Part shown: in pieces, positions 1 through 64,000 of the stretch | Position numbering within the stretch: the stretch's first letter is position 1 | Layout of the letters: the number at the start of each line of letters is the position of its first letter | From: Candidatus Woesearchaeota archaeon CG10_big_fil_rev_8_21_14_0_10_37_12 | Lineage (GTDB): Archaea; Nanobdellota; Nanobdellia; Woesearchaeales; ARS49 | DNA: 64,000 nucleotides | Assembly: GCA_002762795.1 (NCBI GenBank) | Contig: PCYA01000017.1 | Location: forward strand, 801 to 64,800 | Direction of reading: 5' to 3' | Program-made: the position numbers and the translations under genes | Notes under the pieces: model-generated | What the model was told of the DNA's origin: nothing | Seen by the model: the letters and a program-made list of their open reading frames with translations, nothing else | The model's database searches: none

Positions 1-225
1 CGAGACAAAACAAAAGATTTTGTCGAGCCTTTTAACCCCTGTTAGTTGCCCTGAGCCGAAGGCGAAGGTCGAGGAGCGACAGCGACGAGAAGTCGAGAAT
101 GAGTCGTTTTACTCAAAGCGAAGCTCTAAGAGAATAGTAGTGAGGGCAGGTTTGTTAAGAACTATTGGAGCGCAATAGAAAGTTTTAAAAGATCTGTTTT
201 TCAGAAAAATCATAGGTAAATTAAA

Positions 226-546
226 ATGGATAACTTGTCTCTGGAAAGAACATTAGATGATGGTTCGGTGCTTAAATTACGCAGTTACCAATTAGATGAT
301 ACTGGGGCTAATATATTAAATCGCCCTCCTAACTCTTATGAAACAGTATTAGTTTTAGAAACCAGCTTTGATATGCCACAAAGAACCTCTCCAAATGCAA
401 GTCGATACGTAGGACGAGATATTTTCGAGAGTTTATATGAATCAATAAAAGATAAAGAGGGATTTTATTTAGTATCCGGTTTCTTAAGTGAAGTTAAGTC
501 TAGGGTAAGCTTACTAGAAACACGTGAATTAGTAGACCGTCTCTAG
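226..546 (+). CDS. hypothetical protein
   Basis: 106-aa ORF with no recognisable motif; the GC-richer 1-225 region upstream may be the tail of a truncated gene. Confidence 0.3.
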   Translation: MDNLSLERTLDDGSVLKLRSYQLDDTGANILNRPPNSYETVLVLETSFDMPQRTSPNASRYVGRDIFESLYESIKDKEGFYLVSGFLSEVKSRVSLLETRELVDRL

Positions 547-687
547 ATATTACATTTCTTTACCTGCCCTCTATTTTTAACGACTCATTCTCGATTGCAA
601 CTAACAACTATTAAGCGAACAAAATGTTCGTTTAATATCACTATAAGAAGTATAAGGCGAACATTTATGGCTTGATGACTTTTCTCT

Positions 688-1494
688 TTGTTTATGGAAA
701 TAAATTGGAAGCAATTGGTTGAGCAAGAGGCATTGCTTAGGGGTTATTCAAAAAAGACTATTGAGAATTACATCTTTCAAATTGGTCGCTTTCTCAAGAG
801 TGGAAAACAAGCGCGCGAGTATTTGCTTCTTCTCATAAATCAAGGAAAATCCAACGAAACAATACGTCTAACAAATTTTGCAATAAAATTCTATTATTCC
901 GTTATTAATAGCACAGATGAAAACTTAGATTTGATCTTAAAAAATTTGCCGAACTCTAAAAGAGCTAAAACGCTGCCGAATATTCTCTCTAAAGAAGAAA
1001 TACAAAGAATGATTGAAGTAACAAAAAACATCAATCACAGGCTTATTATTCAGCTTGGCTATTCTGCGGGATTGAGAGTTAGTGAAATAATCAATCTGAG
1101 CTGGGAAAATATTGATTTTGACAGAAATATGGTTCACATAAAACAAGCAAAAGGCAAAAAGGACAGAGTTGTTATGCTTTCAACAAAAGTCAAAGAAGCT
1201 CTTGCCTCTTTTACTGCTGAAAAAATGGGGTTACTTTTCATAACAACAAGAGGAACAAAATACACACAAAGAACAATCCAAAAAATTCTAGAAAACGCAG
1301 CAAAAAAAGCTAAAATAAACAAACACGTAACACCACACACTCTTCGTCATAGCTTTGCGACACATTTGCTAGAACAAGGAACTGACATAAGATACATAAA
1401 GGATTTGTTGGGGCATTCGGATATTCGCACTACTATGATTTATACGAAAGTATCAAACAAAGACATATCAAAGATCAAAAGCCCTTTGGATTAA
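688..1494 (+). CDS. xerA: tyrosine recombinase (XerA/XerC-like integrase)
   Basis: C-terminal catalytic motifs LRVSE...HTLRHSFATHLLEQG...LGHSDIRTTMIYTKV (R..HxxR..Y) of the phage-integrase/Xer family; 268 aa as in archaeal XerA. Confidence 0.75.
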   Translation: MFMEINWKQLVEQEALLRGYSKKTIENYIFQIGRFLKSGKQAREYLLLLINQGKSNETIRLTNFAIKFYYSVINSTDENLDLILKNLPNSKRAKTLPNILSKEEIQRMIEVTKNINHRLIIQLGYSAGLRVSEIINLSWENIDFDRNMVHIKQAKGKKDRVVMLSTKVKEALASFTAEKMGLLFITTRGTKYTQRTIQKILENAAKKAKINKHVTPHTLRHSFATHLLEQGTDIRYIKDLLGHSDIRTTMIYTKVSNKDISKIKSPLD

Positions 1495-1571
1495 ATTAAA
1501 TAGTAAACTTTCAACAAAGATGTTTTGTACGTACACCACATTTTTAAACTTGTTTTCTTAAATGGTTTTTC

Positions 1572-2024
1572 GTGAAACAAATATCTCAAAAAGTTGGTGA
1601 GCAGGTAGTTTTTCAAATTATTAAATATGTTGCTGCAGCAGTGTACTTTGCAGGACTGGCATCATTAACTCCTTTGATTCCATTATTATTAACACCCACG
1701 GAACTTTTGCAAGCAAGACAAATAGTAATTACTGCATTTGGCTTTGTTATTGTTGCATTTTTACTCACGTTATGGGCGTCAAAAAACATGAAAATAGCAT
1801 TCAGGGCACTTGGTTACATGACTTTGTTTCCCGGTTTACTTACGGTCATTACAGCATACATTGGCGAGCGAAGAATGTTAGAATACTTATCTCACTTTGG
1901 TGAAATAACACCATACATTCAGGAATGGATACACCAGTACGTCCCAACAGCGTGGATAATTGCAGGAATTTATATTATTCTGGGAGTATTTTTTATTTGG
2001 TTAGGAGAGAAGTTTGGGAAATAA
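1572..2024 (+). CDS. hypothetical integral membrane protein
   Basis: 150 aa with 4 predicted hydrophobic helices. Confidence 0.4.
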   Translation: MKQISQKVGEQVVFQIIKYVAAAVYFAGLASLTPLIPLLLTPTELLQARQIVITAFGFVIVAFLLTLWASKNMKIAFRALGYMTLFPGLLTVITAYIGERRMLEYLSHFGEITPYIQEWIHQYVPTAWIIAGIYIILGVFFIWLGEKFGK

Positions 2025-2311
2025 TTAATAGGAAAAATTTAAATAATGCCTCTTTTACTCTGATCAATCATGGCTGAAAAAAATAATAACATAGCTTCTT
2101 TGCTTTTAACTAGCGTTCAGCCTATGCCCGCACAATAAGTGCAAAGCAGCTTTATTTGATACTTTTCATAAAATTTTCTACAAAACTATAGAGTAGCGTC
2201 ATACTTGATGCTTTCTCTTGAACCTTGGAGGCAGAAAAATGGAACTAGAAAAACGAACAGAAAACAAAGAACAAAACAAATACAGAGGGAGAATAACTTT
2301 CGGAAATACCG

Positions 2312-3100
2312 ATGGTTGTCTTCCTCGACAAGACAATAGGTGTAGTTGGAGCAGGCAGTATTGGAGAGGAAGTAATAAGTGCTTTATATGAAAAAGGTCA
2401 CAGAAATATTATTGCTACACGTCGCGATTCTGATGCTTTGCAAAGGCTAAGTAAAATCTACAAAGGCATAACTACAACTTCTGATAATTTGCATGCTGTA
2501 CGAAACGCAGAAGTGCTTGTTCTAGCCGTAAAACCTAAATCGATAAACGATGTACTTCAGGAGATGACCTTGCTATTAGATAAAAAACTCGTGTTGTCTT
2601 TAGCAGCGGCAAAACCTATTGCATCACTCGAACAAGCAGCAAATAATAAATCTATGCGAATAGGCAGAGTAATGACGGGGATTTATGTTGCCGAACAAAC
2701 AGCAATGTATGCTATGAGTGAATCTTGTACTTGTGAAGACAGAGAAATCGTAAAATATATTTTTGGCAAATGCGCGATGGAAAGAGAGGAAGCATTACTT
2801 GCGCACAGAACTTGGATTGCCTGCGCAACAGGGCTTTTACCTAACGCAATAGAAGAAGAAATAGCAGAACTTGAAAAACTGGGCATGAGTTCAGAAGATG
2901 CAAGGCAAATTTACGCAAGAGATTTAGAAGCAATAGCAAAACGCTTTCGTGAGGGACTCACTGGAAAGCAAATCCTTAATGCAGTTGGTGCACCAGGAAG
3001 TTTTACAAGAGGACTGACAGAACATCTTGAACGTGAAAGATATTATAGTTTGCTTCGGGAATGTGTAACAAAAACAGTAAATGCTTGTTCAGAAAAATGA
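2312..3100 (+). CDS. proC: pyrroline-5-carboxylate reductase-like NAD(P) oxidoreductase
   Basis: N-terminal GxGxxG (VGAGSIGEE), VLVLAVKP motif, C-terminal ...GAPGSFTRGL... resembling the P5CR dimerisation domain. Confidence 0.55.
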   Translation: MVVFLDKTIGVVGAGSIGEEVISALYEKGHRNIIATRRDSDALQRLSKIYKGITTTSDNLHAVRNAEVLVLAVKPKSINDVLQEMTLLLDKKLVLSLAAAKPIASLEQAANNKSMRIGRVMTGIYVAEQTAMYAMSESCTCEDREIVKYIFGKCAMEREEALLAHRTWIACATGLLPNAIEEEIAELEKLGMSSEDARQIYARDLEAIAKRFREGLTGKQILNAVGAPGSFTRGLTEHLERERYYSLLRECVTKTVNACSEK

Positions 3101-3122
3101 TTTTTTTTTTCTTTTTTATTCA
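3101..3122 (+). terminator. oligo-T tract downstream of the proC-like gene
   Basis: tgatttttttttttcttttttatt directly after the stop; archaeal intrinsic termination uses T-tracts. Confidence 0.4.
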
Positions 3123-3458
3123 AAAAGCACCATCTTTATTTGGACAGTTTGAAGGTATTGCTTGTCCTGTGTCCCACATTTCAACAATTTTCCCCTTCTT
3201 AAAACGGAACAAGTGCACAACACTTATATCGAGTTCGTCTTTACTGCGAACAAGACGAGAATGAACTGCAACCAAATCACCATCGCCGAGAATGTTCTTA
3301 ATGATTAATTTTTTGTTTGGAAGCTCTGCATGACTTTCTTTCATCGCAACCTGCAATACAGGAAATCCTTTTGGAAAATAGACATTATGGTGCTTGCCAG
3401 TCATATCAACATATTTTTTGTATGCTTCATCAATTTTTCCTTTCACAACCAACTGCAT
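3120..3458 (-). CDS. NTF2/SnoaL-like small protein
   Basis: 112 aa; length and hydrophobic pattern resemble SnoaL-like cyclase-fold proteins; weak. Confidence 0.35.
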   Translation of the reverse strand: MQLVVKGKIDEAYKKYVDMTGKHHNVYFPKGFPVLQVAMKESHAELPNKKLIIKNILGDGDLVAVHSRLVRSKDELDISVVHLFRFKKGKIVEMWDTGQAIPSNCPNKDGAF

Positions 3459-3491
3459 GAACGCTTTTGCCGATTTTTTGTTTTTTTTCAG

Positions 3492-3875
3492 TCACTTCCT
3501 TTCCTCAACAATTGTTTTAAACCCTCCATACGCAAACTTGTTCATGTCCATAATGTTCTTGAAACTATCTTTACATTCTTCTGCGTGTTTACGCATTTCT
3601 TTCATAACTTTTGCGTTTACTTGGTTTCTGTGCTGCTTTGATTTATAGATAATGAACGAGAAAAGAATAGTCTCATCTTTCTTTGCTTTTGTCATCTTTG
3701 GAAACATCAACGCTTTCATCCCGCCCATCTTTGGATTAAGATCATCTCCTATACACTCAAAATATTCTAATGCGCCATATTTTTTCCAAACCTCGCCAGC
3801 TTCTTTTGCCATCTTTGTGTATTCTTTTAACTTCCCTTTCTTTACTACTAGTACAAATCCATCAACATATTTCAT
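3492..3875 (-). CDS. DUF1428 family protein
   Basis: MKYVDGFVLVVKKGKLKEY...GALEYFECIGDDL matches the DUF1428 (YbaA-like) N-terminus. Confidence 0.6.
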   Translation of the reverse strand: MKYVDGFVLVVKKGKLKEYTKMAKEAGEVWKKYGALEYFECIGDDLNPKMGGMKALMFPKMTKAKKDETILFSFIIYKSKQHRNQVNAKVMKEMRKHAEECKDSFKNIMDMNKFAYGGFKTIVEERK

Positions 3876-3897
3876 TTTGGTTACCTCCTTTTAGCGT

Positions 3898-3980
3898 GTC
3901 AAGAACCACCCGTCAATAGACGGGTGGCATGAAGCGATAGCTTCATCTTCGCTTGTAATGACCAGTGGTTCTTGAGCACA
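3898..3980 (-). repeat. MITE-like element copy A (terminal inverted repeats CAAGAACCAC / GTGGTTCTTG) followed by a hairpin cluster to 4057
   Basis: Inverted repeats gtcaagaaccacc (3898-3910) and agtggttcttgag (3964-3977); internal hairpins CCACCCGTC..GACGGGTGG and GAAGCGATAGCTTC; reverse complement aligns with copies at 44663-44763 and 51441-51533. Confidence 0.6.
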
Positions 3981-4023
3981 CTCGGAATTCCACTTGTCTT
4001 CGTTAAGCACATACACGCTTCGC

Positions 4024-4437
4024 TTAACCACCAGTGAACACACTGGTGGAATTCCGATGTTTAAACAACACTTTGTATTTATCCCAGTATGCGTAACCGA
4101 GATATGCGTTAAGCAGGGCAATAACAATACCAATTGGTAAAAATATTGGAGCTAACATTGCATTAAACACAAGGATGCCAACAGATACTGGTGCTATCAA
4201 AATTGCAGCAAGAGCAGGCAGGAAGTTTAGCATAAGCATTAAACCAGTAACAATCTCAGTCACTTTGATCATTTGAAATAATCCTGCACTCCATAAATTT
4301 TTTGTTATGCTTGCCATTGGTTCTGGAATTCCGTCTGCATTTGGTCCCTGAACAAAACCCATTATGCCACTTGCTAAAAAAACCAGGCCAAATAAAATTC
4401 TTATGGTGTTTAGTAAATATTTGTTTCTAAAATTCAT
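4024..4437 (-). CDS. DoxX-family membrane protein
   Basis: 137 aa, 4 TM helices, DoxX-like pattern; the last 11 codons are encoded by the hairpin repeat at 4024-4060. Confidence 0.5.
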   Translation of the reverse strand: MNFRNKYLLNTIRILFGLVFLASGIMGFVQGPNADGIPEPMASITKNLWSAGLFQMIKVTEIVTGLMLMLNFLPALAAILIAPVSVGILVFNAMLAPIFLPIGIVIALLNAYLGYAYWDKYKVLFKHRNSTSVFTGG

Positions 4438-5477
4438 GCATTCACCTCGTTATTTAATTCTTTTTTAATCTCTTTCTTAAGTTCATCAATTCCGGTTTTT
4501 TCTTTCGCGCTAACTTTCATTGCTTTCTCAAACTCAACATTTTGATCTGCTTTGTTTGAAACTAAGATGATTGGCAGTTTGAATGCTTTCTTAATTTCCA
4601 GCAATAAGTTTTTTTGCTGTTTTACAGTATAACCGCAAGTCTCTGTTGGATCAATCACAAACAAAATAATCTTGGCAACATGCTTTAATGCAATAATTGC
4701 CTGCCGTTCAATAGGGTTTCTGGCTGACAAAGGACGATCAAGCAAACCAGGAGTATCAACATACTGGATTTCTTTGCCTTCATAACCCAAATTAAGCGTT
4801 TGCGTTGTAAACGGATAATGAGCAATTTTTGGAGTGCTTCCTGTCAAAGCAGCCAGTAAAGTTGTTTTGCCAACGTTTGGGAATCCTGCGATAACAACAG
4901 TATTAATATCGGTTTTTATTGAGGGAAAAGATTTCATTATTTTTCTTGCTTCCTCAAGATACTCAAGATTTTTTTTGATCTGTTTCATCACAGAACTTAC
5001 CCTGCCAGAAAAAGCAACACGAGCTTTTATTACGTGATCTGCTGTTCTTGCACCATACAGTCTGCCTTTCACTTCATACTGAACAGATTTGATTTGTTTG
5101 CCTGCCCAATTTAATGCACCTAAGCTTTTTTTTAACAACACATAATCAAGAGCGCATTTTATTAATTCCAGATAAAAAGGATCAAGATCATCAATACTTG
5201 GAAAACAACGCTCGATACGTCCAAGAGAGTCTGTTAAAGATCTTGTGATAGTATCTATTCTTTGACGTTCAGTTTCTTTTGTTTTTGCTAGCGGATCTTT
5301 TATTTTCAGTTTTTTTGTTTCAACAACACGAGCAGTACCTCTTTGGAAAGCAATATCTAAATACGTTTGAAATGATTCAATTTTCCCAAGTCCTTGAAGA
5401 TTCATAAAAAAATGAAAAGAAATTGGCTTTTTAAAGGTGTGTATTATAAATGGCCTGCATACCTGCTTTGCGAGCAC
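4434..5477 (-). CDS. NOG1-family GTP-binding protein
   Basis: G1 GFPNVGKTT, G3 DTPG, G4 NKAD, with a NOG1-type N-terminal domain; 4-nt overlap with the downstream gene. Confidence 0.75.
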   Translation of the reverse strand: MLAKQVCRPFIIHTFKKPISFHFFMNLQGLGKIESFQTYLDIAFQRGTARVVETKKLKIKDPLAKTKETERQRIDTITRSLTDSLGRIERCFPSIDDLDPFYLELIKCALDYVLLKKSLGALNWAGKQIKSVQYEVKGRLYGARTADHVIKARVAFSGRVSSVMKQIKKNLEYLEEARKIMKSFPSIKTDINTVVIAGFPNVGKTTLLAALTGSTPKIAHYPFTTQTLNLGYEGKEIQYVDTPGLLDRPLSARNPIERQAIIALKHVAKIILFVIDPTETCGYTVKQQKNLLLEIKKAFKLPIILVSNKADQNVEFEKAMKVSAKEKTGIDELKKEIKKELNNEVNA

Positions 5478-5637
5478 CGCGCAGGCATACAGGCTAGTAA
5501 TGCATGATTCTTATTATTAAGAAGCCTTGCGGCAGAAAGTCCGTAAAGATTACAATGTCTGCCAGAAACATTACGTGATTTTACAGGAAACGTTTAAAAA
5601 GAAAGAAAACTATTGTCGCTAAAAGAGAGATGATACT

Positions 5638-5988
5638 ATGGGTATATTACAAGGTTTAAGCAGATTACCGCGCATTCTTGCAGTAAACGAACAAAGTAAA
5701 CCCTCTTCTCAAGTCCAGCCTGAGCAGCAAGTATCACAAAGACCGATTGTTAATGATTATCACAAAGCATTTGTTCATGGAACTTCACAAGCAAATTTTG
5801 AAATAATGACGAAAGCAGTGCAATATTTTATTGCAAAAATCGCTCCGGAAGTTGAACGAGTTAAAGAATTATATAAAATTCTTGGCAAAACTGAATGGGA
5901 AAAAATCACTGATGAAATGATGGAACAAGTATTGCGCGAAGATAAAGACTCAGCAATAAAATGTCTTCAAATGTACAAATATATTTGA
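5638..5988 (+). CDS. hypothetical protein
   Basis: 116-aa ORF, no motif. Confidence 0.35.
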   Translation: MGILQGLSRLPRILAVNEQSKPSSQVQPEQQVSQRPIVNDYHKAFVHGTSQANFEIMTKAVQYFIAKIAPEVERVKELYKILGKTEWEKITDEMMEQVLREDKDSAIKCLQMYKYI

Positions 5989-6677
5989 ACAATATAGGCA
6001 GAGGCCTTGAGCGTATGGAATCTGAATACAGTCTTGTACAACACCTGCAACAAAATGGCTGCACAACAGAAGAAATAGCTTTTATTCAGGAACAAACTCG
6101 CAAATATTGGACACAGACATATGGTTTGCTTCGCTGGAAATTTAGAATTATACACAAAGATCTCATTTTGATGCATGACTTGCTTGAGAAACAACTAGAA
6201 AGACTTCAAGAAATAGATCACGAATCATACTTAAAAGCGCTCAGAACAGATAAAGAAATACAAAACATGTTTAATCAAGAATACGTTGCATTCTGGCAGC
6301 TTGTTGAACATGCAAAAATAACGGATGAACAAGTAGGAGGCATCTGGAATAGCATGCTTGTAGAAAAAGATAAACTACAAACACTGGTGAGAATTTACTT
6401 AACAGCCATTCAGCAAGAAGCTCGTGAAAACGTGTTTGAAAAAGAAACCAGATTAAAACAAGCAATAGCAGTTTTGTCATACCTTGTTGGAGCAGCAATA
6501 CTTTGTTACAGAATAAAACTAATACTTGCTGAATCAGTTGCAGGCAAAGTTCTTAGCTGGTTACGTTCAGATGTCAAACAGCAACAAAAACTTCAACTCA
6601 TATCTGATAAACTCAAAAATGTTAATAACGCGTTCGGACAAGATACACTAAAAGATTTGATGTTAGCTTTTGCTTAA
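5961..6677 (+). CDS. hypothetical protein (coiled-coil, C-terminal TM)
   Basis: 238 aa, overlaps the previous ORF by 28 nt in another frame. Confidence 0.4.
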   Translation: MSSNVQIYLNNIGRGLERMESEYSLVQHLQQNGCTTEEIAFIQEQTRKYWTQTYGLLRWKFRIIHKDLILMHDLLEKQLERLQEIDHESYLKALRTDKEIQNMFNQEYVAFWQLVEHAKITDEQVGGIWNSMLVEKDKLQTLVRIYLTAIQQEARENVFEKETRLKQAIAVLSYLVGAAILCYRIKLILAESVAGKVLSWLRSDVKQQQKLQLISDKLKNVNNAFGQDTLKDLMLAFA

Positions 6678-6742
6678 TGATTGTCTCGACAAACAAATAA
6701 GCTTAAATAATCAATCAGTTTTATTGTTGCTGAGGTGATATT

Positions 6743-7126
6743 ATGCCAGTATCTTTAGAAATACTTGCGACAATACTTGTTGTACTTGTAGCAATAAAAC
6801 TGTTATTTGTTTTATTTTCGCCAAAATCATGGCTGAACTTTGCAAAGGAACTTTACTCAAAACCAATAATAACACAAGTTGTTGCTGTTGTACTTGCGGC
6901 AATTGTGTTGTGTTATTTGCTCCAAGCAGGCTTAACAATCGTGCACATTCTTGCAGTGACATTGTTTTTATCTTTGGTGACTATCACAGGATTTGCACCA
7001 CATGGAAAACAACTTGTTTCATGGGCGAACAGACAAGGACTACAAAAATTATGCAAAGAACAATGGCTGCACATTGTTATATGGGTTGTTCTGATATTAT
7101 GGGGCATTAAAGAATTATTTTTTTAA
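6743..7126 (+). CDS. hypothetical membrane protein
   Basis: 127 aa, 3-4 TM helices. Confidence 0.4.
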   Translation: MPVSLEILATILVVLVAIKLLFVLFSPKSWLNFAKELYSKPIITQVVAVVLAAIVLCYLLQAGLTIVHILAVTLFLSLVTITGFAPHGKQLVSWANRQGLQKLCKEQWLHIVIWVVLILWGIKELFF

Positions 7127-7127
7127 T

Positions 7128-7406
7128 TTATTTTTCTCCAATTTTTAAAGGAACTAATTTAATGCTTTTTGCAAGACTTTCTAACAAATCAGTGCCTGCA
7201 TACCCTGCAACAAATGCCATGATTGTGCTGTTGCCGAGAACACTTCCAACAATTGCGCCAATAATAATTGCTATAAGAACTGTGCTCAGCAAATATGTAA
7301 ACACAAAAGTTCTGCCTTCAAGAAGGGCTTTTCTTACTCCAAGAAGACCTCTAACTAAGCCTCCAAGTCCGCCAAGCAATGCAAACATTACCCAGAGATT
7401 GATCAT
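7128..7406 (-). CDS. small membrane protein
   Basis: 92 aa, Gly-rich TM helices. Confidence 0.35.
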   Translation of the reverse strand: MINLWVMFALLGGLGGLVRGLLGVRKALLEGRTFVFTYLLSTVLIAIIIGAIVGSVLGNSTIMAFVAGYAGTDLLESLAKSIKLVPLKIGEK

Positions 7407-7588
7407 ACTGATGCAATATTGTTCAGGTATATAAATTTGTAGGAAGTTTGCAGTTTACAGTTTGCAGAATTAACAATAGAACTCTTAAATAGTTTGGAGT
7501 ATATAGAGAATGAAATAGGAGAAGAGATAAAGCCTAGTGTTGCGAGTGAAAAACCTGCACAAAGAATTATTGAAAAAATTCAGGCAAG

Positions 7589-7756
7589 AAATAAAAATCC
7601 CCGCCGCAAGCAGCGGGGTACAAGAAAATTCTTTGAATTTTCTGTACAGGAAAAGCATGCTTTTCCTTGTATTTTTAAAGTTATGATACTCCATCGATGG
7701 TAAGAAAAACAAGGACGAACCCAACCGCCCCAAGGAGCGGGGTATCATAACAAATG
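7589..7756 (+). repeat. structured ~165-bp repeat copy 1 (multi-hairpin, ends in ATGAA)
   Basis: Near-identical to the reverse complement of 45898-46042. Contains hairpin CCCCGC-CGCAAGCA-GCGGGG, hairpin GTACAAGAAAATTC-TTT-GAATTTTCTGTAC, and a 13-bp outer stem GTTATGATACTCC...GGGGTATCATAAC enclosing CCATCGATGG and CCGCCCC-AAGGA-GCGGGG. Confidence 0.55.
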
Positions 7757-7805
7757 AACAACGAAAAAAGAAAGAAGGATATATGGAGAAAAATTCTAAG
7801 CAACA

Positions 7806-7813
7806 TTTATAAA
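7806..7813 (+). promoter_or_regulatory. TATA box for metG (leaderless)
   Basis: tttataaa 24 bp upstream of the metG ATG at 7837. Confidence 0.4.
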
Positions 7814-7836
7814 CAAATCACCGTCAATAACAATTC

Positions 7837-9795
7837 ATGCCAAAGGAAACATATTATATTACAACTGCAATAGCATATCCTAATGCGAAACCACACATAG
7901 GGTATGCGTATGAGTTAATCATGGCTGATTTTCTTGCACGATGGAATTCTTTACTTGGGAAGGATGTTTTCTTTCTAACAGGAACAGATGAGCACGGACA
8001 AAAAATAGAAAACACTGCAAAAAAAGAAGGAAAAACACCAAAACAATTTGTTGATGAATATGTCACATACTTTCAAGAACTTTGCAAAAACCTAAACATT
8101 GCAAATAATAACTTTATACGAACAACAGAAAAAAGACATACAAAAACCTGTCAAGAAATATTCAAAAAAGTACAAGACAAAGGATTAATTTACAAAGGAA
8201 CATATGAAGGATTGTACTGCACAGGCTGCGAAGCATTCTATACTGAAAAAGACCTAAAAGAAGGTAAATGCCCAAATCATTTGAAAGTTCCAGAACTGCT
8301 TAAAGAAGAAAGCTACTTTTTCAAAATGTCAGTTTTCCAAGAACAATTAATCAAACACATCGAAAATCACCCAAATTTTATTTTTCCAGAATCACGACGA
8401 AAAGAAATATTGAACAGATTACAAGAACCACTTAAGGACTTAAGTGTAAGCAGAACATCCTTCAAATGGGGGATACCAGTACTGGGAGATACCAAGCATG
8501 TTATATATGTCTGGTTTGATGCACTTCTAAACTACATTAGCGGCATTGGATATCCCGGCAAAAAATTTCAAAAATACTGGCCAGCCAACTGTCATGTTGT
8601 CGGCAAAGACATCGCTTGGTTTCATACAGTAATATGGCAAACAATGCTCATGGCAGCAGACATCGAACTGTCAAAAACAGTGTACAGCCATGGATTTTTA
8701 ACAGTAGATGGGCAAAAAATGAGCAAAACATTGGGCAACGTGATTGACCCAATAGAAATATGTGATAAATATAATGCAGACTCAATACGCTATGTTCTCT
8801 TACGTGACGTAGTGCCGGGAGAAGATGGAGATTTCTCAGAAAAAAATTTGGTTAATAGAAACAACGCAGATTTAGCAGATGCACTGGGTAATTTATTGCA
8901 AAGAACATCCACATTAATTCATAAAAATTTCAATGGAAGCATTCCTGTTTGCGGTAAATTAATATCTAAGGAAAAAGAGCTTGAAAGTGCAATTCCAGAA
9001 ATAGCTGAGTTAAATAATTTGGTTGAGCAATATCAGTGGAACAAATTAATAGAGCTTGTCTGGCAATACATTCATCAATGCAACAAATATGTGAATGACA
9101 CTCAGCCATGGACTTTAGAGGGAGAACGATTGGCAACAGTTCTTTATACGTTAATTGAACATTTACGCATTATTAGCATTCTTGTCTGGCCAATAATTCC
9201 GGAAAGTGCAGAAAAACTAGCAGAAAAGCTTGGACAACCATTAGGAAAACTCAAAGATGCGAAGTTCAAAAAATCAACAAGAGGAATAGTGGCTGCACCA
9301 GAGCCGCTGTTCAAAAAGTTTGAGTATGCGGAAGAAGAAAAATCACTGCTGAACATCAAAGCAGGAAAAATAATCAGCGCACAAAAACATCCTGAAGCAG
9401 ACAAACTATACATCTTGCTCGTTGATATCGAAACAGAAAAAAGAACCATTGTTTCAGGACTAAGAGATTATTGCACAGAACAAGATCTGCTTGACAAAAC
9501 AATACTATTGCTTGTTAACCTAACACCTGCAAAAATAAGAGGCATAGAAAGCCAAGGAATGGTATTGACCTACGAACATGGCAGCGTAATAAAACCTGTT
9601 GAAATTAATGCAAAACCAGGAGAACAAATAACAATAGGAGAGCTAAAACCGCAAACGAAAAATATCTTGTTTAGTGAGTTTGAAAAACTAAAACTCCAAG
9701 TACAGAATAATAATTTGATTTGTGATGGAAAAATATTACAGATTAACGGAAAACCAATACACACAGACATGCCAAATGGAACAAAGATACGATAA
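7837..9795 (+). CDS. metG: methionyl-tRNA synthetase with C-terminal tRNA-binding (EMAP-like) domain
   Basis: HIGH motif (KPHIGYAYE), KMSKS (KMSKTLGN), zinc knuckle CTGCEAFYTEKDLKEGKCPNH, EMAP/Trbp111-like C-terminal domain. Confidence 0.95.
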   Translation: MPKETYYITTAIAYPNAKPHIGYAYELIMADFLARWNSLLGKDVFFLTGTDEHGQKIENTAKKEGKTPKQFVDEYVTYFQELCKNLNIANNNFIRTTEKRHTKTCQEIFKKVQDKGLIYKGTYEGLYCTGCEAFYTEKDLKEGKCPNHLKVPELLKEESYFFKMSVFQEQLIKHIENHPNFIFPESRRKEILNRLQEPLKDLSVSRTSFKWGIPVLGDTKHVIYVWFDALLNYISGIGYPGKKFQKYWPANCHVVGKDIAWFHTVIWQTMLMAADIELSKTVYSHGFLTVDGQKMSKTLGNVIDPIEICDKYNADSIRYVLLRDVVPGEDGDFSEKNLVNRNNADLADALGNLLQRTSTLIHKNFNGSIPVCGKLISKEKELESAIPEIAELNNLVEQYQWNKLIELVWQYIHQCNKYVNDTQPWTLEGERLATVLYTLIEHLRIISILVWPIIPESAEKLAEKLGQPLGKLKDAKFKKSTRGIVAAPEPLFKKFEYAEEEKSLLNIKAGKIISAQKHPEADKLYILLVDIETEKRTIVSGLRDYCTEQDLLDKTILLLVNLTPAKIRGIESQGMVLTYEHGSVIKPVEINAKPGEQITIGELKPQTKNILFSEFEKLKLQVQNNNLICDGKILQINGKPIHTDMPNGTKIR

Positions 9796-10339
9796 AAAAT
9801 TTGTTGTACTCGGAATTATTCTTTTCCCACTTTTTTGTTTATTGCTAAGCTTCACTATATTATATACGGATCCGGGATTTACATATTTGCTCCTTGAAAA
9901 AGAACATATTGCGGATACAAAACAACTCTTTTCCTATTTTGCAGGCGAATCAGACCTTCCTGCAGTTTTTAATGAACAGGAAAAAGCACATTTGCAAGAT
10001 GTCAGAAAGGTACTTAAGTCAGCGTTTGCTTTTTCATTAATAATTCTTATTAGCTTTTTAGCTTGCTTTTTTACTAACTGGAGAAAAATCACAAAATACG
10101 GATTTCACTTATTTATTTCTATTTGCTTATTGGCGTTTATCGTACCATTTGACTCGCTATTTACAAAGTTTCACCACGTATTTTTCCCACAAGGAAACTG
10201 GCAGTTTTCCGTTAGCAGCACCATAATTTCATACTACTCGCAAACTTTTTTTATCAGCTACTTTCACGCAATTATTATTCACGCTTTGCTGATCGCAATC
10301 AGTTTCTTTGTGTTTGAATTTGTCTCAAGAAAGCGATAA
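9776..10339 (+). CDS. hypothetical polytopic membrane protein
   Basis: ORF track gives 9722, but the first in-frame ATG is 9776, overlapping the metG end by 20 nt; 5-6 TM helices. Confidence 0.4.
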   Translation: MEQRYDKKFVVLGIILFPLFCLLLSFTILYTDPGFTYLLLEKEHIADTKQLFSYFAGESDLPAVFNEQEKAHLQDVRKVLKSAFAFSLIILISFLACFFTNWRKITKYGFHLFISICLLAFIVPFDSLFTKFHHVFFPQGNWQFSVSSTIISYYSQTFFISYFHAIIIHALLIAISFFVFEFVSRKR

Positions 10340-10475
10340 AAAATTCTGCCCTATGTAACCCTTATTTCAAATACTATTTTTTTTACAATATCTTTTTCAC
10401 TACGTATAAACTTAAATAGGGTATGAGTATTTGAGAATAGTAACAAAATTACCAACTACGTAAAGGGGGTTTCCG

Positions 10476-11714
10476 ATGAAAAAAACAGTATTACTAGCGG
10501 CTATCGCGATTTTGCTTTTAGTTGTTGCATGCGCACCGACAGCACCAGATAATGGAACAAACGAAACAACAGAAGAACCAATAAATAATTCTGCAGATAC
10601 AACAGTAGATACAACGGATGCTGAGGATTCAAATGGCGCAGAAGAACAAACACAAGAAATTTCAGAATCAGAAGAAGCTGAATCTGCAGAAGAAGTTGAC
10701 CTTAGTGATGTTCCAAAGAAACAAGTTACAGAAGGGGACCTTGTCGGCTTTCCTAACTTACGCGCAGTAGACCCTGACGGAGACCCAATCATATATACTT
10801 TCACTGCGCCACTTAATGAGAATGGCGAGTGGAGAACAAAAGAAGGAGATGCAGGAGAACATGTTGTTACTATTACAGCAAGTGACGGAACACACACAGT
10901 ATCTCAGCAAGTTCTCATAACTGTGTTGGCAAAAAATAAAGCACCAGTAATAATGCTTGATCAAGAAGAACCAATAGTTGCATTAGAAGGGGAAACATTC
11001 ACACTTACATCAACTGTTACAGACCCTGACGGAGATGATGTTAAAGTGACATACTCTGGATGGATGACTTCTGACACGCGGGAAGTAAGTTATGATGAAG
11101 CAGGATTGCGCAAAGTTGTAATAACAGCAACAGACGGTAGCGCAACCACAGCAAAAGAAGTACTTATACAAGTAGAAAACGTTAACAGAGCACCAACAAT
11201 ATCCTCAATAAACAATGTAGAAATCAAAGAAGGAGAAAAAATTATTGTTCGACCAACGACACAAGATCCAGATGGTGACAAACTCGTTATAACATACAGT
11301 GAACAGTTTGATGATCTTGGCGTATGGATCACAGAAGCAGGCGATGCAGGAGAATACACGATTACTATAACAGTAAGTGATGGTGAATTTACAGCAGAAG
11401 AAACGTTTAACGTCAAAATAAACGAAATTAATAAAGCACCAGTAATTGAGTTAGACAGCCCAATACAAGTCAGAGAAGGAGAAACAGTGACATTGACACC
11501 AACAATCACAGACAAAGAAGGAGATGAAATAAGAGTAACTTACTCTGGCTGGATGAATAGCAACACAAAAAGAACAACATACGATGATGCAGGAGACCAT
11601 ACAGTAACAATAACAGCAAGAGACTCAGCAGGCAACGAAGCAAAAATGGATGTTGTAATTTCTGTTGAAAATGTAAACAGACAGCCAATCTTTGGAGCAG
11701 GAAGCTTTAATTAA
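10476..11714 (+). CDS. cell-surface protein with four tandem cadherin-like repeats
   Basis: Signal peptide ending in a lipobox-like VVAC, acidic linker, then four ~85-aa repeats each with DPDGD and VENVNRAP-type (cadherin DxNDN-AP-like) motifs; strong SD aaggggg upstream. Confidence 0.7.
   Translation: MKKTVLLAAIAILLLVVACAPTAPDNGTNETTEEPINNSADTTVDTTDAEDSNGAEEQTQEISESEEAESAEEVDLSDVPKKQVTEGDLVGFPNLRAVDPDGDPIIYTFTAPLNENGEWRTKEGDAGEHVVTITASDGTHTVSQQVLITVLAKNKAPVIMLDQEEPIVALEGETFTLTSTVTDPDGDDVKVTYSGWMTSDTREVSYDEAGLRKVVITATDGSATTAKEVLIQVENVNRAPTISSINNVEIKEGEKIIVRPTTQDPDGDKLVITYSEQFDDLGVWITEAGDAGEYTITITVSDGEFTAEETFNVKINEINKAPVIELDSPIQVREGETVTLTPTITDKEGDEIRVTYSGWMNSNTKRTTYDDAGDHTVTITARDSAGNEAKMDVVISVENVNRQPIFGAGSFN
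10731..11705 (+). repeat. intragenic tandem repeats (4 x ~250 bp) encoding the cadherin-like domains
   Basis: Periodic recurrence of gacccwgayggwgay and gaaaaygtwaacag(a)gcacca. Confidence 0.5.
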
Positions 11715-11761
11715 CTTTTATTTTTTTTAATTACTTTTTTTAGTATTTTTTTCTCAGAGGG

Positions 11762-11769
11762 TTTATAAG
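11762..11769 (+). promoter_or_regulatory. TATA box for the sigma-54-type AAA+ gene (leaderless)
   Basis: tttataag 23 bp upstream of the ATG at 11792, preceded by a T-rich terminator of the upstream gene. Confidence 0.35.
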
Positions 11770-11791
11770 TCAACAATATTTTAATAAGAAC

Positions 11792-12949
11792 ATGAGTGGA
11801 GCAGGAACTAGTAGAGGCATATCTCACTATGACCCATATACGGGAAGATATTCTGTAAATGGATCTGAAGGAAAAAGAAATGCTATTATTGGCAAATCTG
11901 GGCCTATGATTGGCCTTTTTTATGTTGTAGATGGACTAGCAAACGGAAATTGTCCTGTCAGGATTCATGGAGAAACAGGCACTGGAAAAGAATCAGTGGC
12001 GCGTGCTTTACATTATAATGGTAAACGTGCTCAGTTCCCTTTCGTTATTGAAAATTGTGGAGGAGTGCCTCCTCAGCTTTTAGAAGATAGACTATTTGGT
12101 CACGTAAAAGGCGCGTTTACAGGTGCAGTCAATTCATATTCTGGAAGTATTGTTAACGCAAATGGAGGCACGCTGTTTTTGGATGAAATTGGTGATATGC
12201 CTCTTGAATTGCAGGGTAAACTTCTTCGTGTGCTTGAAGAACGTGAAGTTGTTCCATTGGGAAGTACAACACCTGTGCCTGTTGATTTTCGTCTTGTTAC
12301 TGCAACACATAGAGATTTAGAAGAATTAACTCGAGAAAGAAGGTTCAGAAAAGATTTGTTTTACCGAATTTCTGGCTGGAACTTAGATGTTCCTTCACTG
12401 AGTGAACGAGAAGATGATGTATTGCAGCTAACAGATTATTTTCTTTCACGATACGCCCCAGATAAAGATATTGCATTATCCAACAAATTAATTCAGGAGT
12501 TGAAGCATCATTCTTGGCCAGGCAACATACGCCAATTGGAATCCGCAGTGCACCGAGCAGTAACAGCGCATTATGGATTTTTTAACTCGCAAAATGATAT
12601 TTTATTAGTTTCTGATTTTGAACCTAACTTTGGTGCACATACAACTCTCGATACAAAACAAACTCCGCGCCTTCACTATCTGAAAGTAGGCGTTGTCTCA
12701 TATTCAGAACTACAACAAATTGATGGCGTCCTTACTGGAAATGCACTCCGTCAAGTTCTTTCTGCGCATGGACAACCAATTTCTCAAAATGGAAACGCAC
12801 CAGAACTCTATGTTGTTACCGAAAGAACACTTCCTTACTTGGTTTCACCACAAGCAGCAAACCGTTCTGCAACAGTAGGAAGACTAGATGTTCTGCTTAC
12901 AGAAAGAGACGCAGTTATACAAGCTTTAAGAACCTCTCTTAATACCTAA
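11792..12949 (+). CDS. sigma-54 interaction (bEBP-type AAA+) domain protein, no receiver or HTH domain
   Basis: Walker A GETGTGKE, ...NCGGVPPQLLEDRLFGHVKGAFTGA with an intact GAFTGA loop, Walker B GGTLFLDEIGDM, Arg fingers, WPGNIRQL; CGT/CTT-rich codon usage unlike neighbours. Confidence 0.85.
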   Translation: MSGAGTSRGISHYDPYTGRYSVNGSEGKRNAIIGKSGPMIGLFYVVDGLANGNCPVRIHGETGTGKESVARALHYNGKRAQFPFVIENCGGVPPQLLEDRLFGHVKGAFTGAVNSYSGSIVNANGGTLFLDEIGDMPLELQGKLLRVLEEREVVPLGSTTPVPVDFRLVTATHRDLEELTRERRFRKDLFYRISGWNLDVPSLSEREDDVLQLTDYFLSRYAPDKDIALSNKLIQELKHHSWPGNIRQLESAVHRAVTAHYGFFNSQNDILLVSDFEPNFGAHTTLDTKQTPRLHYLKVGVVSYSELQQIDGVLTGNALRQVLSAHGQPISQNGNAPELYVVTERTLPYLVSPQAANRSATVGRLDVLLTERDAVIQALRTSLNT

Positions 12950-13582
12950 CACTTTTAATTTTCTGTGTAAAGTTTCAAATCGCAAACCGATTTTTCTGGC
13001 AGTTTTGGAAATATTCCATTTGTTTTCTTCTAATGCTTTTTCAAAATACATTTTTTCAAACTCTAATTCTGCTTCTTTTAATGTTGCAGGTTTTTCAGGA
13101 AGTTCTTTGCTAATGTCTTCAGAAAGTTGTGGAGCTTCAGCATAAAATGCTTTGTATCGATCAAGACTTAACGCGCTTTTGTACTGTTCTAAAGAGTCTT
13201 GAATTATGTCTTGCACGGCCAAGCGCTTCACGTATTTTCCTTTTTGCATGATGTCGCGAAATTTTTCAACTTCAATTTTCATTTCAGCAATAAAGCGATG
13301 AATGCTTCGCCTATCAACATTGGCAAATTTTGCAACATCTGCAACATTGCCAAAATTTAATTGCAATAGCTTAGCAACATATTCTTTTTTGAATTTCTTT
13401 TTTGCTTGCTTGAACTTTAAATTTGTATTAATTTCAAAATCCAGCAAGCTGCTTTTTTTGAGCTTGTCAGAAATATCGCTTTCTAGCTCAGTAATTGTAA
13501 TGCCGAGTTTTGTGTGCATAGCATCTTCTAACAAAGGTTTAATTTTTTGTTCTACAAGGCGCTCTAATTGCTCATCAATCAT
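12926..13582 (-). CDS. protein with two Fis-type HTH_8 domains
   Basis: FGNVADVAKFANVDRRSIHRF and EENKWNISKTARKIGLRFETLHRKLK both match the HTH_8 consensus (GN.s.AA..LGisR.TLyRKLK); convergent with, and overlapping by 24 nt, the AAA+ gene. Confidence 0.7.
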   Translation of the reverse strand: MIDEQLERLVEQKIKPLLEDAMHTKLGITITELESDISDKLKKSSLLDFEINTNLKFKQAKKKFKKEYVAKLLQLNFGNVADVAKFANVDRRSIHRFIAEMKIEVEKFRDIMQKGKYVKRLAVQDIIQDSLEQYKSALSLDRYKAFYAEAPQLSEDISKELPEKPATLKEAELEFEKMYFEKALEENKWNISKTARKIGLRFETLHRKLKVLGIKRGS

Positions 13583-13645
13583 GACTGAATTGTCACAGTT
13601 TTATTATTTAAATGTTTTGCAAAAACTGTGACAAAAAAAGCACAT

Positions 13646-14491
13646 TTACTTAAATAGCCAGCCAAATAAACTTCTAAAAAAATCAGTAATTGCAGAAGTA
13701 GCTTTAATTGTTGCAGACTCTTCAAAATTTTTGCCTTCTAAATCAATAGTTTCTTCTTCAACAGTTTCGGGCTGTTCACTACTTTCTTCTTTTTTGTCTT
13801 CTTTCTTTGGGCGAGCAGAATCTTTCATCTGTTCGATTTCCTCAGCAGACAATTCCTTCACACAAGAACAAGAAGAGCAAACAGCATTGTCTTCACAATT
13901 GTCATCTGTTTCACATTCTTCAGGACTGTCAACATAACCATCACCACAGGAAACAACTCGTTTTTCCAAAGCAGCTTTTGCAATATCGCATGTGCACTTT
14001 GAATTGCACGTTCCGTACTCTGCACTTGAACGTCCAAAACAAATCTCTCCAGGAGGATCGCATGATTCGCCTTTATCTTTTTCCACAATATCGTTTCCAC
14101 AACTGTTTTGTGGAACATTTGTTGTTCTTCTAGTCGTTGATGTATTTGCTGAGCTGCTAGTTTTTACGCAAGCACCAGCATAACATTTGTCATAACCTTG
14201 ACGAACACAATCATAAACTTCACTCTTTCTCTGATCTTGAGAATTGCAAAAATATTCACGTAACCAAACACCTGTTTCAATAGACACACCATCTCTACTG
14301 GTCAAACAAGTATCATACATGGGAGTAATTCCGTATTTAACGTTGCCTTTTGTTTCCAAGGCTACATCGTTACTATCTCCTCCGCCATTGTCAGAATCAG
14401 TGCATAATTTCGGAGGATCTGCAGCCAATACTGAAACTGCTAAACTCAAAAATATAAATATTGCCAACCATCTCATATTTTGGAACAACAT
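13646..14491 (-). CDS. secreted cysteine-rich protein
   Basis: Signal peptide, 28 Cys, acidic C-terminal tail. Confidence 0.45.
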   Translation of the reverse strand: MLFQNMRWLAIFIFLSLAVSVLAADPPKLCTDSDNGGGDSNDVALETKGNVKYGITPMYDTCLTSRDGVSIETGVWLREYFCNSQDQRKSEVYDCVRQGYDKCYAGACVKTSSSANTSTTRRTTNVPQNSCGNDIVEKDKGESCDPPGEICFGRSSAEYGTCNSKCTCDIAKAALEKRVVSCGDGYVDSPEECETDDNCEDNAVCSSCSCVKELSAEEIEQMKDSARPKKEDKKEESSEQPETVEEETIDLEGKNFEESATIKATSAITDFFRSLFGWLFK

Positions 14492-14560
14492 GAAACAAGC
14501 TTATAAAGATTACGCTTTATCTCCGAAACACATATAAACTAATTTAATGGCAGATACTAC

Positions 14561-15475
14561 ATGAAATCAAGGTGGCTTTTTGGGGTACTTATCAGCATTT
14601 TTCTATTTCCTATCGCTTTTGCAGCAAACATCAATGAATCATCAACACTGTTAATCATGGATGATTCTCTTACAATAAATACTTTGTTTGATCTGTATAC
14701 AGAAGAACCAATCAAGAACCTTACACTCATCCTTCCTGAACAAAGCAAAAACCTTGACGTTCAAATAGATAACCAAGAAAGAAAATGTTTGCTTCAGGCA
14801 ACCTTTGCGCGATGCGGAGAACTAGAAAAAGGAAATCACATGATAAATTATAGTTATTTTTCTAAATACCCCATTGCAAAACTGGGCGAAAATACAGTAA
14901 TAAAATACGTTGATGAACTGCCATACACAGCAAATAGTCAAAAAGTAGAATTACAACTTCCTGTAGGTTATGTCATTCCAAGAGAAACCGGAAAAGACGA
15001 ACGATTTTACATTAACCCAAAACCAGAAGGAGTTCATTCTGATGGACAAAGAATCATATTAACTTGGCGACAAAAAGGACAAATGCTGAGCATATCTGTT
15101 CTTACAAAAAAACTCACAACATTGTCAACGGGCTGGATTGCTTTTTTTATCTTGCTAGCAATTGTTCTCGCAGCAATAGTTGCGTTCTTTGTTCTGCGGA
15201 CAGACCACAAAAAAATACAGAAAAAATCTGAACAAAAAATCAAACCAAAACAAAAACCAAAAGAAGAAGTCATTCCAGGCTTAATGGAAGCAGAACAAAA
15301 AGTAGTAGATATTCTCAAAGAAAAAGGAGAAATCTGGCAAAAACAATTACTACAAGAAACAGGATTCTCCAAAGCAAAACTCAGCAGAACGATCCGTAAC
15401 TTAGAACAGCGAGAAGTTGTTACAAGAACGATTTATGGCAATGCGAACAAGATTTCATTAAAAAATAGACAGTAA
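14561..15475 (+). CDS. membrane-anchored winged-helix protein (extracellular domain, TM, cytoplasmic wHTH)
   Basis: Signal peptide, ~170-aa ectodomain, TM helix (WIAFFILLAIVLAAIVAFFVL), then C-terminal MarR/TrmB-like wHTH (EIWQKQLLQETGFSKAKLSRTIRNLEQREVV). Confidence 0.5.
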   Translation: MKSRWLFGVLISIFLFPIAFAANINESSTLLIMDDSLTINTLFDLYTEEPIKNLTLILPEQSKNLDVQIDNQERKCLLQATFARCGELEKGNHMINYSYFSKYPIAKLGENTVIKYVDELPYTANSQKVELQLPVGYVIPRETGKDERFYINPKPEGVHSDGQRIILTWRQKGQMLSISVLTKKLTTLSTGWIAFFILLAIVLAAIVAFFVLRTDHKKIQKKSEQKIKPKQKPKEEVIPGLMEAEQKVVDILKEKGEIWQKQLLQETGFSKAKLSRTIRNLEQREVVTRTIYGNANKISLKNRQ

Positions 15476-15722
15476 GTATCATGAGGCAAACCGTTGACTG
15501 CTTACTGCATACCTCTTGCTGTTTACTATGTCGTTCCACTTTGTTCCATATTGTTTCACGAAGTTATTAAATACTCTCACATATGCTATGATCTTAGAAG
15601 CCACCATCCACGAGTATGCGAAGGGTTCAGCAATGGACCCTCGCTACTCTATTTTCTAAAACTATCTGTTTTACTATACAAACAATTTTAAATACCTCTT
15701 TTGCTTTGTTTATTGAAGTACT

Positions 15723-16964
15723 ATGGTTAGTGATGCAGGACTTGAAAAGATTCTTAGTATTGGTTCAGAAATCACGCTAACTGATTTTAGACGAATTATT
15801 GAACTCATGCGTATAGAGAATATGCGAGTCATATCTTGTAGAGCAGGACAAGAAATCGCAAACAGAATTACAGATCATTTATCTGCCAACATTCGCAAAG
15901 AATTCGGATCAAAATTTCCTAAACTTGCTGACGGTCTAGTTGATACAAGCTCGCGTTTATTGCCTGTGGGAATCAAAAATCATCCTGATGGTGAAACATA
16001 TGCACGGATAGATGCGGATGTAAGTGGACGAGATGTCTATGTTGTCCAAACCTTTCCAAATCCAAATGAAGATATTATGGAACTAGTTACAATGTGTGAT
16101 GCTCTTCATCGTTCTGGCGCAGATAACATTACGATAGTCGCCCCCTATTTACCTTATCAACGGCAAGACAGACAAGTAGGACACCGTGAACCTATAACTG
16201 CAACAGCCCTTTTTCGCTTGTTAGAATCTGTTGGAAAAGGAATATATAGATTTATCACATTTGATTTGCATTCTCCTCAAGTACAAGGAAGTCCAAGCGC
16301 GCCTGTTCAAAATTTATCAGCAGTTCCCCTTTTTGCAGCGCATTACCGTCAAACACTTGCACATCTTTATGACCACGCTTCTGGCGGAGGCAATGGTTTC
16401 TTAGAACGTAATTTATCTGTATTTTCTCCAGATGCAGGAGGAGTTCCACGCGCAGCAAAATTAGCAGAATTATTGGGAGTTGCTCCACGAGCACTTCTTA
16501 AAAGAAGACCTGCACAAGGAGAAGTTAGTACTGATATGTACGTTTTTGACTGGGATCATGATGATGGCGCAAGTGTCATTCTTGTTGATGATATGGTTGA
16601 CACAGGAGGAACAATAGCAGCTGCAGCGTCTTATCTAAGAGATAAAGGTCTCCGAGTATATCTTTGTGCAACTCACGCTCTTATGAGTGAAAAAGAACAG
16701 AAGGGAACGGTTATTCGTGCATATAAAGACAATATTAAACCCTCAGGAGCACACTTTCTCACTACAGATTCTTTGCCAGAAAGAGGTGAGCTTTACGCAC
16801 AAAATGACGTTACTGTAGTTTCACTTGCGTACGATCTTGCATATGCAATATTTGCAAGACAAGCACGAAGATCTATCAGGCGCTTTTTAGAAGCAAGAGA
16901 AACAACAAAATTAACATCTCACAAACTTGACATTCTTACATCAGGCAATCAAAGAATACGCTAA
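15723..16964 (+). CDS. prs: ribose-phosphate pyrophosphokinase (PRPP synthetase)
   Basis: DGETYARIDADVSGRDVYVVQTF, IVAPYLPYQRQDRQ, VDDMVDTGGTIAAAASYL PRPP-binding loop; N-terminal ~35 aa may be an over-extension. Confidence 0.85.
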   Translation: MVSDAGLEKILSIGSEITLTDFRRIIELMRIENMRVISCRAGQEIANRITDHLSANIRKEFGSKFPKLADGLVDTSSRLLPVGIKNHPDGETYARIDADVSGRDVYVVQTFPNPNEDIMELVTMCDALHRSGADNITIVAPYLPYQRQDRQVGHREPITATALFRLLESVGKGIYRFITFDLHSPQVQGSPSAPVQNLSAVPLFAAHYRQTLAHLYDHASGGGNGFLERNLSVFSPDAGGVPRAAKLAELLGVAPRALLKRRPAQGEVSTDMYVFDWDHDDGASVILVDDMVDTGGTIAAAASYLRDKGLRVYLCATHALMSEKEQKGTVIRAYKDNIKPSGAHFLTTDSLPERGELYAQNDVTVVSLAYDLAYAIFARQARRSIRRFLEARETTKLTSHKLDILTSGNQRIR

Positions 16965-16982
16965 ATATACTTTATTTTAGAA

Positions 16983-18872
16983 TTATCTGATCCGTACCGT
17001 CTCCAAATTCTTTGGAGCAACTGTTTCAATTCTGCCAAGCTTATGAATTGCTGACGCAAGATCAAGTACTTTTGTACTTTCGCCATGCTGAACAATAACT
17101 TTTTTAGGTCTTGGCTGGCATTTAAATACAAAATTCATCAATTGCTTTCTGTCAGAGTGATCAGTAACTGCAATTTTACAAACTTCAAGTTTCACAGGAA
17201 CCACTTCTTGTTTATTTCCGTTTTTGAAAATAATCTCGCTTTCACCACCAAAGATTCTTCTGCTTAATGTTCCTGGAGGCAAATAACACGTAAAAATAAT
17301 GCTGTTCTTCGGATTATCAGCAAGATGTTTAAAGTACTCAACAGAAGGACCACCAACCATCATACCAGACGTTGCCATAATGATGGCAGGTCCGGAATCC
17401 TCAATCACTTGCTTTCTTTCTTTTGCACTACCAACACGCTTGAAAATAGGATTCAAAAACGGGTTCTGATCTTTATGGAAAATAAGCTTCCTCAAACTAC
17501 TGTTCAGATATTCAGGGTATGCAGTATGAATTGCAGTAATATCCCAAACCATGCCATCAATATACACAGGAACTTCTTCAAGCTCACCACGACGGACCAT
17601 GCTCTCAACCATAACCATAATATCCTGAGCTCTGCCACTACCAAGAACAGGCATAAGTACTTTACCACCACGTTTTAACGTTAATTTAATCTGAGAACAT
17701 AACTGCTCATCTGCTTCATGCGCAGGAACACCAATATCAGTCTTACCACCATACGTACCTTCCATAATAACTGTCTCAAGACGAGGAAAAATTGTATGTG
17801 CAGGATCAAGCAAAGGAGTTTTACCATACTTCAAATCACCAGTGTACAACAAATTATGCAAACCATTACCAATATGCAAATGAGCCATTGAACTGCCAAG
17901 AATATGACCGGCACAATACAATGTTAAACGAACATCAGGAGTAATGTCAGAAACTTCCTCCCAATTTAAAGTTATACAATGTTTTACAAATTCTTTTACA
18001 TCATCAGTATCAAACAAAGGCTCTTTATTTTCAGACTTCATAATTTTTACCATGTCTAACATAAGCAATGCCGCAACATCACGTGTTGGTTCAGTACAGT
18101 ACACAGGACCTCTAAAACCCATTTTATAAAGATACGGGATAAACCCAGAGTGATCAATATGGGCGTGTGTTAAAACAATAGCATCAAGCTGCTGAATATT
18201 GAACTCAGGAGCGTCAAGAATAGGATATGCTTCAACACCTTCAGAAGAAACATCAATGCCACAATCAAGCAAAATTCTTGACTCAGGTGTCTGCAAAAAA
18301 ATACAACTCCTTCCAACTTGCCTAGCAGCACCAAGATGAGTTACACGAATCCATTCATGTTTTTTCTCTCTTAACCAGCCATCGTAAACTCTATGGCCTG
18401 TTTTATCCAAAAATTTTCTTCTTTCCTCGCTGTTTTCATGCAATACTGCCCTGATATTTTCTATCAGCTGTGATTTTAGTGCAGGAGTTCTTCTTATTTG
18501 AGGAATCCAAAAAGTTTTTTCACGAATATCCTTAAGCAAAGAACCTTGTTTGCCAATAGCTAGACCAGGTTTATCTGCTTCAATGATCACTATAGATCTT
18601 TTTTCGTCGAATAATACTTGAGAAACGCCGGCTTCTTCAGGCAAAATCTTGCGAATTTCTTTCTCTGATTTATCTTTATCTTCAGTAATGCTAGGATCAG
18701 GACGAAGCTCAACACGTTTTTTAAACTCATTCACAACTTCACGAATAATGTTAGAACTATCTAAGAAAAACTTTTTATCCTTTGTGTACAGCACAATGTT
18801 TGCACCCTCAAAAGATGCATCATCTATTTTACCTGATGGTAAAAACTTTAAGATTTCTTTAATGATTTCCAT
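16983..18872 (-). CDS. aCPSF1/FttA beta-CASP ribonuclease with N-terminal KH domains
   Basis: Two KH-like domains, metallo-beta-lactamase HAHIDHSG, beta-CASP and RMMBL C-terminal region; 629 aa typical of aCPSF1. Confidence 0.9.
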   Translation of the reverse strand: MEIIKEILKFLPSGKIDDASFEGANIVLYTKDKKFFLDSSNIIREVVNEFKKRVELRPDPSITEDKDKSEKEIRKILPEEAGVSQVLFDEKRSIVIIEADKPGLAIGKQGSLLKDIREKTFWIPQIRRTPALKSQLIENIRAVLHENSEERRKFLDKTGHRVYDGWLREKKHEWIRVTHLGAARQVGRSCIFLQTPESRILLDCGIDVSSEGVEAYPILDAPEFNIQQLDAIVLTHAHIDHSGFIPYLYKMGFRGPVYCTEPTRDVAALLMLDMVKIMKSENKEPLFDTDDVKEFVKHCITLNWEEVSDITPDVRLTLYCAGHILGSSMAHLHIGNGLHNLLYTGDLKYGKTPLLDPAHTIFPRLETVIMEGTYGGKTDIGVPAHEADEQLCSQIKLTLKRGGKVLMPVLGSGRAQDIMVMVESMVRRGELEEVPVYIDGMVWDITAIHTAYPEYLNSSLRKLIFHKDQNPFLNPIFKRVGSAKERKQVIEDSGPAIIMATSGMMVGGPSVEYFKHLADNPKNSIIFTCYLPPGTLSRRIFGGESEIIFKNGNKQEVVPVKLEVCKIAVTDHSDRKQLMNFVFKCQPRPKKVIVQHGESTKVLDLASAIHKLGRIETVAPKNLETVRIR

Positions 18873-18899
18873 TTTACAAGAATTTTTTATTATTCAAAT

Positions 18900-19547
18900 T
18901 TATATTTGAGGCATCACGATATTTAGCTCTTCATCAAGCGCTACTTTGATTCCTTTCTCGTCAATAATCCAAATTTCAATACCGTTGCCTGTTGCAGTAT
19001 CACGTTGTAATGCTGCGCTCAAGGCCCTCATTGCTAGTTTCACTCCGTCATCAACAGCTAATCCTTTTTTGTACAATGCTTCTAAAACACCAATTGCAAA
19101 AATACTTCCAGAACCATCAGAAACATAATCTTTCACGTTTGTAATACTTCCGTCAATACCTAAATCATACAAGTGTGAACCTTCATGATCAGAACCACCA
19201 AGCAAAAAGCTTACGATACCCGGAACCATACTTGGTTGTCTGATATTCGCGTACAACATATTTGCCAGCAAATTTGCTGTTTCTCGTACAGTTACATCAC
19301 GCAAAGTCTGCAAACTCTTTAATTTAACTTCAGCACGGATAAGTTTAATCATAAGTTGCGCATCAGAAACCAAACCAGCCATTGTTACAGCCATCTTGTC
19401 AGTAACTTTGTGCACCTTCTCTGCGTGCTTGTTCACAATAAAACCAGCAGTAGCACGTCTATCTGCAGCAAGAACAATACCGTTCTTACACACAATGCCT
19501 ACTGTAGTTGTTCCTTTCTGAAATTTTGCTTCAGCATCCATAATCAT
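18900..19547 (-). CDS. psmB: proteasome subunit beta
   Basis: Propeptide then TTTVGIVCKNGIVLAADRRATAG (active-site Thr), 215 aa. Confidence 0.9.
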   Translation of the reverse strand: MIMDAEAKFQKGTTTVGIVCKNGIVLAADRRATAGFIVNKHAEKVHKVTDKMAVTMAGLVSDAQLMIKLIRAEVKLKSLQTLRDVTVRETANLLANMLYANIRQPSMVPGIVSFLLGGSDHEGSHLYDLGIDGSITNVKDYVSDGSGSIFAIGVLEALYKKGLAVDDGVKLAMRALSAALQRDTATGNGIEIWIIDEKGIKVALDEELNIVMPQI

Positions 19548-19653
19548 AAACCCCTGAAGAATAATACCTCTTGGATTATCTGTGTTTGAGGGAGTATTTA
19601 AATGTTTTGGTTTTGATGGTGGTTTGGTGAAGAAACAATTTTAAGGCACATAC

Positions 19654-20175
19654 GTGTTTCTTACAATTATGGAACCAAACTTGCTAGTAAAATATAGCTC
19701 ACAAAGCGGCTATTTGACAGGCAGATCCGAAGTACATGGAATTATCAATAGATTAGGAGATAAAAATAGTGAACAAGAATTGTTAGCTCCTGGGATTATG
19801 GCAGTGCAAACAGAACTTAAAGCACGCAAAGTAACAGAAGAACTAAGAGATATGTACGCAACTGATCCAGACTCAATAAGGCACACAACACTTTGGTTAC
19901 CGGTTGACAATTGGTGCGATGCAAGTGAGATAGCGATCAGAAAAAGTTTAGAAGAAGACATAAAACCATTGTTTACGGAAAGTGATCAATATAGAATTGA
20001 AATTTATTGTCACAAAGGAGAATTAACTGCAGAGAAACTGAAGCGGCTTGTTTTGCTTTTTTTGAAAGGAACAATTAACGAAGAAAACCCACAAAAAATA
20101 CTGCGCATGGACTTGTTTTTAGAGAATGTAGCAATAACAGTTATGCGGCCAAAAGATATTTTTTCAAGAGCGTAA
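19654..20175 (+). CDS. hypothetical protein
   Basis: 173 aa, no motif. Confidence 0.4.
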   Translation: MFLTIMEPNLLVKYSSQSGYLTGRSEVHGIINRLGDKNSEQELLAPGIMAVQTELKARKVTEELRDMYATDPDSIRHTTLWLPVDNWCDASEIAIRKSLEEDIKPLFTESDQYRIEIYCHKGELTAEKLKRLVLLFLKGTINEENPQKILRMDLFLENVAITVMRPKDIFSRA

Positions 20176-20184
20176 TTTGTTTAA

Positions 20185-20964
20185 TCAATCATATTGTTTC
20201 TTCTTTTTCTTCTTAATCAAATCTTTTCCAATTTCAACCTTTCCTTTCTGTTCTTTTTCACTTGTGATAATGTCTTCTTTTATTTCCTTGGCCTTTTTGA
20301 CTAAGTTCTTAGCAGTTCCACGCAATTCTTTTGCTTCATCCTCTCTTGCAACATTTGCTTTTTTGCGTAAATGCTTTGCTTCTTTTTGCATTTCCTTTAC
20401 TTTTTCAACAGACTTAACCTGCCAATACATTACAAGCCATCTCTCAACTAGCTGTGCAAGCGTCAAAAAAATTAACCATCCAAGAAACAGCACTATTGCT
20501 GCAAACAATAAAAACCAAGTAGAATTCAACTGCAAATATACAACGCAAGCAATCACATACGCTTGTACATTAACAGGCAGAGGAGATGCTAAGAAAAACA
20601 TAATATGTTTTGGGAGTGCATGAGTGAACGCGAAATAAAACAGCAGCAGGGCTTCAATAAGAATTATGCAAACAAGTAAAAGAGTTTCCCAGAAAAAAAG
20701 AAAATTTTCAAAAGATGCAGGGCGAGTATAGTGATATAATGTTCGCAGCAAATCAATGCCCACAAACAACAAAACAATTGTGTTGCCCAGCGCAGTATTC
20801 CAGCCAAGTTCTTCTTTTTTGTACAAGCCAAAATAAAAACTCATCACAAGCAAAGTAAAAAGCAAAGGGGCAGCAACCCACCACAATTCAGGCGCCAAAC
20901 GCGGTGCGTTTATTAAGATAAACAATTGCTCCAAAATTCTTTCTAAAAAAACATTTTCTAACAT
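20185..20964 (-). CDS. membrane protein with charged coiled-coil C-terminal tail
   Basis: 6 TM helices then a Lys/Glu-rich tail. Confidence 0.45.
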   Translation of the reverse strand: MLENVFLERILEQLFILINAPRLAPELWWVAAPLLFTLLVMSFYFGLYKKEELGWNTALGNTIVLLFVGIDLLRTLYHYTRPASFENFLFFWETLLLVCIILIEALLLFYFAFTHALPKHIMFFLASPLPVNVQAYVIACVVYLQLNSTWFLLFAAIVLFLGWLIFLTLAQLVERWLVMYWQVKSVEKVKEMQKEAKHLRKKANVAREDEAKELRGTAKNLVKKAKEIKEDIITSEKEQKGKVEIGKDLIKKKKKKQYD

Positions 20965-21041
20965 TCACACCTCTTTTAAATTGATAAAACACGCGTTGTA
21001 TTTAAATTTTTATCACAAATATGTTTAAATAGATACAGCAA

Positions 21042-21788
21042 ATGCTTCAAATCATGAAACTGATAATTGTTTTTTTGTTGTTAATTGCAACAGCGACAGC
21101 ATACACCATATCGGATTATCCTTCTTTTTTTGTACAAGATAACAAATTCAAAGCAGTGTATGTGATAGGAGAAGAAGCAGAATCATTGGATGTTGTGTCT
21201 GCAACAGAAATATCAACAGCACTTGCAAAATATCCCAACTTGACAATTACTATAGGAACATCAAAACTTGACTCAGAAATAACAGACATAAAAACATACA
21301 ATGCAATTGTTATTGGAAGCCCGTGCGATAACAGAGCAGCATATGATTTACAGGGAAATCCAGATCCTTGCTACAAAAATCTCGGAGGCAGCAGCGGTTA
21401 CATTGAGCTATATAGCAACAACGGAAGAACGCAGCTGCTTATAACAGGATTAACTGCAGAGGACAGATATGCTGCAGCAAAATTCCTTGCAACAAAAACA
21501 CTGACGAGTTTAAACACAAAACAATATATTATTTCAACAAACACAGGATCACGGCCACCATTTTTTGCACAAAAACCAAACAACAAAACAAAAACAACAC
21601 AACCAGTTGAAACACCGAAAACATCCAACGAGACAGTAGAGACTGCAAAGACACAAAAAACTCAAGAGCAACAAATACAACAAAAAAGAACTATTGAACC
21701 AGGACCTTATGAACCAATAGAAAAAATTCCTGAACAAAAAAGTTTTTTTGGAAAAATATTGCGGTGGATAACGAACTTATTCACTTAG
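21042..21788 (+). CDS. secreted hypothetical protein with Thr/Gln-rich linker
   Basis: Signal peptide, ~170-aa globular domain, T/Q/K-rich low-complexity region. Confidence 0.45.
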   Translation: MLQIMKLIIVFLLLIATATAYTISDYPSFFVQDNKFKAVYVIGEEAESLDVVSATEISTALAKYPNLTITIGTSKLDSEITDIKTYNAIVIGSPCDNRAAYDLQGNPDPCYKNLGGSSGYIELYSNNGRTQLLITGLTAEDRYAAAKFLATKTLTSLNTKQYIISTNTGSRPPFFAQKPNNKTKTTQPVETPKTSNETVETAKTQKTQEQQIQQKRTIEPGPYEPIEKIPEQKSFFGKILRWITNLFT

Positions 21789-21850
21789 CGTAAAGAAAAG
21801 AAACATTTTTAATAACTTAAACATTTTAATGAGTATAAAGAGGTGCTTTT

Positions 21851-22228
21851 ATGGCAAAAAGAAAATCGAAAAGGTCAAAATCAAGAAACATAGTAGCAAG
21901 CGCTGCAAAAACAACAAAAACCGATACGAAAAGCAGAGTGTACGCGTTCTTAGGAACTCTCCTGCCAGTTATTGGATGGATAATATCTTACTTTGCGTGT
22001 AAAGAAGATAAATACGCAAGTTATTATGGGCGACAAGGTACTTGGCTGCTTGTATGCGCAGTAGTGTTACACTTTGTGTTAATCTTCTCAATAATAGGTA
22101 TTGCACTCATCCCATTACTGTGGGTTATCGCAGTAATCTTATGGGTGATAGGAATTATCAACGCATTAAGCGGCAAAACAAGACCAATACCAATTACTGG
22201 CAGATTTGCAGAGAAGCTAAAACTTTAA
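21851..22228 (+). CDS. small basic-N-terminus membrane protein
   Basis: Basic N-terminus then 3 TM helices. Confidence 0.45.
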   Translation: MAKRKSKRSKSRNIVASAAKTTKTDTKSRVYAFLGTLLPVIGWIISYFACKEDKYASYYGRQGTWLLVCAVVLHFVLIFSIIGIALIPLLWVIAVILWVIGIINALSGKTRPIPITGRFAEKLKL

Positions 22229-22252
22229 TTTTTTCTTTTTACCTTATTTTTA

Positions 22253-22687
22253 TTGGTGTTTGTTATGAAAGAATTTGGCAAGAGAGCAAAAAGAGAATAT
22301 TCAGAAGAAATAAAAACAACTGCATCAGAAGCAACAATCCATTACAAACACGCTTTTCTTATTTTGCGCCTTGGTCTTGGGTTACTATTTTTCTGGTTTG
22401 GCATAGACAAACTAATTCACCCTGCAAATTGGCAACAATTCATACCTTCTTTTCTCGCATTTATTTCAAATGAAATGATTCTCCTTGCACAAGGAATAAT
22501 AGAAACAACTCTTGGACTGTTATTGCTTGCAGGAAAATTTATTCGGATTGCAGCATTTTTCACAGCGATTATTTTCGCACTTATGATTTTTATGTTTTTT
22601 ATGCAGGGAAACATTAACGGGACAATTGTTCACATAGCACTTATTTCATTAAGTATGGCTTTGCTTTTGGCAAGTGATACGAAGTAA
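22253..22687 (+). CDS. DoxX-like membrane protein
   Basis: 4 TM helices, LGLGLLFFWFGIDKL DoxX-like. Confidence 0.45.
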   Translation: MVFVMKEFGKRAKREYSEEIKTTASEATIHYKHAFLILRLGLGLLFFWFGIDKLIHPANWQQFIPSFLAFISNEMILLAQGIIETTLGLLLLAGKFIRIAAFFTAIIFALMIFMFFMQGNINGTIVHIALISLSMALLLASDTK

Positions 22688-22734
22688 AGCATATACAAAG
22701 TCAGAGGATTAATCGTAATCTTTAAATACCACAC

Positions 22735-23481
22735 TTGCTAACAAACATAAAAAAAGGTGACATGATGAATTTATTATCAATTGGAGGCAGTTCTATGAAT
22801 AAGAAAGCAAACTCAGGAATAGCGCTAGTTATATTCGGCGTTGTAGGAATAATAGCAGTTATAGGTCTTGTACTTTTGTTCACTCGTGCAAGCGCAGCAG
22901 GAGCAGCCGTTGGCAATTCTTATGGATGGCAAGGAGAGCAACGAGGTATTGCAGAAACGTATGAGCAAATACCGGGAGGATACTCTTACGCACCAGAACT
23001 TGTTTATCCAGGATATGACTTGCCACCAATCACTGCTGAAACAGCAGGCAGAACTCCAATTTATATCATTCGGGGAGCAAGAGGCTTAGAAAATATGCCG
23101 TCTTGCAACTATGATGTTGGTATTATAACTGGTATGGCTGCACCATCAGACTTGTTAAGTTGTTATGTTGTACCAACAAGTGGAAAGTCTCAGACAAGCG
23201 ATGCATCAGGAAATTTTAACAGAGCAAGCGCGGCAGAAATAAGAGAACCACATGGAACACTTGGACGAACAGGAGGACATGTTTTCTGCTACTTTAACAG
23301 TCCGGGATCAGCATATTATGATGAGGACATGGCGAGACAAACACTCAATCAAAAAATAAGATACAATCAACAATCAGGTAAAAAACCAGGTATCGCAAAT
23401 GTCTGGAGCTTTACATATGTTAACGGAGTAGAAGTGGCAGAATGCGGCAGCTCAACAGAGGCATACGTATTCCCACAATAA
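22735..23481 (+). CDS. secreted/anchored protein, possible class-III (pilin-like) signal, C-terminal YVFPQ
   Basis: MNKKANSGIALVIFGVVGIIAVIGLVLLF N-terminus (basic then hydrophobic), ends EAYVFPQ. Confidence 0.45.
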   Translation: MLTNIKKGDMMNLLSIGGSSMNKKANSGIALVIFGVVGIIAVIGLVLLFTRASAAGAAVGNSYGWQGEQRGIAETYEQIPGGYSYAPELVYPGYDLPPITAETAGRTPIYIIRGARGLENMPSCNYDVGIITGMAAPSDLLSCYVVPTSGKSQTSDASGNFNRASAAEIREPHGTLGRTGGHVFCYFNSPGSAYYDEDMARQTLNQKIRYNQQSGKKPGIANVWSFTYVNGVEVAECGSSTEAYVFPQ

Positions 23482-23491
23482 AGGTGATACT

Positions 23492-24022
23492 ATGAAAAAA
23501 GGAAACACAAAAGTCGGATTAACATTATTAGCAGCAGTAGCACTAACTGCACTAGCAGGATTAGTGTTTACGTTCACTGGAGTTAATGGTGTACAAGGAG
23601 CAGTAAGCATACAACCATCGACTGCACCATTAAATGCGCCATATTATGATGCTGGCAACACAGCAATTGTGCCGCAAAGAGAACCTCCACTCTACTTAAT
23701 TTTAGCTCCGAGAGATATGCCTATGCTTGAAGCAAAACGACTTTGCCAACAGCAAATAGCAGTGCAGGGCACTTCAAGATACGGACAATTAGAAGGGCAA
23801 ACAAGTTGTTTTGCAACAGAAGCACGATTGATTGAACAACTCAAAAATACTCCTGGAAACGAGCTTGACAGAACACTTCTTCGAGAAGGGAATTACTGGA
23901 GAGTTATGAGTTGTTTTGCACAGGGAACCATAACAAAAGAACACATTTTCCAACAAACAGGTTGGTCAGGAGTTCTGGGAATCCCTGTCTGTAAACTGGA
24001 ACCTTATGTGTTCGCACAATAA
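23492..24022 (+). CDS. secreted/anchored protein, possible class-III signal, C-terminal YVFAQ
   Basis: MKKGNTKVGLTLLAAVALTALAGLVF N-terminus, ends EPYVFAQ; 10-nt gap from the previous gene, SD aaaggtga. Confidence 0.45.
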   Translation: MKKGNTKVGLTLLAAVALTALAGLVFTFTGVNGVQGAVSIQPSTAPLNAPYYDAGNTAIVPQREPPLYLILAPRDMPMLEAKRLCQQQIAVQGTSRYGQLEGQTSCFATEARLIEQLKNTPGNELDRTLLREGNYWRVMSCFAQGTITKEHIFQQTGWSGVLGIPVCKLEPYVFAQ

Positions 24023-24054
24023 GTTTTTATTCTTTTCTTGTTTTCTATTTTACT

Positions 24055-24405
24055 ATGGCTGATTATAAACAAGTCATTCTTGTACGAAATGACTTAAAAC
24101 TAAGCAAGGGCAAAATGGCAGCACAAGCAAGCCATGCAAGTGTAGATGCAGTTCTCAAATCAGACGAAACACTTGTTAAAAAATGGAAACAGCAAGGCAT
24201 GCCTAAAATAGTTCTGAAAGTAGATAATGAAAAAGAGCTTATCAAATATTTTCAAAAAACAAAAGATGAAGGATTAATTGCTGTGTTAATCACAGATGCA
24301 GGTCATACTCACATTGCACCTGGAACAAAAACGTGCGTTGGCATAGGGCCAGATGACGAAGAAAAAATAGATCAAATCACTGGTGAATTGAAATTAATGA
24401 GTTAA
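24055..24405 (+). CDS. pth2: peptidyl-tRNA hydrolase, archaeal type (PTH2)
   Basis: KQVILVRNDLKLSKGKMAAQASHAS...GPDDEEKIDQITGELKLM; 116 aa. Confidence 0.9.
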   Translation: MADYKQVILVRNDLKLSKGKMAAQASHASVDAVLKSDETLVKKWKQQGMPKIVLKVDNEKELIKYFQKTKDEGLIAVLITDAGHTHIAPGTKTCVGIGPDDEEKIDQITGELKLMS

Positions 24406-24444
24406 TAGTAAACAGTTTGCAGAAGAAAATTTGAGGCAAGAGGA

Positions 24445-25323
24445 ATGAAATTTCTAATTATTGGAGATTTGCATGGAGCAAAACCAAAAATTTTTGTTAA
24501 GGATTTTGATGTAATAATTGCACCAGGAGATTTTTGTTCAGACGGGTTGCGCAAGTACATGTTTCAAGCACTAATAAAACGTATGAAAACTGACGAGGAT
24601 ATTGATTGGTATGATTTTATCTCAAGACAAAAAGCAAAACAAGCAATTCAAAAATCACTTCGTGATGGAAGAAAAATACTGAACTTCCTCAATTCATTTA
24701 ACAAACCTGTTTATGTCCTGCCGGGAAATTGGGACTGGACACCCCACGAAACAAAGTGGAAGTACCTTCAACAGAACCACTGGAAGAAAATTGTTGGTGA
24801 TCTGAAAAACATAAAAGACTGCCATTTTAAAAATGTCCAATTTAAAAAATTACAATTTGTTGGTCACGGTATTTCAAGCGGGCCAGAAAAATTAATTGTT
24901 TCAAAAAGACTTGAAAGCGAACAGGCATCTCTGTTCAAAGCGTATAATAAATATTTCAAAAAAATCAGTACGTTATTTATGCGTGCAAAAAAGAACAAAA
25001 AACCAGTCATTTTTCTGTCTCATAATGTGCCATATTATACGAAACTTGATAAAGTAATCAACAAGAAATCTCCTCGAAATGGTGAACATTGCGGGTCAAT
25101 CTTGGCACGAGAACTTATTTTAAAACACAAACCGCTTGTTTGCATAGGTGGGCACATGCACGAACATTTTGGTAAAGATAAAATTGGCAAAACAATTGTT
25201 ATTAATGCAGGATTTGGAAAAAATGTGAACACGCTGCTTGAAATTAAAAATGGAAAAATAACAAAACTTCAATTTTATCTGAACAAGAAAAAAACAAAAG
25301 AAAAACATGGACGGTATTGGTGA
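24445..25323 (+). CDS. calcineurin-like metallophosphoesterase
   Basis: GDLHG, PGDF, GNWDW, GHMHEHF metal-binding motifs. Confidence 0.7.
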   Translation: MKFLIIGDLHGAKPKIFVKDFDVIIAPGDFCSDGLRKYMFQALIKRMKTDEDIDWYDFISRQKAKQAIQKSLRDGRKILNFLNSFNKPVYVLPGNWDWTPHETKWKYLQQNHWKKIVGDLKNIKDCHFKNVQFKKLQFVGHGISSGPEKLIVSKRLESEQASLFKAYNKYFKKISTLFMRAKKNKKPVIFLSHNVPYYTKLDKVINKKSPRNGEHCGSILARELILKHKPLVCIGGHMHEHFGKDKIGKTIVINAGFGKNVNTLLEIKNGKITKLQFYLNKKKTKEKHGRYW

Positions 25324-25332
25324 GTAAGAGTT

Positions 25333-25767
25333 TTATTTAAGACTACCATAGAACTCGCTTGGTCTGTTTGCAGGGCGTTGATGCACACCAGATTTTACTT
25401 GCACATCTTTAACATCTGTAACGCCTGACAAATTTGTAGTAATTTTTGCTGCAAGTTCTCGTGCACGTCTTTCCAAGTCAGTATCGCCTTCAATCGTTAA
25501 AAGAATTTCAGGACTTCTTGATGCACCAGAAGTGTATGTTTTTGCACTATATGCAACTGCTGCTTGATCAACAGCTTGTGCAACAGTATCTAAATATCGT
25601 TGTCTTTCTGTACTTGTTCCTTCAACTTTAAATTCAAGAACAACAGCTCCAACAGGACTTGTTGTTTGTTCAAATGCCCAGTAGCCTTTAAAACCAGTGT
25701 CAGTGTCGTATCTGGTGTCTTTTTGTTCTGTAATCTCTGTTCTTGATAGTCTTGTTGAATTATTCAT
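25333..25767 (-). CDS. hypothetical protein
   Basis: 144 aa; strong SD acggggg upstream; composition looks GC-richer than average. Confidence 0.4.
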   Translation of the reverse strand: MNNSTRLSRTEITEQKDTRYDTDTGFKGYWAFEQTTSPVGAVVLEFKVEGTSTERQRYLDTVAQAVDQAAVAYSAKTYTSGASRSPEILLTIEGDTDLERRARELAAKITTNLSGVTDVKDVQVKSGVHQRPANRPSEFYGSLK

Positions 25768-25834
25768 TTTTACCCCCGTACGGGTTTATAGAATAAAGAA
25801 CTATATAAAGGTTTCTTAAATTGTCACTGGTTAG

Positions 25835-26785
25835 TTAAGAACTTCTTCGGTCGCCGTTGAATCTGCCTGTTGTTTTACCGTATGCTTTTCCAGCAGCAGC
25901 CAACAAACGAGTGGTATATTTTTTTAAACGGCTTGTTTCTGGCTTAATATGCAACGGAATTGGTCTTACTGATTCTCCAACTTCGACGATGCGAACTGCA
26001 TTTCGCTCGTGTTTGGAGTCAAGTAAAGCTTCGTCAGCAGCAGTTCGCAATCCAGCAAACCGCTCAAGCATATACGGTTCATCGCCGTGTTCAATACGGA
26101 TGACATCTTCTGCAGTAGGTTTCCATAATGCAACTCCGACGCTGATTGTAACGGGAATTCTCGCATTTTCTCCATATCTTAAACTATCGTGCTTGAATTC
26201 GTAGCCAGCAACACGTTCAACCAATTGTTTTGCACGATGATATGCGACTTCTGCAGGAGTATTGTACTTAGCCCTTTTTAAATCAATTTGGTCCATCACT
26301 GCAGCAAACTCATCACCGCCAATGTGACCCAGCGCATCACCTTTTCTTGCCCACGCTTCCATGTGTCTACCAAGTCCAATTATTACGTAATCGCCTGCAT
26401 CATGGCCATGATGATCATTAATTTGTTTAAATTTATCTCCGTCGAGAAAAACAACTGCAAGAGGTCTCCTTGTTTTTCTGTATTCTCGCATCCCTCTGCT
26501 TAATGCATTTGGACCAGCAACTTCTTGAAAATAGGTTTTGTTAAACAAGCCAGTCATAGGATCAATAGCAACTCTGCGTTCTAAGGCATAAACTTTTGCT
26601 TCTAAAGCTTCTTTTTGATATTTGAGGAGGTCTCTTTCTGTTGTAACTCTTCGTAAATCGCGTTCAGCAGTGTTAACCCACCAGCTATTAAATTCAGCAA
26701 CATCAGCAAGAGCTATGCGTTCTGCTAAGTGTCTGTCTTCTTTGTTTTGATATGCTTCGTAGGTTTCTTCACCCATTTTCTTCAC
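25835..26785 (-). CDS. GGDEF-domain diguanylate cyclase with N-terminal coiled-coil
   Basis: DPMTGLFNK...RPLAVVFLDGDKFKQINDHHGHDAGDYVI...RKGDALGHIGGDEFAAV: intact GGDEF active site and RxxD I-site five residues upstream; no TM or sensor domain. Confidence 0.85.
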   Translation of the reverse strand: MKKMGEETYEAYQNKEDRHLAERIALADVAEFNSWWVNTAERDLRRVTTERDLLKYQKEALEAKVYALERRVAIDPMTGLFNKTYFQEVAGPNALSRGMREYRKTRRPLAVVFLDGDKFKQINDHHGHDAGDYVIIGLGRHMEAWARKGDALGHIGGDEFAAVMDQIDLKRAKYNTPAEVAYHRAKQLVERVAGYEFKHDSLRYGENARIPVTISVGVALWKPTAEDVIRIEHGDEPYMLERFAGLRTAADEALLDSKHERNAVRIVEVGESVRPIPLHIKPETSRLKKYTTRLLAAAGKAYGKTTGRFNGDRRSS

Positions 26786-27014
26786 TCACTTTATTTGAGA
26801 GTTAGCAGGCTGTTTAAAAAACTTTCGCCATGTTACTACGAATAAGTGATTTTTCTAACATTGTTTCTTTTTTGTTGTTCTTTTGAGTATTCTTTTCCAC
26901 ATTTAAGACTCACTGAACTGTCTTTTATTGAATAAGAATCATCCTCGAAACATTTATAAAAGAAACTGCCTTTAAAAAGCAACGAGCCTGAACAGGGTGA
27001 AAAAAGGGGTATAA

Positions 27015-29030
27015 ATGCACAAGCGGGCACAGCTTACGATATTTATCATCATAGGCATAATTCTTCTTATCAGCATAGCAACAGTTGTCTACTTCACGCA
27101 GAAAAAAGCAACACAACCGCTGGAACACATAAGCCCTGTTCCAGAAGACGTTAAACCAGTTTATGATTACGTAACGACTTGTTTAAATCAAATAAGCAAA
27201 GATGGAATTAACTTGCTTGGAGCACAAGGCGGTCACATAAACATCCCGTCAATAATTGAACGGACACCAACAGCATACATTGCAAATGATCCAGCAGAAA
27301 TATCAAAACTCCCGCACTGGTATTATGAAGGAGAAGACAGAACACCAACGCTGGAATTCATGCAAACAGAGTTATCGAGATATGTTCGTGATAACTTGCC
27401 GGAATGTATTAACAACTTTGCAGCATTTCAACCAAGATATTCTATAAGACCAATCACTAACAGCGTTCCTGTTATAACAATTGCAGACGAAACAGTGCTT
27501 GTGCAACTCAATTGGATCCTTCAAGTTGACACTCCAGAACGAACAACACAAATTGAAACATTCATCACAAACCATCCAGTAAAACTCAAACAAGCATGGC
27601 AGCTTGCAAAAGATGTCATGGAAACAGAAAACAAAGAAGACTGGCTAGAAAACTTAACAATAGATTTCATGAGTGCGAACACAAACATACCAATAAGTGG
27701 AATGGAATTCAGTTGTGGAAGAAAAAGATGGCTGCTCAGTCAAGTAAAAAAAGAATTGCAAGACATGCTTTATTACAATGTTCCATACATAAGACTTGCG
27801 AACACAAATTTGCCCGAACCAATAGAATCAGAAAGAACATATGAAAACTTGAAAAAAGAAAAACAAAAAATTCACAATGATTTGTTGAAAGGAAATCAAC
27901 CAGACTGGCCAGAAGACACGCCAACAGATGCATATGAAATTAACAGAATGACATGGAATACGGGCACGAGAAAAACAGATCTTAAAGCAGCATTTCAATA
28001 CCAGCCGCAATGGACAATGCAATTAAACGCGCAACCAAACTCAGGAAATCAATTAGTAAGCGGTAAATTTCAAGGAGCACGAAAATACCTCAGATTCTTC
28101 TGCATAAATCAGTGGCATTTTACATACGATGTGATTTACCCAATAAAACTTGCAATCAAAGATGAAACTGCATTTTATGGAGATGGCTATTTGTTCCAAA
28201 TGAGCTTCCCTGTTATTATCCAAGATAATGCGCCAAGCAGAGCATACTATGGCCACAGACGATTTGATGATATAATAACAGACGGAGAATTCTGCACTAC
28301 ATTCAGCAACCAACGAGCAGACATCAGAGTCAGAGGTTTGGAAGAAGGCGCAATTTTTGCAGAAGAACTTGAAGAAGTAAACATAAGCTATTCATGCTTT
28401 AATCAATATTGCACATTAGGACAAACACGAGCAGACTCTGCAGGAATCATTCGCTTGCAAACATATCTTCCGCAAGGTTGCGGCAATCCAGTAATTCATG
28501 CAGAAAAAGAAGGTTATATTCCAGCGCAAATACATGCAACAGAAGAAAACGTTGAACTCACACTAACACAACTCAAAAAAATGAATTACACAATCATGGT
28601 TCACCCATACAATCCTGTAACAAACACATGGCTGGACAGTCAGATAACAACTATATCACCGACTAGAGATCCAACAAGAAAAGCAAGTATTGCAGTTATT
28701 GTAAACACAGCAGATTATGAGCAATACTATGAATATCCAAGCCCGCAAAACAATACTCAAGCAGATTTTGTATACGGAGATGCTAGATATGATCTTGATA
28801 TAATTTTGCTTAAAGGCGAAAACCCAATAGGCGGCTATCACGCAGAAAACATCAGCATAACATACGAAGAGGTTGCAGGAATGAATAATGCAATATTCCA
28901 TGTCATAGAATGGCAAGGTGCACTCGACAGAAACTTTGATCCGGTAAACATGTTTGAGTTCATCTACGAAACAGGAATGCACAGAGGCAAACAATACGCA
29001 GAAGTACTCAAACCAACATTCACACCATGA
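27015..29030 (+). CDS. large N-terminally anchored extracellular protein
   Basis: 671 aa, one N-terminal TM helix, many N-glycosylation sequons and paired Cys; stop overlaps the next start (ATGA). Confidence 0.6.
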   Translation: MHKRAQLTIFIIIGIILLISIATVVYFTQKKATQPLEHISPVPEDVKPVYDYVTTCLNQISKDGINLLGAQGGHINIPSIIERTPTAYIANDPAEISKLPHWYYEGEDRTPTLEFMQTELSRYVRDNLPECINNFAAFQPRYSIRPITNSVPVITIADETVLVQLNWILQVDTPERTTQIETFITNHPVKLKQAWQLAKDVMETENKEDWLENLTIDFMSANTNIPISGMEFSCGRKRWLLSQVKKELQDMLYYNVPYIRLANTNLPEPIESERTYENLKKEKQKIHNDLLKGNQPDWPEDTPTDAYEINRMTWNTGTRKTDLKAAFQYQPQWTMQLNAQPNSGNQLVSGKFQGARKYLRFFCINQWHFTYDVIYPIKLAIKDETAFYGDGYLFQMSFPVIIQDNAPSRAYYGHRRFDDIITDGEFCTTFSNQRADIRVRGLEEGAIFAEELEEVNISYSCFNQYCTLGQTRADSAGIIRLQTYLPQGCGNPVIHAEKEGYIPAQIHATEENVELTLTQLKKMNYTIMVHPYNPVTNTWLDSQITTISPTRDPTRKASIAVIVNTADYEQYYEYPSPQNNTQADFVYGDARYDLDIILLKGENPIGGYHAENISITYEEVAGMNNAIFHVIEWQGALDRNFDPVNMFEFIYETGMHRGKQYAEVLKPTFTP

Positions 29031-32000
29031 AACAAACAAAATTATTGCTATTCATTTTTATTTTGCTAGCAACGCTTGTAAACGCGCAAGAAATAAACAT
29101 AACAAACGTGAATGTTAATCACACAAACCAAACAAGTGTTATCACATGGCAAACACAGCCAGCAGCAACAAGCCTTCTTCAATACGGCATTAATAATCTT
29201 GCACAAAACGCATCAGACAACAACGTAACAGTGCAACATAGAATAGAAATACCAACAACGCCAGGAGAAACATACCAGTACATCATTACAAGCTGTGCAA
29301 ACCAAAACTGCACAAGCATGCAACCAGCAACATTCACTGCAGGAAACTTCTTTGTCACAGCAGACATACCAACACATGTACGAACAGCAAATATTGATAT
29401 TACAGGAAGAACACAATCAGGAGCAACAATAAGATTAATACTTAACGGAAGAGACTTGCGAACATTAACCACGCAAACAAATACATTCTTGTTCCGAGAT
29501 ATTCAGCTCGACTCATCTAATAATACAATCATTATCCGCGCAACATCAGCAACAGGAGAAACAACACAAAAAAACTATCCTGTACGACTTGATAACTCTC
29601 CAGCAAGAGTATCAATAAACACAACTGCATTCACAACAGAAAAACCAGCACCATTGCGAATAGTAACTTCAGAGCCAGTACAATTGAACATCACAATACA
29701 ACAACTGGATGATGGAAATGAAACAAAAGAAGTGCAACATAATATCACTCTCGCAGGAACAATACAAATTCCAGTAGAATTATACGATGGAAGAAACAGG
29801 ATCAGCATTATTGCAACAGATTATGCAGGATTCACAACACACACAGAAACAGAAATTTATTATGATTTTGGACCGCCACAATTCTTAGAAACAAACCTTA
29901 ACCAATTAACGCCAAGCTACAGCAGATTAATACGCGTAAAAGGAACACTCAGCGAACCAGCAAGCGTGACAGTATTTCTCAACAATGAACCAGAAGAAAC
30001 AGTACAAACAGACAGCAACAATAAGTTCAACATACCAATAAACCTCAAACAATTCGCACAACTTGACAGAAGCCAAGCACCAAACAGAACAACATTGGAA
30101 ACAGGACTAGCATGGCGAAACAACATAAGATTAGAAGCAATAGATGCAGCAGGAAGAATAACAGCAATACAAGGAGATGTTGTTTACGCAAGCTGTTCAC
30201 AAGATGGACTCATAGATGTTGTTGTAACAGAGCCGCTGCCAGACATACTGAACACAAGATTATTAGTGGAAGGATTGCAGCAAGTCGGATTGTCGTTTAA
30301 CTACAGTTACAGAGGAGATCAGGAAGCAATCATCAGACCAGCAGACATAAGAATGCATAAACTCACACCAGGACAGGCATTCCAAAATGAATATGACAAC
30401 GCGCTCGCTACAGTTGCAAAACCAGGAGTAAAAGCAGCAAGCCAAACAGACGGCATAGGATATATCCAAGTAAACTTCAACTCCATAGAAGATCCATGGG
30501 CATTACCAGAAACAGGAAACGCGCCGCAAGCAACAGAACCTCCTTCAAATAATCCAACACTGTTTGACAAAGAAGATAGACTATCAGATCATAGAAAAGG
30601 AGACTGCTTGCTTCCGGGCTTTGGATGCATGCGAATTCTACTACAAATAGAAATACCATACCAAGAAAGCAGCGCAAGATATTACACAGGATCACAAAGA
30701 ACAACAACACAAACAGGGCAACAACCATTAGCACAAGATCTTGTTGACCTAAATGAACGCGTGCACAGAACATGCTTACCAATAGAAGTAGCAATAGACA
30801 GAAGAATACCTCCAGAAAAACTCGGAAGCAGTTTCCTGAACCACACATCAAGAGTTCTTGGCGAAATTGTAGAGAACATAGACAAAGTACTCAAACCAGT
30901 GGAAAATGTTGGACGATTCTTGTTCTACTCCTGTCTTGCAAGCACAGGATTAATGTACTTGCCAAGCCTAAACGAAAGATGGACGTGCAAATACAGCAAC
31001 GCTGTAAACTTATTTAACAGAGACCTAGACGAATCAGCAACATTCAATGAGGGAGTTGCTGCAATAGGAAAATGTGAAGATTTCTACACAGGAGAAGCAC
31101 TTGAAAACTGCAAATCGTGCAGCGAAGCAAAAACAACATTCAACAATTACAAATACTATTACCAGCAAATCTGCGACAGAGTAATGTGCGGAGCAGCACC
31201 AAGCTTACAAACTTACTTGCGAGTAAAAGGACGAACAACACTCGAAAAAATAGAAGGATCAGGATATGAAGCAGGAAGCGACTGTGCAATGTGGATGAAA
31301 GAAAAAGGCAAAATCGGCACAGGAAAAAGAGGAGCAGTTATTTTTTCGTATCAGGAAATAGAAGGAATATACAAAGACTGGTTGGAACACCAAAGTGATG
31401 ATGCAGATGACACAGGATTTTCAGGGGAAGTGAACTGTGCAGGGTTGCACCCAGCTGACGCAAGCTGTTGCGGATATGAATACATGCAGGAATGGAGCAG
31501 CGCTTGCGGAGTAAGCATAGGTGGTGGAGGTCTTGACTTATTCGATGAAATTAAAGAAAGCACATGCTTGAGTGCGCAAAACGCAAACAAAAATGAAATA
31601 CCGGGAGCAGGAGACACAACGATACAATGCAGCAGATTAACAAATGCTCTCAGTGGATTCTGTGATGCAAATGGAGGACCGCCACTAGAACCAATACGAG
31701 TTATGCACTTTGAAGGCGGAGACTCAGGAGTAACAGGCAAAGTACGCCAATTAGGATTAGCAACTAACAAGGAAAAATTCATGTACGTCCTAATAAAAGA
31801 AAATACAGGAGGGCAAACACAAGAAAAGCACTCAATAATGCTTGGATTTGTAGCTGAGAAAGTAAAATACGCACAAACACCGCAATCAGCAACATTTGCA
31901 GAAGAAGATATATTCAGCATTAATACGCAAACAGAAGCAAGAGTTATGCCTGGAGGGTATGAGCTACAACAACAATTCTTCAGAGAAGAACAAACAGCAG

Positions 32001-35000
32001 CTTATTATCAAGGACAGCTTGATGATAACTTTTACACACAATTCGGCAACTATCTTTGTAACCAAGCAGGATATTCTGGACTGCCTTGCCAAGATGGAGA
32101 CTTTACACGAGATGATGCCAAAGACGTTTACGCAAGAGTCATGCAATACATTGGAGATCCAGAACAAGAATACATTGTCAACCCAAGCTCTGGAGTAATA
32201 AATGCAGCACGATGCTTGTGCTTCCCAACACTCATTAGCTTCCTAAAAACTTGGAGGAATATACTGCAAGCAGTGCAAAACTGCGTTAACAGCATAATAT
32301 TAACAGGAGACGGAGATGCAGGAATCTGCCAAGAAGGAGTAACAATACCAATGTGCGATTTGTTATACGATGCAATTGCGTGTTTCACACAACGATTCGG
32401 AGCAGGAGGAGGACGAATAGGACTAGGAGGAGGAGATCCAATAGGAGCTCTCACCAGCGCAGGGGCACAAGTATCACGAACAGTAGAAAGCAGATACGGT
32501 ACGACAAACATGTATCAGGCAACATTCGGAGACAGAAAACTTGTGCATAGCATTTGTTTGTTTGCATTCACAGGAACATGGAACCTTGATCCTTCTGCAT
32601 TATTTGACCAAGCACTCGAAGACGTTCCAACAGAAAGTTATACATTGTTGTATCCTTGTCAGAGAAGGTACGTAAGCTATGATCCTACAACAACACCGGG
32701 AGGTTTAGTAACATGGGTGTACAATTTCGGTGCAGGAATAGCAGCAGGAGCAAACTTAGACGTAGACTTTAAACTCAAATGCAGTGCAGACAGAAGTTGT
32801 CTTCCATCAGAAGGTTTTGAAGGCGGCAAGTGTGATTGTGAAGAATCAGGACAAGAAAAATACTTGCCAATCAGACCACAAGGAACACCAACAAGAGTAG
32901 CAAAAGGAGAAATTTTCAATCAACCAGTGTACTTCACGTTAAAGGGTAATCCAAGAGATGGTTCAACAAGATATGATACGTTAATTATGACTCACAGATG
33001 GAGAGATCAAGGGAAAATAGCAGAAAAACAAACAGAATGCAAAATAGGCCAGGCAGGAGGACCGTTAAGCGTGCCTCCGCATTGTAAATTTGACGCGGCA
33101 ACATTAAGCTTTAGGTGCATGCTTGGAGAAGACGAAGGAGCAATCAGTTTATTGGGCTCAACAGTAGATGCACAGCACAACATACCAAACCCGGCATTTG
33201 CATTAGGAGAAGAACTCAACATTACGCTCGATGTAAGGCAAGCATACCCAAGACAAGACGCAATGTTCAACAAATATTTGGAGTACGCAGTCATGAATTC
33301 AGCAGGGCAAACAGTTGCAACAAATAAAGACGAAGCACTGCATCCCTTGACAACAAACGGCGATTACAAAATAAGAACAACAAACAGAGGAATATTCAGA
33401 ACACAATTAACTGTTACAGAAGACTGGTTCGGAACGCAGCAACAAACAGGCAGAAATTACCAGACAAGCACATGGAACAAAAATGAGCCTAGTGTGTTGT
33501 CGCCAAATGATGAAGGATTAATCGCAGATGTTTTGTTAACAGATGCTACAGGAAATACAAAAACAGAACAATCAGCGTTTGTTATCGAATTTTCCAATGA
33601 AAATGACCAAACAACATGGAAACTATTTGATGGAGGATCAAGAAGAAAATCAGCAGCAGGAATACAAAAAGGAAACCAATTAACAGGAGGAGTGTATAAC
33701 CCAACAACCACAATCATCTTCTATCAGGGAACAACAGCACAATCACAAATTGTCAGAGATCCAAATGCACCAGCAGGAGTACGAGTTGTACAAAGTGCAA
33801 ACGCAAATATCAGAATAACATTCAACAATATGCCTGTGCTTGCGCCAGGAGAACGAAAACAAATCTTAGTAGAATGGCAAAAACAACCAGAACTCGGAGC
33901 ATGCACTGACGAAACAAAAAGACAACAACCACAAAGATTCACCATAACATTCTCAGCATTTGATGCTGACGAAAACGGAAACCCAAGCAACCAAGTAAGC
34001 GTAGATCCAAACACAGGAACACCAGCACAATTGCAAGTACCATTTTTTGCAGTATGTTCAGAACCTTCAGCAATTGCACATTTGGAAACAGCAAACAATG
34101 AAACAATGATCAAACAATTCATGAGAGACATCCACGACGAATTTGGAAAAGCAAAAATAGAACAACAAGAATATCTTACAAGAATTGATGCATTTTTAGC
34201 ATCATCATACCCATTAGATACTCAGCAAGGAAAAGGAGATGTAGTATCAAGATTAGAGGCATTATTAACATATGAATCATTACATTACAACAAAATACAA
34301 GGATTTGTTAATAGACTAACAAGCTTGCCTACAGAGAACAGAATAGCAGGAGTTGATGAATTTGAAACACTTCTGAACAGATATAATGTTGAATTAGGAG
34401 TTGCAATTAGAGTAATCAGAGGAATGAAAGATGACATCAGACAAAGCAGTTTAAGACAAGAAATAGGACCAGCATTACTAGAGATTAAAACAAAACTTAC
34501 AGAATTAATGCAGACTAAAGACCAAGCAATACAGGCAACACAAGAAATAATCTTATTCAGACCAACAACTACAACACAACAATTAAGCCAAAGAGACCCA
34601 GCAACAACACCTTTGTTAGCAAATGATAGGAAAATATTGGAAGAAATAAAAAGATTGATTGAACGTCATCAACAAATAACTCCCATTTCCGCAAAAAATA
34701 GTCAAATAATAGAAATAAATAGGCTTTTCAACTATACTTTTACAGGTGTCACTGTTGAGTATGTTTATAACTTTATTAAAGCAATTAATATAACACAAAC
34801 CACACATTCTCAAACATATAGTGGGCACATAGGCAGACTTTCTTCAGAAGAACGAACAACCAGCATAGTTCAACTTGAAATAGAACTCATGCAATTCTTA
34901 ACACATACAAGATCAGTGCTGCCAAACCTTCAATTAACTGCGTATAAACAACAATTACAACAAATAAATTCAAGTTTCACACAAATCACACAAGCAGAAG

Positions 35001-35830
35001 ACGCAGTGCTAGCATACATTACTCAAAGATTAACAGCGCCAGAAGCGCAAGTAACAGCACAACCAACAATAGACGCGTCAACAAAAGAAGGACAATTGCA
35101 AGCACTCAAAACAGCAATAGAAACAGCAAGACGTGATCGAGAACCTTATTTGCTTACTTTCCAAGATTATGTAACTAATCCAGCAACAATGCCAAATGAT
35201 CATGTACAATTTAGAAATAGTTACGCGAGAGCGCAACAAGTAGAAATACAAAACATGCAAGCATTAGAAACAATACAAATAAATCAATTACCAGACATAA
35301 TTAAACAAGACGTAGAATTGCTTAAGTTCAATATGGGAACAATTACAACAGGAAGTATTGGCAGGTTTATACAGAACATACAAAGTGCTGATTTGCAACA
35401 ACTTAAGAGTCAAGTTCCTGAAATGCACCAGAAATATCAGCTAATAACTGGCCAAGAAGATAGCATTCTCAGACAAATAGACCAAGAACTCAGTTCTTCT
35501 GGATCGGGTGGAGCAGCAGGACCACCACAAGTTCAAACACCTCCGGCACAACCACAACAAACAACACTAGAAGATCAACAAAAACTTGGTGCACTCAAAA
35601 TCATCATTGAAGCAAACCAACAAATAAGAACTAATCACAAACAAAGAATAACAACATATCTCCCGGCACTTGCACCTGGAAATAAAGAAACAGTCAGAAA
35701 CCTAATACGAGCAATACAAGAAACAGAAAGCAGATACGCGAGAAATGTTGAATTAGCTCATATTGGGTTGTCCAGTCAAGAGTTAAGAGCAATACCACAA
35801 CTTGCAGCATTAAAATTCACAACAGACTAA
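29027..35830 (+). CDS. giant secreted surface protein (2267 aa): sequon-rich N-terminus, Cys-rich middle, Gln-rich coiled-coil C-terminal third
   Basis: Signal peptide MKQTKLLLFIFILLATLVNAQE, >60 NxS/T sequons, dense Cys clusters between aa 600-1300, Q-rich heptad-like region aa 1550-2260. Confidence 0.7.
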   Translation: MKQTKLLLFIFILLATLVNAQEINITNVNVNHTNQTSVITWQTQPAATSLLQYGINNLAQNASDNNVTVQHRIEIPTTPGETYQYIITSCANQNCTSMQPATFTAGNFFVTADIPTHVRTANIDITGRTQSGATIRLILNGRDLRTLTTQTNTFLFRDIQLDSSNNTIIIRATSATGETTQKNYPVRLDNSPARVSINTTAFTTEKPAPLRIVTSEPVQLNITIQQLDDGNETKEVQHNITLAGTIQIPVELYDGRNRISIIATDYAGFTTHTETEIYYDFGPPQFLETNLNQLTPSYSRLIRVKGTLSEPASVTVFLNNEPEETVQTDSNNKFNIPINLKQFAQLDRSQAPNRTTLETGLAWRNNIRLEAIDAAGRITAIQGDVVYASCSQDGLIDVVVTEPLPDILNTRLLVEGLQQVGLSFNYSYRGDQEAIIRPADIRMHKLTPGQAFQNEYDNALATVAKPGVKAASQTDGIGYIQVNFNSIEDPWALPETGNAPQATEPPSNNPTLFDKEDRLSDHRKGDCLLPGFGCMRILLQIEIPYQESSARYYTGSQRTTTQTGQQPLAQDLVDLNERVHRTCLPIEVAIDRRIPPEKLGSSFLNHTSRVLGEIVENIDKVLKPVENVGRFLFYSCLASTGLMYLPSLNERWTCKYSNAVNLFNRDLDESATFNEGVAAIGKCEDFYTGEALENCKSCSEAKTTFNNYKYYYQQICDRVMCGAAPSLQTYLRVKGRTTLEKIEGSGYEAGSDCAMWMKEKGKIGTGKRGAVIFSYQEIEGIYKDWLEHQSDDADDTGFSGEVNCAGLHPADASCCGYEYMQEWSSACGVSIGGGGLDLFDEIKESTCLSAQNANKNEIPGAGDTTIQCSRLTNALSGFCDANGGPPLEPIRVMHFEGGDSGVTGKVRQLGLATNKEKFMYVLIKENTGGQTQEKHSIMLGFVAEKVKYAQTPQSATFAEEDIFSINTQTEARVMPGGYELQQQFFREEQTAAYYQGQLDDNFYTQFGNYLCNQAGYSGLPCQDGDFTRDDAKDVYARVMQYIGDPEQEYIVNPSSGVINAARCLCFPTLISFLKTWRNILQAVQNCVNSIILTGDGDAGICQEGVTIPMCDLLYDAIACFTQRFGAGGGRIGLGGGDPIGALTSAGAQVSRTVESRYGTTNMYQATFGDRKLVHSICLFAFTGTWNLDPSALFDQALEDVPTESYTLLYPCQRRYVSYDPTTTPGGLVTWVYNFGAGIAAGANLDVDFKLKCSADRSCLPSEGFEGGKCDCEESGQEKYLPIRPQGTPTRVAKGEIFNQPVYFTLKGNPRDGSTRYDTLIMTHRWRDQGKIAEKQTECKIGQAGGPLSVPPHCKFDAATLSFRCMLGEDEGAISLLGSTVDAQHNIPNPAFALGEELNITLDVRQAYPRQDAMFNKYLEYAVMNSAGQTVATNKDEALHPLTTNGDYKIRTTNRGIFRTQLTVTEDWFGTQQQTGRNYQTSTWNKNEPSVLSPNDEGLIADVLLTDATGNTKTEQSAFVIEFSNENDQTTWKLFDGGSRRKSAAGIQKGNQLTGGVYNPTTTIIFYQGTTAQSQIVRDPNAPAGVRVVQSANANIRITFNNMPVLAPGERKQILVEWQKQPELGACTDETKRQQPQRFTITFSAFDADENGNPSNQVSVDPNTGTPAQLQVPFFAVCSEPSAIAHLETANNETMIKQFMRDIHDEFGKAKIEQQEYLTRIDAFLASSYPLDTQQGKGDVVSRLEALLTYESLHYNKIQGFVNRLTSLPTENRIAGVDEFETLLNRYNVELGVAIRVIRGMKDDIRQSSLRQEIGPALLEIKTKLTELMQTKDQAIQATQEIILFRPTTTTQQLSQRDPATTPLLANDRKILEEIKRLIERHQQITPISAKNSQIIEINRLFNYTFTGVTVEYVYNFIKAINITQTTHSQTYSGHIGRLSSEERTTSIVQLEIELMQFLTHTRSVLPNLQLTAYKQQLQQINSSFTQITQAEDAVLAYITQRLTAPEAQVTAQPTIDASTKEGQLQALKTAIETARRDREPYLLTFQDYVTNPATMPNDHVQFRNSYARAQQVEIQNMQALETIQINQLPDIIKQDVELLKFNMGTITTGSIGRFIQNIQSADLQQLKSQVPEMHQKYQLITGQEDSILRQIDQELSSSGSGGAAGPPQVQTPPAQPQQTTLEDQQKLGALKIIIEANQQIRTNHKQRITTYLPALAPGNKETVRNLIRAIQETESRYARNVELAHIGLSSQELRAIPQLAALKFTTD

Positions 35831-36073
35831 TTTAATGAAGCAAACATTCAAAACAATCAATATCTTATTCACGAAACACAAACAAGAATTAGTACTCCTC
35901 CAAGTCAACTAACTCCAGAACTGCTCAGAACTACATTAAACAAAATAAATCAATATTGCACGGCTGTTGAAAGAATAGAAACAACATTATTACAACAAAT
36001 AAATCAAAAATTACCTACACAAGCACAACCACCAGCACAATCACAACAAGACCACGTAGCGGATATACGGCTG

Positions 36074-36526
36074 GTGGGACAATATGTGGTTGATAATGGG
36101 CGTAGAATCCAATACGCAAGTAGTGTTGATTACACATTTGATTTGCTCATTAAGAAAGACGATGTGACTTACTCGTTTAGTGTCTCATTTAATGCTAGGC
36201 AGGATTACACTCCGGACATAGCGAAAATTGAAGCAGGAGTTCTTGTTGGTCGAGTGCACTATGTTTCCGTTAGGGATGGTAAACTTGATGGTCTTTTCTC
36301 AACAAATGAGCCAATGGACGAGCTTGCTAATTTCTGGGATGGCTGGCCTGATACAACAAATTTCGATGAAGCCGTTTTAATTGATAAAAATTCACCAGAA
36401 AGTAAGAAAAATGAAGCAAGACAACAATATGCTCGATTCATGAATGAAATAGCAGAGTTAATACGAACAGGAGATTTGGTCGTAACTGAAACAGAGTCGC
36501 ATAAAATAGCTGCGCTTCCAGAATAA
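36074..36526 (+). CDS. hypothetical globular domain; probably the C-terminal extension of the giant protein, same frame
   Basis: GTG-initiated ORF; the 243 bp between the giant gene's TAA (35828-35830) and 36074 are open in the same frame, have no ATG/GTG/TTG, and encode Q-rich sequence like the giant protein's C-terminus. Confidence 0.4.
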   Translation: MGQYVVDNGRRIQYASSVDYTFDLLIKKDDVTYSFSVSFNARQDYTPDIAKIEAGVLVGRVHYVSVRDGKLDGLFSTNEPMDELANFWDGWPDTTNFDEAVLIDKNSPESKKNEARQQYARFMNEIAELIRTGDLVVTETESHKIAALPE

Positions 36527-36527
36527 A

Positions 36528-36576
36528 ATGATAACCAAAACCTCGCCAAACGCGTGGAATTTGTTTGTTAAACACA
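36528..36576 (+). repeat. direct repeat 1 (49 bp): duplicated 5' end of the membrane-protein gene flanking the TA cassette
   Basis: atgataaccaaaacctcgccaaacgcgtggaatttgtttgttaaacaca; encodes MITKTSPNAWNLFVKHK then terminates; nearly identical to 37639-37690. Confidence 0.6.
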
Positions 36577-36610
36577 AAAAAAGAAACCTTTAAATACTAT
36601 TGGTTCATAT

Positions 36611-37168
36611 TTGGCACATATGGTTCAAAAAAGAAACAATGTTGAGTTGGAAATTATAGATCTATTGTTTAAAAAAGAGAATCATGTCAGAGGAATATCT
36701 AAAAAACTAAATGAATCTCATTCTACAATATCGAGAAAATTAAACTATCTTAAAGATGAAAACGCGATTGATTATGTGCGGGAAGGAAAAAATAAGGTGT
36801 TTTTTCTGAAAAAAAACATCGTTGCACAAAGTTACATTCTAACCTCAGAAATACACAAACTAATAAAATTATTGAGAATATGCCCAGAATTAAGCGTTAT
36901 TTTTGAAGAAATGCTAAATAAAACAGATGAAAAATTAATCATTCTTTTCGGATCCTACGCAAAAGGGCTTGCTAAAAAAGACAGCGATATAGATGTTTAT
37001 ATTGAGACAAAAAACAAAACCGTTAAAAAAATTGTTGAGGATATAAATTCAAAAATCAGTGTTAAAATTGGTACATTCGATATTGACTCTCCGCTCGTTA
37101 AGGAAATAATAAAAGATCACATAATTATCAGAGGAGTTGAAAAATTTTATGAAAAACAATTTTCTTGA
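36611..37168 (+). CDS. winged-HTH fused to a minimal nucleotidyltransferase (MNT antitoxin-like)
   Basis: N-terminal wHTH (HVRGISKKLNESHSTISRKLNYL), then LFGSYAKGLAKKDSDIDVYIE = GSx9-10DxD Pol-beta NTase motif. Confidence 0.7.
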   Translation: MAHMVQKRNNVELEIIDLLFKKENHVRGISKKLNESHSTISRKLNYLKDENAIDYVREGKNKVFFLKKNIVAQSYILTSEIHKLIKLLRICPELSVIFEEMLNKTDEKLIILFGSYAKGLAKKDSDIDVYIETKNKTVKKIVEDINSKISVKIGTFDIDSPLVKEIIKDHIIIRGVEKFYEKQFS

Positions 37169-37628
37169 AAAACTAAAAAAAGAAGAAAAACTAGAACTGA
37201 TCGACCCTTCAGAGAACATCCATGATTCTTACTTGGAAAAATCCAATAACTGTATGAAAGCAGCAAAATTATTGTTGCAAAACAAATTATATGAGAACTC
37301 TATCGGGATGTCTTATTATGCGATGTATGACTTGCTTGTAGCATTATTATTCAGAGTAGGAATTAAATGCGAGAATCACTCAGCAGCAATTCTATTGCTC
37401 AAATCACTATTTGAAAATGATGAATTGTTTAAACTTATTTCGAATGCAAAAAAAGAAAGAATTGATAAACAATATTATATAACGACTGAAAAAGATACTG
37501 TGACTGAAGAAATAGCAAAAGAATTATTAACTCATGCGGAATACTTTGTTTTAAATCTGAAATCAATTATTGCCAGATTAAAAAACGAGGATGTTCCTAA
37601 AATCAGAGAAAAATTCAAAACATTATAA
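37137..37628 (+). CDS. HEPN-domain protein (toxin-like partner of the MNT)
   Basis: All-helical 163 aa; overlaps the MNT gene by 32 nt; HEPN-MNT gene order; Rx4-6H not clearly assignable. Confidence 0.55.
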   Translation: MKNFMKNNFLEKLKKEEKLELIDPSENIHDSYLEKSNNCMKAAKLLLQNKLYENSIGMSYYAMYDLLVALLFRVGIKCENHSAAILLLKSLFENDELFKLISNAKKERIDKQYYITTEKDTVTEEIAKELLTHAEYFVLNLKSIIARLKNEDVPKIREKFKTL

Positions 37629-37638
37629 CACTGGAAAA

Positions 37639-37690
37639 ATGATCCTTACAAAAACCTTACCAAACGCGTGGAATTTGTTTGTTAAACACA
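37639..37690 (+). repeat. direct repeat 2 (52 bp) matching 36528-36576
   Basis: atgatccttacaaaaaccttaccaaacgcgtggaatttgtttgttaaacaca. Confidence 0.6.
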
Positions 37691-38448
37691 AGCAATACCT
37701 TATATTATTTGTATTGTTAGACTTTGTCTTTTTGTTCTTTACAGCACAAGCCCATTTAACTTATTTTATTCCGACAGCAGATGCGGCAAACAGAGCAGGA
37801 GAAATTATCACGCAAGAACTGCAAACACTGCAAATGACAGATGCATACCAACTGGACGCTATTCTAATGCAAAATTCGCAGTTTAAACAAGCATATCATG
37901 ACTTATTGCAAGGCATAATTTACTTTTTTATCACCATGTTTATCATCTGGATAGTTATCAGGTCAGCAATCTGGCACATCAGCTACAAAATAATTCATAA
38001 AAAAACAAACTGGAAAACAAACGTGCTCAAATTTGCACTGTTTAGCCTTTTTTGGTTTGTTGTTGTTGCAATCGTGTTCGTTCTTTACAGTATATCAACA
38101 GGAAGCACAGCAACATTGTTACCAATAGTTGGAAATCCGTTAATTAGCATATTGATGATTGCTCTGTTTGTTCTAATTTATTATTTCAGTCAGATAAGTT
38201 TTGCTCTTGTGCCGGTACAACAAAGTTTTAATAAGACCTTTGCTTACGGAGTAAAATATGCCAAGAAATTTGTTCCAGTGGCACTTATAAATGCAATAAT
38301 TGTGTTCCTTGCACTCAGTCTGCCACTTAACTGGCTGCAAACATACCCAATAATATCACTTGCAATAATCATAATCATCAGCATACCAGCACTCGCATTT
38401 GCACGAGTGCATATAATCGGAGCAACAGAATGGGTAAAAAAATATTAA
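37639..38448 (+). CDS. polytopic membrane protein
   Basis: Start set at ATG 37639 (MILTKTLPNAWNLF), since this N-terminus is what is duplicated at 36528; ORF track extends to 37591; 6 TM helices. Confidence 0.5.
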   Translation: MILTKTLPNAWNLFVKHKQYLILFVLLDFVFLFFTAQAHLTYFIPTADAANRAGEIITQELQTLQMTDAYQLDAILMQNSQFKQAYHDLLQGIIYFFITMFIIWIVIRSAIWHISYKIIHKKTNWKTNVLKFALFSLFWFVVVAIVFVLYSISTGSTATLLPIVGNPLISILMIALFVLIYYFSQISFALVPVQQSFNKTFAYGVKYAKKFVPVALINAIIVFLALSLPLNWLQTYPIISLAIIIIISIPALAFARVHIIGATEWVKKY

Positions 38449-39104
38449 TAGCACTTGTTTGTCTGGTAATAATAGTTATTTTATTACTTCTTGCACTGCA
38501 ATATCCAGTTATACAACAAACAAAAACAGTGCAGACAACACCACAACAATATCCTGAACAACAGGAAATGGTTGAACAAGAACAACTATTAGAATTACCA
38601 ACTGAATTGGAGATACCAACGCCAAGAAGCCCTGCACTGGAAACAAGACCGGCAGCAACACCAAAAGCACCGGAGCCAGAACTATCACCGACAGGAGTTT
38701 CAATAGACAAAGTATTCCCACAAACAGTGCAGTTCTGGGTAAATACAATCAAAGTACCTGACACTACAGGTGCAACTGAGTACACGTACAATTACATTCC
38801 GGTACAAGCAAGAGAACTCAAAACATTTGCCGGAAGTTTCGGACCATATGCAGAAGACCCAATAGAACACATAATAATACTTCTTTGTGCAGAACTTACA
38901 AAAATAACAGCAGCACCATCATGTCAGCCAGTCAACATTGTATTCAGAGATGGTTATGTGAGCTTTGCAAAAGGCTACCAATATGACGAATATATTGGTG
39001 GGATGGCTGCAAAAGATTATACGGCTTACTATGAAATACACTTAAAAGAAACAGACACAATCATCAGAACAAGCAACAAAGCGTTTGTGAGAACAGTTAA
39101 TTAA
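38430..39104 (+). CDS. secreted protein with Pro/Glu/Gln-rich linker
   Basis: N-terminal TM/signal, PEQQEMVEQEQLLELPTELEIPTPRSP linker, ~120-aa C-terminal domain. Confidence 0.45.
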   Translation: MGKKILIALVCLVIIVILLLLALQYPVIQQTKTVQTTPQQYPEQQEMVEQEQLLELPTELEIPTPRSPALETRPAATPKAPEPELSPTGVSIDKVFPQTVQFWVNTIKVPDTTGATEYTYNYIPVQARELKTFAGSFGPYAEDPIEHIIILLCAELTKITAAPSCQPVNIVFRDGYVSFAKGYQYDEYIGGMAAKDYTAYYEIHLKETDTIIRTSNKAFVRTVN

Positions 39105-39125
39105 AAAACTAAAAAATATAATAAT

Positions 39126-39344
39126 TTATTTTTTCTTTACAGCTTGCTTCTCAATCTTTTTTCCACACTTGCCTGCAAAATCTTTGCTTACAACACGCCA
39201 GCATTCATGCGGACCTGATTTTGATTTTGCAACTGCAAAAAATCTGCCGCCTTTGTCAACGATCTTGTAATCGTCAGTTTTAAATTTGCCTTTACTTTTT
39301 ACGTCAAAAAATTCAACTTGTTCTGCCATTATGCTCACCTCCAC
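39126..39344 (-). CDS. small basic protein, possible nucleic-acid binder
   Basis: 72 aa, Lys-rich with beta-strand pattern; no confident family. Confidence 0.35.
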   Translation of the reverse strand: MEVSIMAEQVEFFDVKSKGKFKTDDYKIVDKGGRFFAVAKSKSGPHECWRVVSKDFAGKCGKKIEKQAVKKK

Positions 39345-39449
39345 GAACCAATCGTGATACTTTCTTGTTCATGCAGGCTTTTATAAACTTTTGGGTAACT
39401 TTCCAGAGAATAGTTGCTATTACTGAGTGATGCTTGTCTGTTTCATTAA

Positions 39450-40037
39450 CTACATATCTACAAAAATTTTGTGTTTTTCATCACCAGAAAGCTCTTTCAG
39501 AATTCTCTTTACAATAGCTTTTTCAGGATCAGGAATTAACTTAACACGCTCACGCAGGTCTTTGAAACTTTCGAATTTTTTCTCGTCGCGTTTTTCAAGA
39601 ACATCCCACATATGCTTTTTGCCAAAACCGGGAACCAGCTCAAGCTGATGCATTCTTGTCGTTAACGGTTTTGCTGTGTTGAAAAAATTTACAAAGAAAT
39701 TTTCATTTTTCTGAACTAAATCCTTAATTACAAAATCAAGTTCATTTTTTGCAGTAACTGTAAGTTTATCTATTGAAAGCTTGCCTGAAATGTGATGGAT
39801 TTGGTCACGCTTTCCCTCACCAATATATGCTTCCTGCAGAGGCTGAAGAAAAATGTCTTTTTTGGGTACTAATTCCAATAATACAAAATGCTTCGTGCCT
39901 ATTGCTTGAACAATTGCGGTTTTTCTATGAGAAGGCCTAGTGTCATGCGGGTAACCATGCGGCAAGAAGTCTAGCACAATCACTGTTTCTTCCCGAACTT
40001 TGTGTTCGAGTACCTGGTCTCGTGTAGCTCCTTCCAT
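39450..40037 (-). CDS. COG1491/DUF655-type OB-fold plus HhH nucleic-acid-binding protein
   Basis: Conserved archaeal gene order L21e-RpoF-COG1491; N-terminal OB-like VIVLDFLPHGYP, C-terminal HhH-like region. Confidence 0.55.
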   Translation of the reverse strand: MEGATRDQVLEHKVREETVIVLDFLPHGYPHDTRPSHRKTAIVQAIGTKHFVLLELVPKKDIFLQPLQEAYIGEGKRDQIHHISGKLSIDKLTVTAKNELDFVIKDLVQKNENFFVNFFNTAKPLTTRMHQLELVPGFGKKHMWDVLEKRDEKKFESFKDLRERVKLIPDPEKAIVKRILKELSGDEKHKIFVDM

Positions 40038-40152
40038 TTCCGTATGGTTTACTGTCTAACATTGTAGTTTACAGAATTGTTAAGGATAGGATATATAAAT
40101 AGTTAGTGGTTAATTAGTAGGAAGTTAACATTAAGCAGTTCACAGAAAATTG

Positions 40153-40503
40153 TTATTTCTTTGAGGCAAATTCTGCAACAACATCCGCAATCTTTTTGCA
40201 GTTTTCATTCGTAACAGTAATGTTATATCCTTGCAAGACAACTTTGACATCTTTCTCTGTGATGGGAAGAACATCAATTAATTTGTTAAAATGCACGTCT
40301 CTTAAACGAGGAACATCTAATGCAGTAAGTTTCTGCTCAAGCTCTTTTGCTTTTTTTACGTCAATGAAATGCATTGACTCAAGATAATCCACTGTTTTCT
40401 GTGCTCTAAAACCAAGTTCATCATCGCGTTTTTTTATTCTTTTTAACTCATCATGCAGCTCTGCTGCGCTGATTGGTGTTTGTGAAATGATTGTTTGAGT
40501 CAT
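40153..40503 (-). CDS. rpoF: DNA-directed RNA polymerase subunit F (Rpo4)
   Basis: 116 aa; ISAAELHDELKRI...AKELEQKL...KLIDVLP...DVKVVL...IADVVAEF matches the RpoF pattern; sits next to L21e as in most archaea. Confidence 0.6.
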   Translation of the reverse strand: MTQTIISQTPISAAELHDELKRIKKRDDELGFRAQKTVDYLESMHFIDVKKAKELEQKLTALDVPRLRDVHFNKLIDVLPITEKDVKVVLQGYNITVTNENCKKIADVVAEFASKK

Positions 40504-40793
40504 TGTAATCTCCTCAAATGAACTGGATGAACGATGATCAATTTTTTCTGATTACCGTCTTTAATCTGTACTTCATAACAATTGCCGCGCTTTCCTGTCA
40601 CAACTCCTGGTCTGCTGTGAAATCTTCTGTGATAAAGGTTTTTTTGCACAGCAGGTTCTGCAGAAAGTATTGTTTTGTCGCCTACTTTGAACGCAGTGAA
40701 AAACTTTGTTAAAGATATCTTTCCTTTAGTTCTCGGATGCTTACGAAACAAGCGCCTTGTACCAGCGCGAGAACCGCCTTTTCTTTTACCCAT
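40500..40793 (-). CDS. rpl21e: 50S ribosomal protein L21e
   Basis: MGKRKGGSRAGTRRLFRKHPRTKGKISLTKFF...GKRGNCYEVQI...IVHPVHLRRL. Confidence 0.85.
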   Translation of the reverse strand: MGKRKGGSRAGTRRLFRKHPRTKGKISLTKFFTAFKVGDKTILSAEPAVQKNLYHRRFHSRPGVVTGKRGNCYEVQIKDGNQKKLIIVHPVHLRRLQ

Positions 40794-40893
40794 ACACGAT
40801 GATTTAAATGAGGGGTTTATAAAGGTATCGGATTTGCTTTTTGTTGTTAAACTGAGTAGAAAAACTTAAATAATTTTGCTTTAACGATTAATT

Positions 40894-41283
40894 ATGCCAA
40901 GATGGGAAGATGATAGTTGGGAAGTGGAAGCAGATGAATATTTGGCAGGACGAAGAGGAGAAATAGCAGTGGGATGTCTGTCGTCCAGAAGACCAACACA
41001 AGTTTACTTAGATCCTCATCAATTAAAAATAAGCCAAGATGCATCTAGACAAGGATGGATTCTTCATCGTGATTATCAATGGGAGGGTGCGATTGCAGCA
41101 AATCACGTTGACGCTCCTCCTGAACCGGACTCAGACGAACTTCAAGGAAGAATAGAATGGGCTGAAACAAGCCATCTGTATGTTGTTGGTTATGATTTAA
41201 AAGATCGTCTGGCTGTAGCTCGTGATTTAAGATGTATGCAAAAGGCAAGAAGAGATTTTGAATCATATAAATCGCCCGATTAA
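40894..41283 (+). CDS. hypothetical protein
   Basis: 129 aa, Trp-rich, no motif. Confidence 0.4.
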   Translation: MPRWEDDSWEVEADEYLAGRRGEIAVGCLSSRRPTQVYLDPHQLKISQDASRQGWILHRDYQWEGAIAANHVDAPPEPDSDELQGRIEWAETSHLYVVGYDLKDRLAVARDLRCMQKARRDFESYKSPD

Positions 41284-41373
41284 AAATATGGCTTTTTTGT
41301 CACTAAGAATTATATCTTAAAAAGACTTCTCACTATATATTGTGACTAAATTGTCAAGGGTGTGAACTACTGA

Positions 41374-41622
41374 TTGGAGATGAAGGAGGAAAACATGGCA
41401 GAAAACAAAGATGAGCAGATTGGCTTTCATAAAGGATCATTAACAACGCTTGCAAAAGAAAGACAAGAACTTGCACGCATGCTTCAAATAGTTGAACAAT
41501 TAATGCAAGCACACATCAAAGCACTTAAAGATTTGGGCGTTGATTTAGAAGCACAAGCAAAGCAAGCAAAAGAACCAGTTAAAGAAAGTAAACCATTAGA
41601 AGAGGCAATCAGAAAAGCATGA
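41374..41622 (+). CDS. small coiled-coil protein
   Basis: 82 aa, heptad pattern; stop overlaps the next start. Confidence 0.35.
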   Translation: MEMKEENMAENKDEQIGFHKGSLTTLAKERQELARMLQIVEQLMQAHIKALKDLGVDLEAQAKQAKEPVKESKPLEEAIRKA

Positions 41623-42368
41623 ATTACGGAACAGGAGGGTACAGCCCAGTAAGCGGTTACGGAGCAGGATTTCAACACAGCTCTGGCAGTTATACGCTTC
41701 CTACAGCAACCTACAGCTCAGTTAGTAGCGGATACAACTCAGCAAACAATTATGAAAGCTCTTCGCTAAAACCATATGCTGCACAAGAACACGCACACTT
41801 TTCTTTCGCAGAGAGTTTTCTTGTAGAAAACAGGCCAACAACGCAATTTGTCTCGGAATTAGGAGAAGTACGGGAAATTGTAGAAGAAACATACTGCAAG
41901 ATAACAGGACAGGAATTTCCACACGATGACATCAAAATAGTTATTTGCAATTCAGAACAATTAAAATCAATTCATGAACAATCAGGAAGCAGATGGAGTC
42001 CTGGAATATTGGGATTCAGTTTCAACAAATACGCTAAAGGAGTGTCTGAAATTTACGTCAAAGAAGACCACCTGGACAGTTTACTGCTCACAATCGGACA
42101 TGAGATAGGACACGTATTAAGCCCAACGTTACTTAATGCACAAGATGAAGAAGCAAAAGCACACGCATTCAGCTTAGCATGGATGGAAACAATCAGAGAC
42201 AACAACATTGGGGGCTTGCAGCCAAACATATCATTAAATCCTGCACAAAACGGATTGCATGACGTTGCATTTGATTACGTAAAATATTTACTTCGCACAG
42301 GAAGCTCATCATTTGACATATTTCAAACCCTTGCACACGGATTAACCAGTATAATAGCACGAACCTGA
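41619..42368 (+). CDS. HExxH zinc-metallopeptidase-like protein (ImmA/IrrE-DUF955-like) with Gly/Ser/Tyr-rich N-terminus
   Basis: LLLTIGHEIGHVLSP HExxH motif in an all-helical context; low-complexity G/S/Y N-terminal 60 aa. Confidence 0.5.
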   Translation: MNYGTGGYSPVSGYGAGFQHSSGSYTLPTATYSSVSSGYNSANNYESSSLKPYAAQEHAHFSFAESFLVENRPTTQFVSELGEVREIVEETYCKITGQEFPHDDIKIVICNSEQLKSIHEQSGSRWSPGILGFSFNKYAKGVSEIYVKEDHLDSLLLTIGHEIGHVLSPTLLNAQDEEAKAHAFSLAWMETIRDNNIGGLQPNISLNPAQNGLHDVAFDYVKYLLRTGSSSFDIFQTLAHGLTSIIART

Positions 42369-42376
42369 GGTGGAAA

Positions 42377-44383
42377 ATGGCAGCAAAAAAACAAATAGAG
42401 AATTTTGAAAAATCATCAGAAAATAGTCAAAATTCTCTAAGCAGTGCTTTGAATAATAAAAAAAGTAACCAGCCAAAGCACTCAGCAAAGAAAACAGAAA
42501 CATACGAAAAACAGGAAAAACCAGAACAATCATATGGTCAAAAACAAACAACAAAAACAGAACAAAAAGAAGACTTTATTCCACTAAGTGTACCAAAAGA
42601 AGTTGTGGAGCAACTCAAACCAATCAAAGACAAACTTGTCAAGTTTCAAAAAACAATTACTGAAAAATTTGACAAATACATCATGGGTATTGCGTTATTA
42701 CCACCACCATTACCACCTCTGAAAAATTTACCTCCAGATATACTGGCACAAGAACAAAAAAGATACGATCAGGAAAAAGACAAATACCACACCTTAGTTC
42801 TCATAGATGATACAGAACCAACACGAATGAGCAAACTTGAGTTAAAAGATAAATTAACTGCAATCATGGATAAATCAGCAATAGAAATTGACCAAAAAAT
42901 ATACCCTCAGCCACTATTGCTCACAGAACTCTGGCAAAACTGTTATGATGGGAAATATGACTTGCTCAAACTTATAGGGATGAGTGCTCCTATTTATGAC
43001 ACTGGAATGCTTGGAGCAGTACGCATTGCAGAAATGCACAAAAATATGGTTCTCAAAAAATTTGAGAAGTACATTGTAACATACGTTCTTGCAGGATCAT
43101 TAGTACAAGGACGAGCAACAAAAGAATCAGACATAGATGTCTTTATTGTTATTGATGATACTGACGTTAAGAAAATGTCACGAACAGAACTTCGTGACAA
43201 ATTGCGAGCGATTATTCTAGGAATGGGTGCAGAAGCAGGTGAATTAACAGGCATCAGAAACAAAATCAACATTCAACCGTACATCCTAACAGACTTCTGG
43301 GATATGATACGAGAAAGTAATCCTGTTATATTTACTTTCCTGAGAGATGGAGTTCCTTTCCACGACAGAGGAATATTCATGCCATGGAAACAACTGCTCA
43401 AAATGGGCAAGATAAAACCATCAACAGAAGCAATAGACATCTTCATGAGCTCAGGAGAACAAACGCTAAACAAAGTCAAACTGCGATTGCGAGACATTGG
43501 AGTAGAGGATTTTTTCTGGGGAATTCACACACCAACACAAGCAGCATTGATGTTATATGGTGTTGCACCACCCGCACCTAAAGAAACGTGTGGAGTACTT
43601 CGAGACTTATTTGTCAAAAAAGAAAAACTGCTTGAAGAAGATTATGTAAAAATCCTTGAAAATGTTATTCAGGTCAGAAAAGACATAGAACACGGAACAA
43701 AAAAAGAAATCACAGGCAAAGAAATAGACCAATTGCTTGCAGACTCTGAAAAATACATGAAAAGACTCAAAAAATTATTTACACAAATCGAAAAAATTAA
43801 GGAAGAAGAAAGCATGTTGCACATATATGACACCATGCAAACAATGCTACGCGATGTACTGAAAGTAGAGGGTGTTGATAGGGCAGCAGAAGGGGAATTA
43901 GCGCATGTTTTCGAGGAAGAATTAATTAGTACTGGAAAAGTTCCTGCTAAGTATTTGAGAACTCTGCATGACTTGCTAAAAGCAAAAGCAGACAGTGACA
44001 AAGGAAAACTTGGCAAAACAGAAATTGATCAGGTGCGCAAACAAGCAAATGAGCTAATCAGATATCTGGTTGATTACACACAACGCAAAAGAGTACGCGC
44101 ATTTGAACGAAGCAAAATCAAGGTAAAACACGGCAATAAATACGGCGAAATAGTGTTGCTTGGTGATTCAGCGTTCATAATTACTGACATGGATGCAAAA
44201 GAACGCGTTGTAGAAGAAGCACCAGTGAAAGAAGACGGAAGTTTTGGAACAGCAAAAAAAATAAAACCAGAAGAGTTTGAAGAAGCAATGACAAAACTCT
44301 CACCAAGAAAAGTAACATTGACTTCGAATTTGTTTGAGAGCATAACAAAAATATTCGGTAAAGATTGCGAAGTGCTTTATTGA
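42377..44383 (+). CDS. large Lys/Glu-rich protein with tandem Pol-beta-type nucleotidyltransferase domains (first degenerate) and helical C-terminal region
   Basis: YHTLVLIDDTEPTRMSKLELKDKLTAI (degenerate copy) and YVLAGSLVQGRATKESDIDVFIVIDDTDVKKMSRTELRDKLRAI (intact GS..DxD); 300-aa helical C-terminus. Confidence 0.55.
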   Translation: MAAKKQIENFEKSSENSQNSLSSALNNKKSNQPKHSAKKTETYEKQEKPEQSYGQKQTTKTEQKEDFIPLSVPKEVVEQLKPIKDKLVKFQKTITEKFDKYIMGIALLPPPLPPLKNLPPDILAQEQKRYDQEKDKYHTLVLIDDTEPTRMSKLELKDKLTAIMDKSAIEIDQKIYPQPLLLTELWQNCYDGKYDLLKLIGMSAPIYDTGMLGAVRIAEMHKNMVLKKFEKYIVTYVLAGSLVQGRATKESDIDVFIVIDDTDVKKMSRTELRDKLRAIILGMGAEAGELTGIRNKINIQPYILTDFWDMIRESNPVIFTFLRDGVPFHDRGIFMPWKQLLKMGKIKPSTEAIDIFMSSGEQTLNKVKLRLRDIGVEDFFWGIHTPTQAALMLYGVAPPAPKETCGVLRDLFVKKEKLLEEDYVKILENVIQVRKDIEHGTKKEITGKEIDQLLADSEKYMKRLKKLFTQIEKIKEEESMLHIYDTMQTMLRDVLKVEGVDRAAEGELAHVFEEELISTGKVPAKYLRTLHDLLKAKADSDKGKLGKTEIDQVRKQANELIRYLVDYTQRKRVRAFERSKIKVKHGNKYGEIVLLGDSAFIITDMDAKERVVEEAPVKEDGSFGTAKKIKPEEFEEAMTKLSPRKVTLTSNLFESITKIFGKDCEVLY

Positions 44384-44535
44384 TTTTTTATCTCAAATGT
44401 TGGGTCTAATACAAAGAAAATTCTCAGAGTTTTCTGTGCGCGAAAAATGTATTTTTCGCTGTAGAAAAATGAACGATACCAATAAAATTCTTAGAATTTT
44501 ATGGCGCCAAAAAATGCTTTGAATTTTTTGAGCGA

Positions 44536-44580
44536 AATACCCTGACCTTCAGGTCGGGGAATGGTGCGTTTTTCTTTATT
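44536..44580. repeat. GC-hairpin plus T-tract element copy 1 (CCTGACCTTCAGGTCGGGGAATGGTGCGTTTTTCTTTAT)
   Basis: ~90% identical to 49991-50035; sits between convergent gene ends. Confidence 0.5.
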
Positions 44581-44662
44581 TTATACGTCAGAAATATACC
44601 ATCAGTCTATTTGACTGATGGACAACGTCCCTATTACTATAGTAATCTGGTATATTTCTGAG

Positions 44663-44763
44663 CATGCTCAAGAACCACTGGACTATATTTTCTTATAACT
44701 TTCTGAACAGTCATGCCACTGGTGTTTAGCGACGAAGGAGCGATCACCAGTGGTTCTTGACAT
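44663..44763 (+). repeat. MITE-like element copy B
   Basis: Inverted repeats ctcaagaaccactgg (44668-44681) and ccagtggttcttgac (44747-44761); internal sequence ~80% identical to copy C; preceded by nested hairpins 44589-44660. Confidence 0.6.
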
Positions 44764-44790
44764 ATTTGATAAGATTTGAGTAGAAGCAAC

Positions 44791-45900
44791 TTAACTCTTC
44801 TTCGCAAACAAATCAACCATTTTTGCAAATACTTTTGAAATTGGTGTTATTATTGATGTTTTGTATTCGCTTAACACTAATTTTTCAATTGCATGTTTAA
44901 TAAGTGCAGGCAATCGTCCAGTAATTACTTTTTTATTTGGCAAAGTCAATATTGCATTATGATCTCCTAAACTTATTACAAGCGGAGCACTTTTTGGAAT
45001 ATACTTCTTTAATGTCTCTTTTCTCTCCAAACAAAGAATATTCCTGACAATCGTGTGCGCATGACGCTCTGCATTCTGAGCAGTCTTTTCCTCTTTAACA
45101 TTATTTATGTCACCGCCAACAAAAATGTTCTTTGTACCTTCTAACTGCAAATAATTATTTACCTTTAACGCACTTCGTTCGTCGCAAAACTTTTCTTTGT
45201 TTTTCATAAACCAAGGGTTGTATCTGATTCCTGCACACCACAACGCAGTATCTGCAACAATTTTTTTTCCTTTATCAGTTAAATACGTTTTTTTTCCTTT
45301 ATGTTTTTTAACTCGTTCACCAAATATGATTTTAACGTTATGGGCTTTCAAAAAATTTTCTGCATAAGTTGATGCTTTTACAGGATTTCTTTCAAGCAAA
45401 CGTTCTTTTGGATGAACAAGTGTGACATTTACTTTTGGAGCTTTTGTAATAAGTTCGCCAGTAATTTCTGTACCAACAAGACCTCCACCAACAATTAAAA
45501 GATTCTTGCTTTTACAGATATATTTTCCAATTCTCGTAGCCTCGCTGCCTGATTTTAGCGTGTACACATTTGTTTTATTTTCTAAAAAAACAGGATAATC
45601 AATTCCTGTGCAAACTATCAAATAATCAAAGTTTAGTGTTTCTTTGGCTGTTTTGACGTGTTTTTCTGTAACTTCCAGTAGTTTGTCCGTTACTATTCTT
45701 GTACGTTTTAGAAAATTTTTGAAAGGAACAATTATTTTTTTGTGATATTTTGAATCAAAAATAATTCTGTGAATGCTCGGCGTGTATTCAAAATAATTTT
45801 TCTTATCAATTAAAATAACTTGAAAATCAGGCAAAACATTAAGTTTCTTTGCAGCTAATGCTCCGCAAAAACCTCCACCAAGGATAATTATTTTTTTCAT
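44791..45900 (-). CDS. FAD-dependent pyridine nucleotide-disulfide oxidoreductase (NDH-2/SQR-like)
   Basis: Two Rossmann motifs IILGGGFCGALAA and LLIVGGGLVGTEI, 369 aa. Confidence 0.7.
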   Translation of the reverse strand: MKKIIILGGGFCGALAAKKLNVLPDFQVILIDKKNYFEYTPSIHRIIFDSKYHKKIIVPFKNFLKRTRIVTDKLLEVTEKHVKTAKETLNFDYLIVCTGIDYPVFLENKTNVYTLKSGSEATRIGKYICKSKNLLIVGGGLVGTEITGELITKAPKVNVTLVHPKERLLERNPVKASTYAENFLKAHNVKIIFGERVKKHKGKKTYLTDKGKKIVADTALWCAGIRYNPWFMKNKEKFCDERSALKVNNYLQLEGTKNIFVGGDINNVKEEKTAQNAERHAHTIVRNILCLERKETLKKYIPKSAPLVISLGDHNAILTLPNKKVITGRLPALIKHAIEKLVLSEYKTSIITPISKVFAKMVDLFAKKS

Positions 45901-46042
45901 TTGTTATGATGCCCCACTCCTTGGGACGGTTGGGTTCGTCCTTGTTTTTCTTACCATCGATGGGGTATCATAACTTTAAACCCGAGAAAATTCAAAGAAT
46001 TTTCTTGTACCCCACTGCTTGCGGTGGTTGGGATTTTTATTT
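45898..46042 (-). repeat. structured repeat copy 2 (reverse orientation), abuts the start codon of the oxidoreductase gene
   Basis: Reverse complement aligns with 7589-7756 but lacks a ~30-bp internal segment; its terminal ATGAA supplies the start codon of the 44791-45900 gene. Confidence 0.55.
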
Positions 46043-46480
46043 AAAATCAAAACCATAACGTTTTTTCCATTTTGTAAGGTTATTAAATATATTTGTAACA
46101 TCCTTGTTTTCTTTTGTGAGCATAAAAACATATGCTGCAAGCTCAACAGAACTCAAATCTTTTGTCAAGTCATACAAGCTCTCTCTTTTGTTTTTTGCAT
46201 AATCAATGCCCTCTTTACAAACAGCATCCACTAAGACCCCTACTTTTTCATCTTTTATTTGTCTTACCAAATCATCTTTAAGTTGGGAAATCATATCAAT
46301 CATTTTTTCAGAGAATAGTTCAGCAAGTTCTTTTGGCTTGTTTAAGACGGAAATTATCGCATCTTCATCATTTTGAGTTAGTCCTTCAAAATATTCAAGA
46401 ACAGGTTCTGCAAACAAACTAAGAGAAATAACAGAGCTATTCAACAAAATATTCCTAACTTTTTCCTGAAGAGCATTCAT
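46037..46480 (-). CDS. hypothetical acidic helical protein
   Basis: 147 aa, no motif. Confidence 0.4.
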   Translation of the reverse strand: MNALQEKVRNILLNSSVISLSLFAEPVLEYFEGLTQNDEDAIISVLNKPKELAELFSEKMIDMISQLKDDLVRQIKDEKVGVLVDAVCKEGIDYAKNKRESLYDLTKDLSSVELAAYVFMLTKENKDVTNIFNNLTKWKKRYGFDFK

Positions 46481-46588
46481 TTACTCTGTTATTTCTCGCT
46501 TACTTAAAATACCTTTCTTTTTTAGAAAACAGTATGAATTTTTTGTGAAAAAAATAAAAAAGAACAAGTTGCTAAAGAATAAAAAGAC

Positions 46589-46663
46589 CTATCGTCTCTT
46601 CTTCTTAGTTGCTTTTTTCTTTGCTGGTTTCTTTGCAGCTTTTCTTCTCTTCTTTGCAGCCAT
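46589..46663 (-). CDS. possible 24-aa Lys/Arg-rich micro-protein
   Basis: MAAKKRRKAAKKPAKKKATKKKRR* with SD gaggtga 5 nt upstream and a TATA-like tttttaaatg ~60 nt upstream; too short for statistical support. Confidence 0.25.
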   Translation of the reverse strand: MAAKKRRKAAKKPAKKKATKKKRR

Positions 46664-47022
46664 ACTTTTCACCTCTTTTTTGATTTCAAACCATGAAATG
46701 TGGTTTTTCACCAATAATTTATATCATAAGCATTAATCATTTAAAAAGTTAACTGAAATTTTAACACGAAGTACGTTTTCGAACTTTTTGAAAAAACAAA
46801 ATTCATTTTGTATTTTTTTGTTTTTGTTTTTTCGTTTTTGAAATTCTCCGACGATAAACTTGTGAAAAGTTAACTCTGTGCAATTTTTAGTTTTAAACTT
46901 TGAAATTTTCTCGCGATTTTTCACAAATGCTAATTATTAGACTTTTTTTAGTAAACTCGCAAAAAAATGTTTTTTTTTTAATTTTTTTGATTAGACATAT
47001 TTTTTTGATGACGAAACATACT

Positions 47023-47454
47023 TTATCTTGCCTTATCTGATAATTGTTCAACATAATTTTTTTTCTCAGCGTTCAAATAACTTTGACAGGCAAGAACAAC
47101 TGCTTGTTCAATTTTTTTAGCAACGGATCCAACATCAGTCATATCAGAACCGATCTTAACTTGAGCATCTGTGAAGTTATTTCTGTCTCGAGTTAAATAA
47201 CCTAATCTCACATTGATTTTATCATCTATGCAAAATTTCCATTCAACTGCAACACCAAGTTGTGTTCTTCTCGCTCCGCGATGTTCTAACTCTCTCCCAG
47301 AATCTTTCAACGCATATAATGTTTCAAGAGTAACATATGCAAGACCTTGTCTTAACTCATCGCCATCAGATTTTCCATCATCCTGAAGAATGTTCACTAG
47401 TTCAGTTTTTAGAGATATCCTTTGCTGAAATCTATATCTGTAGCTCATAAACAC
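47023..47454 (-). CDS. hypothetical protein with alternating beta-strand pattern
   Basis: 143 aa, no signal peptide, amphipathic strands. Confidence 0.35.
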   Translation of the reverse strand: MFMSYRYRFQQRISLKTELVNILQDDGKSDGDELRQGLAYVTLETLYALKDSGRELEHRGARRTQLGVAVEWKFCIDDKINVRLGYLTRDRNNFTDAQVKIGSDMTDVGSVAKKIEQAVVLACQSYLNAEKKNYVEQLSDKAR

Positions 47455-47651
47455 ATCTCTAAAAAAGCACTATAAAATACTTTGTTTCGTATCTTGCGAA
47501 AAAGTGCAATGTCTTATTTTCAGAAACATTTATATTTGCTTGCTGTTTTCTTTGACATATGGCGAACAGAGTTGATTGTCTTCATCATTGATGATTTTTT
47601 TCTAGATAACATTATATACAAATACAGTAAACAACAAGGAGTTGATACACT

Positions 47652-48914
47652 ATGAACTATCAAAAACCAAAAGGTACGACTGACTTTTATCCAAAAGAAA
47701 AAGCAGTTTATGAATATTTGCGCAATACAATATCTGAAGAGTGCAAAAAATTTGGCTTTCAACAGGTGAACAGCCCAGCATTTGAAACAGTAGAGTTATT
47801 GACTGCAAAAAGCGGAGAAGAAATAAAACAACAGCTTTTCGTCATGGAAAAGCGAAGTAATGAACAATTTGCCTTACGATTCGACTTAACTGTTCCTTTA
47901 ACGCGCATGTTTGTAACAAAGCAAAAAGAATTGCCAAAACCAGTCAAATGGTTTGCAATCGAGCCAATGTGGCGCTACGAAGCTCCACAAAAAGGACGGG
48001 AAAGAGAGTTCACACAAGCAGATGTTGAGATATTTGGATCAAACACTCCAGAAACAGATGCACAAGTCATTAACTTAATTATTTCTTGCTTTGAGCGTTT
48101 TGGAATAACAAACAAAGACATTGCAGTTAAAATTAACAACAGAAAACTACTTGAAGGATTGCTGCAAGAAATTGCACCAAAAGACAAATTAGATGATGTT
48201 GTTCGCATTATAGACAAATCTGCAAAAATAAGTGAATCACAATTTGTTGAAGAATTATTGCAAATTGGCATCGATAGGCAAAAAATCGAAGTTGTCAAAA
48301 AAATAATCAAGTGCAGAGGAGAACCCAGCATTATTCAATCTATCAAACAAGAACTACCATTAAATGATCTTGCACAAGAAGGATTAGCAGAATTGGCAGC
48401 AATTTTGCCACTCATCACTCCTGGATTTGCAATCGTTGACTTAAGCGTAGCGCGAGGACTAGCATACTATACAGGCACTGTGTTTGAATTTTTTGACAAA
48501 AACGGAGAGTTCAGAGCACTAGCAGGTGGCGGAAGGTATGATAGCCTTATTGAATTATTTGGTGGAGATCCTTGCCCAGCAACAGGATTCGGGTTTGGAT
48601 TCTCAACACTTACATTATTTTTGGAATCAAAAGGAAAACTTCCAGCAATTGATTTGGGCCCTGAATATTATGTAGCACCAGTTAATGAACAACTATTGAC
48701 TAAATCACTTGAGATAACAGAAAAACTGCGTGAAAAGACATCAGCAGACGTTGATTTAATGCGCAGAAGCCTATCAAAACAAATAGAATACGCAAATAGT
48801 ATTGGAGCAAAAAAAATTGTTATAGTTGGCGAAAAAGACCTCAAAGAAGGAAAAGTAACAGTTCGAGACTTGCAAAGTGGGAAAGAAGATAAAGTTGAGG
48901 TTGATGAATTATGA
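47652..48914 (+). CDS. hisS: histidyl-tRNA synthetase
   Basis: Class II motifs, RFDLTVPLTRMF, GGGRYDSLIELFGG, C-terminal anticodon-binding domain; SD aaggag and a TATA-like tract upstream. Confidence 0.9.
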   Translation: MNYQKPKGTTDFYPKEKAVYEYLRNTISEECKKFGFQQVNSPAFETVELLTAKSGEEIKQQLFVMEKRSNEQFALRFDLTVPLTRMFVTKQKELPKPVKWFAIEPMWRYEAPQKGREREFTQADVEIFGSNTPETDAQVINLIISCFERFGITNKDIAVKINNRKLLEGLLQEIAPKDKLDDVVRIIDKSAKISESQFVEELLQIGIDRQKIEVVKKIIKCRGEPSIIQSIKQELPLNDLAQEGLAELAAILPLITPGFAIVDLSVARGLAYYTGTVFEFFDKNGEFRALAGGGRYDSLIELFGGDPCPATGFGFGFSTLTLFLESKGKLPAIDLGPEYYVAPVNEQLLTKSLEITEKLREKTSADVDLMRRSLSKQIEYANSIGAKKIVIVGEKDLKEGKVTVRDLQSGKEDKVEVDEL

Positions 48915-49544
48915 TCTTGGATCAAGTCCTGTTTTATCACTATGACTTGTTAAATAAACCTCTAACTCGTCTAGAAAACCAGCTTTTACTTCAGAATAAC
49001 ATTTACTGATATAAGGCTCTAAACAGGTTTCTCTCACAAGCTCTTCAAGAATCTCACGCTCTCGTATCATAGACTCTTCAAACTGATCATCTGCCTCGTC
49101 AATCAATGCACGTGCAGTAAAATATCTTTCGATAGGAGACCCACCAAACATTGGCTCTTTAGGATCACCGTCTAAATTTAACGTTTCTACAAAGGCATCT
49201 CTCTCAGCTAATGCATCAATCGCATCACCAGTTGCAGCCAAACCAGCACTTTTTGCTTCATCATATGCTTTGTTTCCTTTTGCTTCAAATAGACTCGTTA
49301 CGTAAATATAGCCGTCCTGCGAAACTGACATAGCAAAATGATATTGTTCAGCAAAACTAAATACCTCGAATTCAAGACCTATCAGAGTTTCTGTCAAGGT
49401 AAACCTTGCTCGATCATTCTCAGCATATACTGCTTTAATATCAGAGTCGTCATCAAATGTAATATCTTCAGCAAATACAAGACTATATACTTCTAATCTT
49501 GCTTGTAAATCAACCTGCGCTTCTTTATATGCATCCATGCACAA
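48909..49544 (-). CDS. hypothetical acidic protein
   Basis: 211 aa, no motif. Confidence 0.4.
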   Translation of the reverse strand: MCMDAYKEAQVDLQARLEVYSLVFAEDITFDDDSDIKAVYAENDRARFTLTETLIGLEFEVFSFAEQYHFAMSVSQDGYIYVTSLFEAKGNKAYDEAKSAGLAATGDAIDALAERDAFVETLNLDGDPKEPMFGGSPIERYFTARALIDEADDQFEESMIREREILEELVRETCLEPYISKCYSEVKAGFLDELEVYLTSHSDKTGLDPRS

Positions 49545-49608
49545 GTTCTTTTAAATTTATTATAAAAAAGTATCTTTGAATTTTTTAGTCAAAAAGGAGC
49601 TGTTAACT

Positions 49609-49923
49609 TTAAGAATACTTCCACTTAACACCAATCTGAACAATACTAATCACCAATGCAACAATATTGCACAATACAACTGGAATTGCAGCGATAAGAA
49701 AGCCATAAATTGCCCACAGCAAACAATTAAATAAATATAACGTAAGCATAAGCCAAGACAAATCTTGCACACTCTTTGTTCTTATTGACTTAATCACTTG
49801 AGGCAACATTAAGGCAGTGCCAATTATTGCAGCAAGATATCCTATTACGTTTATTATTGCAAAGTTCGCAAGAACTTTGTAGATGGGTTTAATACAAGGA
49901 AAAGCAGAGCTTTTCCTGTACAC
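49609..49923 (-). CDS. SemiSWEET/PQ-loop family small transporter
   Basis: 104 aa, 3 TM helices, LMLPQVIKSIRTKSVQDLS PQ-loop motif; GTG start. Confidence 0.55.
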   Translation of the reverse strand: MYRKSSAFPCIKPIYKVLANFAIINVIGYLAAIIGTALMLPQVIKSIRTKSVQDLSWLMLTLYLFNCLLWAIYGFLIAAIPVVLCNIVALVISIVQIGVKWKYS

Positions 49924-49975
49924 AAAAATCTTTGATTTTTGTTGTACCCCGCCCTTTAGGGCGAACTTTGCAAGT

Positions 49976-50035
49976 AGAAAAACGCACGATAAAATACCCC
50001 GACCTTCAGGTCGGGGAATAGTGCGTTTTTCTTTA
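49976..50035. repeat. GC-hairpin plus T-tract element copy 2 (AAAAACGCAC...CCCCGACCTTCAGGTCGGGG...GTGCGTTTTT), likely bidirectional terminator between ftsZ and the SemiSWEET gene
   Basis: Nested perfect stems CCCCGACC/GGTCGGGG and AAAAACGCAC/GTGCGTTTTT flanked by T-runs on both strands; a second hairpin CCCCGCCCTTTAGGGCG at 49947-49963. Confidence 0.5.
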
Positions 50036-50110
50036 TAATTGCATTCATTGTTTACCTGAAAAAAGGATATTCACAAAATTAAAAATAGTTAATAAAAAAG
50101 AAAATAAAAA

Positions 50111-51175
50111 TTACAGCATTTCAATGCCAAGATCTCTGTTTAATGCTTGTCTTTGAGGACTTCCTTGTTTTCCGCTTTGTTTGCCAAGAAGCCAGGGTGA
50201 GTTAACTCCTGTTATAATGGTCATCACCATAAGTTTTCCTTTCATGTCATCAGAGACTCGTGCTCCCCAGATTACATTTGCATCTTCGTCCATTGTTTCA
50301 GTAACAAGTTGACCAACTTGGCTGATTTCTTCTAATGTTAAGTCAGGACCGCCTGAAACATGAATTAATGCTCCAGTTGCACCGTGGTAATTGATATCTA
50401 ACAAGGGGTTTGCTAATGCGCCTTTAACTGCTTCTTCGACTTTGTTGTTAGTGTCAGAACTTCCAACACCAATAGCTGCAACACCACCGTTTGTCATAAT
50501 TGCTTTAACATCAGCATAGTCTAAGTTGACTAATGATGGTACTGCGATTGTTTCAACAATGCCTTTGATCATTGTGCTTACTAATTCGTTTGCAACTGCA
50601 AACGCTTGCTGTACTGGCAAATTGCCTGCTATTTGCACTAAACGGTTATTGTCAATTACTACGACAGTGTCGCAAACTTGTCTTAATTGTTGCAAGCCAA
50701 ATTCTGCTTTGTCAATTCTTGCGCGTTCAATGTTGAATGGCATTGTTACTGTGCCAATAACAATTGAACCCATTTCTTTTGCAACACTTGCAACAACAGG
50801 TGCTGCACCTGTGCCAGTACCGCCGCCCATTCCTGCACAGACGAAAATCATGTCAGATCCTCTTAATGATTCTTTGATTTGCATCAAAGATTCCTGAGCA
50901 GCTTCTGCACCTTTTTGTGGAAAACCGCCGCAGCCAAGACCGCGAGTTAAATCACGACCTATCATGAACTTTTTATCACCTTCAGAAATATCAACGTGCT
51001 GTTTATCTGTATTGCACACAATTACTTCTGCACCTTTCACGCCTTTTTTGTACAGCCAGGAAACCATATTGTTTCCAGCGCCGCCAACGCCTACTACTTT
51101 AATGTTTGCCTGACCGAAGTCAGCTTCTTGTGTTGTTGTTTCTTGTGCTAAAGCACTTTTTACTAGGAATTCCAT
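50111..51175 (-). CDS. ftsZ: cell division GTPase FtsZ
   Basis: GVGGAGNN, tubulin signature AGMGGGTGTGAAPVVA, T7 loop NVDFAD-like; SD aggagg upstream. Confidence 0.95.
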   Translation of the reverse strand: MEFLVKSALAQETTTQEADFGQANIKVVGVGGAGNNMVSWLYKKGVKGAEVIVCNTDKQHVDISEGDKKFMIGRDLTRGLGCGGFPQKGAEAAQESLMQIKESLRGSDMIFVCAGMGGGTGTGAAPVVASVAKEMGSIVIGTVTMPFNIERARIDKAEFGLQQLRQVCDTVVVIDNNRLVQIAGNLPVQQAFAVANELVSTMIKGIVETIAVPSLVNLDYADVKAIMTNGGVAAIGVGSSDTNNKVEEAVKGALANPLLDINYHGATGALIHVSGGPDLTLEEISQVGQLVTETMDEDANVIWGARVSDDMKGKLMVMTIITGVNSPWLLGKQSGKQGSPQRQALNRDLGIEML

Positions 51176-51440
51176 CTTTGCAGCCTCCTCTTTTATTTAC
51201 GGGATCACTCCCTGTAAGCATAAAAGGCTCTCCATGTTTGTGGGTTTGGGGGGTGGATATGGGGAAAGAAACAGTGGAGAGCCCATTTTGAGCATGAAAT
51301 GAGACGCTGATTCAGTGTCTCGGAATATATTACCTCTCTTTCCCTTTTTTCATATGTCGGAATGTCACTCGTCGGCATTCCGAGCATGATCAAGCCAAGA
51401 AAATGCAAAGCATTTTCTGGCCCAGAAAATCCTCTGGATT

Positions 51441-51533
51441 TTCTTGGGAACCGCTGGTCATTTTTTCTTATGATTTTCTGACCAGACACTGGTGTTGAGC
51501 ACCGCATTGCGATCACCAGTGGTTCTTGACATG
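51441..51533 (+). repeat. MITE-like element copy C
   Basis: Inverted repeats cttgggaaccgctggtc and gatcaccagtggttcttgacat; right half ...cactggtgttgagcacc..gcgatcaccagtggttcttgacat near-identical to copy B; hairpins 51330-51440 precede it. Confidence 0.6.
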
Positions 51534-51682
51534 TGACAACCAGTTGCCTAATGTACTAATTGTCACAATTGTGTATACTGGTAGCTAAGCTAGTATTTAA
51601 AGGTTGCGATTCAGCACAAAATTAATATACGAGTACACTATAAGGCTATACTGGGGTGTGTATAGACTAAATCAGGTGTGCA

Positions 51683-52078
51683 ATGGTAATACTATATGAT
51701 AGATATAATTTGCCTGAAGATGTGTACGAGATTATTTTCTCGACGAGTCAACAGATTATTGTAGCAAAAGAACTCATCAAATACATGGCGAAGAAAAAAG
51801 GAGAAATTAGCAAAACAGAGATGAGTGACTTTGCAACAAGGCTGCATGACGGCAATTATGAATGTGTTCTAGATGAGCCACCCTATAAGGGAAAACGGGT
51901 AAAGCTTTCTTACAACAAACGGCAGTTTTATGACAGAATATTAACTCCTATGAAAGCCATGGGACTTATCGACTACGATCTATATAAAAAAACATATAAA
52001 TTGTCAGCGAAATTTGCGTTAGAAATGGTTCAAATAGGCGAAAAGTGGAAAAAAGAACTACAAAAGTTCAATTTATGA
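51683..52078 (+). CDS. hypothetical protein (possible wHTH)
   Basis: 131 aa. Confidence 0.4.
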   Translation: MVILYDRYNLPEDVYEIIFSTSQQIIVAKELIKYMAKKKGEISKTEMSDFATRLHDGNYECVLDEPPYKGKRVKLSYNKRQFYDRILTPMKAMGLIDYDLYKKTYKLSAKFALEMVQIGEKWKKELQKFNL

Positions 52079-52147
52079 GTCGAAAACTCTTAATTTTAGT
52101 ATTTTATTCTAAAAGGATTTATATGTTTTCCAATTTTAAATTTACTT

Positions 52148-53566
52148 GTGGGTGGTGACATGAAAAAGCTAGTGGACAAACTTTGGTTAGCAGACGACCT
52201 TGAGGAAATCAATAGATTATCGACAAGATTGTATGCAGTAGTTAGAGGAACTTCACAAGAGGCTCTTGCACATTGGCAATCGCGGGAAGCAATCGGTAGA
52301 TTTGTGATGAGCAGAGCAAAAACAAAAGATGCACAATTCGAAACCAGACTCGATGATCTGCTCGGGCAAGACAAACAAACTAGAAACAACTACATTACTA
52401 ATCTTTTAGAACAGTTAGAACAAGACGAACCAGACATATGCCCGCTATTGGTTCTTCACAATGTAGATAACAATGATATTTTTGCAGGCGCACTACGAGA
52501 TGAAGTATATGCTGTTGCAAACGAACTTCAAGATGTTATACTCACACACAGCATTGCACACAAATACGAAGGTAAAGCAAACATAACACTTGACCCAGAC
52601 CTGGAAACAGTAACGGGAAACACACCAAATATAGACAGAGTATTGCGCCTTCTTAACGAAACTCGATTCTTAGACAATTGGCTACTTGAATACGCAGTTC
52701 TACTTACTGGAGCAGAAGATGCACTCACAAAACTTGAACAATTAGGACTTGAAAGCAACAGACCACAAGAACTCCTCAGACAAGACTACGGAACAATCGG
52801 AGCATTAGCATATGCAGCAGTAAACACAATCCTTGATGAGTATGAAGCAGGCAGAGCAGAAGACTTGGTAGCAGAAGACACTGAAACAGGATTCATGGCA
52901 TTATACTCAGTTGCACTACATTACTTACGACGTGCAAACGCAACAAAATATGAAACAGAACTTACAGATAGATTAGCAACACATGAGTTTCCTATACAAA
53001 TACCAGAGGAAAGACAAGAACAAAGCAGGATAGATCTTTACGACAAACGATTACAAAGAACATTTGACGCGTTACCTGTTGAAAAAAGACTTGAGTTATT
53101 ATATGAACAAGCACAAGCAGCAGCAGAACAAGCAGGAGACAGAAGATACCACCAAACAAAAATGGCCTTTGTAGACTTTGCGGAAAAATATCAATTGGAA
53201 CGTTGTATGGGAGAATCAGATGTTATTGATGCGGTAACTGAGCTGGATGTTTTACGAGTTCATTCATTGATGCATAGAGTTAAGGAAGCACAATCAGAAG
53301 ATGACTGTACTGATTATTTCATAGGAGACATTCAAGCAGGAACAGAAAAAGCTCTTGATGAGTTTGGTTCAGTTCATACAGAAAGAAAGCTGTACGACCA
53401 AGCAAAAATCACAGCACAATTTGGAGGAAAAAATAGATACTTAGAACTAGCAATGACTTATGCAGTCCTTGTAAGAAACTATGGCAAAGAATTAGAAATG
53501 ACAGAACGTGATCTTGCAGAAAAACTTCAAGAACTTGCAGCACTACGACAAAGTGCAATGAATTAA
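52148..53566 (+). CDS. hypothetical acidic helical protein
   Basis: 472 aa, no motif. Confidence 0.4.
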   Translation: MGGDMKKLVDKLWLADDLEEINRLSTRLYAVVRGTSQEALAHWQSREAIGRFVMSRAKTKDAQFETRLDDLLGQDKQTRNNYITNLLEQLEQDEPDICPLLVLHNVDNNDIFAGALRDEVYAVANELQDVILTHSIAHKYEGKANITLDPDLETVTGNTPNIDRVLRLLNETRFLDNWLLEYAVLLTGAEDALTKLEQLGLESNRPQELLRQDYGTIGALAYAAVNTILDEYEAGRAEDLVAEDTETGFMALYSVALHYLRRANATKYETELTDRLATHEFPIQIPEERQEQSRIDLYDKRLQRTFDALPVEKRLELLYEQAQAAAEQAGDRRYHQTKMAFVDFAEKYQLERCMGESDVIDAVTELDVLRVHSLMHRVKEAQSEDDCTDYFIGDIQAGTEKALDEFGSVHTERKLYDQAKITAQFGGKNRYLELAMTYAVLVRNYGKELEMTERDLAEKLQELAALRQSAMN

Positions 53567-53820
53567 CGAGTTCTTTTTGGCTCAGGACGCTTATGTGCGT
53601 GCGTCAAACCGTAAATAGCAATCGCAACCCACGCAGCATTCAGAAGCAATGCAGGATATGATGTTCTTATCCATCCTTCAAACACTAACGCAGCAGCACC
53701 AATTAAGTTCAATCCAAGATACGTTTTTGAATGCGAATGAATGACTTTATGGGTTAATAACCAGAACGCTAACAAAATCAAAAATGCTCCCAGCCAGCCG
53801 ATAAGATCTATTGGATTCAT
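53563..53820 (-). CDS. small membrane protein
   Basis: 85 aa, 2-3 TM helices. Confidence 0.35.
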   Translation of the reverse strand: MNPIDLIGWLGAFLILLAFWLLTHKVIHSHSKTYLGLNLIGAAALVFEGWIRTSYPALLLNAAWVAIAIYGLTHAHKRPEPKRTR

Positions 53821-53929
53821 AAAACCTCTTTAAGTAACAAGTAGGTAGTAAGTGGTTTTAAATGTTGTTCTTTCTGCAAAAGTTTTGAAAATAAAAACAT
53901 TTAAATAATTGAATAATGTAAATGTTTGT

Positions 53930-54169
53930 ATGGTGACAATAACTGTGAATGTGGATGATGAAACAGATGCTAGATTTAGAGAAACCGTAAAAGAAAAACT
54001 TGGAACTGGAAAAGGAACTCTCGGAACTGCAATAGCAGAGGCACTCAACAACTGGGTAAATGAAAAACAGGAAGAAGAAATAACCAAAAGACAGTTGTAT
54101 TTGCTGCATAAATCTCGAAAACTAGTGAAATATGTTTTCAACAGAGAGGATGCATATGGCCGATACTAA
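53930..54169 (+). CDS. VapB-like antitoxin
   Basis: ~80 aa directly upstream of, and overlapping, the PIN gene; TATA tttaaata 25 bp upstream of ATG 53930; ORF track start 53909 is TTG. Confidence 0.45.
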   Translation: MVTITVNVDDETDARFRETVKEKLGTGKGTLGTAIAEALNNWVNEKQEEEITKRQLYLLHKSRKLVKYVFNREDAYGRY

Positions 54170-54599
54170 CAGACAAATTTTTTTTATTGACACGAACATT
54201 TTAGTTTATGCATACAACAAAACCGATACTCGAAAACAAGCCGTTGCGATTAAGCTATTAGAGCGTTGCTGGCAAAAACAAGCAGCATACGCGCTCTCTT
54301 CTCAAAATCTTGCTGAGTTTTTTAATGTTTCAATATACAAAATACGTGAATCCTTATCCATTGATGAGGCTGAAAAAATAATAAAAGACATTTGCACATT
54401 CTCTCATTGGAGCATTTTCAATTACGATCACGAGACTGTTCAACACGCTATAGGCTTATGCAAAAGCAAAAATACTCACTTTTGGGATGCAGTACTTGCA
54501 GCAACCATGCTTGAAACAGGCGTTCTACATATTTACACAGAAAATGTGAAAGATTTTAGCAAATTTGATGGGATAACTGCAGTGAATCCGTTTGAGTAA
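54156..54599 (+). CDS. vapC: PIN-domain ribonuclease (VapC toxin)
   Basis: IFFIDTNILVYAY (first acidic residue), central E, HFWDAVLAATML, C-terminal D; start trimmed to ATG 54156, overlapping vapB by 14 nt. Confidence 0.8.
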   Translation: MADTNRQIFFIDTNILVYAYNKTDTRKQAVAIKLLERCWQKQAAYALSSQNLAEFFNVSIYKIRESLSIDEAEKIIKDICTFSHWSIFNYDHETVQHAIGLCKSKNTHFWDAVLAATMLETGVLHIYTENVKDFSKFDGITAVNPFE

Positions 54600-54751
54600 G
54601 TTTTATCTGATTAAACAAAAATAACACATTTATTTTATTGATCTTTAAACTGACTTAATTTGCATCTAAAAGTTCTTCAATTTCCTTTAATTTCTCCGTG
54701 GTCAATTAATAAATCACCATCTTTATTAACTCTCTGTTTTTCTGTTACTTT

Positions 54752-55306
54752 ATGATTACTAAAAAACAGAGGATTCTTTTGTGGGGGAGTACTCTTTGGT
54801 ATTTAGGGGAAGGGATGCTCGGACCTTTGTTTGCAGTGTTTGCCCAGCGAATAGGAGGAGACCTTCTGGAGATAACTTGGGGATGGGCAACGTATCTTTT
54901 TGTAATGGGAGTCCTCACAATAATTTTTGGACATTATTCTGATAAATTAGATCAGAAGAAAGTAATGCTTTTTGGTTATGGTCTTAACGCGCTGTTTACT
55001 TTCGCCTACGTTTTTATTTCCACACCAACACATTTATTCATGGTACAAGCAGGATTAGGATTTGCAACAGCATTATCTACGCCAACATGGAGTGCGCTTT
55101 ATGCAAAATATGCAGCAAAAAATAAACATGGTGCAGCATGGGGGCTTGCAAACGGATTGCCAGATGTCATAACTGCAATCGCAGTAATCATCGGAGGACT
55201 TATTGTACAGTATTTTTCGTTTACTCTTCTGTTTCTTATTATGGGGAGCATACAAATAATAGCAACAATTTATCAGGCAGAAATACTTTATGGAGATAAT
55301 AAATAA
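54752..55306 (+). CDS. MFS-like 6-TM half-transporter, possibly a truncated gene
   Basis: 184 aa with 6 TM helices resembling one MFS half; no partner half upstream. Confidence 0.4.
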   Translation: MITKKQRILLWGSTLWYLGEGMLGPLFAVFAQRIGGDLLEITWGWATYLFVMGVLTIIFGHYSDKLDQKKVMLFGYGLNALFTFAYVFISTPTHLFMVQAGLGFATALSTPTWSALYAKYAAKNKHGAAWGLANGLPDVITAIAVIIGGLIVQYFSFTLLFLIMGSIQIIATIYQAEILYGDNK

Positions 55307-55324
55307 GTATTCTATAAAACACCA

Positions 55325-56797
55325 ATGTTTTTAAATCACACATTCTATTCACATATTATGTCGAAAGAATCTTCAAAAAAAGAAGAACAAGGAATAACAG
55401 TCAAAAAATCAGAAAACATATCTGAATGGTACACGCAAGTAATTCAAAAAGCAGAACTTCTTGAGTACACAGATGTAAGTGGTTGTATGATTTACCGCCC
55501 AAGAGCATATGCAATCTGGGAAAAAATACAACAATTTTTGGATGGAGAAATCAAGAAATTAGGCGTGCAAAACTCTTACTTTCCAATATTTATTCCAGAA
55601 AAATTATTGACAAAAGAAAAAGAACACGTTGAAGGATTTGCGCCAGAAGTCGCATGGGTGACTCATGGAGGAAATTCAAAACTAAATGAACGCCTTGCAG
55701 TCAGACCGACAAGTGAAACAATAATGTATGATGCGTACGCAAAATGGATAAGAAGCCACAGAGATCTGCCGCTCAAATTAAACCAGTGGAACAATGTAGT
55801 AAGGTGGGAATTCAAGCATCCGACTCCCTTCCTTCGAGGAAGAGAATTTCTTTGGCAAGAAGGCCACACAGCATTTGCAGCAAAACAAGAAGCAGACAAA
55901 GAGGTGCTTGACATTCTTGAACTTTACAGACAAGTTTTCGAGGATTATTTGGCAGTTCCAGTTATTTTAGGCAAAAAAACAGAGGAAGAAAAATTTGCAG
56001 GAGCAGATTATTCAATGAGTGCAGAAACTTTAACGCCAAGCGGTAAAGCAGTGCAGGCATGTACGAGCCACCATCTTGGACAACGATTTGCAAAAAGTTT
56101 CGACATAGAATTTCTTGACGAAAAAGGCAACAAAGCATACCCTTATCAAAACAGTTGGGGAATCTCCACCAGATCGATAGGAGCAATGATTATCTATCAC
56201 GGAGACGACAAAGGTTTAGTGCTTCCTCCAAAAGTCGCACCATTACAAGTAGTAATCGTGCCGATATTGTTTGATGATTCAAAGAAAAAAGTTTTAGAAG
56301 AGTCCGCTAAACTTGTAAAACAATTTGAAAAAGCAGGAATCAGCGTTAAACTTGACAATAGAGAAGGCTATACAGCAGGATGGAAATTCAATGAGTGGGA
56401 ACTAAAAGGCGTTTGCATTAGAATAGAGCTTGGACCTAAAGATTTAGAGAAAAAACAAGCAATTGTTGTACGAAGAGACAACAACAAAAAAGAAGCAGTA
56501 AAACTTGACGACATAGTCAAATTTGCTTCAAAAGAACTTGAACAAATGCAAAAAGATATGTTTGAAAAAGCAAAAAAATGGATGTCCGAAAATACAGTGC
56601 ATGTCGGAACTGTTGAGAAACTAATTGAAGCAGTGAACCAACACAAAATGGCAGTTATTGAATGGGACAAAGCAAAAAATCGTATTGACGAAATTAAGGA
56701 GAAAGCAGCAGGCAAATGTTTGAATCTGCCGTTTAAAGAATATTTCATGATTGATAAAGAAGACAAAGAATACGCAATATTTGCGAAGAGTTATTGA
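55325..56797 (+). CDS. proS: prolyl-tRNA synthetase (archaeal/eukaryotic type)
   Basis: Class II motifs 1-3, C-terminal zinc-binding-like domain; probable true start ATG 55358, 22 bp after TATA gtttttaaat. Confidence 0.9.
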   Translation: MFLNHTFYSHIMSKESSKKEEQGITVKKSENISEWYTQVIQKAELLEYTDVSGCMIYRPRAYAIWEKIQQFLDGEIKKLGVQNSYFPIFIPEKLLTKEKEHVEGFAPEVAWVTHGGNSKLNERLAVRPTSETIMYDAYAKWIRSHRDLPLKLNQWNNVVRWEFKHPTPFLRGREFLWQEGHTAFAAKQEADKEVLDILELYRQVFEDYLAVPVILGKKTEEEKFAGADYSMSAETLTPSGKAVQACTSHHLGQRFAKSFDIEFLDEKGNKAYPYQNSWGISTRSIGAMIIYHGDDKGLVLPPKVAPLQVVIVPILFDDSKKKVLEESAKLVKQFEKAGISVKLDNREGYTAGWKFNEWELKGVCIRIELGPKDLEKKQAIVVRRDNNKKEAVKLDDIVKFASKELEQMQKDMFEKAKKWMSENTVHVGTVEKLIEAVNQHKMAVIEWDKAKNRIDEIKEKAAGKCLNLPFKEYFMIDKEDKEYAIFAKSY

Positions 56798-57046
56798 AGG
56801 CGGTGTAAAATTCAAGACAATAAAATGTATAAAATTTGAGATAATGCGGATAAAAATAACATATAAAATCCCCAGTAATAATCTATCTTTTGTTTGATTA
56901 AACTATCTTTTAAAAAAGAATTTCCACCAAACATGGTTGAGGTCTCTAAAACAATTTGATATTTTGTTTTAAATGCCCCTTTAACTAGGAAAAATGCGGA
57001 AGCTAAACTAAAAACAAAACTTATTCATTGCAAATTTTTAATTCCA

Positions 57047-57277
57047 TCAGAGAGGCTTCAGCAATGGTATGTTTGTGTATTTCGTCATCATATATGTTGC
57101 TGTAAAGATCAAAAGCATAATAACAGCTATCTTAACCAATTGATTGTTTTGCAGTTTTTCAACAAGTTTAACATCTCCTTGAAGATTCAATCTTTCACAT
57201 TCACTTTTGTGGTAACGCCTTTCTTTGCCAAGATTTTCCTTAATCCAATAAATAAATGAATAGGGTTTGCAACTCAT
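57047..57277 (-). CDS. hypothetical small protein
   Basis: 76 aa. Confidence 0.3.
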   Translation of the reverse strand: MSCKPYSFIYWIKENLGKERRYHKSECERLNLQGDVKLVEKLQNNQLVKIAVIMLLIFTATYMMTKYTNIPLLKPL

Positions 57278-57281
57278 ATTT

Positions 57282-57569
57282 TCAATCTACCGTAAACAAC
57301 ACATTATCGCCATCTACGTCAAACAATCCTATTCGTGCTCCGGCATCTAACCAACCATGTGCGTAATTTAATGCTGCAAATGCAGTCACAACATCGCCTT
57401 TCTCGGCAAAGTGCTTGGCATCATCAAAATATCTTTGTGCCATGTCTAAGAAATCTTTTGCGGATTTTTCACAATCAATTTCTATAGAACAAGCAATCTT
57501 TACTTTTGCAAGAGCGCGTGAGGTCACATCAAAATATTTTTCCAGTTTTTGTTTTGTTATTTTGTCCAT
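57282..57569 (-). CDS. conserved uncharacterised archaeal protein (superoperon member)
   Basis: 95 aa, immediately downstream of rpoK. Confidence 0.35.
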   Translation of the reverse strand: MDKITKQKLEKYFDVTSRALAKVKIACSIEIDCEKSAKDFLDMAQRYFDDAKHFAEKGDVVTAFAALNYAHGWLDAGARIGLFDVDGDNVLFTVD

Positions 57570-57612
57570 TGTATTTGCTGATCGAGTAACTATGATAAAG
57601 AAAAAAATAAAA

Positions 57613-57849
57613 TCAAGCTGCTGCTTTAGCTTCTTTTTTCACAGCTTTTCTTTCGTGATATTTTATTGTGATTGGGAGCAAATCAGCATCAAATTCCTTC
57701 TTTGCAATTTCAATTGGGTTATACCCGATTGCTTCCAAATCTTTCTCAGAGAGCTTCACCAAAAATGGCGCACCCATACTGATCTGCAATGCTCTGCTTC
57801 CAATCAATCGAGCTTTTTCATATTTTGTGTATTTCTTCATTTTGGCCAC
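57613..57849 (-). CDS. rpoK: DNA-directed RNA polymerase subunit K (Rpo6)
   Basis: [24 protein letters not shown] matches the RpoK/Rpb6 signature. Confidence 0.75.
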
Positions 57850-57853
57850 CTGT

Positions 57854-58627
57854 TCATAATGCTTTTCTCAACTTTTGTGCAGCTTTTTGCGCAATTTTTA
57901 TCATTTCATCAACATCTTTTAGTGTAAGAGGGGACTGGCCGCCTTTTTGCAAAGCACAAACAGTGTCCTTCTCAGTAACACCAACAGTTAATCTTGCTTC
58001 AACTACTTTTTCTTCATCTGAAAGAGGGTCAACAAAGAACTGATCACCTACTTTCAAAACAGTAACTTCCAAAGGTTCACGCTTTAGAGGCAACTTATTT
58101 TTCGTTCTTTCTTCATAATTTGCTTTGCCCTCTTTCGTTAAACCAGGAAACTTTGCATCTTTCAATGCTGCAAGAGCAGCCAATGCAGCAGCATCAAACA
58201 AATTGCCTGCATCGTTTATTGAACAAACATCAATCATTACTCCCCAGGCATTCTCTCCGGGAGAAATGCACAATTTCTTAACATCGATAGATTTGCTTTC
58301 TCTTATGCTCCTGTCAACAACACGGGCGAGTTCTGTTGCTTGATCACCAGGAGGACCTGGTTCAAATTCAGGATTGCTCATTGGCAACAATTCAGCGTTA
58401 ACCATTAAATTACCTTCATTAGGTCTGTCTGGGTATGGAGTTGCTGTTTCTAATTTAATTCCTGCAATCACTTCAGTTTCTCCAATTTTGACTCTTGCAG
58501 AACCTTCTGCACTTCTTGAAATCCCGTATTCTACTGTTATCTCTCTGTAATCAAAAGGTTTTCTGCCATCATATCTGCAATTCTTTTTTAATGCTGCCAA
58601 TAAATGCGCTTTTCTTTCACTGTTCAT
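57854..58627 (-). CDS. rrp42: exosome complex component Rrp42
   Basis: RNase PH-like, 257 aa, [13 protein letters not shown], lacks the Rrp41 catalytic motifs; 4-nt overlap with rrp41. Confidence 0.85.
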
Positions 58628-59328
58628 TTTTTCACCTGTGTAAACTTTTCTTTCAGTGCAACTTTTTGCACATCATAAATTTGCTTTGCAGTATTATTTG
58701 CAAGCTTCAATGCATCACTCAGCATCTCAGCAGAAATTTCTCCGTCCATCTGAAGTAAAGTAACTTCTCCTGTGCTTGGCAAAATCGCCATTGGAATGTC
58801 ACATCCATCTTCATGTGAATCTTCTAAATAATTCAAGTCGATAACAACTTTATCTTCAACTCTGCCTGCAGCAATTGCACAAACAAGATCTTTCATTGTA
58901 AGACCGGCATCAGCTAAAGCCATAGATGCAGCATTTAGTCCTGCACAGCGTGTTCCTGCATCTGTCTGAGGAAACTCAATAAACACATCAACCACTGCAT
59001 TTGGATAGTCTTTCAAATCAAGAACAGGTGTTAATGCATTTTGCATTACCATACAAATTTCTTTGCTTCTTCTTCCGCCGCCAGGACGAACTCTATCTCC
59101 ATGACCTGAAAAAGGCATCATATTATAATGCACTCTCAAAATTCCTGTAGATGGATTTTGCATAAATTTTGGATGTAAATCACGAGGACCATATACTGCT
59201 GCATACGCAATGGTGTCTCCTGCTTGAAACATTGCAGAACCATCTGCACGAGGAATGATGCCAACTTTTGCAATCATAGGTCTTGTTTCATCAAACTTTC
59301 TGCCGTCAAATCTTTTTGTGTAAGTCAT
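58624..59328 (-). CDS. rrp41: exosome complex exonuclease Rrp41
   Basis: RFDGRKFDETRPM, AVYGPRD, phosphate-binding GxxGRR-like SGHGDRVRPGGGRRSKE. Confidence 0.9.
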   Translation of the reverse strand: MTYTKRFDGRKFDETRPMIAKVGIIPRADGSAMFQAGDTIAYAAVYGPRDLHPKFMQNPSTGILRVHYNMMPFSGHGDRVRPGGGRRSKEICMVMQNALTPVLDLKDYPNAVVDVFIEFPQTDAGTRCAGLNAASMALADAGLTMKDLVCAIAAGRVEDKVVIDLNYLEDSHEDGCDIPMAILPSTGEVTLLQMDGEISAEMLSDALKLANNTAKQIYDVQKVALKEKFTQVKK

Positions 59329-60017
59329 TGTGAACCTCCATTAGCAAGCATTTCGCTTACTCTTTCTGTCAAACCACTCAAATGTGCCTGTTGTTCAATA
59401 GTTTTAATCGTGTTAACTGCAACAACTTCTTGATGTGGCTCTCCTGAAATCCAAACCAATCCGTTTTGTCCAACAACAATATCACAGCCAGTTTTTTCTT
59501 TGATCAGAGTTACCATGCTGCCTTCTTTGCCTATAATCCTTGGGACTTTTTTTGGTGAAACAGAAATAATTCTTCCACCTCGCAATTTTCTCAAGCCAGG
59601 ACCTTTTGTTGCAATATCAACAAGTTTCTGGCTTGTCACATTTGTAATCATGCCAATCGCATAATCGCTGATGTTAAAATATTGCGTTAAATCAGCACCT
59701 CTAGGAATAAACTCACTCACAGCGTCTTTCATGTTAAGTACTGCAGAGTAAGGGCAGTTAATGTCAAATCTCCACCCAGTCATCAGCACATCAACAACGC
59801 GACCAATAACACGATCTTTTACTTTCGGATCATATTTGCCGGACAATGTGATTAATTTAATCACTTTTCCATCAACAGAAACCATTCCCAGCTTCTGTGC
59901 AACAATATTTGATTCATACCTATACGTTCCTGGACCAGGAAGAAAACTCATTCCTGTTGCAATTGTTTCTCCAGGAACAACAATATCTTTGTCATTCACT
60001 TTTAATTCTTCTTTCAT
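59325..60017 (-). CDS. rrp4: exosome complex RNA-binding protein Rrp4 (S1 plus KH)
   Basis: N-terminal domain, S1 domain, KH GxxG IIGKEGSMV. Confidence 0.85.
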   Translation of the reverse strand: MKEELKVNDKDIVVPGETIATGMSFLPGPGTYRYESNIVAQKLGMVSVDGKVIKLITLSGKYDPKVKDRVIGRVVDVLMTGWRFDINCPYSAVLNMKDAVSEFIPRGADLTQYFNISDYAIGMITNVTSQKLVDIATKGPGLRKLRGGRIISVSPKKVPRIIGKEGSMVTLIKEKTGCDIVVGQNGLVWISGEPHQEVVAVNTIKTIEQQAHLSGLTERVSEMLANGGSQ

Positions 60018-60748
60018 TCGTCTTCACCTTTCACTTTAAGAACAGTTGCCTGCACGTTTCCGTGAGTAATCTTGTTCAATTTATCATACAATTCACTTTC
60101 TAAACCGCCTGGAATTTCAATAGTGCCATACCATGCGCCGTTACTTCCCCATTTTTCTCTCAAAATCTTAGCAAAGTTTTTCACAACAGAAAAAGATTTG
60201 CTGGCATATTCTGCAGGAATTGTAATATCGATTTCTTTTGTTACGAGCTTTATTGGCAGAATAGGACGTAACGCTTTGAGAAGAACAGGAATTTGCTCTT
60301 CTGCTGTTTTTTGCGGATCAATTTTTGCATGAGCTTCGTCTAATGCTGATTCAATCCTGCCAATAGGATGAGGCAATTTCGTTCGAGGATCAACACCTTG
60401 TCTGTGCAACAAGTCAATAATTCTTCTTTTTTTCTGCTCAACTTGCTGTTTTCTAAATTCAGCAGTGATCTGAATTTCTCCTTTCTGAATAATCTGCTTT
60501 GCAACTTCAAGATAATCATCAGTTCCAAATAACTCGGACATTTTTTCTTCAGAAGCAAGCAAACCTTTCTTAGCATCAGAATACACTTTTGGATAAACAA
60601 GAGCGTCGCTTACACTAGCATTTCCTGATTTGCATTTGATTGCCATATCAGGATGAATAACTATTTCAAAATGCTCGTTGCCTTTTTTAATTCTTGCAAC
60701 GTTTATATGTTCGCTTTTATTTTTTTTATTTTGTACGTGTTCGCTCAT
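60014..60748 (-). CDS. SBDS/Sdo1 ribosome maturation protein
   Basis: VARIKKGNEHFEIVIHPDMA FYSH domain; conserved position between psmA and rrp4. Confidence 0.8.
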   Translation of the reverse strand: MSEHVQNKKNKSEHINVARIKKGNEHFEIVIHPDMAIKCKSGNASVSDALVYPKVYSDAKKGLLASEEKMSELFGTDDYLEVAKQIIQKGEIQITAEFRKQQVEQKKRRIIDLLHRQGVDPRTKLPHPIGRIESALDEAHAKIDPQKTAEEQIPVLLKALRPILPIKLVTKEIDITIPAEYASKSFSVVKNFAKILREKWGSNGAWYGTIEIPGGLESELYDKLNKITHGNVQATVLKVKGEDE

Positions 60749-61494
60749 TTCTTCTTTGCATCTTTCAATGCCTTCTCAAGTTTATCTTTTTTCACAGAGG
60801 TAAATTTCAAATCGTCTTTCTTGATGTATGCTGCATCAACACGATCAATATTAAACTCGTGATCAAGTACAGTATTCAGCGCATTGACTGCTAACAATAA
60901 GCCTTCATCTATTGTCATTTTTGAATTGAATTTCTTATCAAGAATTTCTTCTATCTCAAGCTCTCCCTCTCCAATAACTGTTGCTCTGTACTGGAAATAA
61001 ATTCCTGTAGGATCAGTCTCAAATAGTTTTGGACCGTCACTGTCAACACCGGCAATAATAACAGACACGCCAAAAGGTCTCAAGCCGCCAGATTGCGTAC
61101 ACATTTGTTTTAATGAACAAATGTCTTTGACAACAGTAACTGTGTCAATAGGAGTATCATAAGTAACTCTGTGCTGTTGCGCTTTTACCTGGCCGCGCTC
61201 AATTAAAACACGCGCATCAGACAAAATTCCGCTTGCAGTTGCTCCAATATGTTCATCAATCTGAAAAATTTTTTCAACACTTTCGGGAATAACAAGCTTA
61301 TCAACAATACGCTTGTCTGCAACAAGCAACACGCCATCGGAACAAACCATGCCAATAGCTGTAGAACCTTGTCTTACAGTTTTTTTTGCATACTCAACTT
61401 GCAATAATCTGCCATCAGGCGAGAACATTGTAATAGCTCGATCATAACCCATTAATTGATGGGGCATCGGTTGCATACTCTCTTCTTTCACCAT
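60745..61494 (-). CDS. psmA: proteasome subunit alpha
   Basis: GYDRAITMFSPDGRLLQVEYAKK alpha-subunit N-terminal signature. Confidence 0.92.
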   Translation of the reverse strand: MVKEESMQPMPHQLMGYDRAITMFSPDGRLLQVEYAKKTVRQGSTAIGMVCSDGVLLVADKRIVDKLVIPESVEKIFQIDEHIGATASGILSDARVLIERGQVKAQQHRVTYDTPIDTVTVVKDICSLKQMCTQSGGLRPFGVSVIIAGVDSDGPKLFETDPTGIYFQYRATVIGEGELEIEEILDKKFNSKMTIDEGLLLAVNALNTVLDHEFNIDRVDAAYIKKDDLKFTSVKKDKLEKALKDAKKK

Positions 61495-61503
61495 TTTTTC
61501 CTC

Positions 61504-61983
61504 CTAAACCACATATTTTTTCTCAGCTTTCGTTAACATGCCAGAAATTCCAACAGATCTGACAATAACATCTTGATTGTTAATTTTTGTTACTAGTGCT
61601 AAACTTGCCTTCATTTCATCTACACTCATATGTGATACTTTGATTAAACCTCTTTGTTTATTTTGATTAAACTTATCTGCAAAATGCTTAACGCCTATTC
61701 TAGCAGCACCTCTTGTTCCAACAAATGCAAGAACAGAATGCCAGATTGCTCTTGAAACATCAGCAAAAGAAAACCTGCTGCTGCTTATAACTTCAAATGC
61801 AACATAGCGCTTTTTCTCTTTTAATGTTGGCAAAATTGGTTTTAAGCGTTTGCTAATCTTTGTCACGTTTGAACACCTATGTTTTAGGTGCGAAAGAACT
61901 ATTTTTTCCCTCTCGCTCCTGTCTCTCGTACAGGACGTATTAAAAAATGATCCTTTATAAATGTTGTGGATTTGCCTCGCCAT
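61504..61983 (-). CDS. RNase P protein component Pop5 (Rpp14-like); 5' end uncertain
   Basis: KRYVAFEVIS...VIVRSVGISGMLTKAEKKY resembles Pop5; conserved position upstream of psmA; first ~45 aa may be over-extension. Confidence 0.5.
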   Translation of the reverse strand: MARQIHNIYKGSFFNTSCTRDRSEREKIVLSHLKHRCSNVTKISKRLKPILPTLKEKKRYVAFEVISSSRFSFADVSRAIWHSVLAFVGTRGAARIGVKHFADKFNQNKQRGLIKVSHMSVDEMKASLALVTKINNQDVIVRSVGISGMLTKAEKKYVV

Positions 61984-62911
61984 TATGAATCCACCACTTA
62001 TTCAGAGTAACCTATTTAAAAGACTGCATTTTAAGCAAATTATGCCTAGAGATTATTACAAACTCATTGAAACACCACTTGGAACATTTTCTTTGCAACA
62101 AAAACTTGGTGGAAAGGGCGATAATTGGCTTGGCAAAAACCAAGATGATAAAACACACTATGTGGTCTTTAAATTTGACACGGGATCATCACAATTTAAC
62201 AGAGAAGCTGTTGCGTTAACCTGCTTAGGTCAATCAGGTAATCACCCAAATATTACAACACCTCTCGGAGAATACTCTGACTCAGATGGAAACTACTTGA
62301 TGTTGGCGCATATTCCAGGAAGATCACTCAATCGCATAAAAACAAATCAAAACCCACAAAGTCTTCGTGTGCTATTGCCAGTACTAGATGCTCTTGATCA
62401 TTGTGCACGTTCAGGGGTTGTTCATAACGATCTAAAACCAGAAAATCTTGTTGTTCAACTTTCTGGATCACGCTACCAATCTGCACACGTTGTCGTAGTT
62501 GATTTTGGCAGTTCAGAACATGTCACCCAACCACCGAGCCTTATTATTTATGGTTCGCCCATATACATTGCTCCAGAACGTTTTAACCTGAACAACAAAC
62601 CCCATATTCGCAGTGACTTGTTTTCTGTTGGAAGTATAGGATGTAAGCTGCTTACTGGTATGGGTCCTTACGCACAAACAACAACAGAAGTTTTTCGATG
62701 TGTTGATGATTTAATTATGATGCGCGCAAAACAAATTGACCCAAGAACAATAAATAGAAGAATATCTCCACGCTTAAATGCAGTTCTTAGAAAAAGTGTA
62801 ACTGTTGATCCTGACAAACGTTTTCAAGAACCACGTGAACTTAAAGCAGCACTAGAAGACGTATTGACGGACAGAAGCTGGTTTAGTTTATCTCTTAGAA
62901 GAAACTGTTAG
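61961..62911 (+). CDS. Hanks-type Ser/Thr protein kinase
   Basis: Catalytic loop VHNDLKPENL (HRD replaced by HND), DFG (VVDFGSS), APE (IAPERF); beta3 Lys in HYVVFKF. Confidence 0.75.
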   Translation: MLWICLAIMNPPLIQSNLFKRLHFKQIMPRDYYKLIETPLGTFSLQQKLGGKGDNWLGKNQDDKTHYVVFKFDTGSSQFNREAVALTCLGQSGNHPNITTPLGEYSDSDGNYLMLAHIPGRSLNRIKTNQNPQSLRVLLPVLDALDHCARSGVVHNDLKPENLVVQLSGSRYQSAHVVVVDFGSSEHVTQPPSLIIYGSPIYIAPERFNLNNKPHIRSDLFSVGSIGCKLLTGMGPYAQTTTEVFRCVDDLIMMRAKQIDPRTINRRISPRLNAVLRKSVTVDPDKRFQEPRELKAALEDVLTDRSWFSLSLRRNC

Positions 62912-62947
62912 ACTTATTATTTAATAAGATAAAAAAATAATAAAAAA

Positions 62948-63202
62948 TTAACGGCATTTGCCGCATGCTTTCATTTTGATACATTTTGCAATGCACCAGA
63001 GCAAGAAACCGCCTGCATACCAGAGGGTTACTTGCGACCATACAAAACCTGCTGTTTGCATTTGCCAGCCTGCTACTAACATCCACAAGCCACCTGCAGT
63101 AAGCAAGATTGCTATCAAGACCAAAATAATACATTTTGGTCCGCATGCTTCCGGAGCACATGTAGGTGCAGCCATCATAGGTGCACTTCTTTTTTTCGCC
63201 AT
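62948..63202 (-). CDS. small membrane protein with C-terminal Cys cluster
   Basis: 84 aa, 2 TM helices, CIAKCIKMKACGKCR. Confidence 0.3.
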   Translation of the reverse strand: MAKKRSAPMMAAPTCAPEACGPKCIILVLIAILLTAGGLWMLVAGWQMQTAGFVWSQVTLWYAGGFLLWCIAKCIKMKACGKCR

Positions 63203-63334
63203 TGAATATCACCTCTTAAAAGATTTACAGGAAGATTATTTGTTTTGTATTTAAGTTTTGCGTAATATTCTGACACTTCTTTTGAGGAATAACGAGGAGA
63301 AGGTTTTTTATTTGTCAAGCATATTCATAACATC

Positions 63335-63736
63335 ATGCTAAACGAGATTTTGCTTGCGTTATACGATGCTGAGTTAGATGTGTTTGTTGAAGCAAAACTT
63401 CAGGAACATACTGGTGAACTGTATAGAAGAGAACCATTAACGACCCTTGCTGGATGGGATGACATTCTTCGCAATGAAAAAGGAAAAGTAAGTAGCCCGG
63501 GTTATTTTACTGCACGAGACCGAGAAAGTTCTGAAGCACTTCATCAACGCAGCGCGTTATATTTTGCAACTCAATATTGGGCAGTAAGACAAGGAATCAA
63601 CGCAACATTTGTCACAACAGAACAGTTTGATGCAGAACCGATAGGCAAACAAAGATTTTCAGGAAAATTCTTTCGGAGACAAGCAGAACGCTGGATAACA
63701 ACCGCAACTGCTTACGCATTAAAATCAAGAAAATGA
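63335..63736 (+). CDS. hypothetical protein adjacent to tRNA-Lys
   Basis: 133 aa. Confidence 0.4.
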   Translation: MLNEILLALYDAELDVFVEAKLQEHTGELYRREPLTTLAGWDDILRNEKGKVSSPGYFTARDRESSEALHQRSALYFATQYWAVRQGINATFVTTEQFDAEPIGKQRFSGKFFRRQAERWITTATAYALKSRK

Positions 63737-63757
63737 TTAATTCAAAGTTGCCTTTAC

Positions 63758-63852
63758 GGACCGTAGGGGCTTCGAACCCCCGACCACTCGGTATCTGTCT
63801 TGAGTATATCAAGCTAAGAGCCGAGTGCTCTACCAGACTGAGCTAACGGTCC
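63758..63852 (-). tRNA. tRNA-Lys(CUU) with a 22-nt intron at the canonical 37/38 position
   Basis: Reverse complement GGACCGT-TA-GCTC-AGTCTGGTA-GAGC-A-CTCGG-CUCUUA-[GCTTGATATACTCAAGACAGAT]-A-CCGAG-TGGTC-GGGGG-TTCGAAG-CCCCT-ACGGTCC gives a perfect 7-bp acceptor, D, anticodon and T stems, U33, anticodon CUU; no encoded CCA. Confidence 0.8.
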
Positions 63853-64000
63853 AATATAAAGAAAAACAAGCGTTTCTTTTAAATATCTTGCGCAGTTATT
63901 TCCTTAACTTTTTAATTTGCAATCTAAAAAATTTCTTTACTTCTTTCACAACAGAATCTGTACTTGCAAAGAAGTCAAACAAACTTCCTATGAAAAGTGT

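Follow-up and report, generated by a model that had tools for sequence, protein, structure and literature searches.

The structured element at positions 7589 to 7756 of the window (the whole stretch of 64,000 nucleotides of woesearchaeal DNA analysed here) belongs to a modular, palindrome-rich and lineage-specific family of interspersed repeats, with at least five copies in one genome. The most probable reading of this family, to which we would give a probability of about 0.7, is that it has spread as a non-autonomous mobile element inserting at AAAT. A first-pass annotation of the window, which had described the element as present twice, each time ending in the ATG of a downstream gene or reading frame, had proposed a cis-regulatory 5' leader, a small RNA or a mobile promoter/leader module. 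The last of these candidates comes close to the evidence presented below, which speaks against the other two: the element is probably a non-autonomous mobile one rather than a gene-specific leader or a small RNA. The five known copies, referred to as c1 to c5, are as follows.

c1 (copy 1), 7589-7755, + strand: whole element with both AAATs, 167 nt, in the divergent spacer between a 92-aa gene (7128-7406, - strand) and metG (7837-9795, + strand); covariance model CM R1 (see below) scores 116.9 bits on 7672-7757.
c2 (copy 2), 45899-46042, - strand: whole element with both AAATs, 144 nt, making up the entire (tandem) spacer between a 147-aa gene and the NDH-2 gene.
c3, L002 1200-1445: tandem spacer, with the PCNA gene downstream.
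c4, L004 9468-9297, minus strand: divergent spacer.
c5, L007 4414-4531: convergent spacer.

Both copies in the window were found where the first-pass annotation had placed them, and they are homologous and strongly folded. Identity between c1 and c2 reaches 94% over the 88 nt at the 3' side (7674-7761 and 45893-45980) and 95% over a 43-nt block of the 5' part; a BLAST alignment of the two gives only 79% (176 columns), because a 26-nt hairpin of c1 (7645-7670) is absent from c2. A 29-mer of the element has two matches in the window, with none expected by chance. The shared ending that had been noticed is also real, both copies terminating in ...CATAACAAATGAA (in its longer form, GGGGYATCATAACAAATGAA). 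As had been said, the ATG at 7754 in c1 opens a reading frame (of 39 codons), which overruns the metG start codon at 7837 in another frame.

That the element is present twice is true inside the window and not across the genome. The search for further copies that the first-pass annotation had recommended was carried out as a metagenome scan with one invariant 21-mer of the element as query, and it added three copies (c3, c4 and c5, on contigs of 266 kb and 282 kb), the other matches being re-assemblies of the known copies and three chance matches in GC-rich DNA. Only five copies are known and all were picked by this one exact 21-mer, so that the apparent invariance of that stretch is inflated. 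Proteins encoded beside c3, c4 and c5 carry COV18_ locus tags, as do the genes of the window; all five copies therefore belong to one MAG (three contigs), that of a Crystal Geyser woesearchaeote. GC content and tetranucleotide usage of the additional contigs match those of the window.

The five 3' modules were used to build a covariance model, CM R1, which gives 109-117 bits for each of the five copies and at most 22 bits for everything else in about 117 kb; its best secondary matches are a hairpin at the 5' ends of these same elements (hairpin A, matched by model positions 40-69). With filters off, a search of the window and ten loci for diverged copies of the 3' module found none, only hairpin A being cross-matched. 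Two scans of viral contigs gave zero matches and hence no sign of a viral origin, and a protein search with a spurious 87-aa reading frame spanning the element returned no candidate copies. Independent assemblies of several samples (L003, L008, L009, L016-L018) contain these copies too, and short(-read) assemblies break within or beside the element, as is expected of a repeat. The copies are mosaics of each other: in their 5' parts c2 groups with c3 and c1 with c4, in their 3' parts c1 groups with c2, and gene conversion may account for part of the similarity among them. An inversion of the 38 kb between c1 and c2, which have opposite orientations, was also considered; recombination within the copies would leave no mark of it in the sequence.

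All five copies share one order of modules. An AAAT is followed, past the left border, by AAAAAT, a GC-rich hairpin (A), the linker GGGGTA and 0 to 5 AT-rich palindromic units of about 30 nt each (none in c5, one in c2, two in c1 and in c4, five in c3); then come T(2-5)AAAG, an 85-nt 3' module and a second AAAT, after which the element ends. Its length varies from 118 to 245 nt among the five copies, and it is non-coding, with no conserved reading frame; a micro-ORF in the 3' module (ATGATAC...) was considered as a conserved one and rejected, as its frame and length differ among copies. The parts are located in c1 as follows.

7599-7618, + strand: GC hairpin A (CCCCGC-C-G-CAAG-C-A-GCGGGG).
7618-7672, + strand: two AT-rich palindromic units, B (7618-7647) and C (7644-7672).
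7674-7679, + strand: TTTAAA box, invariant in all five copies.
7680-7751, + strand: 3' module, with a 13-bp inverted repeat (7680-7692 and 7739-7751).

GC hairpin A is made of a stem, a C.A mismatch, one G-C or C-G pair and a CAAG loop. Read on the - strand, hairpin A of c1 is a perfect stem including a U.G pair, with a CUUG loop and a ATTTTTATTT tail, and is terminator-like. Units B and C of c1 each have a stem of 12-13 bp, a loop of 3-4 nt and one bulged base, and a run of five T directly follows unit C, the unit that is missing from c2. The 3' module is bounded by the arms GTTATGATACYCC and GGRGYATCATAAC and encloses, in c1, an invariant A-rich stretch and a second hairpin, A' (7725-7740); the one stretch of this module that varies among copies is located after the TATA-like box and before the predicted start site of transcription. 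Hairpin A' repeats hairpin A in direct orientation, and in c4 both are one identical sequence of 25 nt. As judged from the alignment and from pair counts, A and A' are imperfect, subterminal hairpins present on the same strand at both ends of the element. Terminal inverted repeats were not found, the left end (AAAAATCCCAACC) being unrelated to the reverse complement of the right end (GTTATGATACCCC), and the sole long inverted repeat, of 13 bp, encloses the 3' module and not the whole element.

The borders of the copies are sharp. In all five, homology ends exactly at AAAT on both sides, with an AAAT preceding the left end and another forming the right end, and the flanks beyond are unrelated, in divergent (c1, c4), tandem (c2, c3) and convergent (c5) spacers alike. 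The base after the terminal AAAT is G, G, A, G or C among the five copies, so that the terminal "ATG" is no more than AAAT plus a flanking G, present in three of the five. In c2 the element reaches into both neighbouring genes: the stop codon of the 147-aa gene (TAA, 46039-46037) falls within its left AAAT-AA, and the NDH-2 start codon (ATG, 45900-45898) is its right AAAT plus G. It could be that the AAAT at both ends is an integral part of the repeat rather than a duplication of the target.

What insertion would have done at three of these sites was reconstructed from the sequence. Deleting c2 and one AAAT in silico gives ...GAT TTT AAA TGA / ATG AAA AAA, a predicted site in which the 147-aa gene and NDH-2 would share a 4-nt ATGA stop/start overlap; with c2 in place, the 147-aa gene stops at the TAA formed by AAAT and AA. 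The upstream gene of c3 would keep its TAA stop codon with or without the element. At the convergent locus, the opposing reading frame takes its final two codons and its stop codon from the 3' end of c5, the insertion of which would have swapped five C-terminal codons for two. The empty sites predicted in this way are plausible, reading CGTTATGGTTTTGATTTTAAATGAAAAAAATAATTATCCT for c2 and GATTAAAGTCTTGCATTAAAATCAAAGTCATTTCCTGCTA for c5. A natural empty site was not encountered, as all assemblies that cover the c2 locus include the element, the orthologous NDH-2 loci are unusable for this comparison because they have different upstream genes, and the convergent reading frame at c5 gave no homologues with which its C-terminus could be compared. 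Neither was a transposase found among the 29 reading frames of the window scanned with Pfam.

The AT-rich palindromic units are not confined to this element (type 1 hereafter). We distinguished 15 of them, all with a stem of 10-13 bp despite differing arm sequences, loops of 3-4 nt (7 nt in two) and usually one bulge, which may lie in either arm. Elsewhere in the window they occur in these places.

44410-44530, + strand: array of four AT units, in the convergent spacer after the gene at 42377-44383.
49855-50045, - strand: type 2 mosaic repeat, also found at 44535-44579 (+ strand, partial) and at L004 1920-2070 (+ strand).
49891-49952, - strand: partial relative inside this type 2 repeat, with a GGGGTAC linker and two AT units (B' and C) whose stems covary.
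51395-51447, + strand: two AT units with overlapping alternative pairings.

The type 2 repeat reads AAAGAAAAACGCAC-[CCCCGACCTGAAGGTCGGGG]-GTGCGTTTTTCT in its first part and TTGCAAAGTTCG-[CCCTAAAGGGCGGGG]TA-(0 or 2 AT units)-TTAAACCC...GCGAACTTTGCAA in its second. The window copy differs from that of L004 by a clean 52-nt gain of two AT units, with GTA on both borders, between GGGGTA and TTAAACC (GGGGTA/TT). The same junction, GGGG-TA-[units]-TA-TTTTTAAAG, is seen in type 1 when c5 is compared with c1 and c4. As the AT units are common to type 1, type 2 and the arrays, several repeat families are built from shared palindromic modules. The type 2 repeat may also contribute N-terminal codons to a PQ-loop-like reading frame (49609-49923, - strand), whose sole in-frame start before the first transmembrane helix is a GTG in one of the AT units of this repeat.

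A third structured repeat lies downstream of the DoxX gene (3897-3975, - strand), downstream of NDH-2 (44662-44763, + strand) and in the spacer upstream of ftsZ (51444-51532, + strand), with a remnant at about 2050-2075 of L004; it has a closing stem of 10-14 bp (TCAAGAACCACTGG...CCAGTGGTTCTTGA(CA)), inner hairpins and no Rfam match. A direct repeat of 53-56 nt (36525-36577 and 37636-37691, + strand, 88% identical, ACCAAAACCTCGCCAAACGCGTGGAATTTGTTTGTTAAACACAA) is located beside TTTAAA upstream of two neighbouring genes, for which it may serve as a common operator or promoter. Between ftsZ and the divergent gene at 51683, a spacer of 500 bp contains a G-rich non-coding stretch followed by AT units (51176-51360, either strand), and this stretch, which has no Rfam match, could be an unannotated non-coding RNA. 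Outside the repeats, a tRNA gene of 98 nt (63756-63853, - strand, 53.9 bits with Rfam), the anticodon of which ARAGORN cannot name, is presumably an intron-containing archaeal tRNA. The reading frame at 11792-12949 (+ strand) has a Walker A motif and GAFTGA, the signature of bacterial sigma-54 enhancer-binding AAA+ proteins as far as reading the sequence goes, and the adjoining one (12926-13582, - strand) has a Fis-type HTH_8 domain (Pfam), a pair unexpected in an archaeon. The window also encodes the GTPase NOG1, FtsZ and the termination factor FttA, which, like the intron-containing tRNA, agree with an archaeal host; its NDH-2 protein is 100% identical to one of 'Candidatus Woesearchaeota archaeon CG10_big_fil_rev...' encoded on a 784-kb contig.

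The folds proposed by the first-pass annotation are recovered by RNA structure prediction: the GC hairpin, the AU hairpin(s) and the 13-bp outer stem all appear, with free energies of -55.0 kcal/mol for c1 (z = -5.8 relative to shuffled sequences) and -43.7 kcal/mol for c2 (z = -3.9). The paired substitutions it pointed out are likewise real, hairpin A having CCGC/GCGG in c1 and CCAC/GTGG in c2, and so are the wobbles, the 3' hairpin of c2 having two G.U pairs; the outer stem of c2 contains one A.C mismatch. What does not follow is that such changes betray selection on RNA and not on DNA. The reverse strand folds equally well (-56.9 kcal/mol, z = -5.3), and wobbles are balanced between the strands: over all hairpins there are about 11 G.U pairs on the + strand against about 9 A.C mismatches, each of which is a G.U pair on the other strand. 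The balance is 7 to 6 in the AT units and 4 to 3 in the GC hairpins and outer stems. Seven of the eight GC hairpins keep the C.A mismatch, which would be a U.G pair on the - strand, where the loops read CUUG.

Covariation is unevenly distributed over the element. Two pairs of hairpins A and A' show double-sided changes (G-C to A-U and C-G to G-C), with a covariation score that none of 500 shuffles reached, and the AT units covary extensively, from which it follows that base-pairing potential is maintained in both. In the 3' module, one of the 19 pairs covaries, the covariation term is 0 and conservation is equal in loops and stems. Palindromic DNA repeats that arose recently from a common source would show such a pattern, which does not demonstrate selection on RNA. 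The recommended Rfam search (version 15, covering the entire window, both with gathering thresholds and with E<=5) returned only the tRNA and matches at chance level, leaving the element without an Rfam family. Readings as a C/D-box, H/ACA or tRNA-like RNA were tried by eye and discarded, for want of a D box, a two-sided pocket and a T-arm.

As the first-pass annotation had claimed, the ATG that closes c2 is the start codon of NDH-2, the gene of an NDH-2-like pyridine-nucleotide-disulphide oxidoreductase: the GGGFCG Rossmann motif begins at residue 7 of the protein and Pyr_redox_2 extends over residues 3-281. This is the only one of the five copies in which the terminal ATG serves as a real start codon. 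The distance to the next start codon, 0 nt for NDH-2, is 81 nt for metG, about 100 nt for PCNA and about 120 nt for the gene after c4, and c5 faces the 3' end of a convergent reading frame and has no downstream gene. These neighbours (MetRS, NDH-2, PCNA, an unknown gene and the convergent reading frame) are functionally unrelated. The metG gene has a TATA box of its own (TTTATAAA, 23 nt before the ATG), with the geometry of the other leaderless genes of the window and of the NDH-2 orthologues; PCNA has its own TTTAAA and a Shine-Dalgarno sequence, and the gene downstream of c4 has a TATA-like stretch weaker than the boxes of metG and PCNA.

NDH-2 orthologues of about 60% identity in two other Woesearchaeota have spacers of 31 nt in which TTTTTAAA lies 23 nt before the ATG, and the element is absent from these two orthologous loci, where CM R1 found nothing at E<=1. 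Both have GGTTTTTAAAC in common (L011 2468-2503 and L013 2469-2503), a leaderless-type promoter located 23 nt ahead of the start codon. These orthologues are preceded by a DoxX or a DUF1905 gene, and the DoxX gene of the window is 40 kb from NDH-2. Upstream of NDH-2 in the window, no TATA box near -30 and no Shine-Dalgarno sequence at -9 to -14 was found, and the gene would therefore be expressed through or from the element; c2 is the one copy that the earlier idea of a mobile promoter/leader could fit.

The element also carries what look like transcription signals. A consensus scan of both strands for a hairpin followed by T5 found six terminator-like sites in c1 against 0.4 expected, and two in c5 against 0.2 expected; hairpin A of c5 sits between A5 and T5, amid convergent genes. 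At the other side of the AT units, the TTTAAA box resembles the TATA boxes of this genome and those of the NDH-2 orthologues, and on this resemblance it may work as a TATA box facing outward; were transcription to begin about 24 nt past it, a conserved leader of some 50 nt would result. Any effect of these terminator- and TATA-like signals on adjacent genes would, on the preferred reading, be a side effect of the element.

Alternatives in which the element is a part of its neighbouring genes fare poorly. A plain segmental duplication of the 5' region of one gene, or an assembly artefact, would account for 3' halves that are 94% identical; as the five copies have five unrelated pairs of flanks, and recur in independent assemblies from several samples, we regard both as refuted. 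A structured cis-regulatory RNA (a riboswitch- or thermosensor-like leader) or a small RNA, maintained by selection for RNA folding, is largely refuted as well and in our view very improbable. Such an RNA would fit the strongly predicted folds and some of the compensatory and wobble changes, and the outer stem of c2 would mask the GGAG/GGGG that immediately precedes the NDH-2 start. Against a leader stand the single copy in five placed at a real start, the varying distances to genes unrelated in function, the convergent copy with nothing downstream of it, and the NDH-2 orthologues that do without the element. A small RNA would be expected to show a promoter and terminator pair, and no conserved pair was found on either strand, nor a conserved promoter outside the element that could serve a reverse-strand transcript. 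To both, the symmetry of the wobbles between strands, the near absence of covariation from the 3' module and the lack of any Rfam match even at E<=5 are hard to reconcile.

A more serious rival, though still an unlikely one, is that the host selects the element as a terminator-promoter cassette insulating neighbouring transcription units. The 5' part (hairpin A, the AT hairpins and T5) would terminate incoming transcription from either direction, and TTTAAA would restart it about 24 nt further on, with a 5' UTR of about 50 nt (AAGAAAAACAAGGACGAACCC...GGAG..GGGG). This would explain why terminator-like sites exceed expectation so far on both strands of c1 and c5, why hairpin A of c5 lies between A5 and T5 with convergent genes on either side, and why c2 and c3 begin at the stop codon of the upstream gene. 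It also agrees with a TTTAAA box that is invariant and matches the TATA boxes of the clade, with 3' module variability confined, as in a real promoter, between that box and the predicted start site, and with an NDH-2 gene that has no other TATA box or Shine-Dalgarno sequence at the usual distances. But c1 and c4 are in divergent spacers, where no incoming transcript needs terminating; past the element, metG and PCNA possess TATA boxes of their own, and the c4 gene a weaker, TATA-like stretch; and the "promoter" of c5 is aimed into the 3' end of a convergent gene. Transcription starting at 24 nt would moreover leave the 5' arm of the 13-bp inverted repeat untranscribed and the repeat itself unexplained. 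Termination in archaea requires oligo-T and not hairpins, and c2 and c3 have only T3 ahead of the TATA-like box. About equally doubtful is a more specific proposal, in which the element is mobilised as single-stranded DNA through its two mismatched same-strand GC hairpins, going in 3' of AAAT by "peel and paste" in the manner of IS200/IS605 or RAYT systems, and/or serves as a portable terminator-promoter cassette.

The spread of a non-autonomous mobile element thus remains the preferred reading, and the following course of events would account for the family. The element would insert at AAAT, either duplicating AAAT or going in 3' of it. The AT palindromic units would form a separate, nested layer, gained and lost at GTA/TA junctions. 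The hairpins would persist by virtue of the element's own biology, through recognition or propagation as DNA, and not because its neighbours need a leader. Effects on the host would be secondary, a hairpin with T5 being terminator-like both ways, and c2 would by now have become the whole 5' region of NDH-2.

Recognising the element as a palindromic interspersed repeat avoids the mis-annotation of what appears to be a structured leader with compensatory mutations. It also indicates that a small DPANN genome (about 1.3 Mb or more) holds several nested families of hairpin repeats, which reach into stop and start codons, break assemblies and probably add terminator- and TATA-like signals, a matter of relevance to the annotation of Woesearchaeota, to the quality of MAG assemblies and to the prediction of promoters and terminators. 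Should the doubtful single-stranded reading be true, this would be a hairpin-guided family of mobile DNA not described before, hosted by a DPANN archaeon, and the element would at the same time be a portable bidirectional terminator with an outward TATA box that has taken over the 5' region of NDH-2. If a hairpin-dependent transposase were linked to it, the family would offer a compact system for the study of mobile DNA in DPANN archaea.

Several known groups of small repeats share features with the element. As is the case for MITEs, it is shorter than 300 bp, non-coding, multi-copy, intergenic and highly paired, and its AAAT borders resemble a target-site duplication; unlike MITEs, it has no terminal inverted repeats at its outer ends and so fails the definition of that group. 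A woesearchaeal genome has been reported to be among the most MITE-dense of archaeal genomes (census, PMC11602168). The PATEs derived from IS200/IS605 elements offer a different parallel, with mismatched subterminal hairpins on the same strand (as A and A'), no terminal inverted repeats and a fixed tetranucleotide 5' of the left end, which here also makes up the last four bases of the right end. PATEs insert without duplication, and the AAAT pattern of the element is compatible with this while being indistinguishable from a 4-bp duplication. Unlike what is known of PATEs, neither a Y1 transposase (TnpA/RAYT) nor TnpB was seen among the 29 reading frames of the window (Pfam). As for the strand specificity of PATEs, c1 (+) and c2 (-) have opposite orientations and are 38 kb apart; the cumulative GC skew declines nearly monotonically along the window, with no reversal and no sign of an origin or terminus between them. 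Strand-specific insertion would not lead one to expect this, which leans against a PATE, although skew is weak in archaea. The Correia elements (CREE/NEMIS) of Neisseria, a precedent for repeats that create promoters, are also interspersed, can carry terminator or processing hairpins and can alter adjacent expression, with which the conserved TTTAAA and the position of c2 ahead of NDH-2 may be compared; they differ in being bacterial, in their terminal inverted repeats of 26 bp and in their TA duplication, and are not similar to the element in sequence.

In architecture, the closest parallels are the REP/BIME mosaics and the BOX elements of pneumococci, by analogy and with no claim of homology. 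REP/BIME, known from enterobacteria and pseudomonads, are extragenic mosaics of imperfect, bulged palindromes of 20-40 nt, in both orientations and joined by short conserved linkers, and the AT units may be likened to them, with their linkers GTAC and GGGGTA and their recurrence in the mosaics of types 1 and 2 and in the arrays at 44.4 and 51.4 kb. REPs, however, are GC-rich, reach copy numbers in the hundreds and go together with RAYT (Y1) transposases, whereas the units described here are AT-rich, and the large conserved 3' module has no counterpart in BIMEs. The element differs from BOX in its sequence, its archaeal host and the number of copies known (at least five), as well as in its ends: the terminal inverted repeats of BOX pair, while here the outer ends are not inverted and the GC hairpins are direct repeats. 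Another terminator-like repeat, SPRITE, is enriched between convergent genes (Croucher et al. 2011, PMC3049150), a setting similar to that of c5. The overall design brings to mind that of BOX (boxA-boxB(n)-boxC), as both are small intergenic repeats in which conserved end modules enclose from zero to several internal hairpin modules, tightly folded and able to supply stop codons, start codons and reading frames.

Follow-up and report, generated by a model that had tools for sequence, protein, structure and literature searches.

A Woesearchaeal chromosome carries, in a 64-kb stretch of DNA (64,000 nucleotides; hereafter the window), a gene for a stand-alone AAA+ protein of the kind that forms the central ATPase domain of bacterial enhancer-binding proteins (bEBPs), with the GAFTGA loop intact. 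The reading favoured here, at a probability of about 0.6, is that this gene is an archaeal-resident remnant of a bEBP motor, held as cargo in a variable slot of the chromosome, and that the adjacent gene, which encodes a protein with two HTH_8 domains (HTH_8x2), is not its partner. The AAA+ gene itself is real and resident in the archaeal chromosome, without contamination. Acquisition from a bacterium by a single Woesearchaeal lineage is the best explanation of its sequence relationships.

An intact motor module without its usual flanking domains

The AAA+ gene (positions 11792 to 12949, forward strand; PIN74708.1, COV18_05810) encodes 385 amino acids. The Sigma54_activat core (11885 to 12382, forward strand, aa 32-197; PF00158, E=4.2e-59) covers positions 1-166 of the 168 in the Pfam model at 199 bits, and is followed by an AAA+ lid domain with the sensor II sequence WPGNIRQL (12404 to 12631, forward strand, aa 205-280; PF25601, AAA_lid_14, E=1.8e-14). 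Walker A (GETGTGKE, 11969-11992, forward strand), the Walker B DE pair (aa 131-132, inside the core), the arginine fingers (FRKDLFYRI) and the L1 loop (GAFTGA, 12110-12127, forward strand, codons GGC GCG TTT ACA GGT GCA) are all present, and the loop aligns in register with the GAFTGA of homologues. The first-pass annotation, made from the letters of the sequence, had recognized every hallmark of a bEBP central domain in this protein, and the full-length match to PF00158 bears it out. In an alignment with 119 bacterial homologues, the protein keeps all 35 invariant columns and 59 of the 60 columns conserved at 95% or more; at 80% conservation or more it keeps 80 of 96, the minimum of the set. 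The AlphaFold2 (AF2) model of the core has pLDDT values of 70-96, and confidence falls below 50 at aa 1-30 and 272-385.

Outside the motor module very little remains. Only 31 residues precede the core, Pfam finds no REC, GAF, PAS or HTH_8 domain anywhere in the protein, and no secretion signal was recognized. The earlier statement that both the N-terminal regulatory domain and the C-terminal HTH are missing therefore stands. NCBIfam model TIGR01818 aligns aa 8-280 with NtrC 112-381, and because the match is confined to about that part of NtrC, the reading frame is, in evolutionary terms, a piece of a longer bacterial-type gene. It is not a frameshifted fragment of one: no displaced REC or HTH leftovers were found around it, and a search of all six frames of 11301-11900 detected no REC remnant. 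The C-terminal HTH_8 is missing in a minority of true bEBPs, and PspF has no N-terminal regulatory domain.

The last 105 residues form an orphan tail (12632 to 12946, forward strand, aa 281-385), whose final eight codons, counting the stop, run antisense to the HTH_8x2 gene at its 3′ end. The tail has no Pfam match at E≤10, and an exhaustive phmmer search of 1.84e9 representative proteins returned only the protein itself and two multi-stretch matches, broken into 5 and 12 stretches. A truncated or degenerate HTH_8 was considered here, as a MAFFT alignment looked alike, and was rejected: an HMM trained on 102 bacterial bEBP C-termini gave no HTH_8 signal in any frame of the tail, only 10-residue matches with negative scores, and as a positive control picked up both HTH units of the neighbouring protein. 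The proposal that the protein stops just where an HTH would start thus comes down to a resemblance over 10 residues (-0.9 bits, E=0.08 even with Z=1) and is not upheld.

Residence in the archaeal chromosome

The window, part of a Ca. Woesearchaeota CG10 metagenome-assembled genome, is archaeal in content, with FttA/aCPSF1, the exosome superoperon, the proteasome, the NOG1 GTPase and DUF655, and the flanking genes are syntenic with those of other Woesearchaeota. A census of archaeal two-component systems listed NtrC-type genes in drafts of two crenarchaea and of Thorarchaeota SMTZ1-83, and left contamination open for them (Galperin et al. 2018, PMC5847659). A misjoin or binning error that placed 1.2 kb of bacterial DNA in the archaeal contig is hardly credible here and is effectively refuted already: both junctions recur in three other, independent assemblies made by different pipelines (JGI, Logan, ENA), two of which (L007 and L008) are 100% identical across the locus, the third (L009) differing at one of 1695 nt. 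The AAA+ reading frame also extends 24 nt into the resident HTH_8x2 gene. The only population variant seen in the AAA+ gene is synonymous, a single site to which no weight is given.

Composition and promoter agree with residence. The GC3 of the AAA+ gene is 0.22 (window mean 0.276, sd 0.04) and its codon score 0.195 (window 0.184, sd 0.065), both within the distribution of the window, and its most frequent arginine and glycine codons are AGA and GGA. This contradicts the first-pass annotation, which had described the codon usage as unlike that of AGA/GGA-rich neighbours. The archaeal leaderless TATA box that it had assigned to the gene was, on the other hand, confirmed. In the 77-bp intergenic region upstream (11715 to 11791, forward strand), the TATA-like sequence TTTATAAG (11762-11769, forward strand) lies at -30 to -23 from the ATG, and the gene is not preceded by a Shine-Dalgarno sequence. 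The same leaderless geometry, with TTTAWA at -28 to -31, is found before the MetRS gene, the HTH_8x2 gene and four others in the window. Around both genes, neither sigma-70 promoters of bacterial type nor intrinsic terminators are more numerous than expected from shuffled sequence.

Bacterial relatives and a probable single acquisition

The closest relatives of the AAA+ protein share 52-54% identity with it (best local alignment, over about 60% of the query) and are nearly all NtrC-family regulators composed of REC or GAF, AAA and HTH_8 domains. Among 5.8e9 proteins the gene is a singleton: the top match besides the protein itself is 52% identical (248 bits), every match with an organism name is bacterial, and the highest identity of the core to any homologue is 50.6%. 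As even the nearest sequences reach only about 50% identity, no bacterial donor can be named among them. A search with PADLOC for membership in a defence system matched only the generic AAA+ part of the RtcR and PspF models, and this assignment was rejected.

These relationships suggest that the ancestor of the gene was a bacterial enhancer-binding protein of the NtrC family, of which the central ATPase module alone (about NtrC 112-381) would survive. The earlier proposal of a bacterial origin followed by domestication thus keeps its first half, through the bacterial-type core and relatives, and gains a host-type promoter, while the codon-usage argument offered for it was wrong.

The tandem HTH_8 protein and its candidate operator

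The AAA+ gene is convergent with the HTH_8x2 gene (12926 to 13582, reverse strand; PIN74709.1, COV18_05815), and their 3′ ends overlap by 24 nt. For its 218-aa product the presence of two HTH_8 domains had been claimed. Pfam HTH_8 (PF02954) finds one, at aa 174-210 (E=4e-14, 52.4 bits against a cut-off of 22); the bEBP C-terminus HMM finds two, and the claim holds. Copy 1 (13265-13420, reverse strand, aa 55-106) scores 27.6 bits with this HMM (E=1e-10) and copy 2 (12938-13099, reverse strand, aa 162-215) reaches E=3e-13. Copy 1, which has no Pfam match of its own, is aligned by the NCBIfam GlrR C-terminus model at aa 37-109 (E=2e-8) and predicted as a three-helix unit by AF2, and BLASTP detects an internal repeat within the protein (E=5e-4). 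A profile search of the PDB leads to the NtrC4 DNA-binding domain (E=3e-9), on which copy 2 superposes with an rmsd of 0.5-1.4 Å and about 43% identity (4fth/3e7l; the domain is from Aquifex, and TM is 0.72-0.81 normalized to the target). Copy 1 is a diverged copy of the same Fis/NtrC-type unit. The DNA-binding domains of Fis and NtrC are homodimers with one HTH each; HTH_8x2, in contrast, has two non-identical units in one 218-aa chain, each after about 55 helical residues, which would together make up the DNA-binding protein.

The family is widely represented, with more than 340 matches and 80 loci in other species of Woesearchaeota. Across more than 120 clusters its members are 53-76% identical, and its conservation equals or exceeds that of MetRS from the same loci. 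It appears to be confined to Woesearchaeota/Nanoarchaeia, and HTH_8x2 is a core, vertically inherited Woesearchaeal family.

A bipartite element, GACA-N6-TCAT, is common to the promoters of HTH_8x2 genes. The GACA-N6-TCA form lies upstream of the orthologue at 53 of 79 loci, against a background of 1.5%, and is kept at 31 of the 57 loci where protein identity is below 60%. In the window, the promoter and candidate operator span 13581 to 13634 on the reverse strand. The proximal site TGTGACAATTCAGTCAT (13581-13597, reverse strand) overlaps the ATG of the HTH_8x2 gene, and a perfect 13-nt inverted repeat, TTGTCACAGTTTT/AAAACTGTGACAA (13590-13602 and 13622-13634), flanks the TATA box (about 13605-13612, reverse strand). 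Conservation of the element in the family's own promoters suggests autoregulation, a prediction made from motif position alone: a single HTH_8x2 chain would probably bind the putative asymmetric bipartite operator around its own TATA box and so repress its own gene.

Adjacency in a variable slot

The first-pass annotation had suggested that the two genes form a repurposed pair of ATPase and DNA binder. Expressed as a split enhancer-binding protein, the idea is that an AAA+ hexamer docks on HTH_8x2 and that the two together remodel an archaeal transcription complex. It draws on the immediate adjacency of two domain types that are normally fused in bEBPs, on the likeness of the HTH units to NtrC-type DNA-binding domains above all others and on the intact GAFTGA. 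The distribution of the two genes speaks against it, and we regard it as improbable. In a tblastn search of 1.2 Mb of HTH_8x2 loci, with flanks of up to 10 kb, no AAA+ homologue was found within about 10 kb of the gene at any of the 80 other Woesearchaeal loci; the pairing is seen once, and synteny makes HTH_8x2 older than the AAA+ insertion. The GACA-N6-TCAT element is absent from the AAA+ promoter and from the vicinity of the AAA+ gene, and the convergent arrangement means that the two genes are not co-transcribed. As HTH_8x2 occurs in nearly all relatives without the ATPase, the adjacency is read as accidental and not as a conserved system. One consideration weighs against accident, namely the low a priori chance (about 2/number of genes) that a bEBP fragment should land beside the only HTH_8 gene seen in the window, which leaves some room for a functional or mechanistic link in this single genome.

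That an ATPase and an HTH, both of EBP type, meet here is best explained by the structure of the locus, in which an insertion hot spot adjoins the HTH gene. Across Woesearchaeal loci the slot between the gene for a PKD protein and the HTH_8x2 gene measures anywhere between 35 bp and 2.9 kb; elsewhere it is filled by unrelated genes, including those for HAD hydrolases, membrane proteins and Tgt plus QueA. The AAA+ gene would thus be cargo in a hyper-variable slot, with a conserved gene on either side. The insert shows neither a target-site duplication nor inverted repeats at its flanks. Its sole repeat, a direct repeat of 11 nt at its left edge, is within chance, and the nearest recombinase gene lies 10 kb from the AAA+ gene.

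A bEBP motor in a host with no known sigma-54

Archaeal transcription relies on TBP/TFB, and archaea are not known to have a sigma-54, so the AAA+ protein has no canonical substrate and is in this sense an orphan. A survey of 380 archaeal proteomes found no sigma-54 EBPs (PMC12316311). Nor did the literature yield any report of sigma-54 in archaea, or of Woesearchaeota with sigma-54 or with a Fis family. Within the 64-kb window, tblastn with Escherichia coli RpoN as query had no match better than E=0.7 (the largest contig of the genome is 784 kb), and no sigma-54 promoter (-24 GG/-12 GC, TGGCAC-N5-TTGCW) was present on either strand under strict or relaxed criteria.

The catalytic core being intact, the protein is probably expressed as an unregulated ATPase with no canonical target, both expression and activity being predictions from sequence. 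Lacking regulatory and DNA-binding domains, it would most likely be a self-assembling hexamer comparable to PspF(1-275). Isolated bEBP AAA+ cores such as PspF(1-275) are constitutively active in vitro and can activate from solution. The protein may be a passenger that the cell tolerates, or its ATPase may have been exapted to a new target.

The intact loop has a bearing on this choice. GAFTGA is expected to drift in the absence of sigma-54, and sigma-54-independent relatives of bEBPs usually lack it; its preservation here, in a gene whose codon usage is host-like, is a hint that some partner keeps the loop under selection. The loop, the codons and the host promoter are all compatible with such selection. 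Domestication of the motor, whether for a sigma-54-independent task with HTH_8x2 on TBP/TFB/RNAP or a sigma-70-like complex or for the sigma-54 of a bacterial host, is nevertheless a long shot, with adjacency as its sole support.

A narrower form of the last idea, that the ATPase still serves a sigma-54 encoded elsewhere in the genome or by a bacterial host or partner of a presumed episymbiont, is very improbable. GAFTGA and its flanking residues are intact, and the capacity of isolated cores to act from solution would suit such a role. Sigma-70-like genes are reported as prevalent across Woesearchaeota, and an episymbiotic life on bacteria is considered possible for some members (Castelle et al. 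2021, PMC8204110). The negative searches for RpoN and its promoters in the window count against this idea, as does the silence of the literature on archaeal sigma-54, and for action in another cell no secretion signal was recognized and no delivery mechanism is known.

The opposite possibility, a non-functional relic, is unlikely but carries real weight. The gene would then be a recently acquired or slowly decaying NtrC fragment, unselected, of no use and open by chance. Its singleton status, the loss of REC and HTH, the tail of 105 residues with no homologue or confident fold, its place as the most divergent of the set at moderately conserved columns and the lack of a known archaeal target all fit such a fate. 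Against decay stand 385 open codons with every invariant catalytic residue kept, and a host-like codon usage and host-type promoter that imply either long residence without decay or a donor of identical composition; the lone synonymous variant adds nothing to this side. A resident motor remnant with its core preserved is the reading that we retain.

Relation to known systems and significance

The nearest structural parallels are PspF(1-275) and the bacterial AAA-only proteins P0009 and P0070 (295-305 aa), which likewise consist of Sigma54_activat with GAFTGA and a lid, with no receiver. These come from bacteria that possess sigma-54, and the P0009 gene lies among Lpt and Kdo genes; unlike them, the Woesearchaeal protein has an archaeal host, an orphan tail, a leaderless promoter and no known target. 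NtrC-family regulators (REC-AAA-HTH_8) supply its best matches and have a precedent in archaeal metagenome-assembled genomes, yet without REC and HTH_8 the protein cannot be a response regulator. The sigma-70-like genes of Woesearchaeota are, like the AAA+ gene, bacterial transcription parts without obvious partner machinery; they are reported as prevalent across the group, whereas the AAA+ gene is a one-off.

The earlier reports of NtrC-like genes in archaea left contamination open; here, synteny, multiple assemblies and codon usage cleanly establish, for one gene, that a bEBP-type ATPase resides in an archaeal chromosome. The gene shows a state after transfer in which only the motor domain remains, re-promoted, recoded to host usage and alone. 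It can serve as a natural experiment on the survival of an AAA+ core with GAFTGA, or its adoption of another task, where sigma-54 is lacking. Of wider use is a by-product, HTH_8x2, a lineage-wide DNA-binding protein with a conserved predicted operator at its own promoter, which opens a way into the study of transcriptional control in a DPANN group that has not been cultivated.

A truncated NtrC-type ATPase gene resident in an archaeal genome

Two convergent open reading frames (ORFs), 11792..12949 (+; 385 aa, PIN74708.1, COV18_05810) and 12926..13582 (−; 218 aa, PIN74709.1, COV18_05815), overlap by 24 nt at their 3′ ends and are publicly annotated as hypothetical proteins of a Candidatus Woesearchaeota MAG. 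The first matches the Pfam Sigma54_activat model almost end to end (1-166/168, 199 bits, E=4.2e-59), with AAA_lid_14 as its sole other Pfam domain, and its residues 8-280 align with residues 112-381 of NtrC (NCBIfam). Walker A, Walker B, the arginine fingers, sensor II and the GAFTGA motif (codons at 12110-12127, +) are all present, and the convergent gene encodes two HTH_8 domains. Coordinates and domain matches agree with the first-pass annotation, whose observation of a bacterial enhancer-binding protein (bEBP)-type AAA+ core facing a double HTH protein is thus confirmed.

The AAA+ protein was also said to lack both a regulatory domain and an HTH, which holds: only 31 residues precede the core, with no REC remnant in any upstream frame, and the tail formed by the last 105 residues (aa 281-385) contains no HTH_8 signal in any frame. 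This tail gives no Pfam match even at E≤10, has no homologue among 1.84e9 representative proteins and adopts no confident fold in AF2 (pLDDT <50), which models the core confidently. The suggestion that the C-terminus stops where an HTH would start is unsupported, as the match of ‘ERDAVIQALR’ to the beginning of HTH_8 has a score of −0.9 bits. bEBPs without a DNA-binding domain or sensor are known in bacteria, for example the AAA-only homologues P0009 and P0070 (295-305 aa), and the archaeal protein likewise lacks both. Judged from its sequence, the ORF reads as a bEBP AAA+ family member in an unusual host and not as a new system; the HTH_8 and sensory domain of bEBP architecture are missing from it, and neither sigma-54 nor sigma-54 promoters occur in the 64-kb window.

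The surroundings are archaeal, comprising genes for FttA/aCPSF1, both proteasome subunits, a NOG1-type GTPase, DUF655 and FtsZ, together with an exosome superoperon (Rrp42, Rrp41, Rrp4, SBDS, PSMA, Rpp14). The AAA+ gene and both of its junctions recur in three further assemblies, from JGI (40.8-kb contig) and Logan (28.8-kb contig), each 100% identical over the overlap with the locus, and from ENA, where the single mismatch in 1695 nt is synonymous. Its codon usage had been described as differing from that of its neighbours, which proved wrong, since its GC3 (0.22) and its codon score (0.195) fall within the distributions of the window (0.276, sd 0.04, and 0.184, sd 0.065, respectively) and AGA and GGA are its most frequent Arg and Gly codons. 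Recurrent junctions and host-like codon usage effectively exclude a chimeric contig, and that the ORF is an artefact has a negligible probability. As proposed, the gene has an archaeal, leaderless-type promoter, with the TATA-like TTTATAAG at −30..−23 from the ATG (+) and no Shine-Dalgarno sequence; this geometry is common to MetRS, the tandem HTH_8 gene and four other genes of the window, in which a second class combines a TATA near −42 with a GGTG-type ribosome-binding site.

The core retains all 35 columns invariant in 119 bacterial homologues, 59/60 of those at least 95% conserved and 80/96 of those at least 80% conserved, the last figure making it the most divergent member of the set at moderately conserved columns. 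It could, with lower probability, be a functionless relic; the conserved core, the host-like codon usage and the host promoter argue, from a single sequence, against free decay.

A variable slot beside an older gene

The AAA+ protein is a singleton: among 5.8e9 proteins, the next match (248 bits) has 52% identity across 60% of the query, and nearly all of the matches listed show bacterial-type NtrC-family domain architectures. Its core reaches at most 50.6% identity, whereas the homologues are a median of 80% identical to their nearest neighbours. The family of the convergent tandem HTH_8 protein is large and tight. Of more than 340 matches, the best 120 are 205-232 aa long in nearly all cases (range 174-255) and 53-76% identical; those with a name come almost all from Woesearchaeota or Nanoarchaeia. 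A genome scan recovered the family in 102 species representatives; 80 loci were retrieved with flanks of up to 10 kb, and conservation of the protein equals or exceeds that of MetRS in the same loci (77% vs 61% in locus L014, 72% vs 62% in L013). Many public MAGs with the Woesearchaeal synteny of tandem HTH_8, PKD, Lit and MetRS genes are titled ‘uncultured Methanosarcinales archaeon’ (L011, L013, L014, L016, L019 and others) and one ‘Candidatus Binatia bacterium’ (L034); these records are probably mislabelled or misbinned.

In about 25 species, MetRS, Lit and a PKD protein are followed by the convergent tandem HTH_8 gene. Between the 3′ ends of the last two genes lies a gap of 35 bp to 2.9 kb, whose cargo differs by species, including HAD hydrolases, small membrane proteins, a lipoprotein, an alpha/beta-hydrolase-like protein and Tgt with QueA. 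It is a hot spot of gene gain (L001, L012, L019, L020, L022, L031, L059 and L060, the last carrying Tgt and QueA of the bacterial queuosine pathway). In the window, the gap measures 1.2 kb and is exactly occupied by the AAA+ promoter and gene. An 11-nt perfect direct repeat, TGGAGCAGGAA, lies at the left edge of the insert, with one copy where the PKD gene ends (11693-11703) and one just past the AAA+ start codon (11797-11807); it does not exceed what chance would give in 1.5 kb, and the right edge has no matching copy.

No AAA+ match was found by tblastn in any of the 80 tandem HTH_8 loci (database of all fetched loci, 1.2 Mb). Together with the conserved synteny and the variable slot, this identifies the AAA+ gene as lineage-specific cargo in a hot spot, beside a neighbour that predates it. 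The idea of a repurposed pair is not supported on these counts, and a split bEBP, with ATPase and DNA-binding module on two chains as the two adjacent domains might suggest, is improbable. In relatives (L001, L004), the exosome/proteasome superoperon lies directly upstream of the tandem HTH_8 gene; here it is ~45 kb away (57854-61983), so that side of the region has been rearranged too.

A candidate ATPase, probably without its canonical partner

The window contains neither an RpoN-like ORF (best tblastn E=0.7) nor a TGGCAC-N5-TTGCW site, and Pfam finds no sigma factor domain in its 66 largest ORFs. A 2025 survey of 380 archaeal proteomes reported zero sigma-54-specific EBPs (PMC12316311), and a few archaeal draft genomes with NtrC-type regulators were noted earlier, their authenticity being left open (PMC5847659). 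Sigma-70-like genes are reported to be prevalent among Woesearchaeota, and some members may be episymbionts of bacteria (PMC8204110). That the ATPase, its GAFTGA motif intact, works with a sigma-54 from elsewhere is highly improbable, and its domestication as a sigma-54-independent motor is improbable.

The AAA+ gene is resident, doubly truncated and NtrC-derived; its core is intact, its promoter is of host type, and it stands outside any conserved pair. It is probably expressed, and its product, devoid of regulatory and DNA-binding domains, would act, as PspF 1-275 does, as a hexameric ATPase without regulation and without its canonical substrate; the probability of this whole reading is about 0.6.

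Other genes of the window

A second bacterial-type signalling gene (25835-26776, −) encodes a 313-aa protein whose diguanylate-cyclase domain (GGDEF; Pfam E=2.5e-25) is intact: the GGDEF motif lies within HIGGDEF, with an RxxD I-site (RKGD) five residues upstream. Archaea are reported to have almost no GGDEF domains (PMC5847659). The overlapping large ORFs 27015-29030 and 29027-35830 (+; 671 and 2267 aa) match nothing in Pfam at E≤1e-4 and may encode giant surface or unknown proteins, typical of DPANN genomes. Also present are a tyrosine recombinase (694-1494, +; Phage_integrase, E=6e-45), 10 kb from the AAA+ gene, a wHTH-nucleotidyltransferase/HEPN pair (36620-37628, +), a PIN-domain protein (54132-54599, +) and a Ser/Thr protein kinase (61961-62911, +).

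The tandem HTH_8 family and its putative operator

Pfam detects a single HTH_8 domain in the 218-aa protein (aa 174-210, E=4e-14). With an HMM of bEBP C-termini, taken from 102 bacterial proteins, two copies are recovered (aa 55-106, E=1e-10; aa 162-215, E=3e-13). An internal repeat (BLASTP E=5e-4) and an AF2 model with two three-helix units (pLDDT 71) are consistent with two copies, the second of which shares 43% identity with the DNA-binding domain of NtrC4 and superposes on that structure with an rmsd of 0.5-1.4 Å.

The promoter region of the gene (13581-13634, −) contains a GACA-N6-TCAT element and a perfect 13-nt inverted repeat flanking the TATA box, which arises from one inverted copy of the bipartite element. 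Orthologue promoters (loci L001-L090) share GACA-N6-TCA, with the extended consensus AA[CG]T[GA]N-GACA-WWWAAR-TCATAA, preferentially at −48..−51, just upstream of the TATA box, and/or at −12..−16, between TATA and ATG, where it often ends within the start codon. The element is found in 53 of 79 distinct loci, far above the background rate of 1.5% per upstream region (binomial P about 1e-77), and in 31 of the 57 loci whose protein is less than 60% identical to that of the window. The 64-kb window has a single strict copy, at the start codon of this gene. The element is probably the operator of the tandem HTH_8 protein; its two unlike half-sites, one helical turn apart, would suit one chain that carries two non-identical HTH units, and its position flanking the TATA box suggests autorepression.

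A few further strict sites in other loci lie upstream of wHTH-nucleotidyltransferase genes and of genes for a conserved 81-86-aa protein (motif IGFHKGAL...VEQLMQ), which is divergent from the tandem HTH_8 gene and preceded by an operator-like site in L040 (5259, −) and L048 (9913, −). Unannotated 81-aa genes stand at a similar position in L001 and L004. The homologue of the conserved protein in the window (41396-41620, +), 28 kb away, has a TGAC-N6-GTCA palindrome upstream. Strict antisense sites just past the 3′ end of the tandem HTH_8 gene (L033, 10876; L063, 10741; L084, 10666; L073, 1478; L081, 2414; L087, 6501; all −), with no ORF of at least 60 aa downstream, could be antisense promoters or extra operators.

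We found no publications on this family in the literature. Among Fis/NtrC-type DNA binders it represents a new variant, and it is a more general result than the AAA+ gene beside it.

Follow-up and report, generated by a model that had tools for sequence, protein, structure and literature searches.

A putative stalk-and-GGDEF diguanylate cyclase gene of probable bacterial ancestry in a Woesearchaeota genome

Introduction

To date no archaeon has been found to contain c-di-GMP (PMC10249747), and reviews published from 2018 to 2023 suspect contamination behind the GGDEF and HD-GYP open reading frames found in archaeal MAGs (PMC10249747, PMC5847659, bioRxiv 10.1101/2021.11.05.467447, PMC10086821). 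The only accepted archaeal GGDEF case is RCIX2274 of the methanogen Methanocella arvoryzae (CAJ37382), accepted on the strength of the complete genome that encodes it (PMC5847659, bioRxiv 10.1101/2021.11.05.467447). GGDEF proteins were also described in a DPANN lineage, namely in 'Candidatus Micrarchaeum acidiphilum', where an inactivated GGDEF domain is fused to REC in a WspR-like manner (PMC5847659).

Here we describe a GGDEF gene in another DPANN archaeon, a small one of the symbiont type, Candidatus Woesearchaeota archaeon CG10_big_fil_rev_8_21_14_0_10_37_12, analysed within a window of 64,000 nucleotides (contig PCYA01000017.1, positions 801 to 64,800 of the forward strand). A preliminary description of this locus, made from the sequence alone, took c-di-GMP signalling to be absent from archaea, in agreement with the reviews, which report it as not detected (PMC10249747, PMC5847659, bioRxiv 10.1101/2021.11.05.467447, PMC10086821). 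Compared by description, RCIX2274 is a REC-PAS-PocR-GGDEF-HD-GYP fusion, whereas the Woesearchaeota protein is minimal and has no linked hydrolase; unlike the Micrarchaeum proteins, it has no REC domain and its GGDEF motif is intact.

Results

The GGDEF gene occupies positions 25835 to 26785 on the minus strand, with its stop codon at 25835-25837, and encodes 316 aa if GTG 26785 is taken as the start. Its product matches GenBank PIN74725.1 exactly, though there it is called as a protein of 313 aa starting at ATG 26776, and this ATG is the more likely start because the TATA and Shine-Dalgarno-like signals ahead of it suit it better. Specifically, a TATA-like box, TTTTTTAAA (26813 to 26821, minus strand; a match to the consensus only), lies 37-45 nt 5' of ATG 26776 and is followed by a Shine-Dalgarno-like element, GTGAGTGA, and motifs of the same TATA-like class are found at about -30 to -45 of ~10 other leading genes in the 64-kb window. 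A divergent intergenic region of 229 bp (26786 to 27014) separates the gene from those of 671-aa and 2267-aa secreted proteins, which belong to a giant secreted-protein cluster conserved Woesearchaeota-wide. Directly downstream, across a 67-bp gap and also on the minus strand, lies a 144-aa ORFan (PIN74724.1; 25333 to 25767), which the preliminary description had mistakenly placed upstream.

The protein had been read as a complete GGDEF protein carrying both A-site and I-site motifs, and this reading was borne out by the motifs and by two profile matches. The PF00990 search proposed as a check yielded 89.5 bits (cut-off 23.8; E=2.5e-25, far beyond chance), TIGR00254 matched with 88.7 bits (cut-off 37.4), and all of the motifs quoted earlier were found, i.e., DPMTGLFN at residues 75-82, FLDGDKFKQINDHHGHDAGD at 113-132, RKGD at 147-150 and GGDEF at 156-160. 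The catalytic domain, supported by the Pfam and TIGRFAM matches, the alignment, AlphaFold2 and Foldseek, spans residues 74-269 (25979 to 26566, minus strand) and carries four lineage-specific insertions that its bacterial homologues lack. Nevertheless, the protein conforms to 25 of 27 invariant or near-invariant alignment columns, and no metal, guanine, phosphate or I-site residue is lost. The columns of the A-site motif G156-G-D-E-F160 (26306 to 26320, minus strand) are invariant, as are those of the metal ligands D115, D158 and E159, which we take to be the equivalents of D327 and E370/E371 of PleD. N123 and D132, which correspond to N335 and D344 of PleD, are invariant in 52/52 homologues, and an Asn and Asp of this type specify guanine (PMC7186502). 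As to the phosphate-binding residues (K442 and R446 of PleD), K258 is invariant, and 41/52 homologues have R or K opposite R261. The I-site, R147-K-G-D150 (26336 to 26347, minus strand), is separated from GGDEF by exactly five residues, ALGHI, and RxxD occurs at this position in 117/119 homologues.

Three positions depart from the family pattern. H154 sits two residues before GGDEF at the position of PleD R366, a substrate-contacting residue (PMC7186502) that is Arg in 118/119 homologues; this Arg is conserved, but lies outside the canonical definition of a diguanylate cyclase. The one homologue that shares the His, P0014, keeps GGDEF, is annotated as a diguanylate cyclase by its source and is located in a bacterial LPS gene cluster. 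In addition, K83 stands where Arg is usual and L255 where Tyr is usual in the alignment. Judging from the alignment, these three deviations could reduce or abolish cyclase activity. Neither the GGDEF protein nor the 144-aa neighbour matched any PADLOC-DB defence-system model at E<=0.01, and membership in a known anti-phage defence system was therefore rejected.

The AlphaFold2 model of the protein (mean pLDDT 85.3) consists of a long helix followed by a GGDEF fold, the latter mostly with pLDDT >87. In line with the preliminary description, nothing but this helix precedes the domain: residues 15-73 (59 residues; 26567 to 26743, minus strand) are predicted in the monomer as a single helix with pLDDT 87-97, which may act as a coiled-coil stalk for dimerisation. 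L54/L61/L68 and V65/V72 fall at core positions of the last three heptads; by inspection, heptad periodicity stands out in ~residues 54-72 alone and is weak across the whole 75 residues. More than 50 diguanylate cyclase structures were matched by Foldseek with a probability of 1.00, among them SiaD, WspR, DgcB, PleD and DosC, with target-normalised TM-scores of 0.76-0.85 against isolated GGDEF domains, the top matches being the stalk+GGDEF cyclases SiaD (7e6g), WspR (3bre) and DgcB (6ttr). The protein also has a basic C-terminal tail that the preliminary description did not mention (residues 270-316, ~47 residues; 25838 to 25978, minus strand; pLDDT 40-63), in which a low-confidence amphipathic helix is predicted at 284-303 and which matched no Pfam or TIGRFAM/NCBIfam profile. 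No sensory domain, signal peptide or transmembrane segment was found in the protein.

The gene resides in an archaeal chromosome. It is interior to a 784-kb Woesearchaeota contig, with 25 kb and 37 kb of the window to either side, and an independent 40.8-kb JGI contig matches the locus with 100% identity along 20,942 bp that include both junctions. The refuting case named in the preliminary description, a mis-binned bacterial fragment, was thus not borne out. The archaeal context assumed from the outset was confirmed by marker genes on both sides, namely those of FttA/aCPSF1, proteasome alpha and beta and Pth2, along with exosome Rrp4/41/42, SBDS, Pop5, Rpb4/RpoF and L21e.

The preliminary description had further proposed that the gene and its neighbour are GC-richer than the surrounding DNA and hence horizontally acquired. 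The first part stood for the GGDEF gene, whose GC of 0.422 (compared to 0.369±0.031) is the second highest of 66 ORFs, but not for the neighbour, which is ordinary (0.384; GC3 0.166) and fits the host well in its codons (synonymous-codon log-likelihood -0.885). The second part failed: the raised GC is confined to codon positions 1 and 2, and therefore reflects amino-acid composition, whereas GC3 (0.290, window 0.281±0.046), synonymous codons (log-likelihood z about -0.6) and tetranucleotide distance (z about 0; rank 57/126) are typical of the host. The compositional check that it had recommended thus revealed no island in any of these three measures, which speaks against reading the gene as a contaminant or a GC island. 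Since host-type TATA boxes are predicted at -42 for both the GGDEF gene and the ORFan as well, these data argue against both contamination and a recent transfer, and for an old, domesticated gene whose ancestry is bacterial.

This ancestry is the best reading of the phyletic distribution of the homologues, not of GC. In a search of 5.8 billion clusters, local identity reaches at most 47% among the 120 best homologues listed, and it is <40% wherever the match spans more than a third of the protein; the homologues that bear a name in their records are all bacterial. Across 185,579 species genomes, identity in the best segments ranges from 27 to 40%, and the best 80 matches are all bacterial, scattered over Bacillota, Pseudomonadota, Desulfobacterota, Cyanobacteriota and Dormibacterota at uniformly 27-40%. 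With matches so spread over phyla no donor could be named, and a viral origin was rejected, as viral contigs carry merely 27-39% identical GGDEFs. Full amelioration of codons and tetranucleotides, together with identities of at most 47%, points to long residence, and the survival of 25/27 conserved columns and both functional sites over such a time argues for purifying selection.

When compared with Woesearchaeota of ~50% identity, the locus falls at a synteny breakpoint. In three such relatives (L002-L004), four conserved same-strand genes precede the homologue of the 671-aa gene; these four are missing from this window, and adjacency of a GGDEF gene to the secreted-protein cluster is conserved in none of the three. 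Gene order is poorly conserved in this lineage in general, and so the breakpoint is hardly informative as to when the gene was acquired. The nearest integrase is encoded at 688-1494, 24 kb from the GGDEF gene. The GGDEF gene is a singleton, none being present at the other archaeal loci examined (3 + 54 related loci).

We then consider its possible partners. In agreement with the preliminary description, a profile scan of the ~75 ORFs of the 64-kb window, part of the 784-kb contig, detected no EAL or HD-GYP phosphodiesterase, and Pfam gave no match in the window to PilZ, MshEN or degenerate GGDEF/EAL receptors. A receptor motif search of the window returned nothing but a chance PilZ-pattern match inside FttA, Rfam gave no c-di-GMP riboswitch in the 64 kb, the window profile scan found no SiaA/B/C genes, with neither a PP2C nor a SiaB or SiaC-like neighbour, and no exporter was seen near the gene. 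Two other candidates were rejected. The sigma-54-type AAA+ protein at 11792-12949 finds no support as a FleQ-like c-di-GMP receptor, as its post-Walker-A sequence is KESVARA rather than the ...RN of the FleQ type. The metallophosphoesterase at 24445-25323 is not a dedicated, co-acquired c-di-GMP hydrolase, since among its 54 metagenome relatives (37-74% best-segment identity) none has a GGDEF gene or the ORFan within 6 kb, though it may moonlight on c-di-GMP.

The 144-aa ORFan is a possible partner of the GGDEF protein. A canonical archaeal TATA box, TTTATATA (25802 to 25809, minus strand), is positioned at -42 from its ATG, and so the ORFan may be transcribed from its own promoter; a Shine-Dalgarno element, GGGGGT, is found 4 nt ahead of the ATG. 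Searches of Pfam, NCBIfam and PADLOC gave no family match and none of 5.8 billion clusters contained a homologue, while 1.8 billion representatives produced marginal repeat matches only, of ~30-45 residues to the repeats of two ~1845-aa proteins, which look like a short strand motif. In light of these results, the ORFan was rejected as a SiaC-like or other known partner. Its single-sequence AlphaFold2 model, with a pLDDT of 48, was too poor for a fold search.

Discussion

Taken together, it is probable that the GGDEF gene is a long-resident chromosomal gene of a DPANN archaeon, of bacterial ancestry, which encodes a sensor-less diguanylate cyclase of the 'stalk + GGDEF' kind. By analogy to SiaD and DgcB, the protein is most likely a stalk-dimerised, product-inhibited enzyme. 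According to this model, two subunits would pair via the N-terminal helix 15-73, thereby juxtaposing their GGDEF domains, each of which would bind one GTP-Mg2+ through D115, D158/E159, N123, D132, K258 and R261. The domain pair would then condense two GTP to c-di-GMP, which would in turn bind the R147xxD150 I-site and inhibit the enzyme. As the protein has no sensory domain, its output would depend on transcription or on a stalk-binding protein, in the way that SiaC acts on SiaD, and the adjacent ORFan is the sole candidate for such a regulator.

What c-di-GMP would do in this cell is a matter of several readings. A tentative and rather unlikely one is that the archaeon makes c-di-GMP and signals via effectors outside the known bacterial receptor types, with the 144-aa neighbour, or control of the divergent giant secreted-protein cluster, as candidates; the giant secreted proteins may mediate attachment to a host. 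If true, this reading would bring the archaeal domain into c-di-GMP signalling and add a new receptor class.

We consider it unlikely that the enzyme is active but functionally isolated, a leftover of gene transfer that produces little or no meaningful c-di-GMP for want of receptors and phosphodiesterases. The window holds neither a partner domain nor a riboswitch, the gene is a singleton at a synteny breakpoint, and no counterpart is found near homologous neighbours at the related loci. However, the partner search covered 64 of at least 784 kb, and the conservation of both sites through a long residence argues for purifying selection.

Improbable to a similar degree is a catalytically impaired domain that serves as a GTP- or c-di-GMP-binding (I-site) receptor or scaffold, as degenerate bacterial GGDEF proteins do. 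The His at the position of a PleD substrate contact (PMC7186502), the K83 and L255 deviations and the four insertions would fit such a role. Yet degenerate receptors normally lose GG[D/E]EF or metal ligands, whereas all canonical catalytic residues are present here, P0014 combines the same His with an intact GGDEF and a diguanylate cyclase annotation, and a receptor would need another source of c-di-GMP, none of which is visible.

The likelihood that the protein makes a different product is very low, be it, for instance, the 3',3'-cGAMP or c-di-AMP of Hypr GGDEFs or nothing beyond linear pppGpG. In Hypr GGDEFs a Ser/Thr, reportedly Ser, replaces the Asp of PleD D344, and the present protein keeps Asp at this position (D132), as well as the Asn of N335 (N123). 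On the other side, the periphery of the active site deviates at H154, and c-di-AMP and cyclic oligoadenylates are used by archaea (PMC10249747).

Synthesis of c-di-GMP for export, for the manipulation of a bacterial host or partner, seems highly improbable. DPANN archaea are thought to be episymbionts and the gene divergently adjoins the conserved secreted-protein cluster, but that adjacency recurs in no relative, the enzyme has neither a signal peptide nor a transmembrane segment, no exporter lies nearby, and there is no evidence of a bacterial partner. For the idea of a signal directed at a bacterial host or partner, raised in the preliminary description, the sequence offered backing in neither direction.

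Finally, a bacterial contaminant or a chimeric assembly in an archaeal bin, which is how specialists tend to regard c-di-GMP genes in archaeal MAGs (PMC5847659, bioRxiv 10.1101/2021.11.05.467447) and which the exclusively bacterial names of the homologues would suit, is scarcely credible for an interior gene with archaeal flanks on both sides, junctions reproduced by an independent contig over 20.9 kb, host-typical composition, archaeal TATA boxes and no bacterial sequence more than 47% identical, even locally, among the matches listed.

The locus thus passes every contamination test that sequence allows, which makes it a clean candidate for testing c-di-GMP synthesis by an archaeal protein. 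In other respects it encodes a minimal GGDEF cyclase of an ordinary type, and since no pathway is visible around it, its biological reach stays limited as long as no receptors are known.

Returning to the sensor-less cyclase that we favour, several bacterial proteins serve for comparison. The best sequence match among solved structures is TpbB/YfiN of P. aeruginosa (PA1120; 7a7e, 4iob; E=2.9e-16), and the best NCBIfam match is likewise DgcN/YfiN (NF007423; E=1.1e-29), with a score of 103.6 against a cut-off of 325. YfiN shares with the archaeal protein the RxxD...GGDEF layout, but is a membrane protein with periplasmic PAS and HAMP domains, both of which are lacking here. DgcB of Caulobacter crescentus (6ttr) and WspR (3bre, 3i5c) are coiled-coil-tethered GGDEF proteins inhibited through the I-site, which the archaeal protein is predicted to resemble, with a target-normalised TM-score of 0.82-0.84 in the case of DgcB. 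It differs from both in its longer stalk, four insertions and C-terminal tail, and from WspR in lacking REC, and identity is 22-26%. Similar in overall design is SiaD of Pseudomonas aeruginosa (PA0169; 7e6g), the best Foldseek match (E=1.6e-14), which likewise consists of a helical stalk and a GGDEF domain with an RxxD I-site and has no sensory domain. The NCBIfam SiaD model aligned over positions 62-228 of 252, and the score of 74.8 bits against the cut-off of 290 for this equivalog (NF038266) indicates that the archaeal protein, while predicted to be built like SiaD, is not its orthologue.

Identification and genomic neighbourhood of the GGDEF gene

The preliminary description had reported a complete GGDEF domain, and this was borne out: the ORF at 25835-26785(-), 316 aa from a GTG start (313 aa from the GenBank start, ATG 26776), encodes a protein containing all the motifs quoted there, and the suggested HMM search against Pfam PF00990 (GGDEF) gave a significant match (E=2.5e-25, 89.5 bits, cut-off 23.8), as did TIGR00254 (88.7 bits, cut-off 37.4). 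Its GenBank entry is PIN74725.1 ('hypothetical protein COV18_05895', Candidatus Woesearchaeota archaeon CG10_big_fil_rev_8_21_14_0...). We favor the view, with somewhat better than even confidence, that it is a stalk-dimerised, product-inhibited diguanylate cyclase. Its family is very well known, and the protein is an unremarkable member of it; what stands out is the host, and how good the evidence is that the gene belongs there. The literature agrees with the earlier statement that c-di-GMP signalling is generally considered absent from archaea, in that c-di-GMP has gone undetected there (PMC10249747). Methanocella arvoryzae CAJ37382 is the only accepted archaeal GGDEF protein, MAG-borne archaeal cases being possible contamination (PMC5847659, bioRxiv 10.1101/2021.11.05.467447), and GGDEF in archaeal contigs 'needs to be confirmed' (PMC10086821). 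We found no published discussion of the present gene. For specialists in c-di-GMP or archaeal signalling it would be less a first-order surprise than a useful lead open to testing.

When ~75 window ORFs were compared with Pfam and/or NCBIfam, no EAL, HD-GYP, PilZ, MshEN or second GGDEF domain was found, as already noted by eye for EAL, HD-GYP and PilZ; a six-frame motif scan of the window returned one chance PilZ pattern inside FttA, Rfam detected no c-di-GMP riboswitch in the window, and PADLOC gave no defence-system match for the GGDEF protein or the ORF downstream of it. This absence of partners is shown for the 64-kb window within the 784-kb genome. Five alternatives to the favored reading were weighed, and the strongest is that the cyclase is active yet physiologically orphaned.

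Downstream of the GGDEF gene lies an ORFan of 144 aa (PIN74724.1, 25333-25767(-)), whose codon usage fits the host well. It had no family match, no homologue among 5.8 billion clusters and marginal short-repeat matches only among 1.8 billion representatives, and its structure prediction was too poor for use. Convergent with it, with 9 bp between the stop codons, is a calcineurin-type metallophosphoesterase (24445-25323(+)) matching PADLOC candidate family PDC-S10 (1.8e-12); its 54 metagenome relatives show 37-74% best-segment identity, and the gene order around them is not conserved.

Catalytic and allosteric residues

Alignment of the protein with 52 homologues revealed that 15 of 15 invariant and 10 of 12 near-invariant columns are kept, with four small insertions in the domain. 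Among the retained residues are D115, which we take to be the metal ligand PleD D327, N123 and D132, presumably PleD N335 and D344, and K258 and R261, presumably the phosphate-binding PleD K442 and R446. The A-site motif is intact (G156GDEF160), and the I-site R147xxD150 is kept exactly 5 residues ahead of it. Three positions deviate: K83 where Arg is usual, L255 where Tyr is usual and, the most notable, H154, a position held by Arg in 118 of 119 homologues. Its PleD counterpart, R366, is among the substrate contacts (PMC7186502). H154 lends some weight to the second alternative, that the domain is impaired and serves as a nucleotide-binding protein. A third and weaker one, that the cyclase yields a different product, has D132 against it, PleD N335 and D344 acting in guanine recognition (PMC7186502). 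Weaker still is the idea that a partner organism receives exported c-di-GMP, which no evidence supports.

The gene is native to an archaeal chromosome

Raised GC had been proposed for both the GGDEF gene and the ORFan as a sign of horizontal acquisition. The former indeed ranks second among 66 ORFs (0.422; mean 0.369±0.031), but the ORFan is ordinary (0.384; GC3 0.166), and the excess in the GGDEF gene sits in codon positions 1 (0.568) and 2 (0.407), whereas its GC3 (0.290 vs a window mean of 0.281±0.046) and synonymous codon log-likelihood (-1.039 vs -0.995±0.075) fit the window. Tetranucleotide distance, in 1.5-kb windows over 25.0-27.0 kb, likewise did not deviate (z ~0, rank 57-58 of 126). 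The stretches at 22.7-24.0 kb and 30-34 kb are equally GC-rich; two genes at 22735-24022(+) without Pfam match (248 and 176 aa, with N-terminal hydrophobic anchors) reach 0.416, so that such GC is normal for some native genes here. TATA-like boxes lie 42-43 nt ahead of the ATG of the GGDEF gene (TTTTTTAAA) and of the ORFan (TTTATATA), and both genes also have Shine-Dalgarno-like elements, an arrangement that recurs at ~10 more leading genes in the window. In composition and regulation alike the GGDEF gene is therefore 'native', which contradicts both recent transfer and mis-binning.

Archaeal- or eukaryote-type genes flank the locus on both sides: to the left a NOG1-type GTPase, FttA/aCPSF1 with a KH_TffA domain, proteasome beta and Pth2, and to the right Rpb4/RpoF, L21e, DUF655, exosome Rrp41/42/Rrp4, SBDS, proteasome alpha and RNase P Pop5. 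The window also contains what is probably an archaeal intron-containing tRNA (63756-63853(-), 98 nt, Rfam 53.9 bits; 'tRNA-???' with a four-base anticodon call in ARAGORN). The identical GGDEF protein occurs on 4 contigs, the longest of 784,236 bp, and a 40.8-kb JGI contig from sample 3300004210, crossing both junctions of the gene, is 100.000% identical to window positions 15835-36776 (0 mismatches, 0 gaps). The archaeal setting claimed earlier is thus upheld and contamination, the last of the alternatives, effectively excluded: composition, TATA-like boxes, flanking genes and the second contig all contradict a mis-binned bacterial fragment. A tyrosine recombinase near the left window end (688-1494(+), Phage_integrase, E=6e-45) is 24 kb away, with no apparent link to the gene.

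Many bacterial genes are known in DPANN genomes, and a second bacterial-type signalling gene is present in the window, encoding a sigma-54-interaction AAA+ protein (11792-12949(+); PF00158 E=4e-59, PADLOC RtcR_PspF2 4e-84). Its GAFTGA and Walker A motifs are intact, its post-Walker-A motif is not FleQ-like and it lacks REC, CARF and HTH domains; the gene's 3' end overlaps a convergent gene (12926-13582(-)) encoding a protein with a C-terminal Fis-type HTH_8. Archaea are not known to have sigma-54. Elsewhere, between FtsZ (50111-51175(-)) and an ORF at 51683-52078(+), a GC-rich stretch of ~340 nt (51190-51530) forms ~7 near-perfect hairpins, with folding z-scores of -5.95 (plus) and -5.54 (minus) against 100 shuffles and no Rfam match at E<=1; no ORF of the window has a poorer codon fit than the mechanical one within it (51205-51516). 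Candidate readings of the stretch are an undescribed structured RNA and a palindromic binding-site array upstream of ftsZ.

Ancestry

Among the 120 top-listed hits (self excluded) in a search of 5.8 billion protein clusters, identity reached at most 47%, and that over only one third of the query; those covering more than one third stayed below 40%, and every record naming an organism was bacterial. The best 80 loci among 185,579 species (one genome each) were all bacterial, from many phyla (27-40% identity), and the viral contigs searched held no closer homologue. The domain is the third most divergent of 53 alignment members.

A neighbouring cluster (27015-35830(+)) encodes a membrane-anchored protein of 671 aa and a secreted giant protein of 2267 aa, which Pfam leaves almost entirely unmatched (a sub-threshold Cadherin-like hit only); the cluster possibly specifies a cell-surface or attachment apparatus. 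The 671-aa gene has 142 homologues, nearly all of the named ones from Woesearchaeota, and in three related loci it belongs to a conserved same-strand six-gene operon of large proteins (~715, 1050, 600, 295 and 690 aa, then the giant protein), including a 712-aa paralogue of the 671-aa protein. The window lacks the first four genes of this operon, and the GGDEF gene and ORFan occupy that boundary in opposite orientation; neither was found in the three loci or in 54 metagenomic loci with relatives of the metallophosphoesterase. Most simply read, the GGDEF gene was acquired by this lineage long ago, from an unidentifiable bacterial donor. That its catalytic and allosteric residues have survived complete amelioration suggests that purifying selection has probably acted on it. 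A toxin-antitoxin-like pair (36611-37628(+); MNT nucleotidyltransferase with ArsR-type HTH, and HEPN protein) and a 150-aa ORF separate the giant-protein gene from its two downstream partners (37591-39104), which follow it directly in one relative (L002).

Predicted structure and comparison with known cyclases

The alignment-based AlphaFold2 model (mean pLDDT 85.3) comprises one long helix (residues 15-73), the GGDEF fold and a basic C-terminal tail that is poorly predicted and includes a helix (284-303). In Foldseek against the PDB it matched diguanylate cyclases only, with the stalk+GGDEF enzymes SiaD (7e6g), WspR (3bre) and DgcB (6ttr) among the best; the TpbB/YfiN GGDEF domain is the best solved relative by sequence, and the protein falls outside the SiaD equivalog. 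Since it carries no sensor domain, a stalk-dimerised, product-inhibited cyclase of this kind would be controlled by its expression level or by a partner binding the stalk, much as SiaC acts on SiaD.

What the first reader, a model, noticed from the sequence alone, without database searches (positions are those of the whole stretch)
27015..36526. Giant surface-protein locus: 671-aa anchored protein translationally coupled to a 2267-aa secreted protein with a Cys-rich core and a ~700-aa Gln-rich coiled-coil stalk
Two genes with an ATGA overlap occupy about 9.5 kb. The large product has a signal peptide, more than 60 N-glycosylation sequons and dense cysteine clusters. Its C-terminal third is a long glutamine-rich heptad region. 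No known domain is recognisable by eye. Proteins of this size and architecture are characteristic of episymbiotic DPANN archaea, where they are proposed to mediate host attachment. This is the largest uncharacterised investment in the window.
Basis: partly seen in the sequence, partly recalled or inferred. Interest (0 to 1): 0.55.

Follow-up and report, generated by a model that had tools for sequence, protein, structure and literature searches.

The report
Woesearchaeal giant envelope-protein gene pair
Two coupled genes of an uncultured DPANN (Woesearchaeota) archaeon encode a membrane-held 671-residue protein and a 2267-residue secreted cysteine-rich protein; they belong to a larger gene cluster kept across this lineage, whose proteins match nothing known and which probably builds a cell-surface structure.

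Summary
The two ORFs (27015-29030, 671 aa; 29027-35830, 2267 aa) and their ATGA overlap are real. The DNA is identical in three assemblies and has no tandem repeats. The window comes from a Candidatus Woesearchaeota MAG, so the DPANN guess is right.

Two details are wrong. The large protein has 19 N-glycosylation sequons, which is chance level, not more than 60. The Gln-rich tail is 583 aa with only a weak heptad signal, and it varies greatly among homologues.

New findings:
- The pair is the second half of a conserved same-strand cluster, g1-g2-g3-g4-A-B-F-G, made of two paralogous modules. This window lacks g1-g4.
- The small protein's N-terminus, [KR][GA]-Q-[ILV]-T-x-F-I-I-x-G, is nearly invariant. 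It matches EppA-type prepilin (class III) processing sites.
- The large protein's core defines a family of 617 cluster representatives. Every named one is Woesearchaeota or Nanoarchaeota.
- Pfam, NCBIfam, PHROGs, PDB sequence/profile searches and Foldseek gave no informative match.
- A single in-frame TAA separates the large ORF from 231 further sense codons.

Best reading: a lineage-specific surface complex with a conserved body and a variable outer end. Its function, including host attachment, is untested.

The parts
26946..26960 (+). BRE/TATA-like promoter element (CGAAAC-A-TTTATAAA), 55-69 nt upstream of the start of A. An SD-like GGGGT follows at 27006-27010.
   Evidence: Read directly from the sequence. 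The assignment to archaeal promoter consensus is my inference, not a tool result.
27015..29030 (+). Gene A, 671 aa. It belongs to a Woesearchaeota-wide family (36-53% identity) with 8 invariant Cys.
   Evidence: AlphaFold2 model with pLDDT 91.8.
27015..27095 (+). N-terminus of A, residues 1-27 (MHKRA|QLTIFIIIGIILLISIATVVYF). This is a class III (prepilin)-like signal: basic residues, then [GA], then invariant Q, T, F, I, I, G.
   Evidence: Q, T, F and the first I in 77 of 78 sequences; the second I and G in 78 of 78. A FlaFind-like regex matches 75 of 78. The same motif occurs in the paralogue A'. M. maripaludis EppA substrates are processed at RAQI/KGQV/KGQL/KGQI (PMC4371748).
27144..28274 (+). 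Alpha/beta 'head' of A, residues ~44-420, with no fold match. It carries motifs LGxQGGYI and NQWHFxYDVIYPV.
28302..29027 (+). Tandem beta-sandwich (Ig / CnaB / CarboxypepD_reg-like) domains of A, residues ~430-671.
   Evidence: secondary structure. Searches gave only generic tandem-sandwich matches, with TM-score normalised to the query below 0.2.
29027..29030 (+). ATGA overlap: the start codon of B overlaps the stop codon of A. No SD-like sequence lies upstream.
   Evidence: The same 4-nt overlap occurs in 5 of 6 related loci, and in the paralogous pair g1/g2.
29027..35830 (+). Gene B, 2267 aa, a secreted giant protein.
29027..29086 (+). Sec-type signal peptide of B, residues 1-20, with predicted cleavage after VNA.
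   Evidence: hydropathy. The cleavage site is my reading of the sequence.
29087..30163 (+). N-terminal Ig-like / FN3-like region of B, residues ~21-379. It holds 11 of the 19 sequons.
   Evidence: sub-threshold Cadherin-like, Glucodextran_B and Big_13 hits; hhalign links it to the g2 family at 93.8%. NCBI names some homologues 'fibronectin type III domain-containing'.
30164..33226 (+). Conserved Cys-rich core of B, residues ~380-1400. Motifs include HRxGDC, CDRVMCPAAPS, HPAxPxCCGYEYMQEWSSACG, CxCFPTxI..L..WRNI, TGDGxAGxCQ and DRKLVHSxCMFAFTGTW.
   Evidence: The AF2 model is only moderate (pLDDT 64). No PDB match.
33227..34078 (+). Less conserved, largely beta region of B, residues ~1400-1684. 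It ends in the conserved junction motif FDADxxGxPSxQVSVDPxTG...PFFAVC (~residues 1640-1678).
34079..35827 (+). Variable C-terminal module of B, residues 1685-2267. Here it is Gln-rich (11.3%), Cys-free and probably helical, with a weak heptad signal.
   Evidence: The tails of homologues are 155-874 aa, with Gln 0.6-11% and 0-30 Cys.
35828..36526 (+). The single in-frame TAA (35828-35830), followed by 231 sense codons in B's frame. The first 81 codons form a Gln-rich spacer with no start codon; ORF 'C' follows (36074..36526, 150 aa, no known domain).
   Evidence: translation; codon-position composition of the spacer equals that of the B tail; the stop is identical in three assemblies. TAA is the commonest stop in the window, and 232 stop-free codons are unlikely by chance.
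36611..37628 (+). MntA-like nucleotidyltransferase plus HEPN toxin-antitoxin pair. It is an insertion between B and F and not part of the system.
   Evidence: The same insertion occurs in L001/L002/L008. In L004-L007, B overlaps F directly.
37591..38448 (+). Gene F (g7), 285 aa, a polytopic membrane protein with 6-7 TM segments. It is a conserved cluster member and a distant paralogue of g4.
   Evidence: (hhalign 94.8% over 229 columns).
38430..39104 (+). Gene G (g8), 224 aa, with an N-terminal TM segment and an extracellular domain. It is a conserved cluster member.

Best explanation
A and B are the core of module 2 of a Woesearchaeota-specific, two-module cell-envelope gene cluster, g1(A')-g2-g3-g4-A-B-F-G.

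Proposed mechanism:
1. A and B are made in a fixed ratio from one transcript by termination-reinitiation at the ATGA overlap. This step is inferred.
2. B is exported by the Sec pathway, loses a 20-residue signal peptide, and folds outside the cell into a body stabilised by many disulfides. The export signal is shown; the folding is inferred.
3. A is inserted through a prepilin-type N-terminal helix. That helix is probably cut after [KR][GA] by a prepilin peptidase encoded elsewhere. The helix stays in the membrane or packs with other A/A' helices, as in the Sulfolobus bindosome.
4. The head and beta-sandwich stalk of A hold B at the cell surface, together with the membrane proteins F and G. 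This step is inferred.
5. The conserved N-terminal ~1680 residues of B form the structural body. The hypervariable C-terminal module, here a Gln-rich helical region, is the outward-facing, fast-evolving part that contacts the environment or a partner cell. This step is inferred.
6. In this genome the cluster has been split (g1-g4 are not in the window), a toxin-antitoxin pair has been inserted behind B, and B's reading frame is cut by one TAA about 231 codons before its probable ancestral end.
For: Topology:
- A has one N-terminal TM helix. B has a Sec signal peptide and no other TM segment.

Coupling:
- The 4-nt overlap occurs here and in 5 of 6 annotated related loci. The paralogous pair g1/g2 shows the same overlap, and B overlaps F in 4 loci.

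Conservation:
- The gene order is kept in every locus with enough upstream flank, except L013 and the window.
- Three components are paralogous between the modules. A' and A give BLAST E-values from 1e-9 to 1e-42 at 22-28% identity. g4 and F give hhalign 94.8%. g2 and B share the Ig-like region at 93.8% and a local Cys-helix block.

Prepilin-like signal:
- The motif is invariant across 78 A sequences and all A' sequences, although the rest of these proteins is only about 25% identical.
- The processing-site tetrapeptides are identical to those of EppA substrates. The bindosome is a precedent for large non-pilin proteins with class III signals (PMC4371748).

Structure of A:
- The confident model shows an N-terminal helix, a head and three beta-sandwiches.

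Body versus tail of B:
- The conservation profile and tail comparison show a conserved body and a hypervariable tail after a conserved junction motif.

Family size and range:
- The B core matches 617 cluster representatives, 311 of them below E = 1e-30. All named ones are Woesearchaeota or Nanoarchaeota.
Against: - There is no direct evidence that A binds B, and none for surface location, expression or any contact with a host.
- No PilB, PilC or prepilin peptidase gene lies in the window or within 10 kb of the cluster in the related loci.
- Position +5 of the putative mature A is Phe, not the Glu of EppA substrates. No Pfam or NCBIfam class III signal model matches.
- The AF2 model of the B core is poor (pLDDT 64, pTM 0.33), so its fold is unknown.
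Confidence: 0.45

Rival explanations
1. S-layer-type lattice. B (and g2) would be the outer canopy protein and A (and A') the membrane stalk, by analogy with SlaA/SlaB of Sulfolobales. The cluster would encode the main cell wall of Woesearchaeota rather than an adhesin.
For: - The operon pairs a large secreted protein carrying Ig-like domains with a smaller anchored protein carrying beta-sandwich domains.
- The cluster is present throughout the lineage and lies next to housekeeping genes such as S6e and NOG1.
- It takes up a large share of a small genome.
- No S-layer protein has been experimentally determined for any DPANN archaeon; only candidates have been proposed, and known archaeal S-layer proteins share little sequence (10.1101/2023.10.27.564410).
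Against: - The B core is 34-48% identical across a phylum-level clade, whereas S-layer proteins usually diverge beyond recognition above genus level.
- B has 40 Cys and a hypervariable tail, which is atypical for S-layer proteins.
- A is anchored at its N-terminus by a pilin-like helix, not by a C-terminal TM segment with a coiled coil as in SlaB.
- The polytopic partners g4 and F have no counterpart in S-layer systems.
- No S-layer family matches.
Confidence: 0.2
2. A true type IV pilus-like fibre. A and A' would be polymerising (minor or tip) pilins assembled by a PilB/PilC machine encoded elsewhere. B would be a PilY1-like tip adhesin carried out on the fibre.
For: - A and A' carry a prepilin-type N-terminus with +1 Gln.
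- Large adhesin-like proteins accompany archaeal type IV pilus loci (PMC4858521).
- Modular pilins with grafted domains exist (PMC8179133, listed).
- Pili-like appendages connect ultrasmall groundwater cells to hosts (PMC7906910).
Against: - No ATPase, platform or peptidase gene lies near any of the fetched cluster loci or in the window.
- No small major pilin with the same motif was seen in about 450 kb of loci.
- A's 640-residue ectodomain is very bulky for a repeating subunit.
- +5 Glu is absent.
Confidence: 0.15
3. A polymorphic effector or toxin-delivery protein. B's conserved body would present or deliver a variable C-terminal effector cassette, Rhs/CdiA-like. The in-frame piece behind the TAA would be a displaced old cassette.
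For: - B has a conserved body, a conserved junction motif and a hypervariable C-terminus that falls into discrete types among homologues.
- Coding-like in-frame DNA follows the stop.
Against: - No toxin, RHS/YD, haemagglutinin-repeat or immunity domain was detected.
- The tails are 155-874 aa and many are Cys-rich or helical, unlike known compact toxin domains.
- No small conserved immunity-like gene follows B; in L004-L007 the next gene is F, and it overlaps B.
Confidence: 0.08
4. An artefact or a dead gene: a mis-assembled repeat region, or a pseudogene no longer in use.
For: One in-frame TAA truncates the long reading frame. The cluster is rearranged in this genome.
Against: - Three assemblies give identical sequence, and there are no tandem repeats.
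- B has 2267 uninterrupted codons, and every conserved motif and Cys of the family is intact.
- A, F and G are intact.
Confidence: 0.03

Closest known systems
[quoted passage not shown]
   Same: These are large globular extracellular proteins, several times the size of a pilin. They carry a prepilin-type N-terminus and are held in the cell envelope rather than forming a long fibre.
   Different: Bindosome subunits are homologous to solute-binding proteins and depend on the bas operon's PilB/PilC homologues. A has no such homology, and no such genes lie nearby. A also has a giant secreted partner.
Methanococcus maripaludis Epd pilins processed by EppA (PMC4371748)
   Same: The processing-site tetrapeptides (RAQI, KGQV, KGQL, KGQI) are identical to those of the A family, including the +1 Gln that EppA requires.
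   Different: Epd pilins are small and have Glu at +5. A is 671 aa with Phe at +5. No Pfam or NCBIfam class III signal model matched A.
SlaA/SlaB two-component S-layer of Sulfolobales
   Same: One operon encodes a large secreted protein rich in Ig-like domains and a smaller membrane-anchored protein with beta-sandwich domains that could hold it.
   Different: There is no sequence or fold match. A's anchor is N-terminal. B's core is Cys-rich and strongly conserved. Extra polytopic membrane proteins and a duplicated module are present.
Large adhesin-like proteins of archaeal type IV pilus loci, and modular type IV pilins (PMC4858521; PMC8179133)
   Same: Large secreted or pilin-fused proteins with conserved cysteines are associated with pilin-like components and are proposed to act as adhesins.
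   Different: Those lie inside loci that contain the secretion ATPase and platform genes. This cluster does not. DUF2341 / PilY1 domains are absent.
Other giant DPANN proteins: SPEARE proteins of Nanohaloarchaeota (from my own knowledge), and the lytic-transglycosylase giant family fam00969 of Woesearchaeota/Pacearchaeota (PMC8204110)
   Same: These are very large extracellular proteins of small-genome DPANN archaea, proposed to mediate cell-cell interaction.
   Different: B has none of their defining domains: no protease, restriction endonuclease or SLT domain. It is a separate family.

Membership tests
Class III (prepilin-type) signal peptide / type IV pilin-like proteins | Short basic N-terminus, then [KR][GA] directly before a hydrophobic stretch of about 20 residues | tested here: met
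   The window protein starts MHKRA|QLTIFIIIGIILLISIATVVYF. A FlaFind-like regex matches 75 of 78 family members.
Class III (prepilin-type) signal peptide / type IV pilin-like proteins | The N-terminal helix is far better conserved than the rest of the protein across divergent paralogues | tested here: met
   Q, T, F, I, I and G are invariant or nearly so in A (77-78 of 78) and are also present in A'. A and A' are only 22-28% identical overall.
Class III (prepilin-type) signal peptide / type IV pilin-like proteins | EppA-type site: Gln at +1 and Glu at +5 | tested here: inconclusive
   Gln at +1 is present in 77 of 78. Position +5 is an invariant Phe, not Glu (criteria from PMC4371748).
Class III (prepilin-type) signal peptide / type IV pilin-like proteins | Match to curated class III signal or pilin models | tested here: not met
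   A has no Pfam or NCBIfam hit at E <= 1 and E <= 0.1 respectively.
Class III (prepilin-type) signal peptide / type IV pilin-like proteins | Linked PilB-type ATPase, PilC-type platform or A24 peptidase gene | tested here: not met
   None in the ORFs of the 64-kb window that were scanned. None in the 10-kb flanks of 6 annotated loci. F and g4 lack the two-Asp / GxGD signature and any A24 peptidase match.
Class III (prepilin-type) signal peptide / type IV pilin-like proteins | Cleavage by a prepilin peptidase | not testable with these tools
   This needs N-terminal proteomics or a cleavage assay.
Archaeal S-layer proteins (SlaA/SlaB type or other known families) | Sequence or profile similarity to a known S-layer family | tested here: not met
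   Nothing was found in Pfam, NCBIfam, or PDB sequence and profile searches.
Archaeal S-layer proteins (SlaA/SlaB type or other known families) | Operon of a large secreted canopy protein plus a membrane-anchored stalk protein with a C-terminal TM segment and coiled coil | tested here: inconclusive
   The large-secreted plus small-anchored pairing is present. However, A's anchor is N-terminal and A has no coiled coil.
Archaeal S-layer proteins (SlaA/SlaB type or other known families) | Very high expression and a 2-D lattice | not testable with these tools
   There are no expression or imaging data for this organism.
PGF-CTERM / archaeosortase-anchored surface glycoproteins | C-terminal PGF motif, TM helix and basic tail | tested here: not met
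   B ends ...AIPQLAALKFTTD and has no C-terminal hydrophobic segment.
Giant SLT-domain proteins of Woesearchaeota/Pacearchaeota (fam00969, PMC8204110) | Murein-like lytic transglycosylase domain | tested here: not met
   B has no SLT hit.
Polymorphic toxin systems (Rhs / CdiA-like) | Conserved body, junction motif and hypervariable C-terminal cassette | tested here: met
   Conservation collapses right after the ...DPxTG...PFNAxCA motif at about residue 1678. The tails differ in length and composition.
Polymorphic toxin systems (Rhs / CdiA-like) | RHS/YD or FHA repeats, a recognisable toxin domain, and an adjacent immunity gene | tested here: not met
   No such Pfam, NCBIfam or PHROGs hits. In most loci the next gene is the conserved membrane protein F.
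Long coiled-coil stalk proteins | Continuous heptad periodicity over hundreds of residues | tested here: not met
   The register changes every few heptads and Pro/Gly-free runs are at most 38 aa. The mean a/d score is reached by 17 of 500 shuffles; the count of strong windows is reached by 193 of 500.

The most novel reading that the evidence does not exclude
The eight-gene, two-module cluster would encode a previously undescribed kind of archaeal envelope machine. In it, pilin-like anchored proteins (A, A') and dedicated polytopic membrane proteins (g4, F) would display giant disulfide-rich proteins (g2, B). These have swappable distal modules and would serve as the Woesearchaeota apparatus for contacting partner cells, independent of any known pilus, S-layer or secretion system.
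Probability: 0.2. Interest if true: 0.8.

Novelty: new variant of a known kind. Interest (0 to 1): 0.55.

Why it matters
Woesearchaeota are among the most widespread uncultured archaea. How their cells are built, and whether and how they attach to partners, is unknown. This work turns one 'large hypothetical protein' into a defined, lineage-wide set of 8-9 co-oriented genes. The set has clear topology predictions, a candidate processing signal, a conserved body and a variable outer end. That gives concrete targets for metaproteomics, antibody or cryo-ET labelling and structure prediction, and a marker family for the clade. If the variable tail tracks partner identity, it could be used to predict hosts from genomes.

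Tried and rejected
- Domain libraries: Pfam, NCBIfam and PHROGs on A, B, C, F, G and on the g2, g4 and F families gave nothing beyond weak Ig-like hits.
- PDB by sequence and by profile: nothing.
- Viral origin: no relatives of A or B in IMG/VR.
- F or g4 as the missing prepilin peptidase: rejected. There is no conserved Asp pair and no A24 match.
- Internal repeats in the tail: none at E <= 0.05. No DNA tandem repeats.
- Long coiled coil: not supported.
- Global TAA reassignment: rejected. TAA ends 25 of 44 ORFs.
- Assembly error at the TAA: rejected. It is identical in three assemblies.
- Locating g0-g4 of this organism: no hit in the window. A metagenome scan returned no contig from its samples, so this remains unresolved.
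- g2 as a full-length paralogue of B: only the Ig-like region and one Cys-helix block align.
- Literature searches: no description of this cluster was found.

Full report
**1. What is in the sequence**

Two + strand ORFs are exactly as described. A is 27015..29030 (671 aa) and B is 29027..35830 (2267 aa); B's ATG overlaps A's TGA (ATGA). A BRE/TATA-like element (CGAAAC-A-TTTATAAA, 26946-26960) and an SD-like GGGGT (27006-27010) precede A. Nothing SD-like precedes B. This fits one transcript with termination-reinitiation; the promoter assignment is my inference.

A has a single N-terminal hydrophobic helix. B has a Sec-type signal peptide (cleavage after VNA20 is my reading) and no other hydrophobic segment.

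B has 40 Cys, 35 of them between residues 527 and 1364. Eleven of the 19 lie in the first 300 residues.

The tail (residues 1685-2267, 583 aa) is Gln-rich (11.3% against 6.4% elsewhere) and Cys-free. Pro or Gly interrupts it at least every 38 residues. Its heptad signal is marginal: 17 of 500 shuffles reach the mean score, and the number of strong windows is not above shuffles. 'Gln-rich, probably helical variable module' describes it better than 'coiled-coil stalk'.

The locus is not an artefact. There are no tandem repeats in the genes. A JGI and a Logan assembly match the window with 0 mismatches over 11-15 kb.

**2. Organism and families**

The proteins are COV18_05900 and COV18_05905 of 'Candidatus Woesearchaeota archaeon CG10_big_fil_rev_8_21_14_0'. 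The neighbouring genes are archaeal housekeeping genes: FttA, proteasome, aminoacyl-tRNA synthetases, FtsZ, exosome and SBDS.

A has more than 140 homologues at 35-54% identity, none of them annotated.

The first search with full-length B was swamped by its low-complexity tail. Its core alone retrieved 16 full-length relatives. A profile of the core found 617 representatives of 50%-identity clusters, 311 of them below E = 1e-30. Their lengths range from 660 to 3355 aa. Every one that carries a source name is Woesearchaeota or Nanoarchaeota.

Conservation is highest over residues ~280-880 and ~1040-1360. It drops after ~1400 and collapses after the motif ...DPxTG...PFNAxCA at about residue 1678. 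Homologues' tails are 155-874 aa, with Gln 0.6-11% and 0-30 Cys.

**3. Genomic context elsewhere**

In six annotated contigs, A and B lie in a same-strand run of mostly overlapping genes:
- g0, about 300 aa
- g1 = A', about 715 aa
- g2, about 1030 aa, with a signal peptide and about 30 Cys
- g3, variable and secreted
- g4, about 290 aa, with 6-9 TM segments
- A
- B
- F, about 270 aa, with 6-7 TM segments
- G, about 200 aa, with an N-terminal TM segment

tblastn on further loci from GTDB genomes shows the same order wherever enough flank is present, except in L013 and the window.

The cluster is a duplicated module:
- A' and A are paralogues (22-28% identity, E from 1e-9 to 1e-42).
- g4 and F are distant paralogues (hhalign 94.8%, 229 columns).
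- g2 and B share an Ig-like region (93.8%) and a local Cys-helix block, S..C.C.P..I..L...R.I...C.

In the window only A, B, F (37591..38448) and G (38430..39104) are present. Upstream lie a GGDEF gene and a 144-aa ORF on the other strand. NOG1, which flanks the cluster in L005/L006, lies 22 kb away on the opposite strand, so this genome has been rearranged. A MntA/HEPN toxin-antitoxin pair is inserted between B and F, as in L001 and L008. I could not find where, or whether, g0-g4 exist in this organism.

**4. The N-terminus of A**

Across 78 A sequences, residues 3-14 read [KR][KR][GA]-Q-[ILV]-T-[ILV]-F-I-I-[IL]-G. Q, T, F and the first I occur in 77 of 78 sequences; the second I and G occur in all 78. 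A' proteins have the same motif. A plain signal anchor would not stay about 80% identical between paralogues that are about 25% identical elsewhere. This pattern is the hallmark of type IV pilin-like proteins.

The predicted processing tetrapeptides (RAQL here; KGQI, KGQV, KGQL and RAQV in relatives) are the same as those of the EppA-processed Epd pilins of M. maripaludis, for which Gln at +1 is required. The S. solfataricus bindosome shows that large non-pilin proteins can use such signals (PMC4371748).

Evidence against:
- Position +5 is Phe, not Glu.
- No curated class III signal model matches.
- No ATPase, platform or peptidase gene is linked to the cluster.
- No small pilin with this motif was seen in the loci in hand.

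**5. Structures**

AlphaFold2 gives a confident model of A (pLDDT 91.8). It shows helix 3-33, an alpha/beta head at ~44-420 and beta-sandwiches at ~430-670. Foldseek against PDB and BFVD matches only the tandem sandwiches, and only generically (TIE protein, SpaA pilin, phage baseplate and fibre proteins; TM-score normalised to the query below 0.2). The head has no match.

**6. The stop codon**

ORF 'C' (36074..36526) is in B's frame. Between B's TAA (35828-35830) and C's stop there are 231 sense codons and no further stop. The first 81 of these contain no ATG, GTG or TTG. They are Gln-rich like the tail. Their codon-position composition is that of the tail: A at positions 1/2/3 is 0.38/0.41/0.58, against 0.37/0.36/0.57 in the tail.

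TAA is the commonest stop in the window (25 of 44 ORFs). A stop-free run of 232 codons is improbable by chance (1.5e-5 from trinucleotide frequency). The stop is identical in three assemblies.

Three readings remain open: a recent nonsense truncation of a protein of about 2499 aa, leaky read-through, or separate initiation of C. C has no relatives in the loci in hand and no known domain.

**7. Interpretation**

All components are membrane-bound or extracytoplasmic. The pairs A'/g2 and A/B are translationally coupled. The set is conserved across a phylum-level clade and lies next to housekeeping genes. B has a conserved body and a hypervariable outer end.

The best-supported reading is a lineage-specific surface complex in which pilin-like A, together with F and G, holds secreted B, and B's tail is the exposed, fast-evolving part (confidence 0.45). 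The topology, the coupling geometry, the conservation, the paralogy and the motif are shown. The A-B binding, the processing of A, the disulfides, the orientation of the tail and any role in partner contact are inferred.

Rivals are an S-layer-like canopy and stalk (0.2), a true pilus with a tip adhesin (0.15), a polymorphic effector (0.08) and an artefact or pseudogene (0.03).

**8. Comparison and novelty**

The locus works most like a bindosome-type or SlaA/SlaB-type anchored envelope assembly. It is not a member of any tested family (see the membership table). It is also distinct from the other DPANN giant proteins: the SLT family fam00969 (PMC8204110) and the SPEARE proteins (from my own knowledge).

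Literature searches found no description of the cluster. I rate it a new variant of a known kind: anchored giant surface-protein assemblies of archaea. There is a 0.2 chance that it is a categorically new envelope machine. I score interest at 0.55. The locus is real, lineage-defining and wholly uncharacterised, and it has testable features. Its function rests on inference, and the organisms are uncultured.

Noticed in passing
window 35828-36526: A single in-frame TAA separates B from 231 further sense codons, which include the 150-aa ORF at 36074..36526. The 81-codon spacer has no start codon and has the same codon-position composition as B's tail. The stop is identical in three assemblies.
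   Followed up: partly
window 25333-26785 (- strand): A GGDEF diguanylate-cyclase domain protein (Pfam E = 2.5e-25) and a 144-aa ORF of unknown function. Local GC reaches 0.45 against about 0.36 nearby. This is a bacterial-type signalling gene in a DPANN archaeon, and it sits where g0-g4 lie in related genomes.
   Followed up: no
window 36611-37628: A MntA-like nucleotidyltransferase (with an N-terminal HTH) plus a HEPN toxin-antitoxin pair, inserted between B and F. A related pair occupies the same position in L001/L002/L008.
   Followed up: partly
window 4434-5477 (- strand) versus L005 20136-21116 and L006 21811-22022: The NOG1-type GTPase is the immediate downstream neighbour of the cluster in relatives. 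Here it lies 22 kb upstream on the opposite strand. This suggests an inversion or rearrangement that split the cluster. A tyrosine integrase gene lies at 688-1494.
   Followed up: partly
window 11792-12949: A sigma-54-interaction-domain AAA+ protein (Pfam E = 4e-59). This is a bacterial-type regulator that is unusual in archaea.
   Followed up: no
window 63756-63853 (- strand): A 96-98-nt tRNA (Rfam 53.9 bits) that ARAGORN cannot assign ('anticodon ctta at position 36'). It probably contains an intron.
   Followed up: no
window 33944-34060 (B residues ~1640-1678): A conserved junction motif, FDADxxGxPSxQVSVDPxTG...PFFAVC, lies immediately before the hypervariable tail in all full-length homologues. 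It could mark a recombination or processing boundary.
   Followed up: partly
L013 4210 (- strand) and L014 177 (- strand): Further, shorter genes (about 300 aa in L013) carry the same KKGQITVFII N-terminal motif outside the main cluster. The motif therefore defines a small superfamily rather than only A and A'.
   Followed up: no
window 10476-11714: A 412-aa protein with Big_9 / PKD Ig-like domains. It is another predicted surface protein in the window.
   Followed up: no
B residues 1093-1202 (window ~32303-32632): One of the best conserved stretches of the family (TGDGxAGxCQ..., DRKLVHSxCMFAFTGTW) is predicted by AlphaFold2 with pLDDT below 45. The reason could be the shallow alignment, an oligomer interface or a conformational switch.
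   Followed up: no
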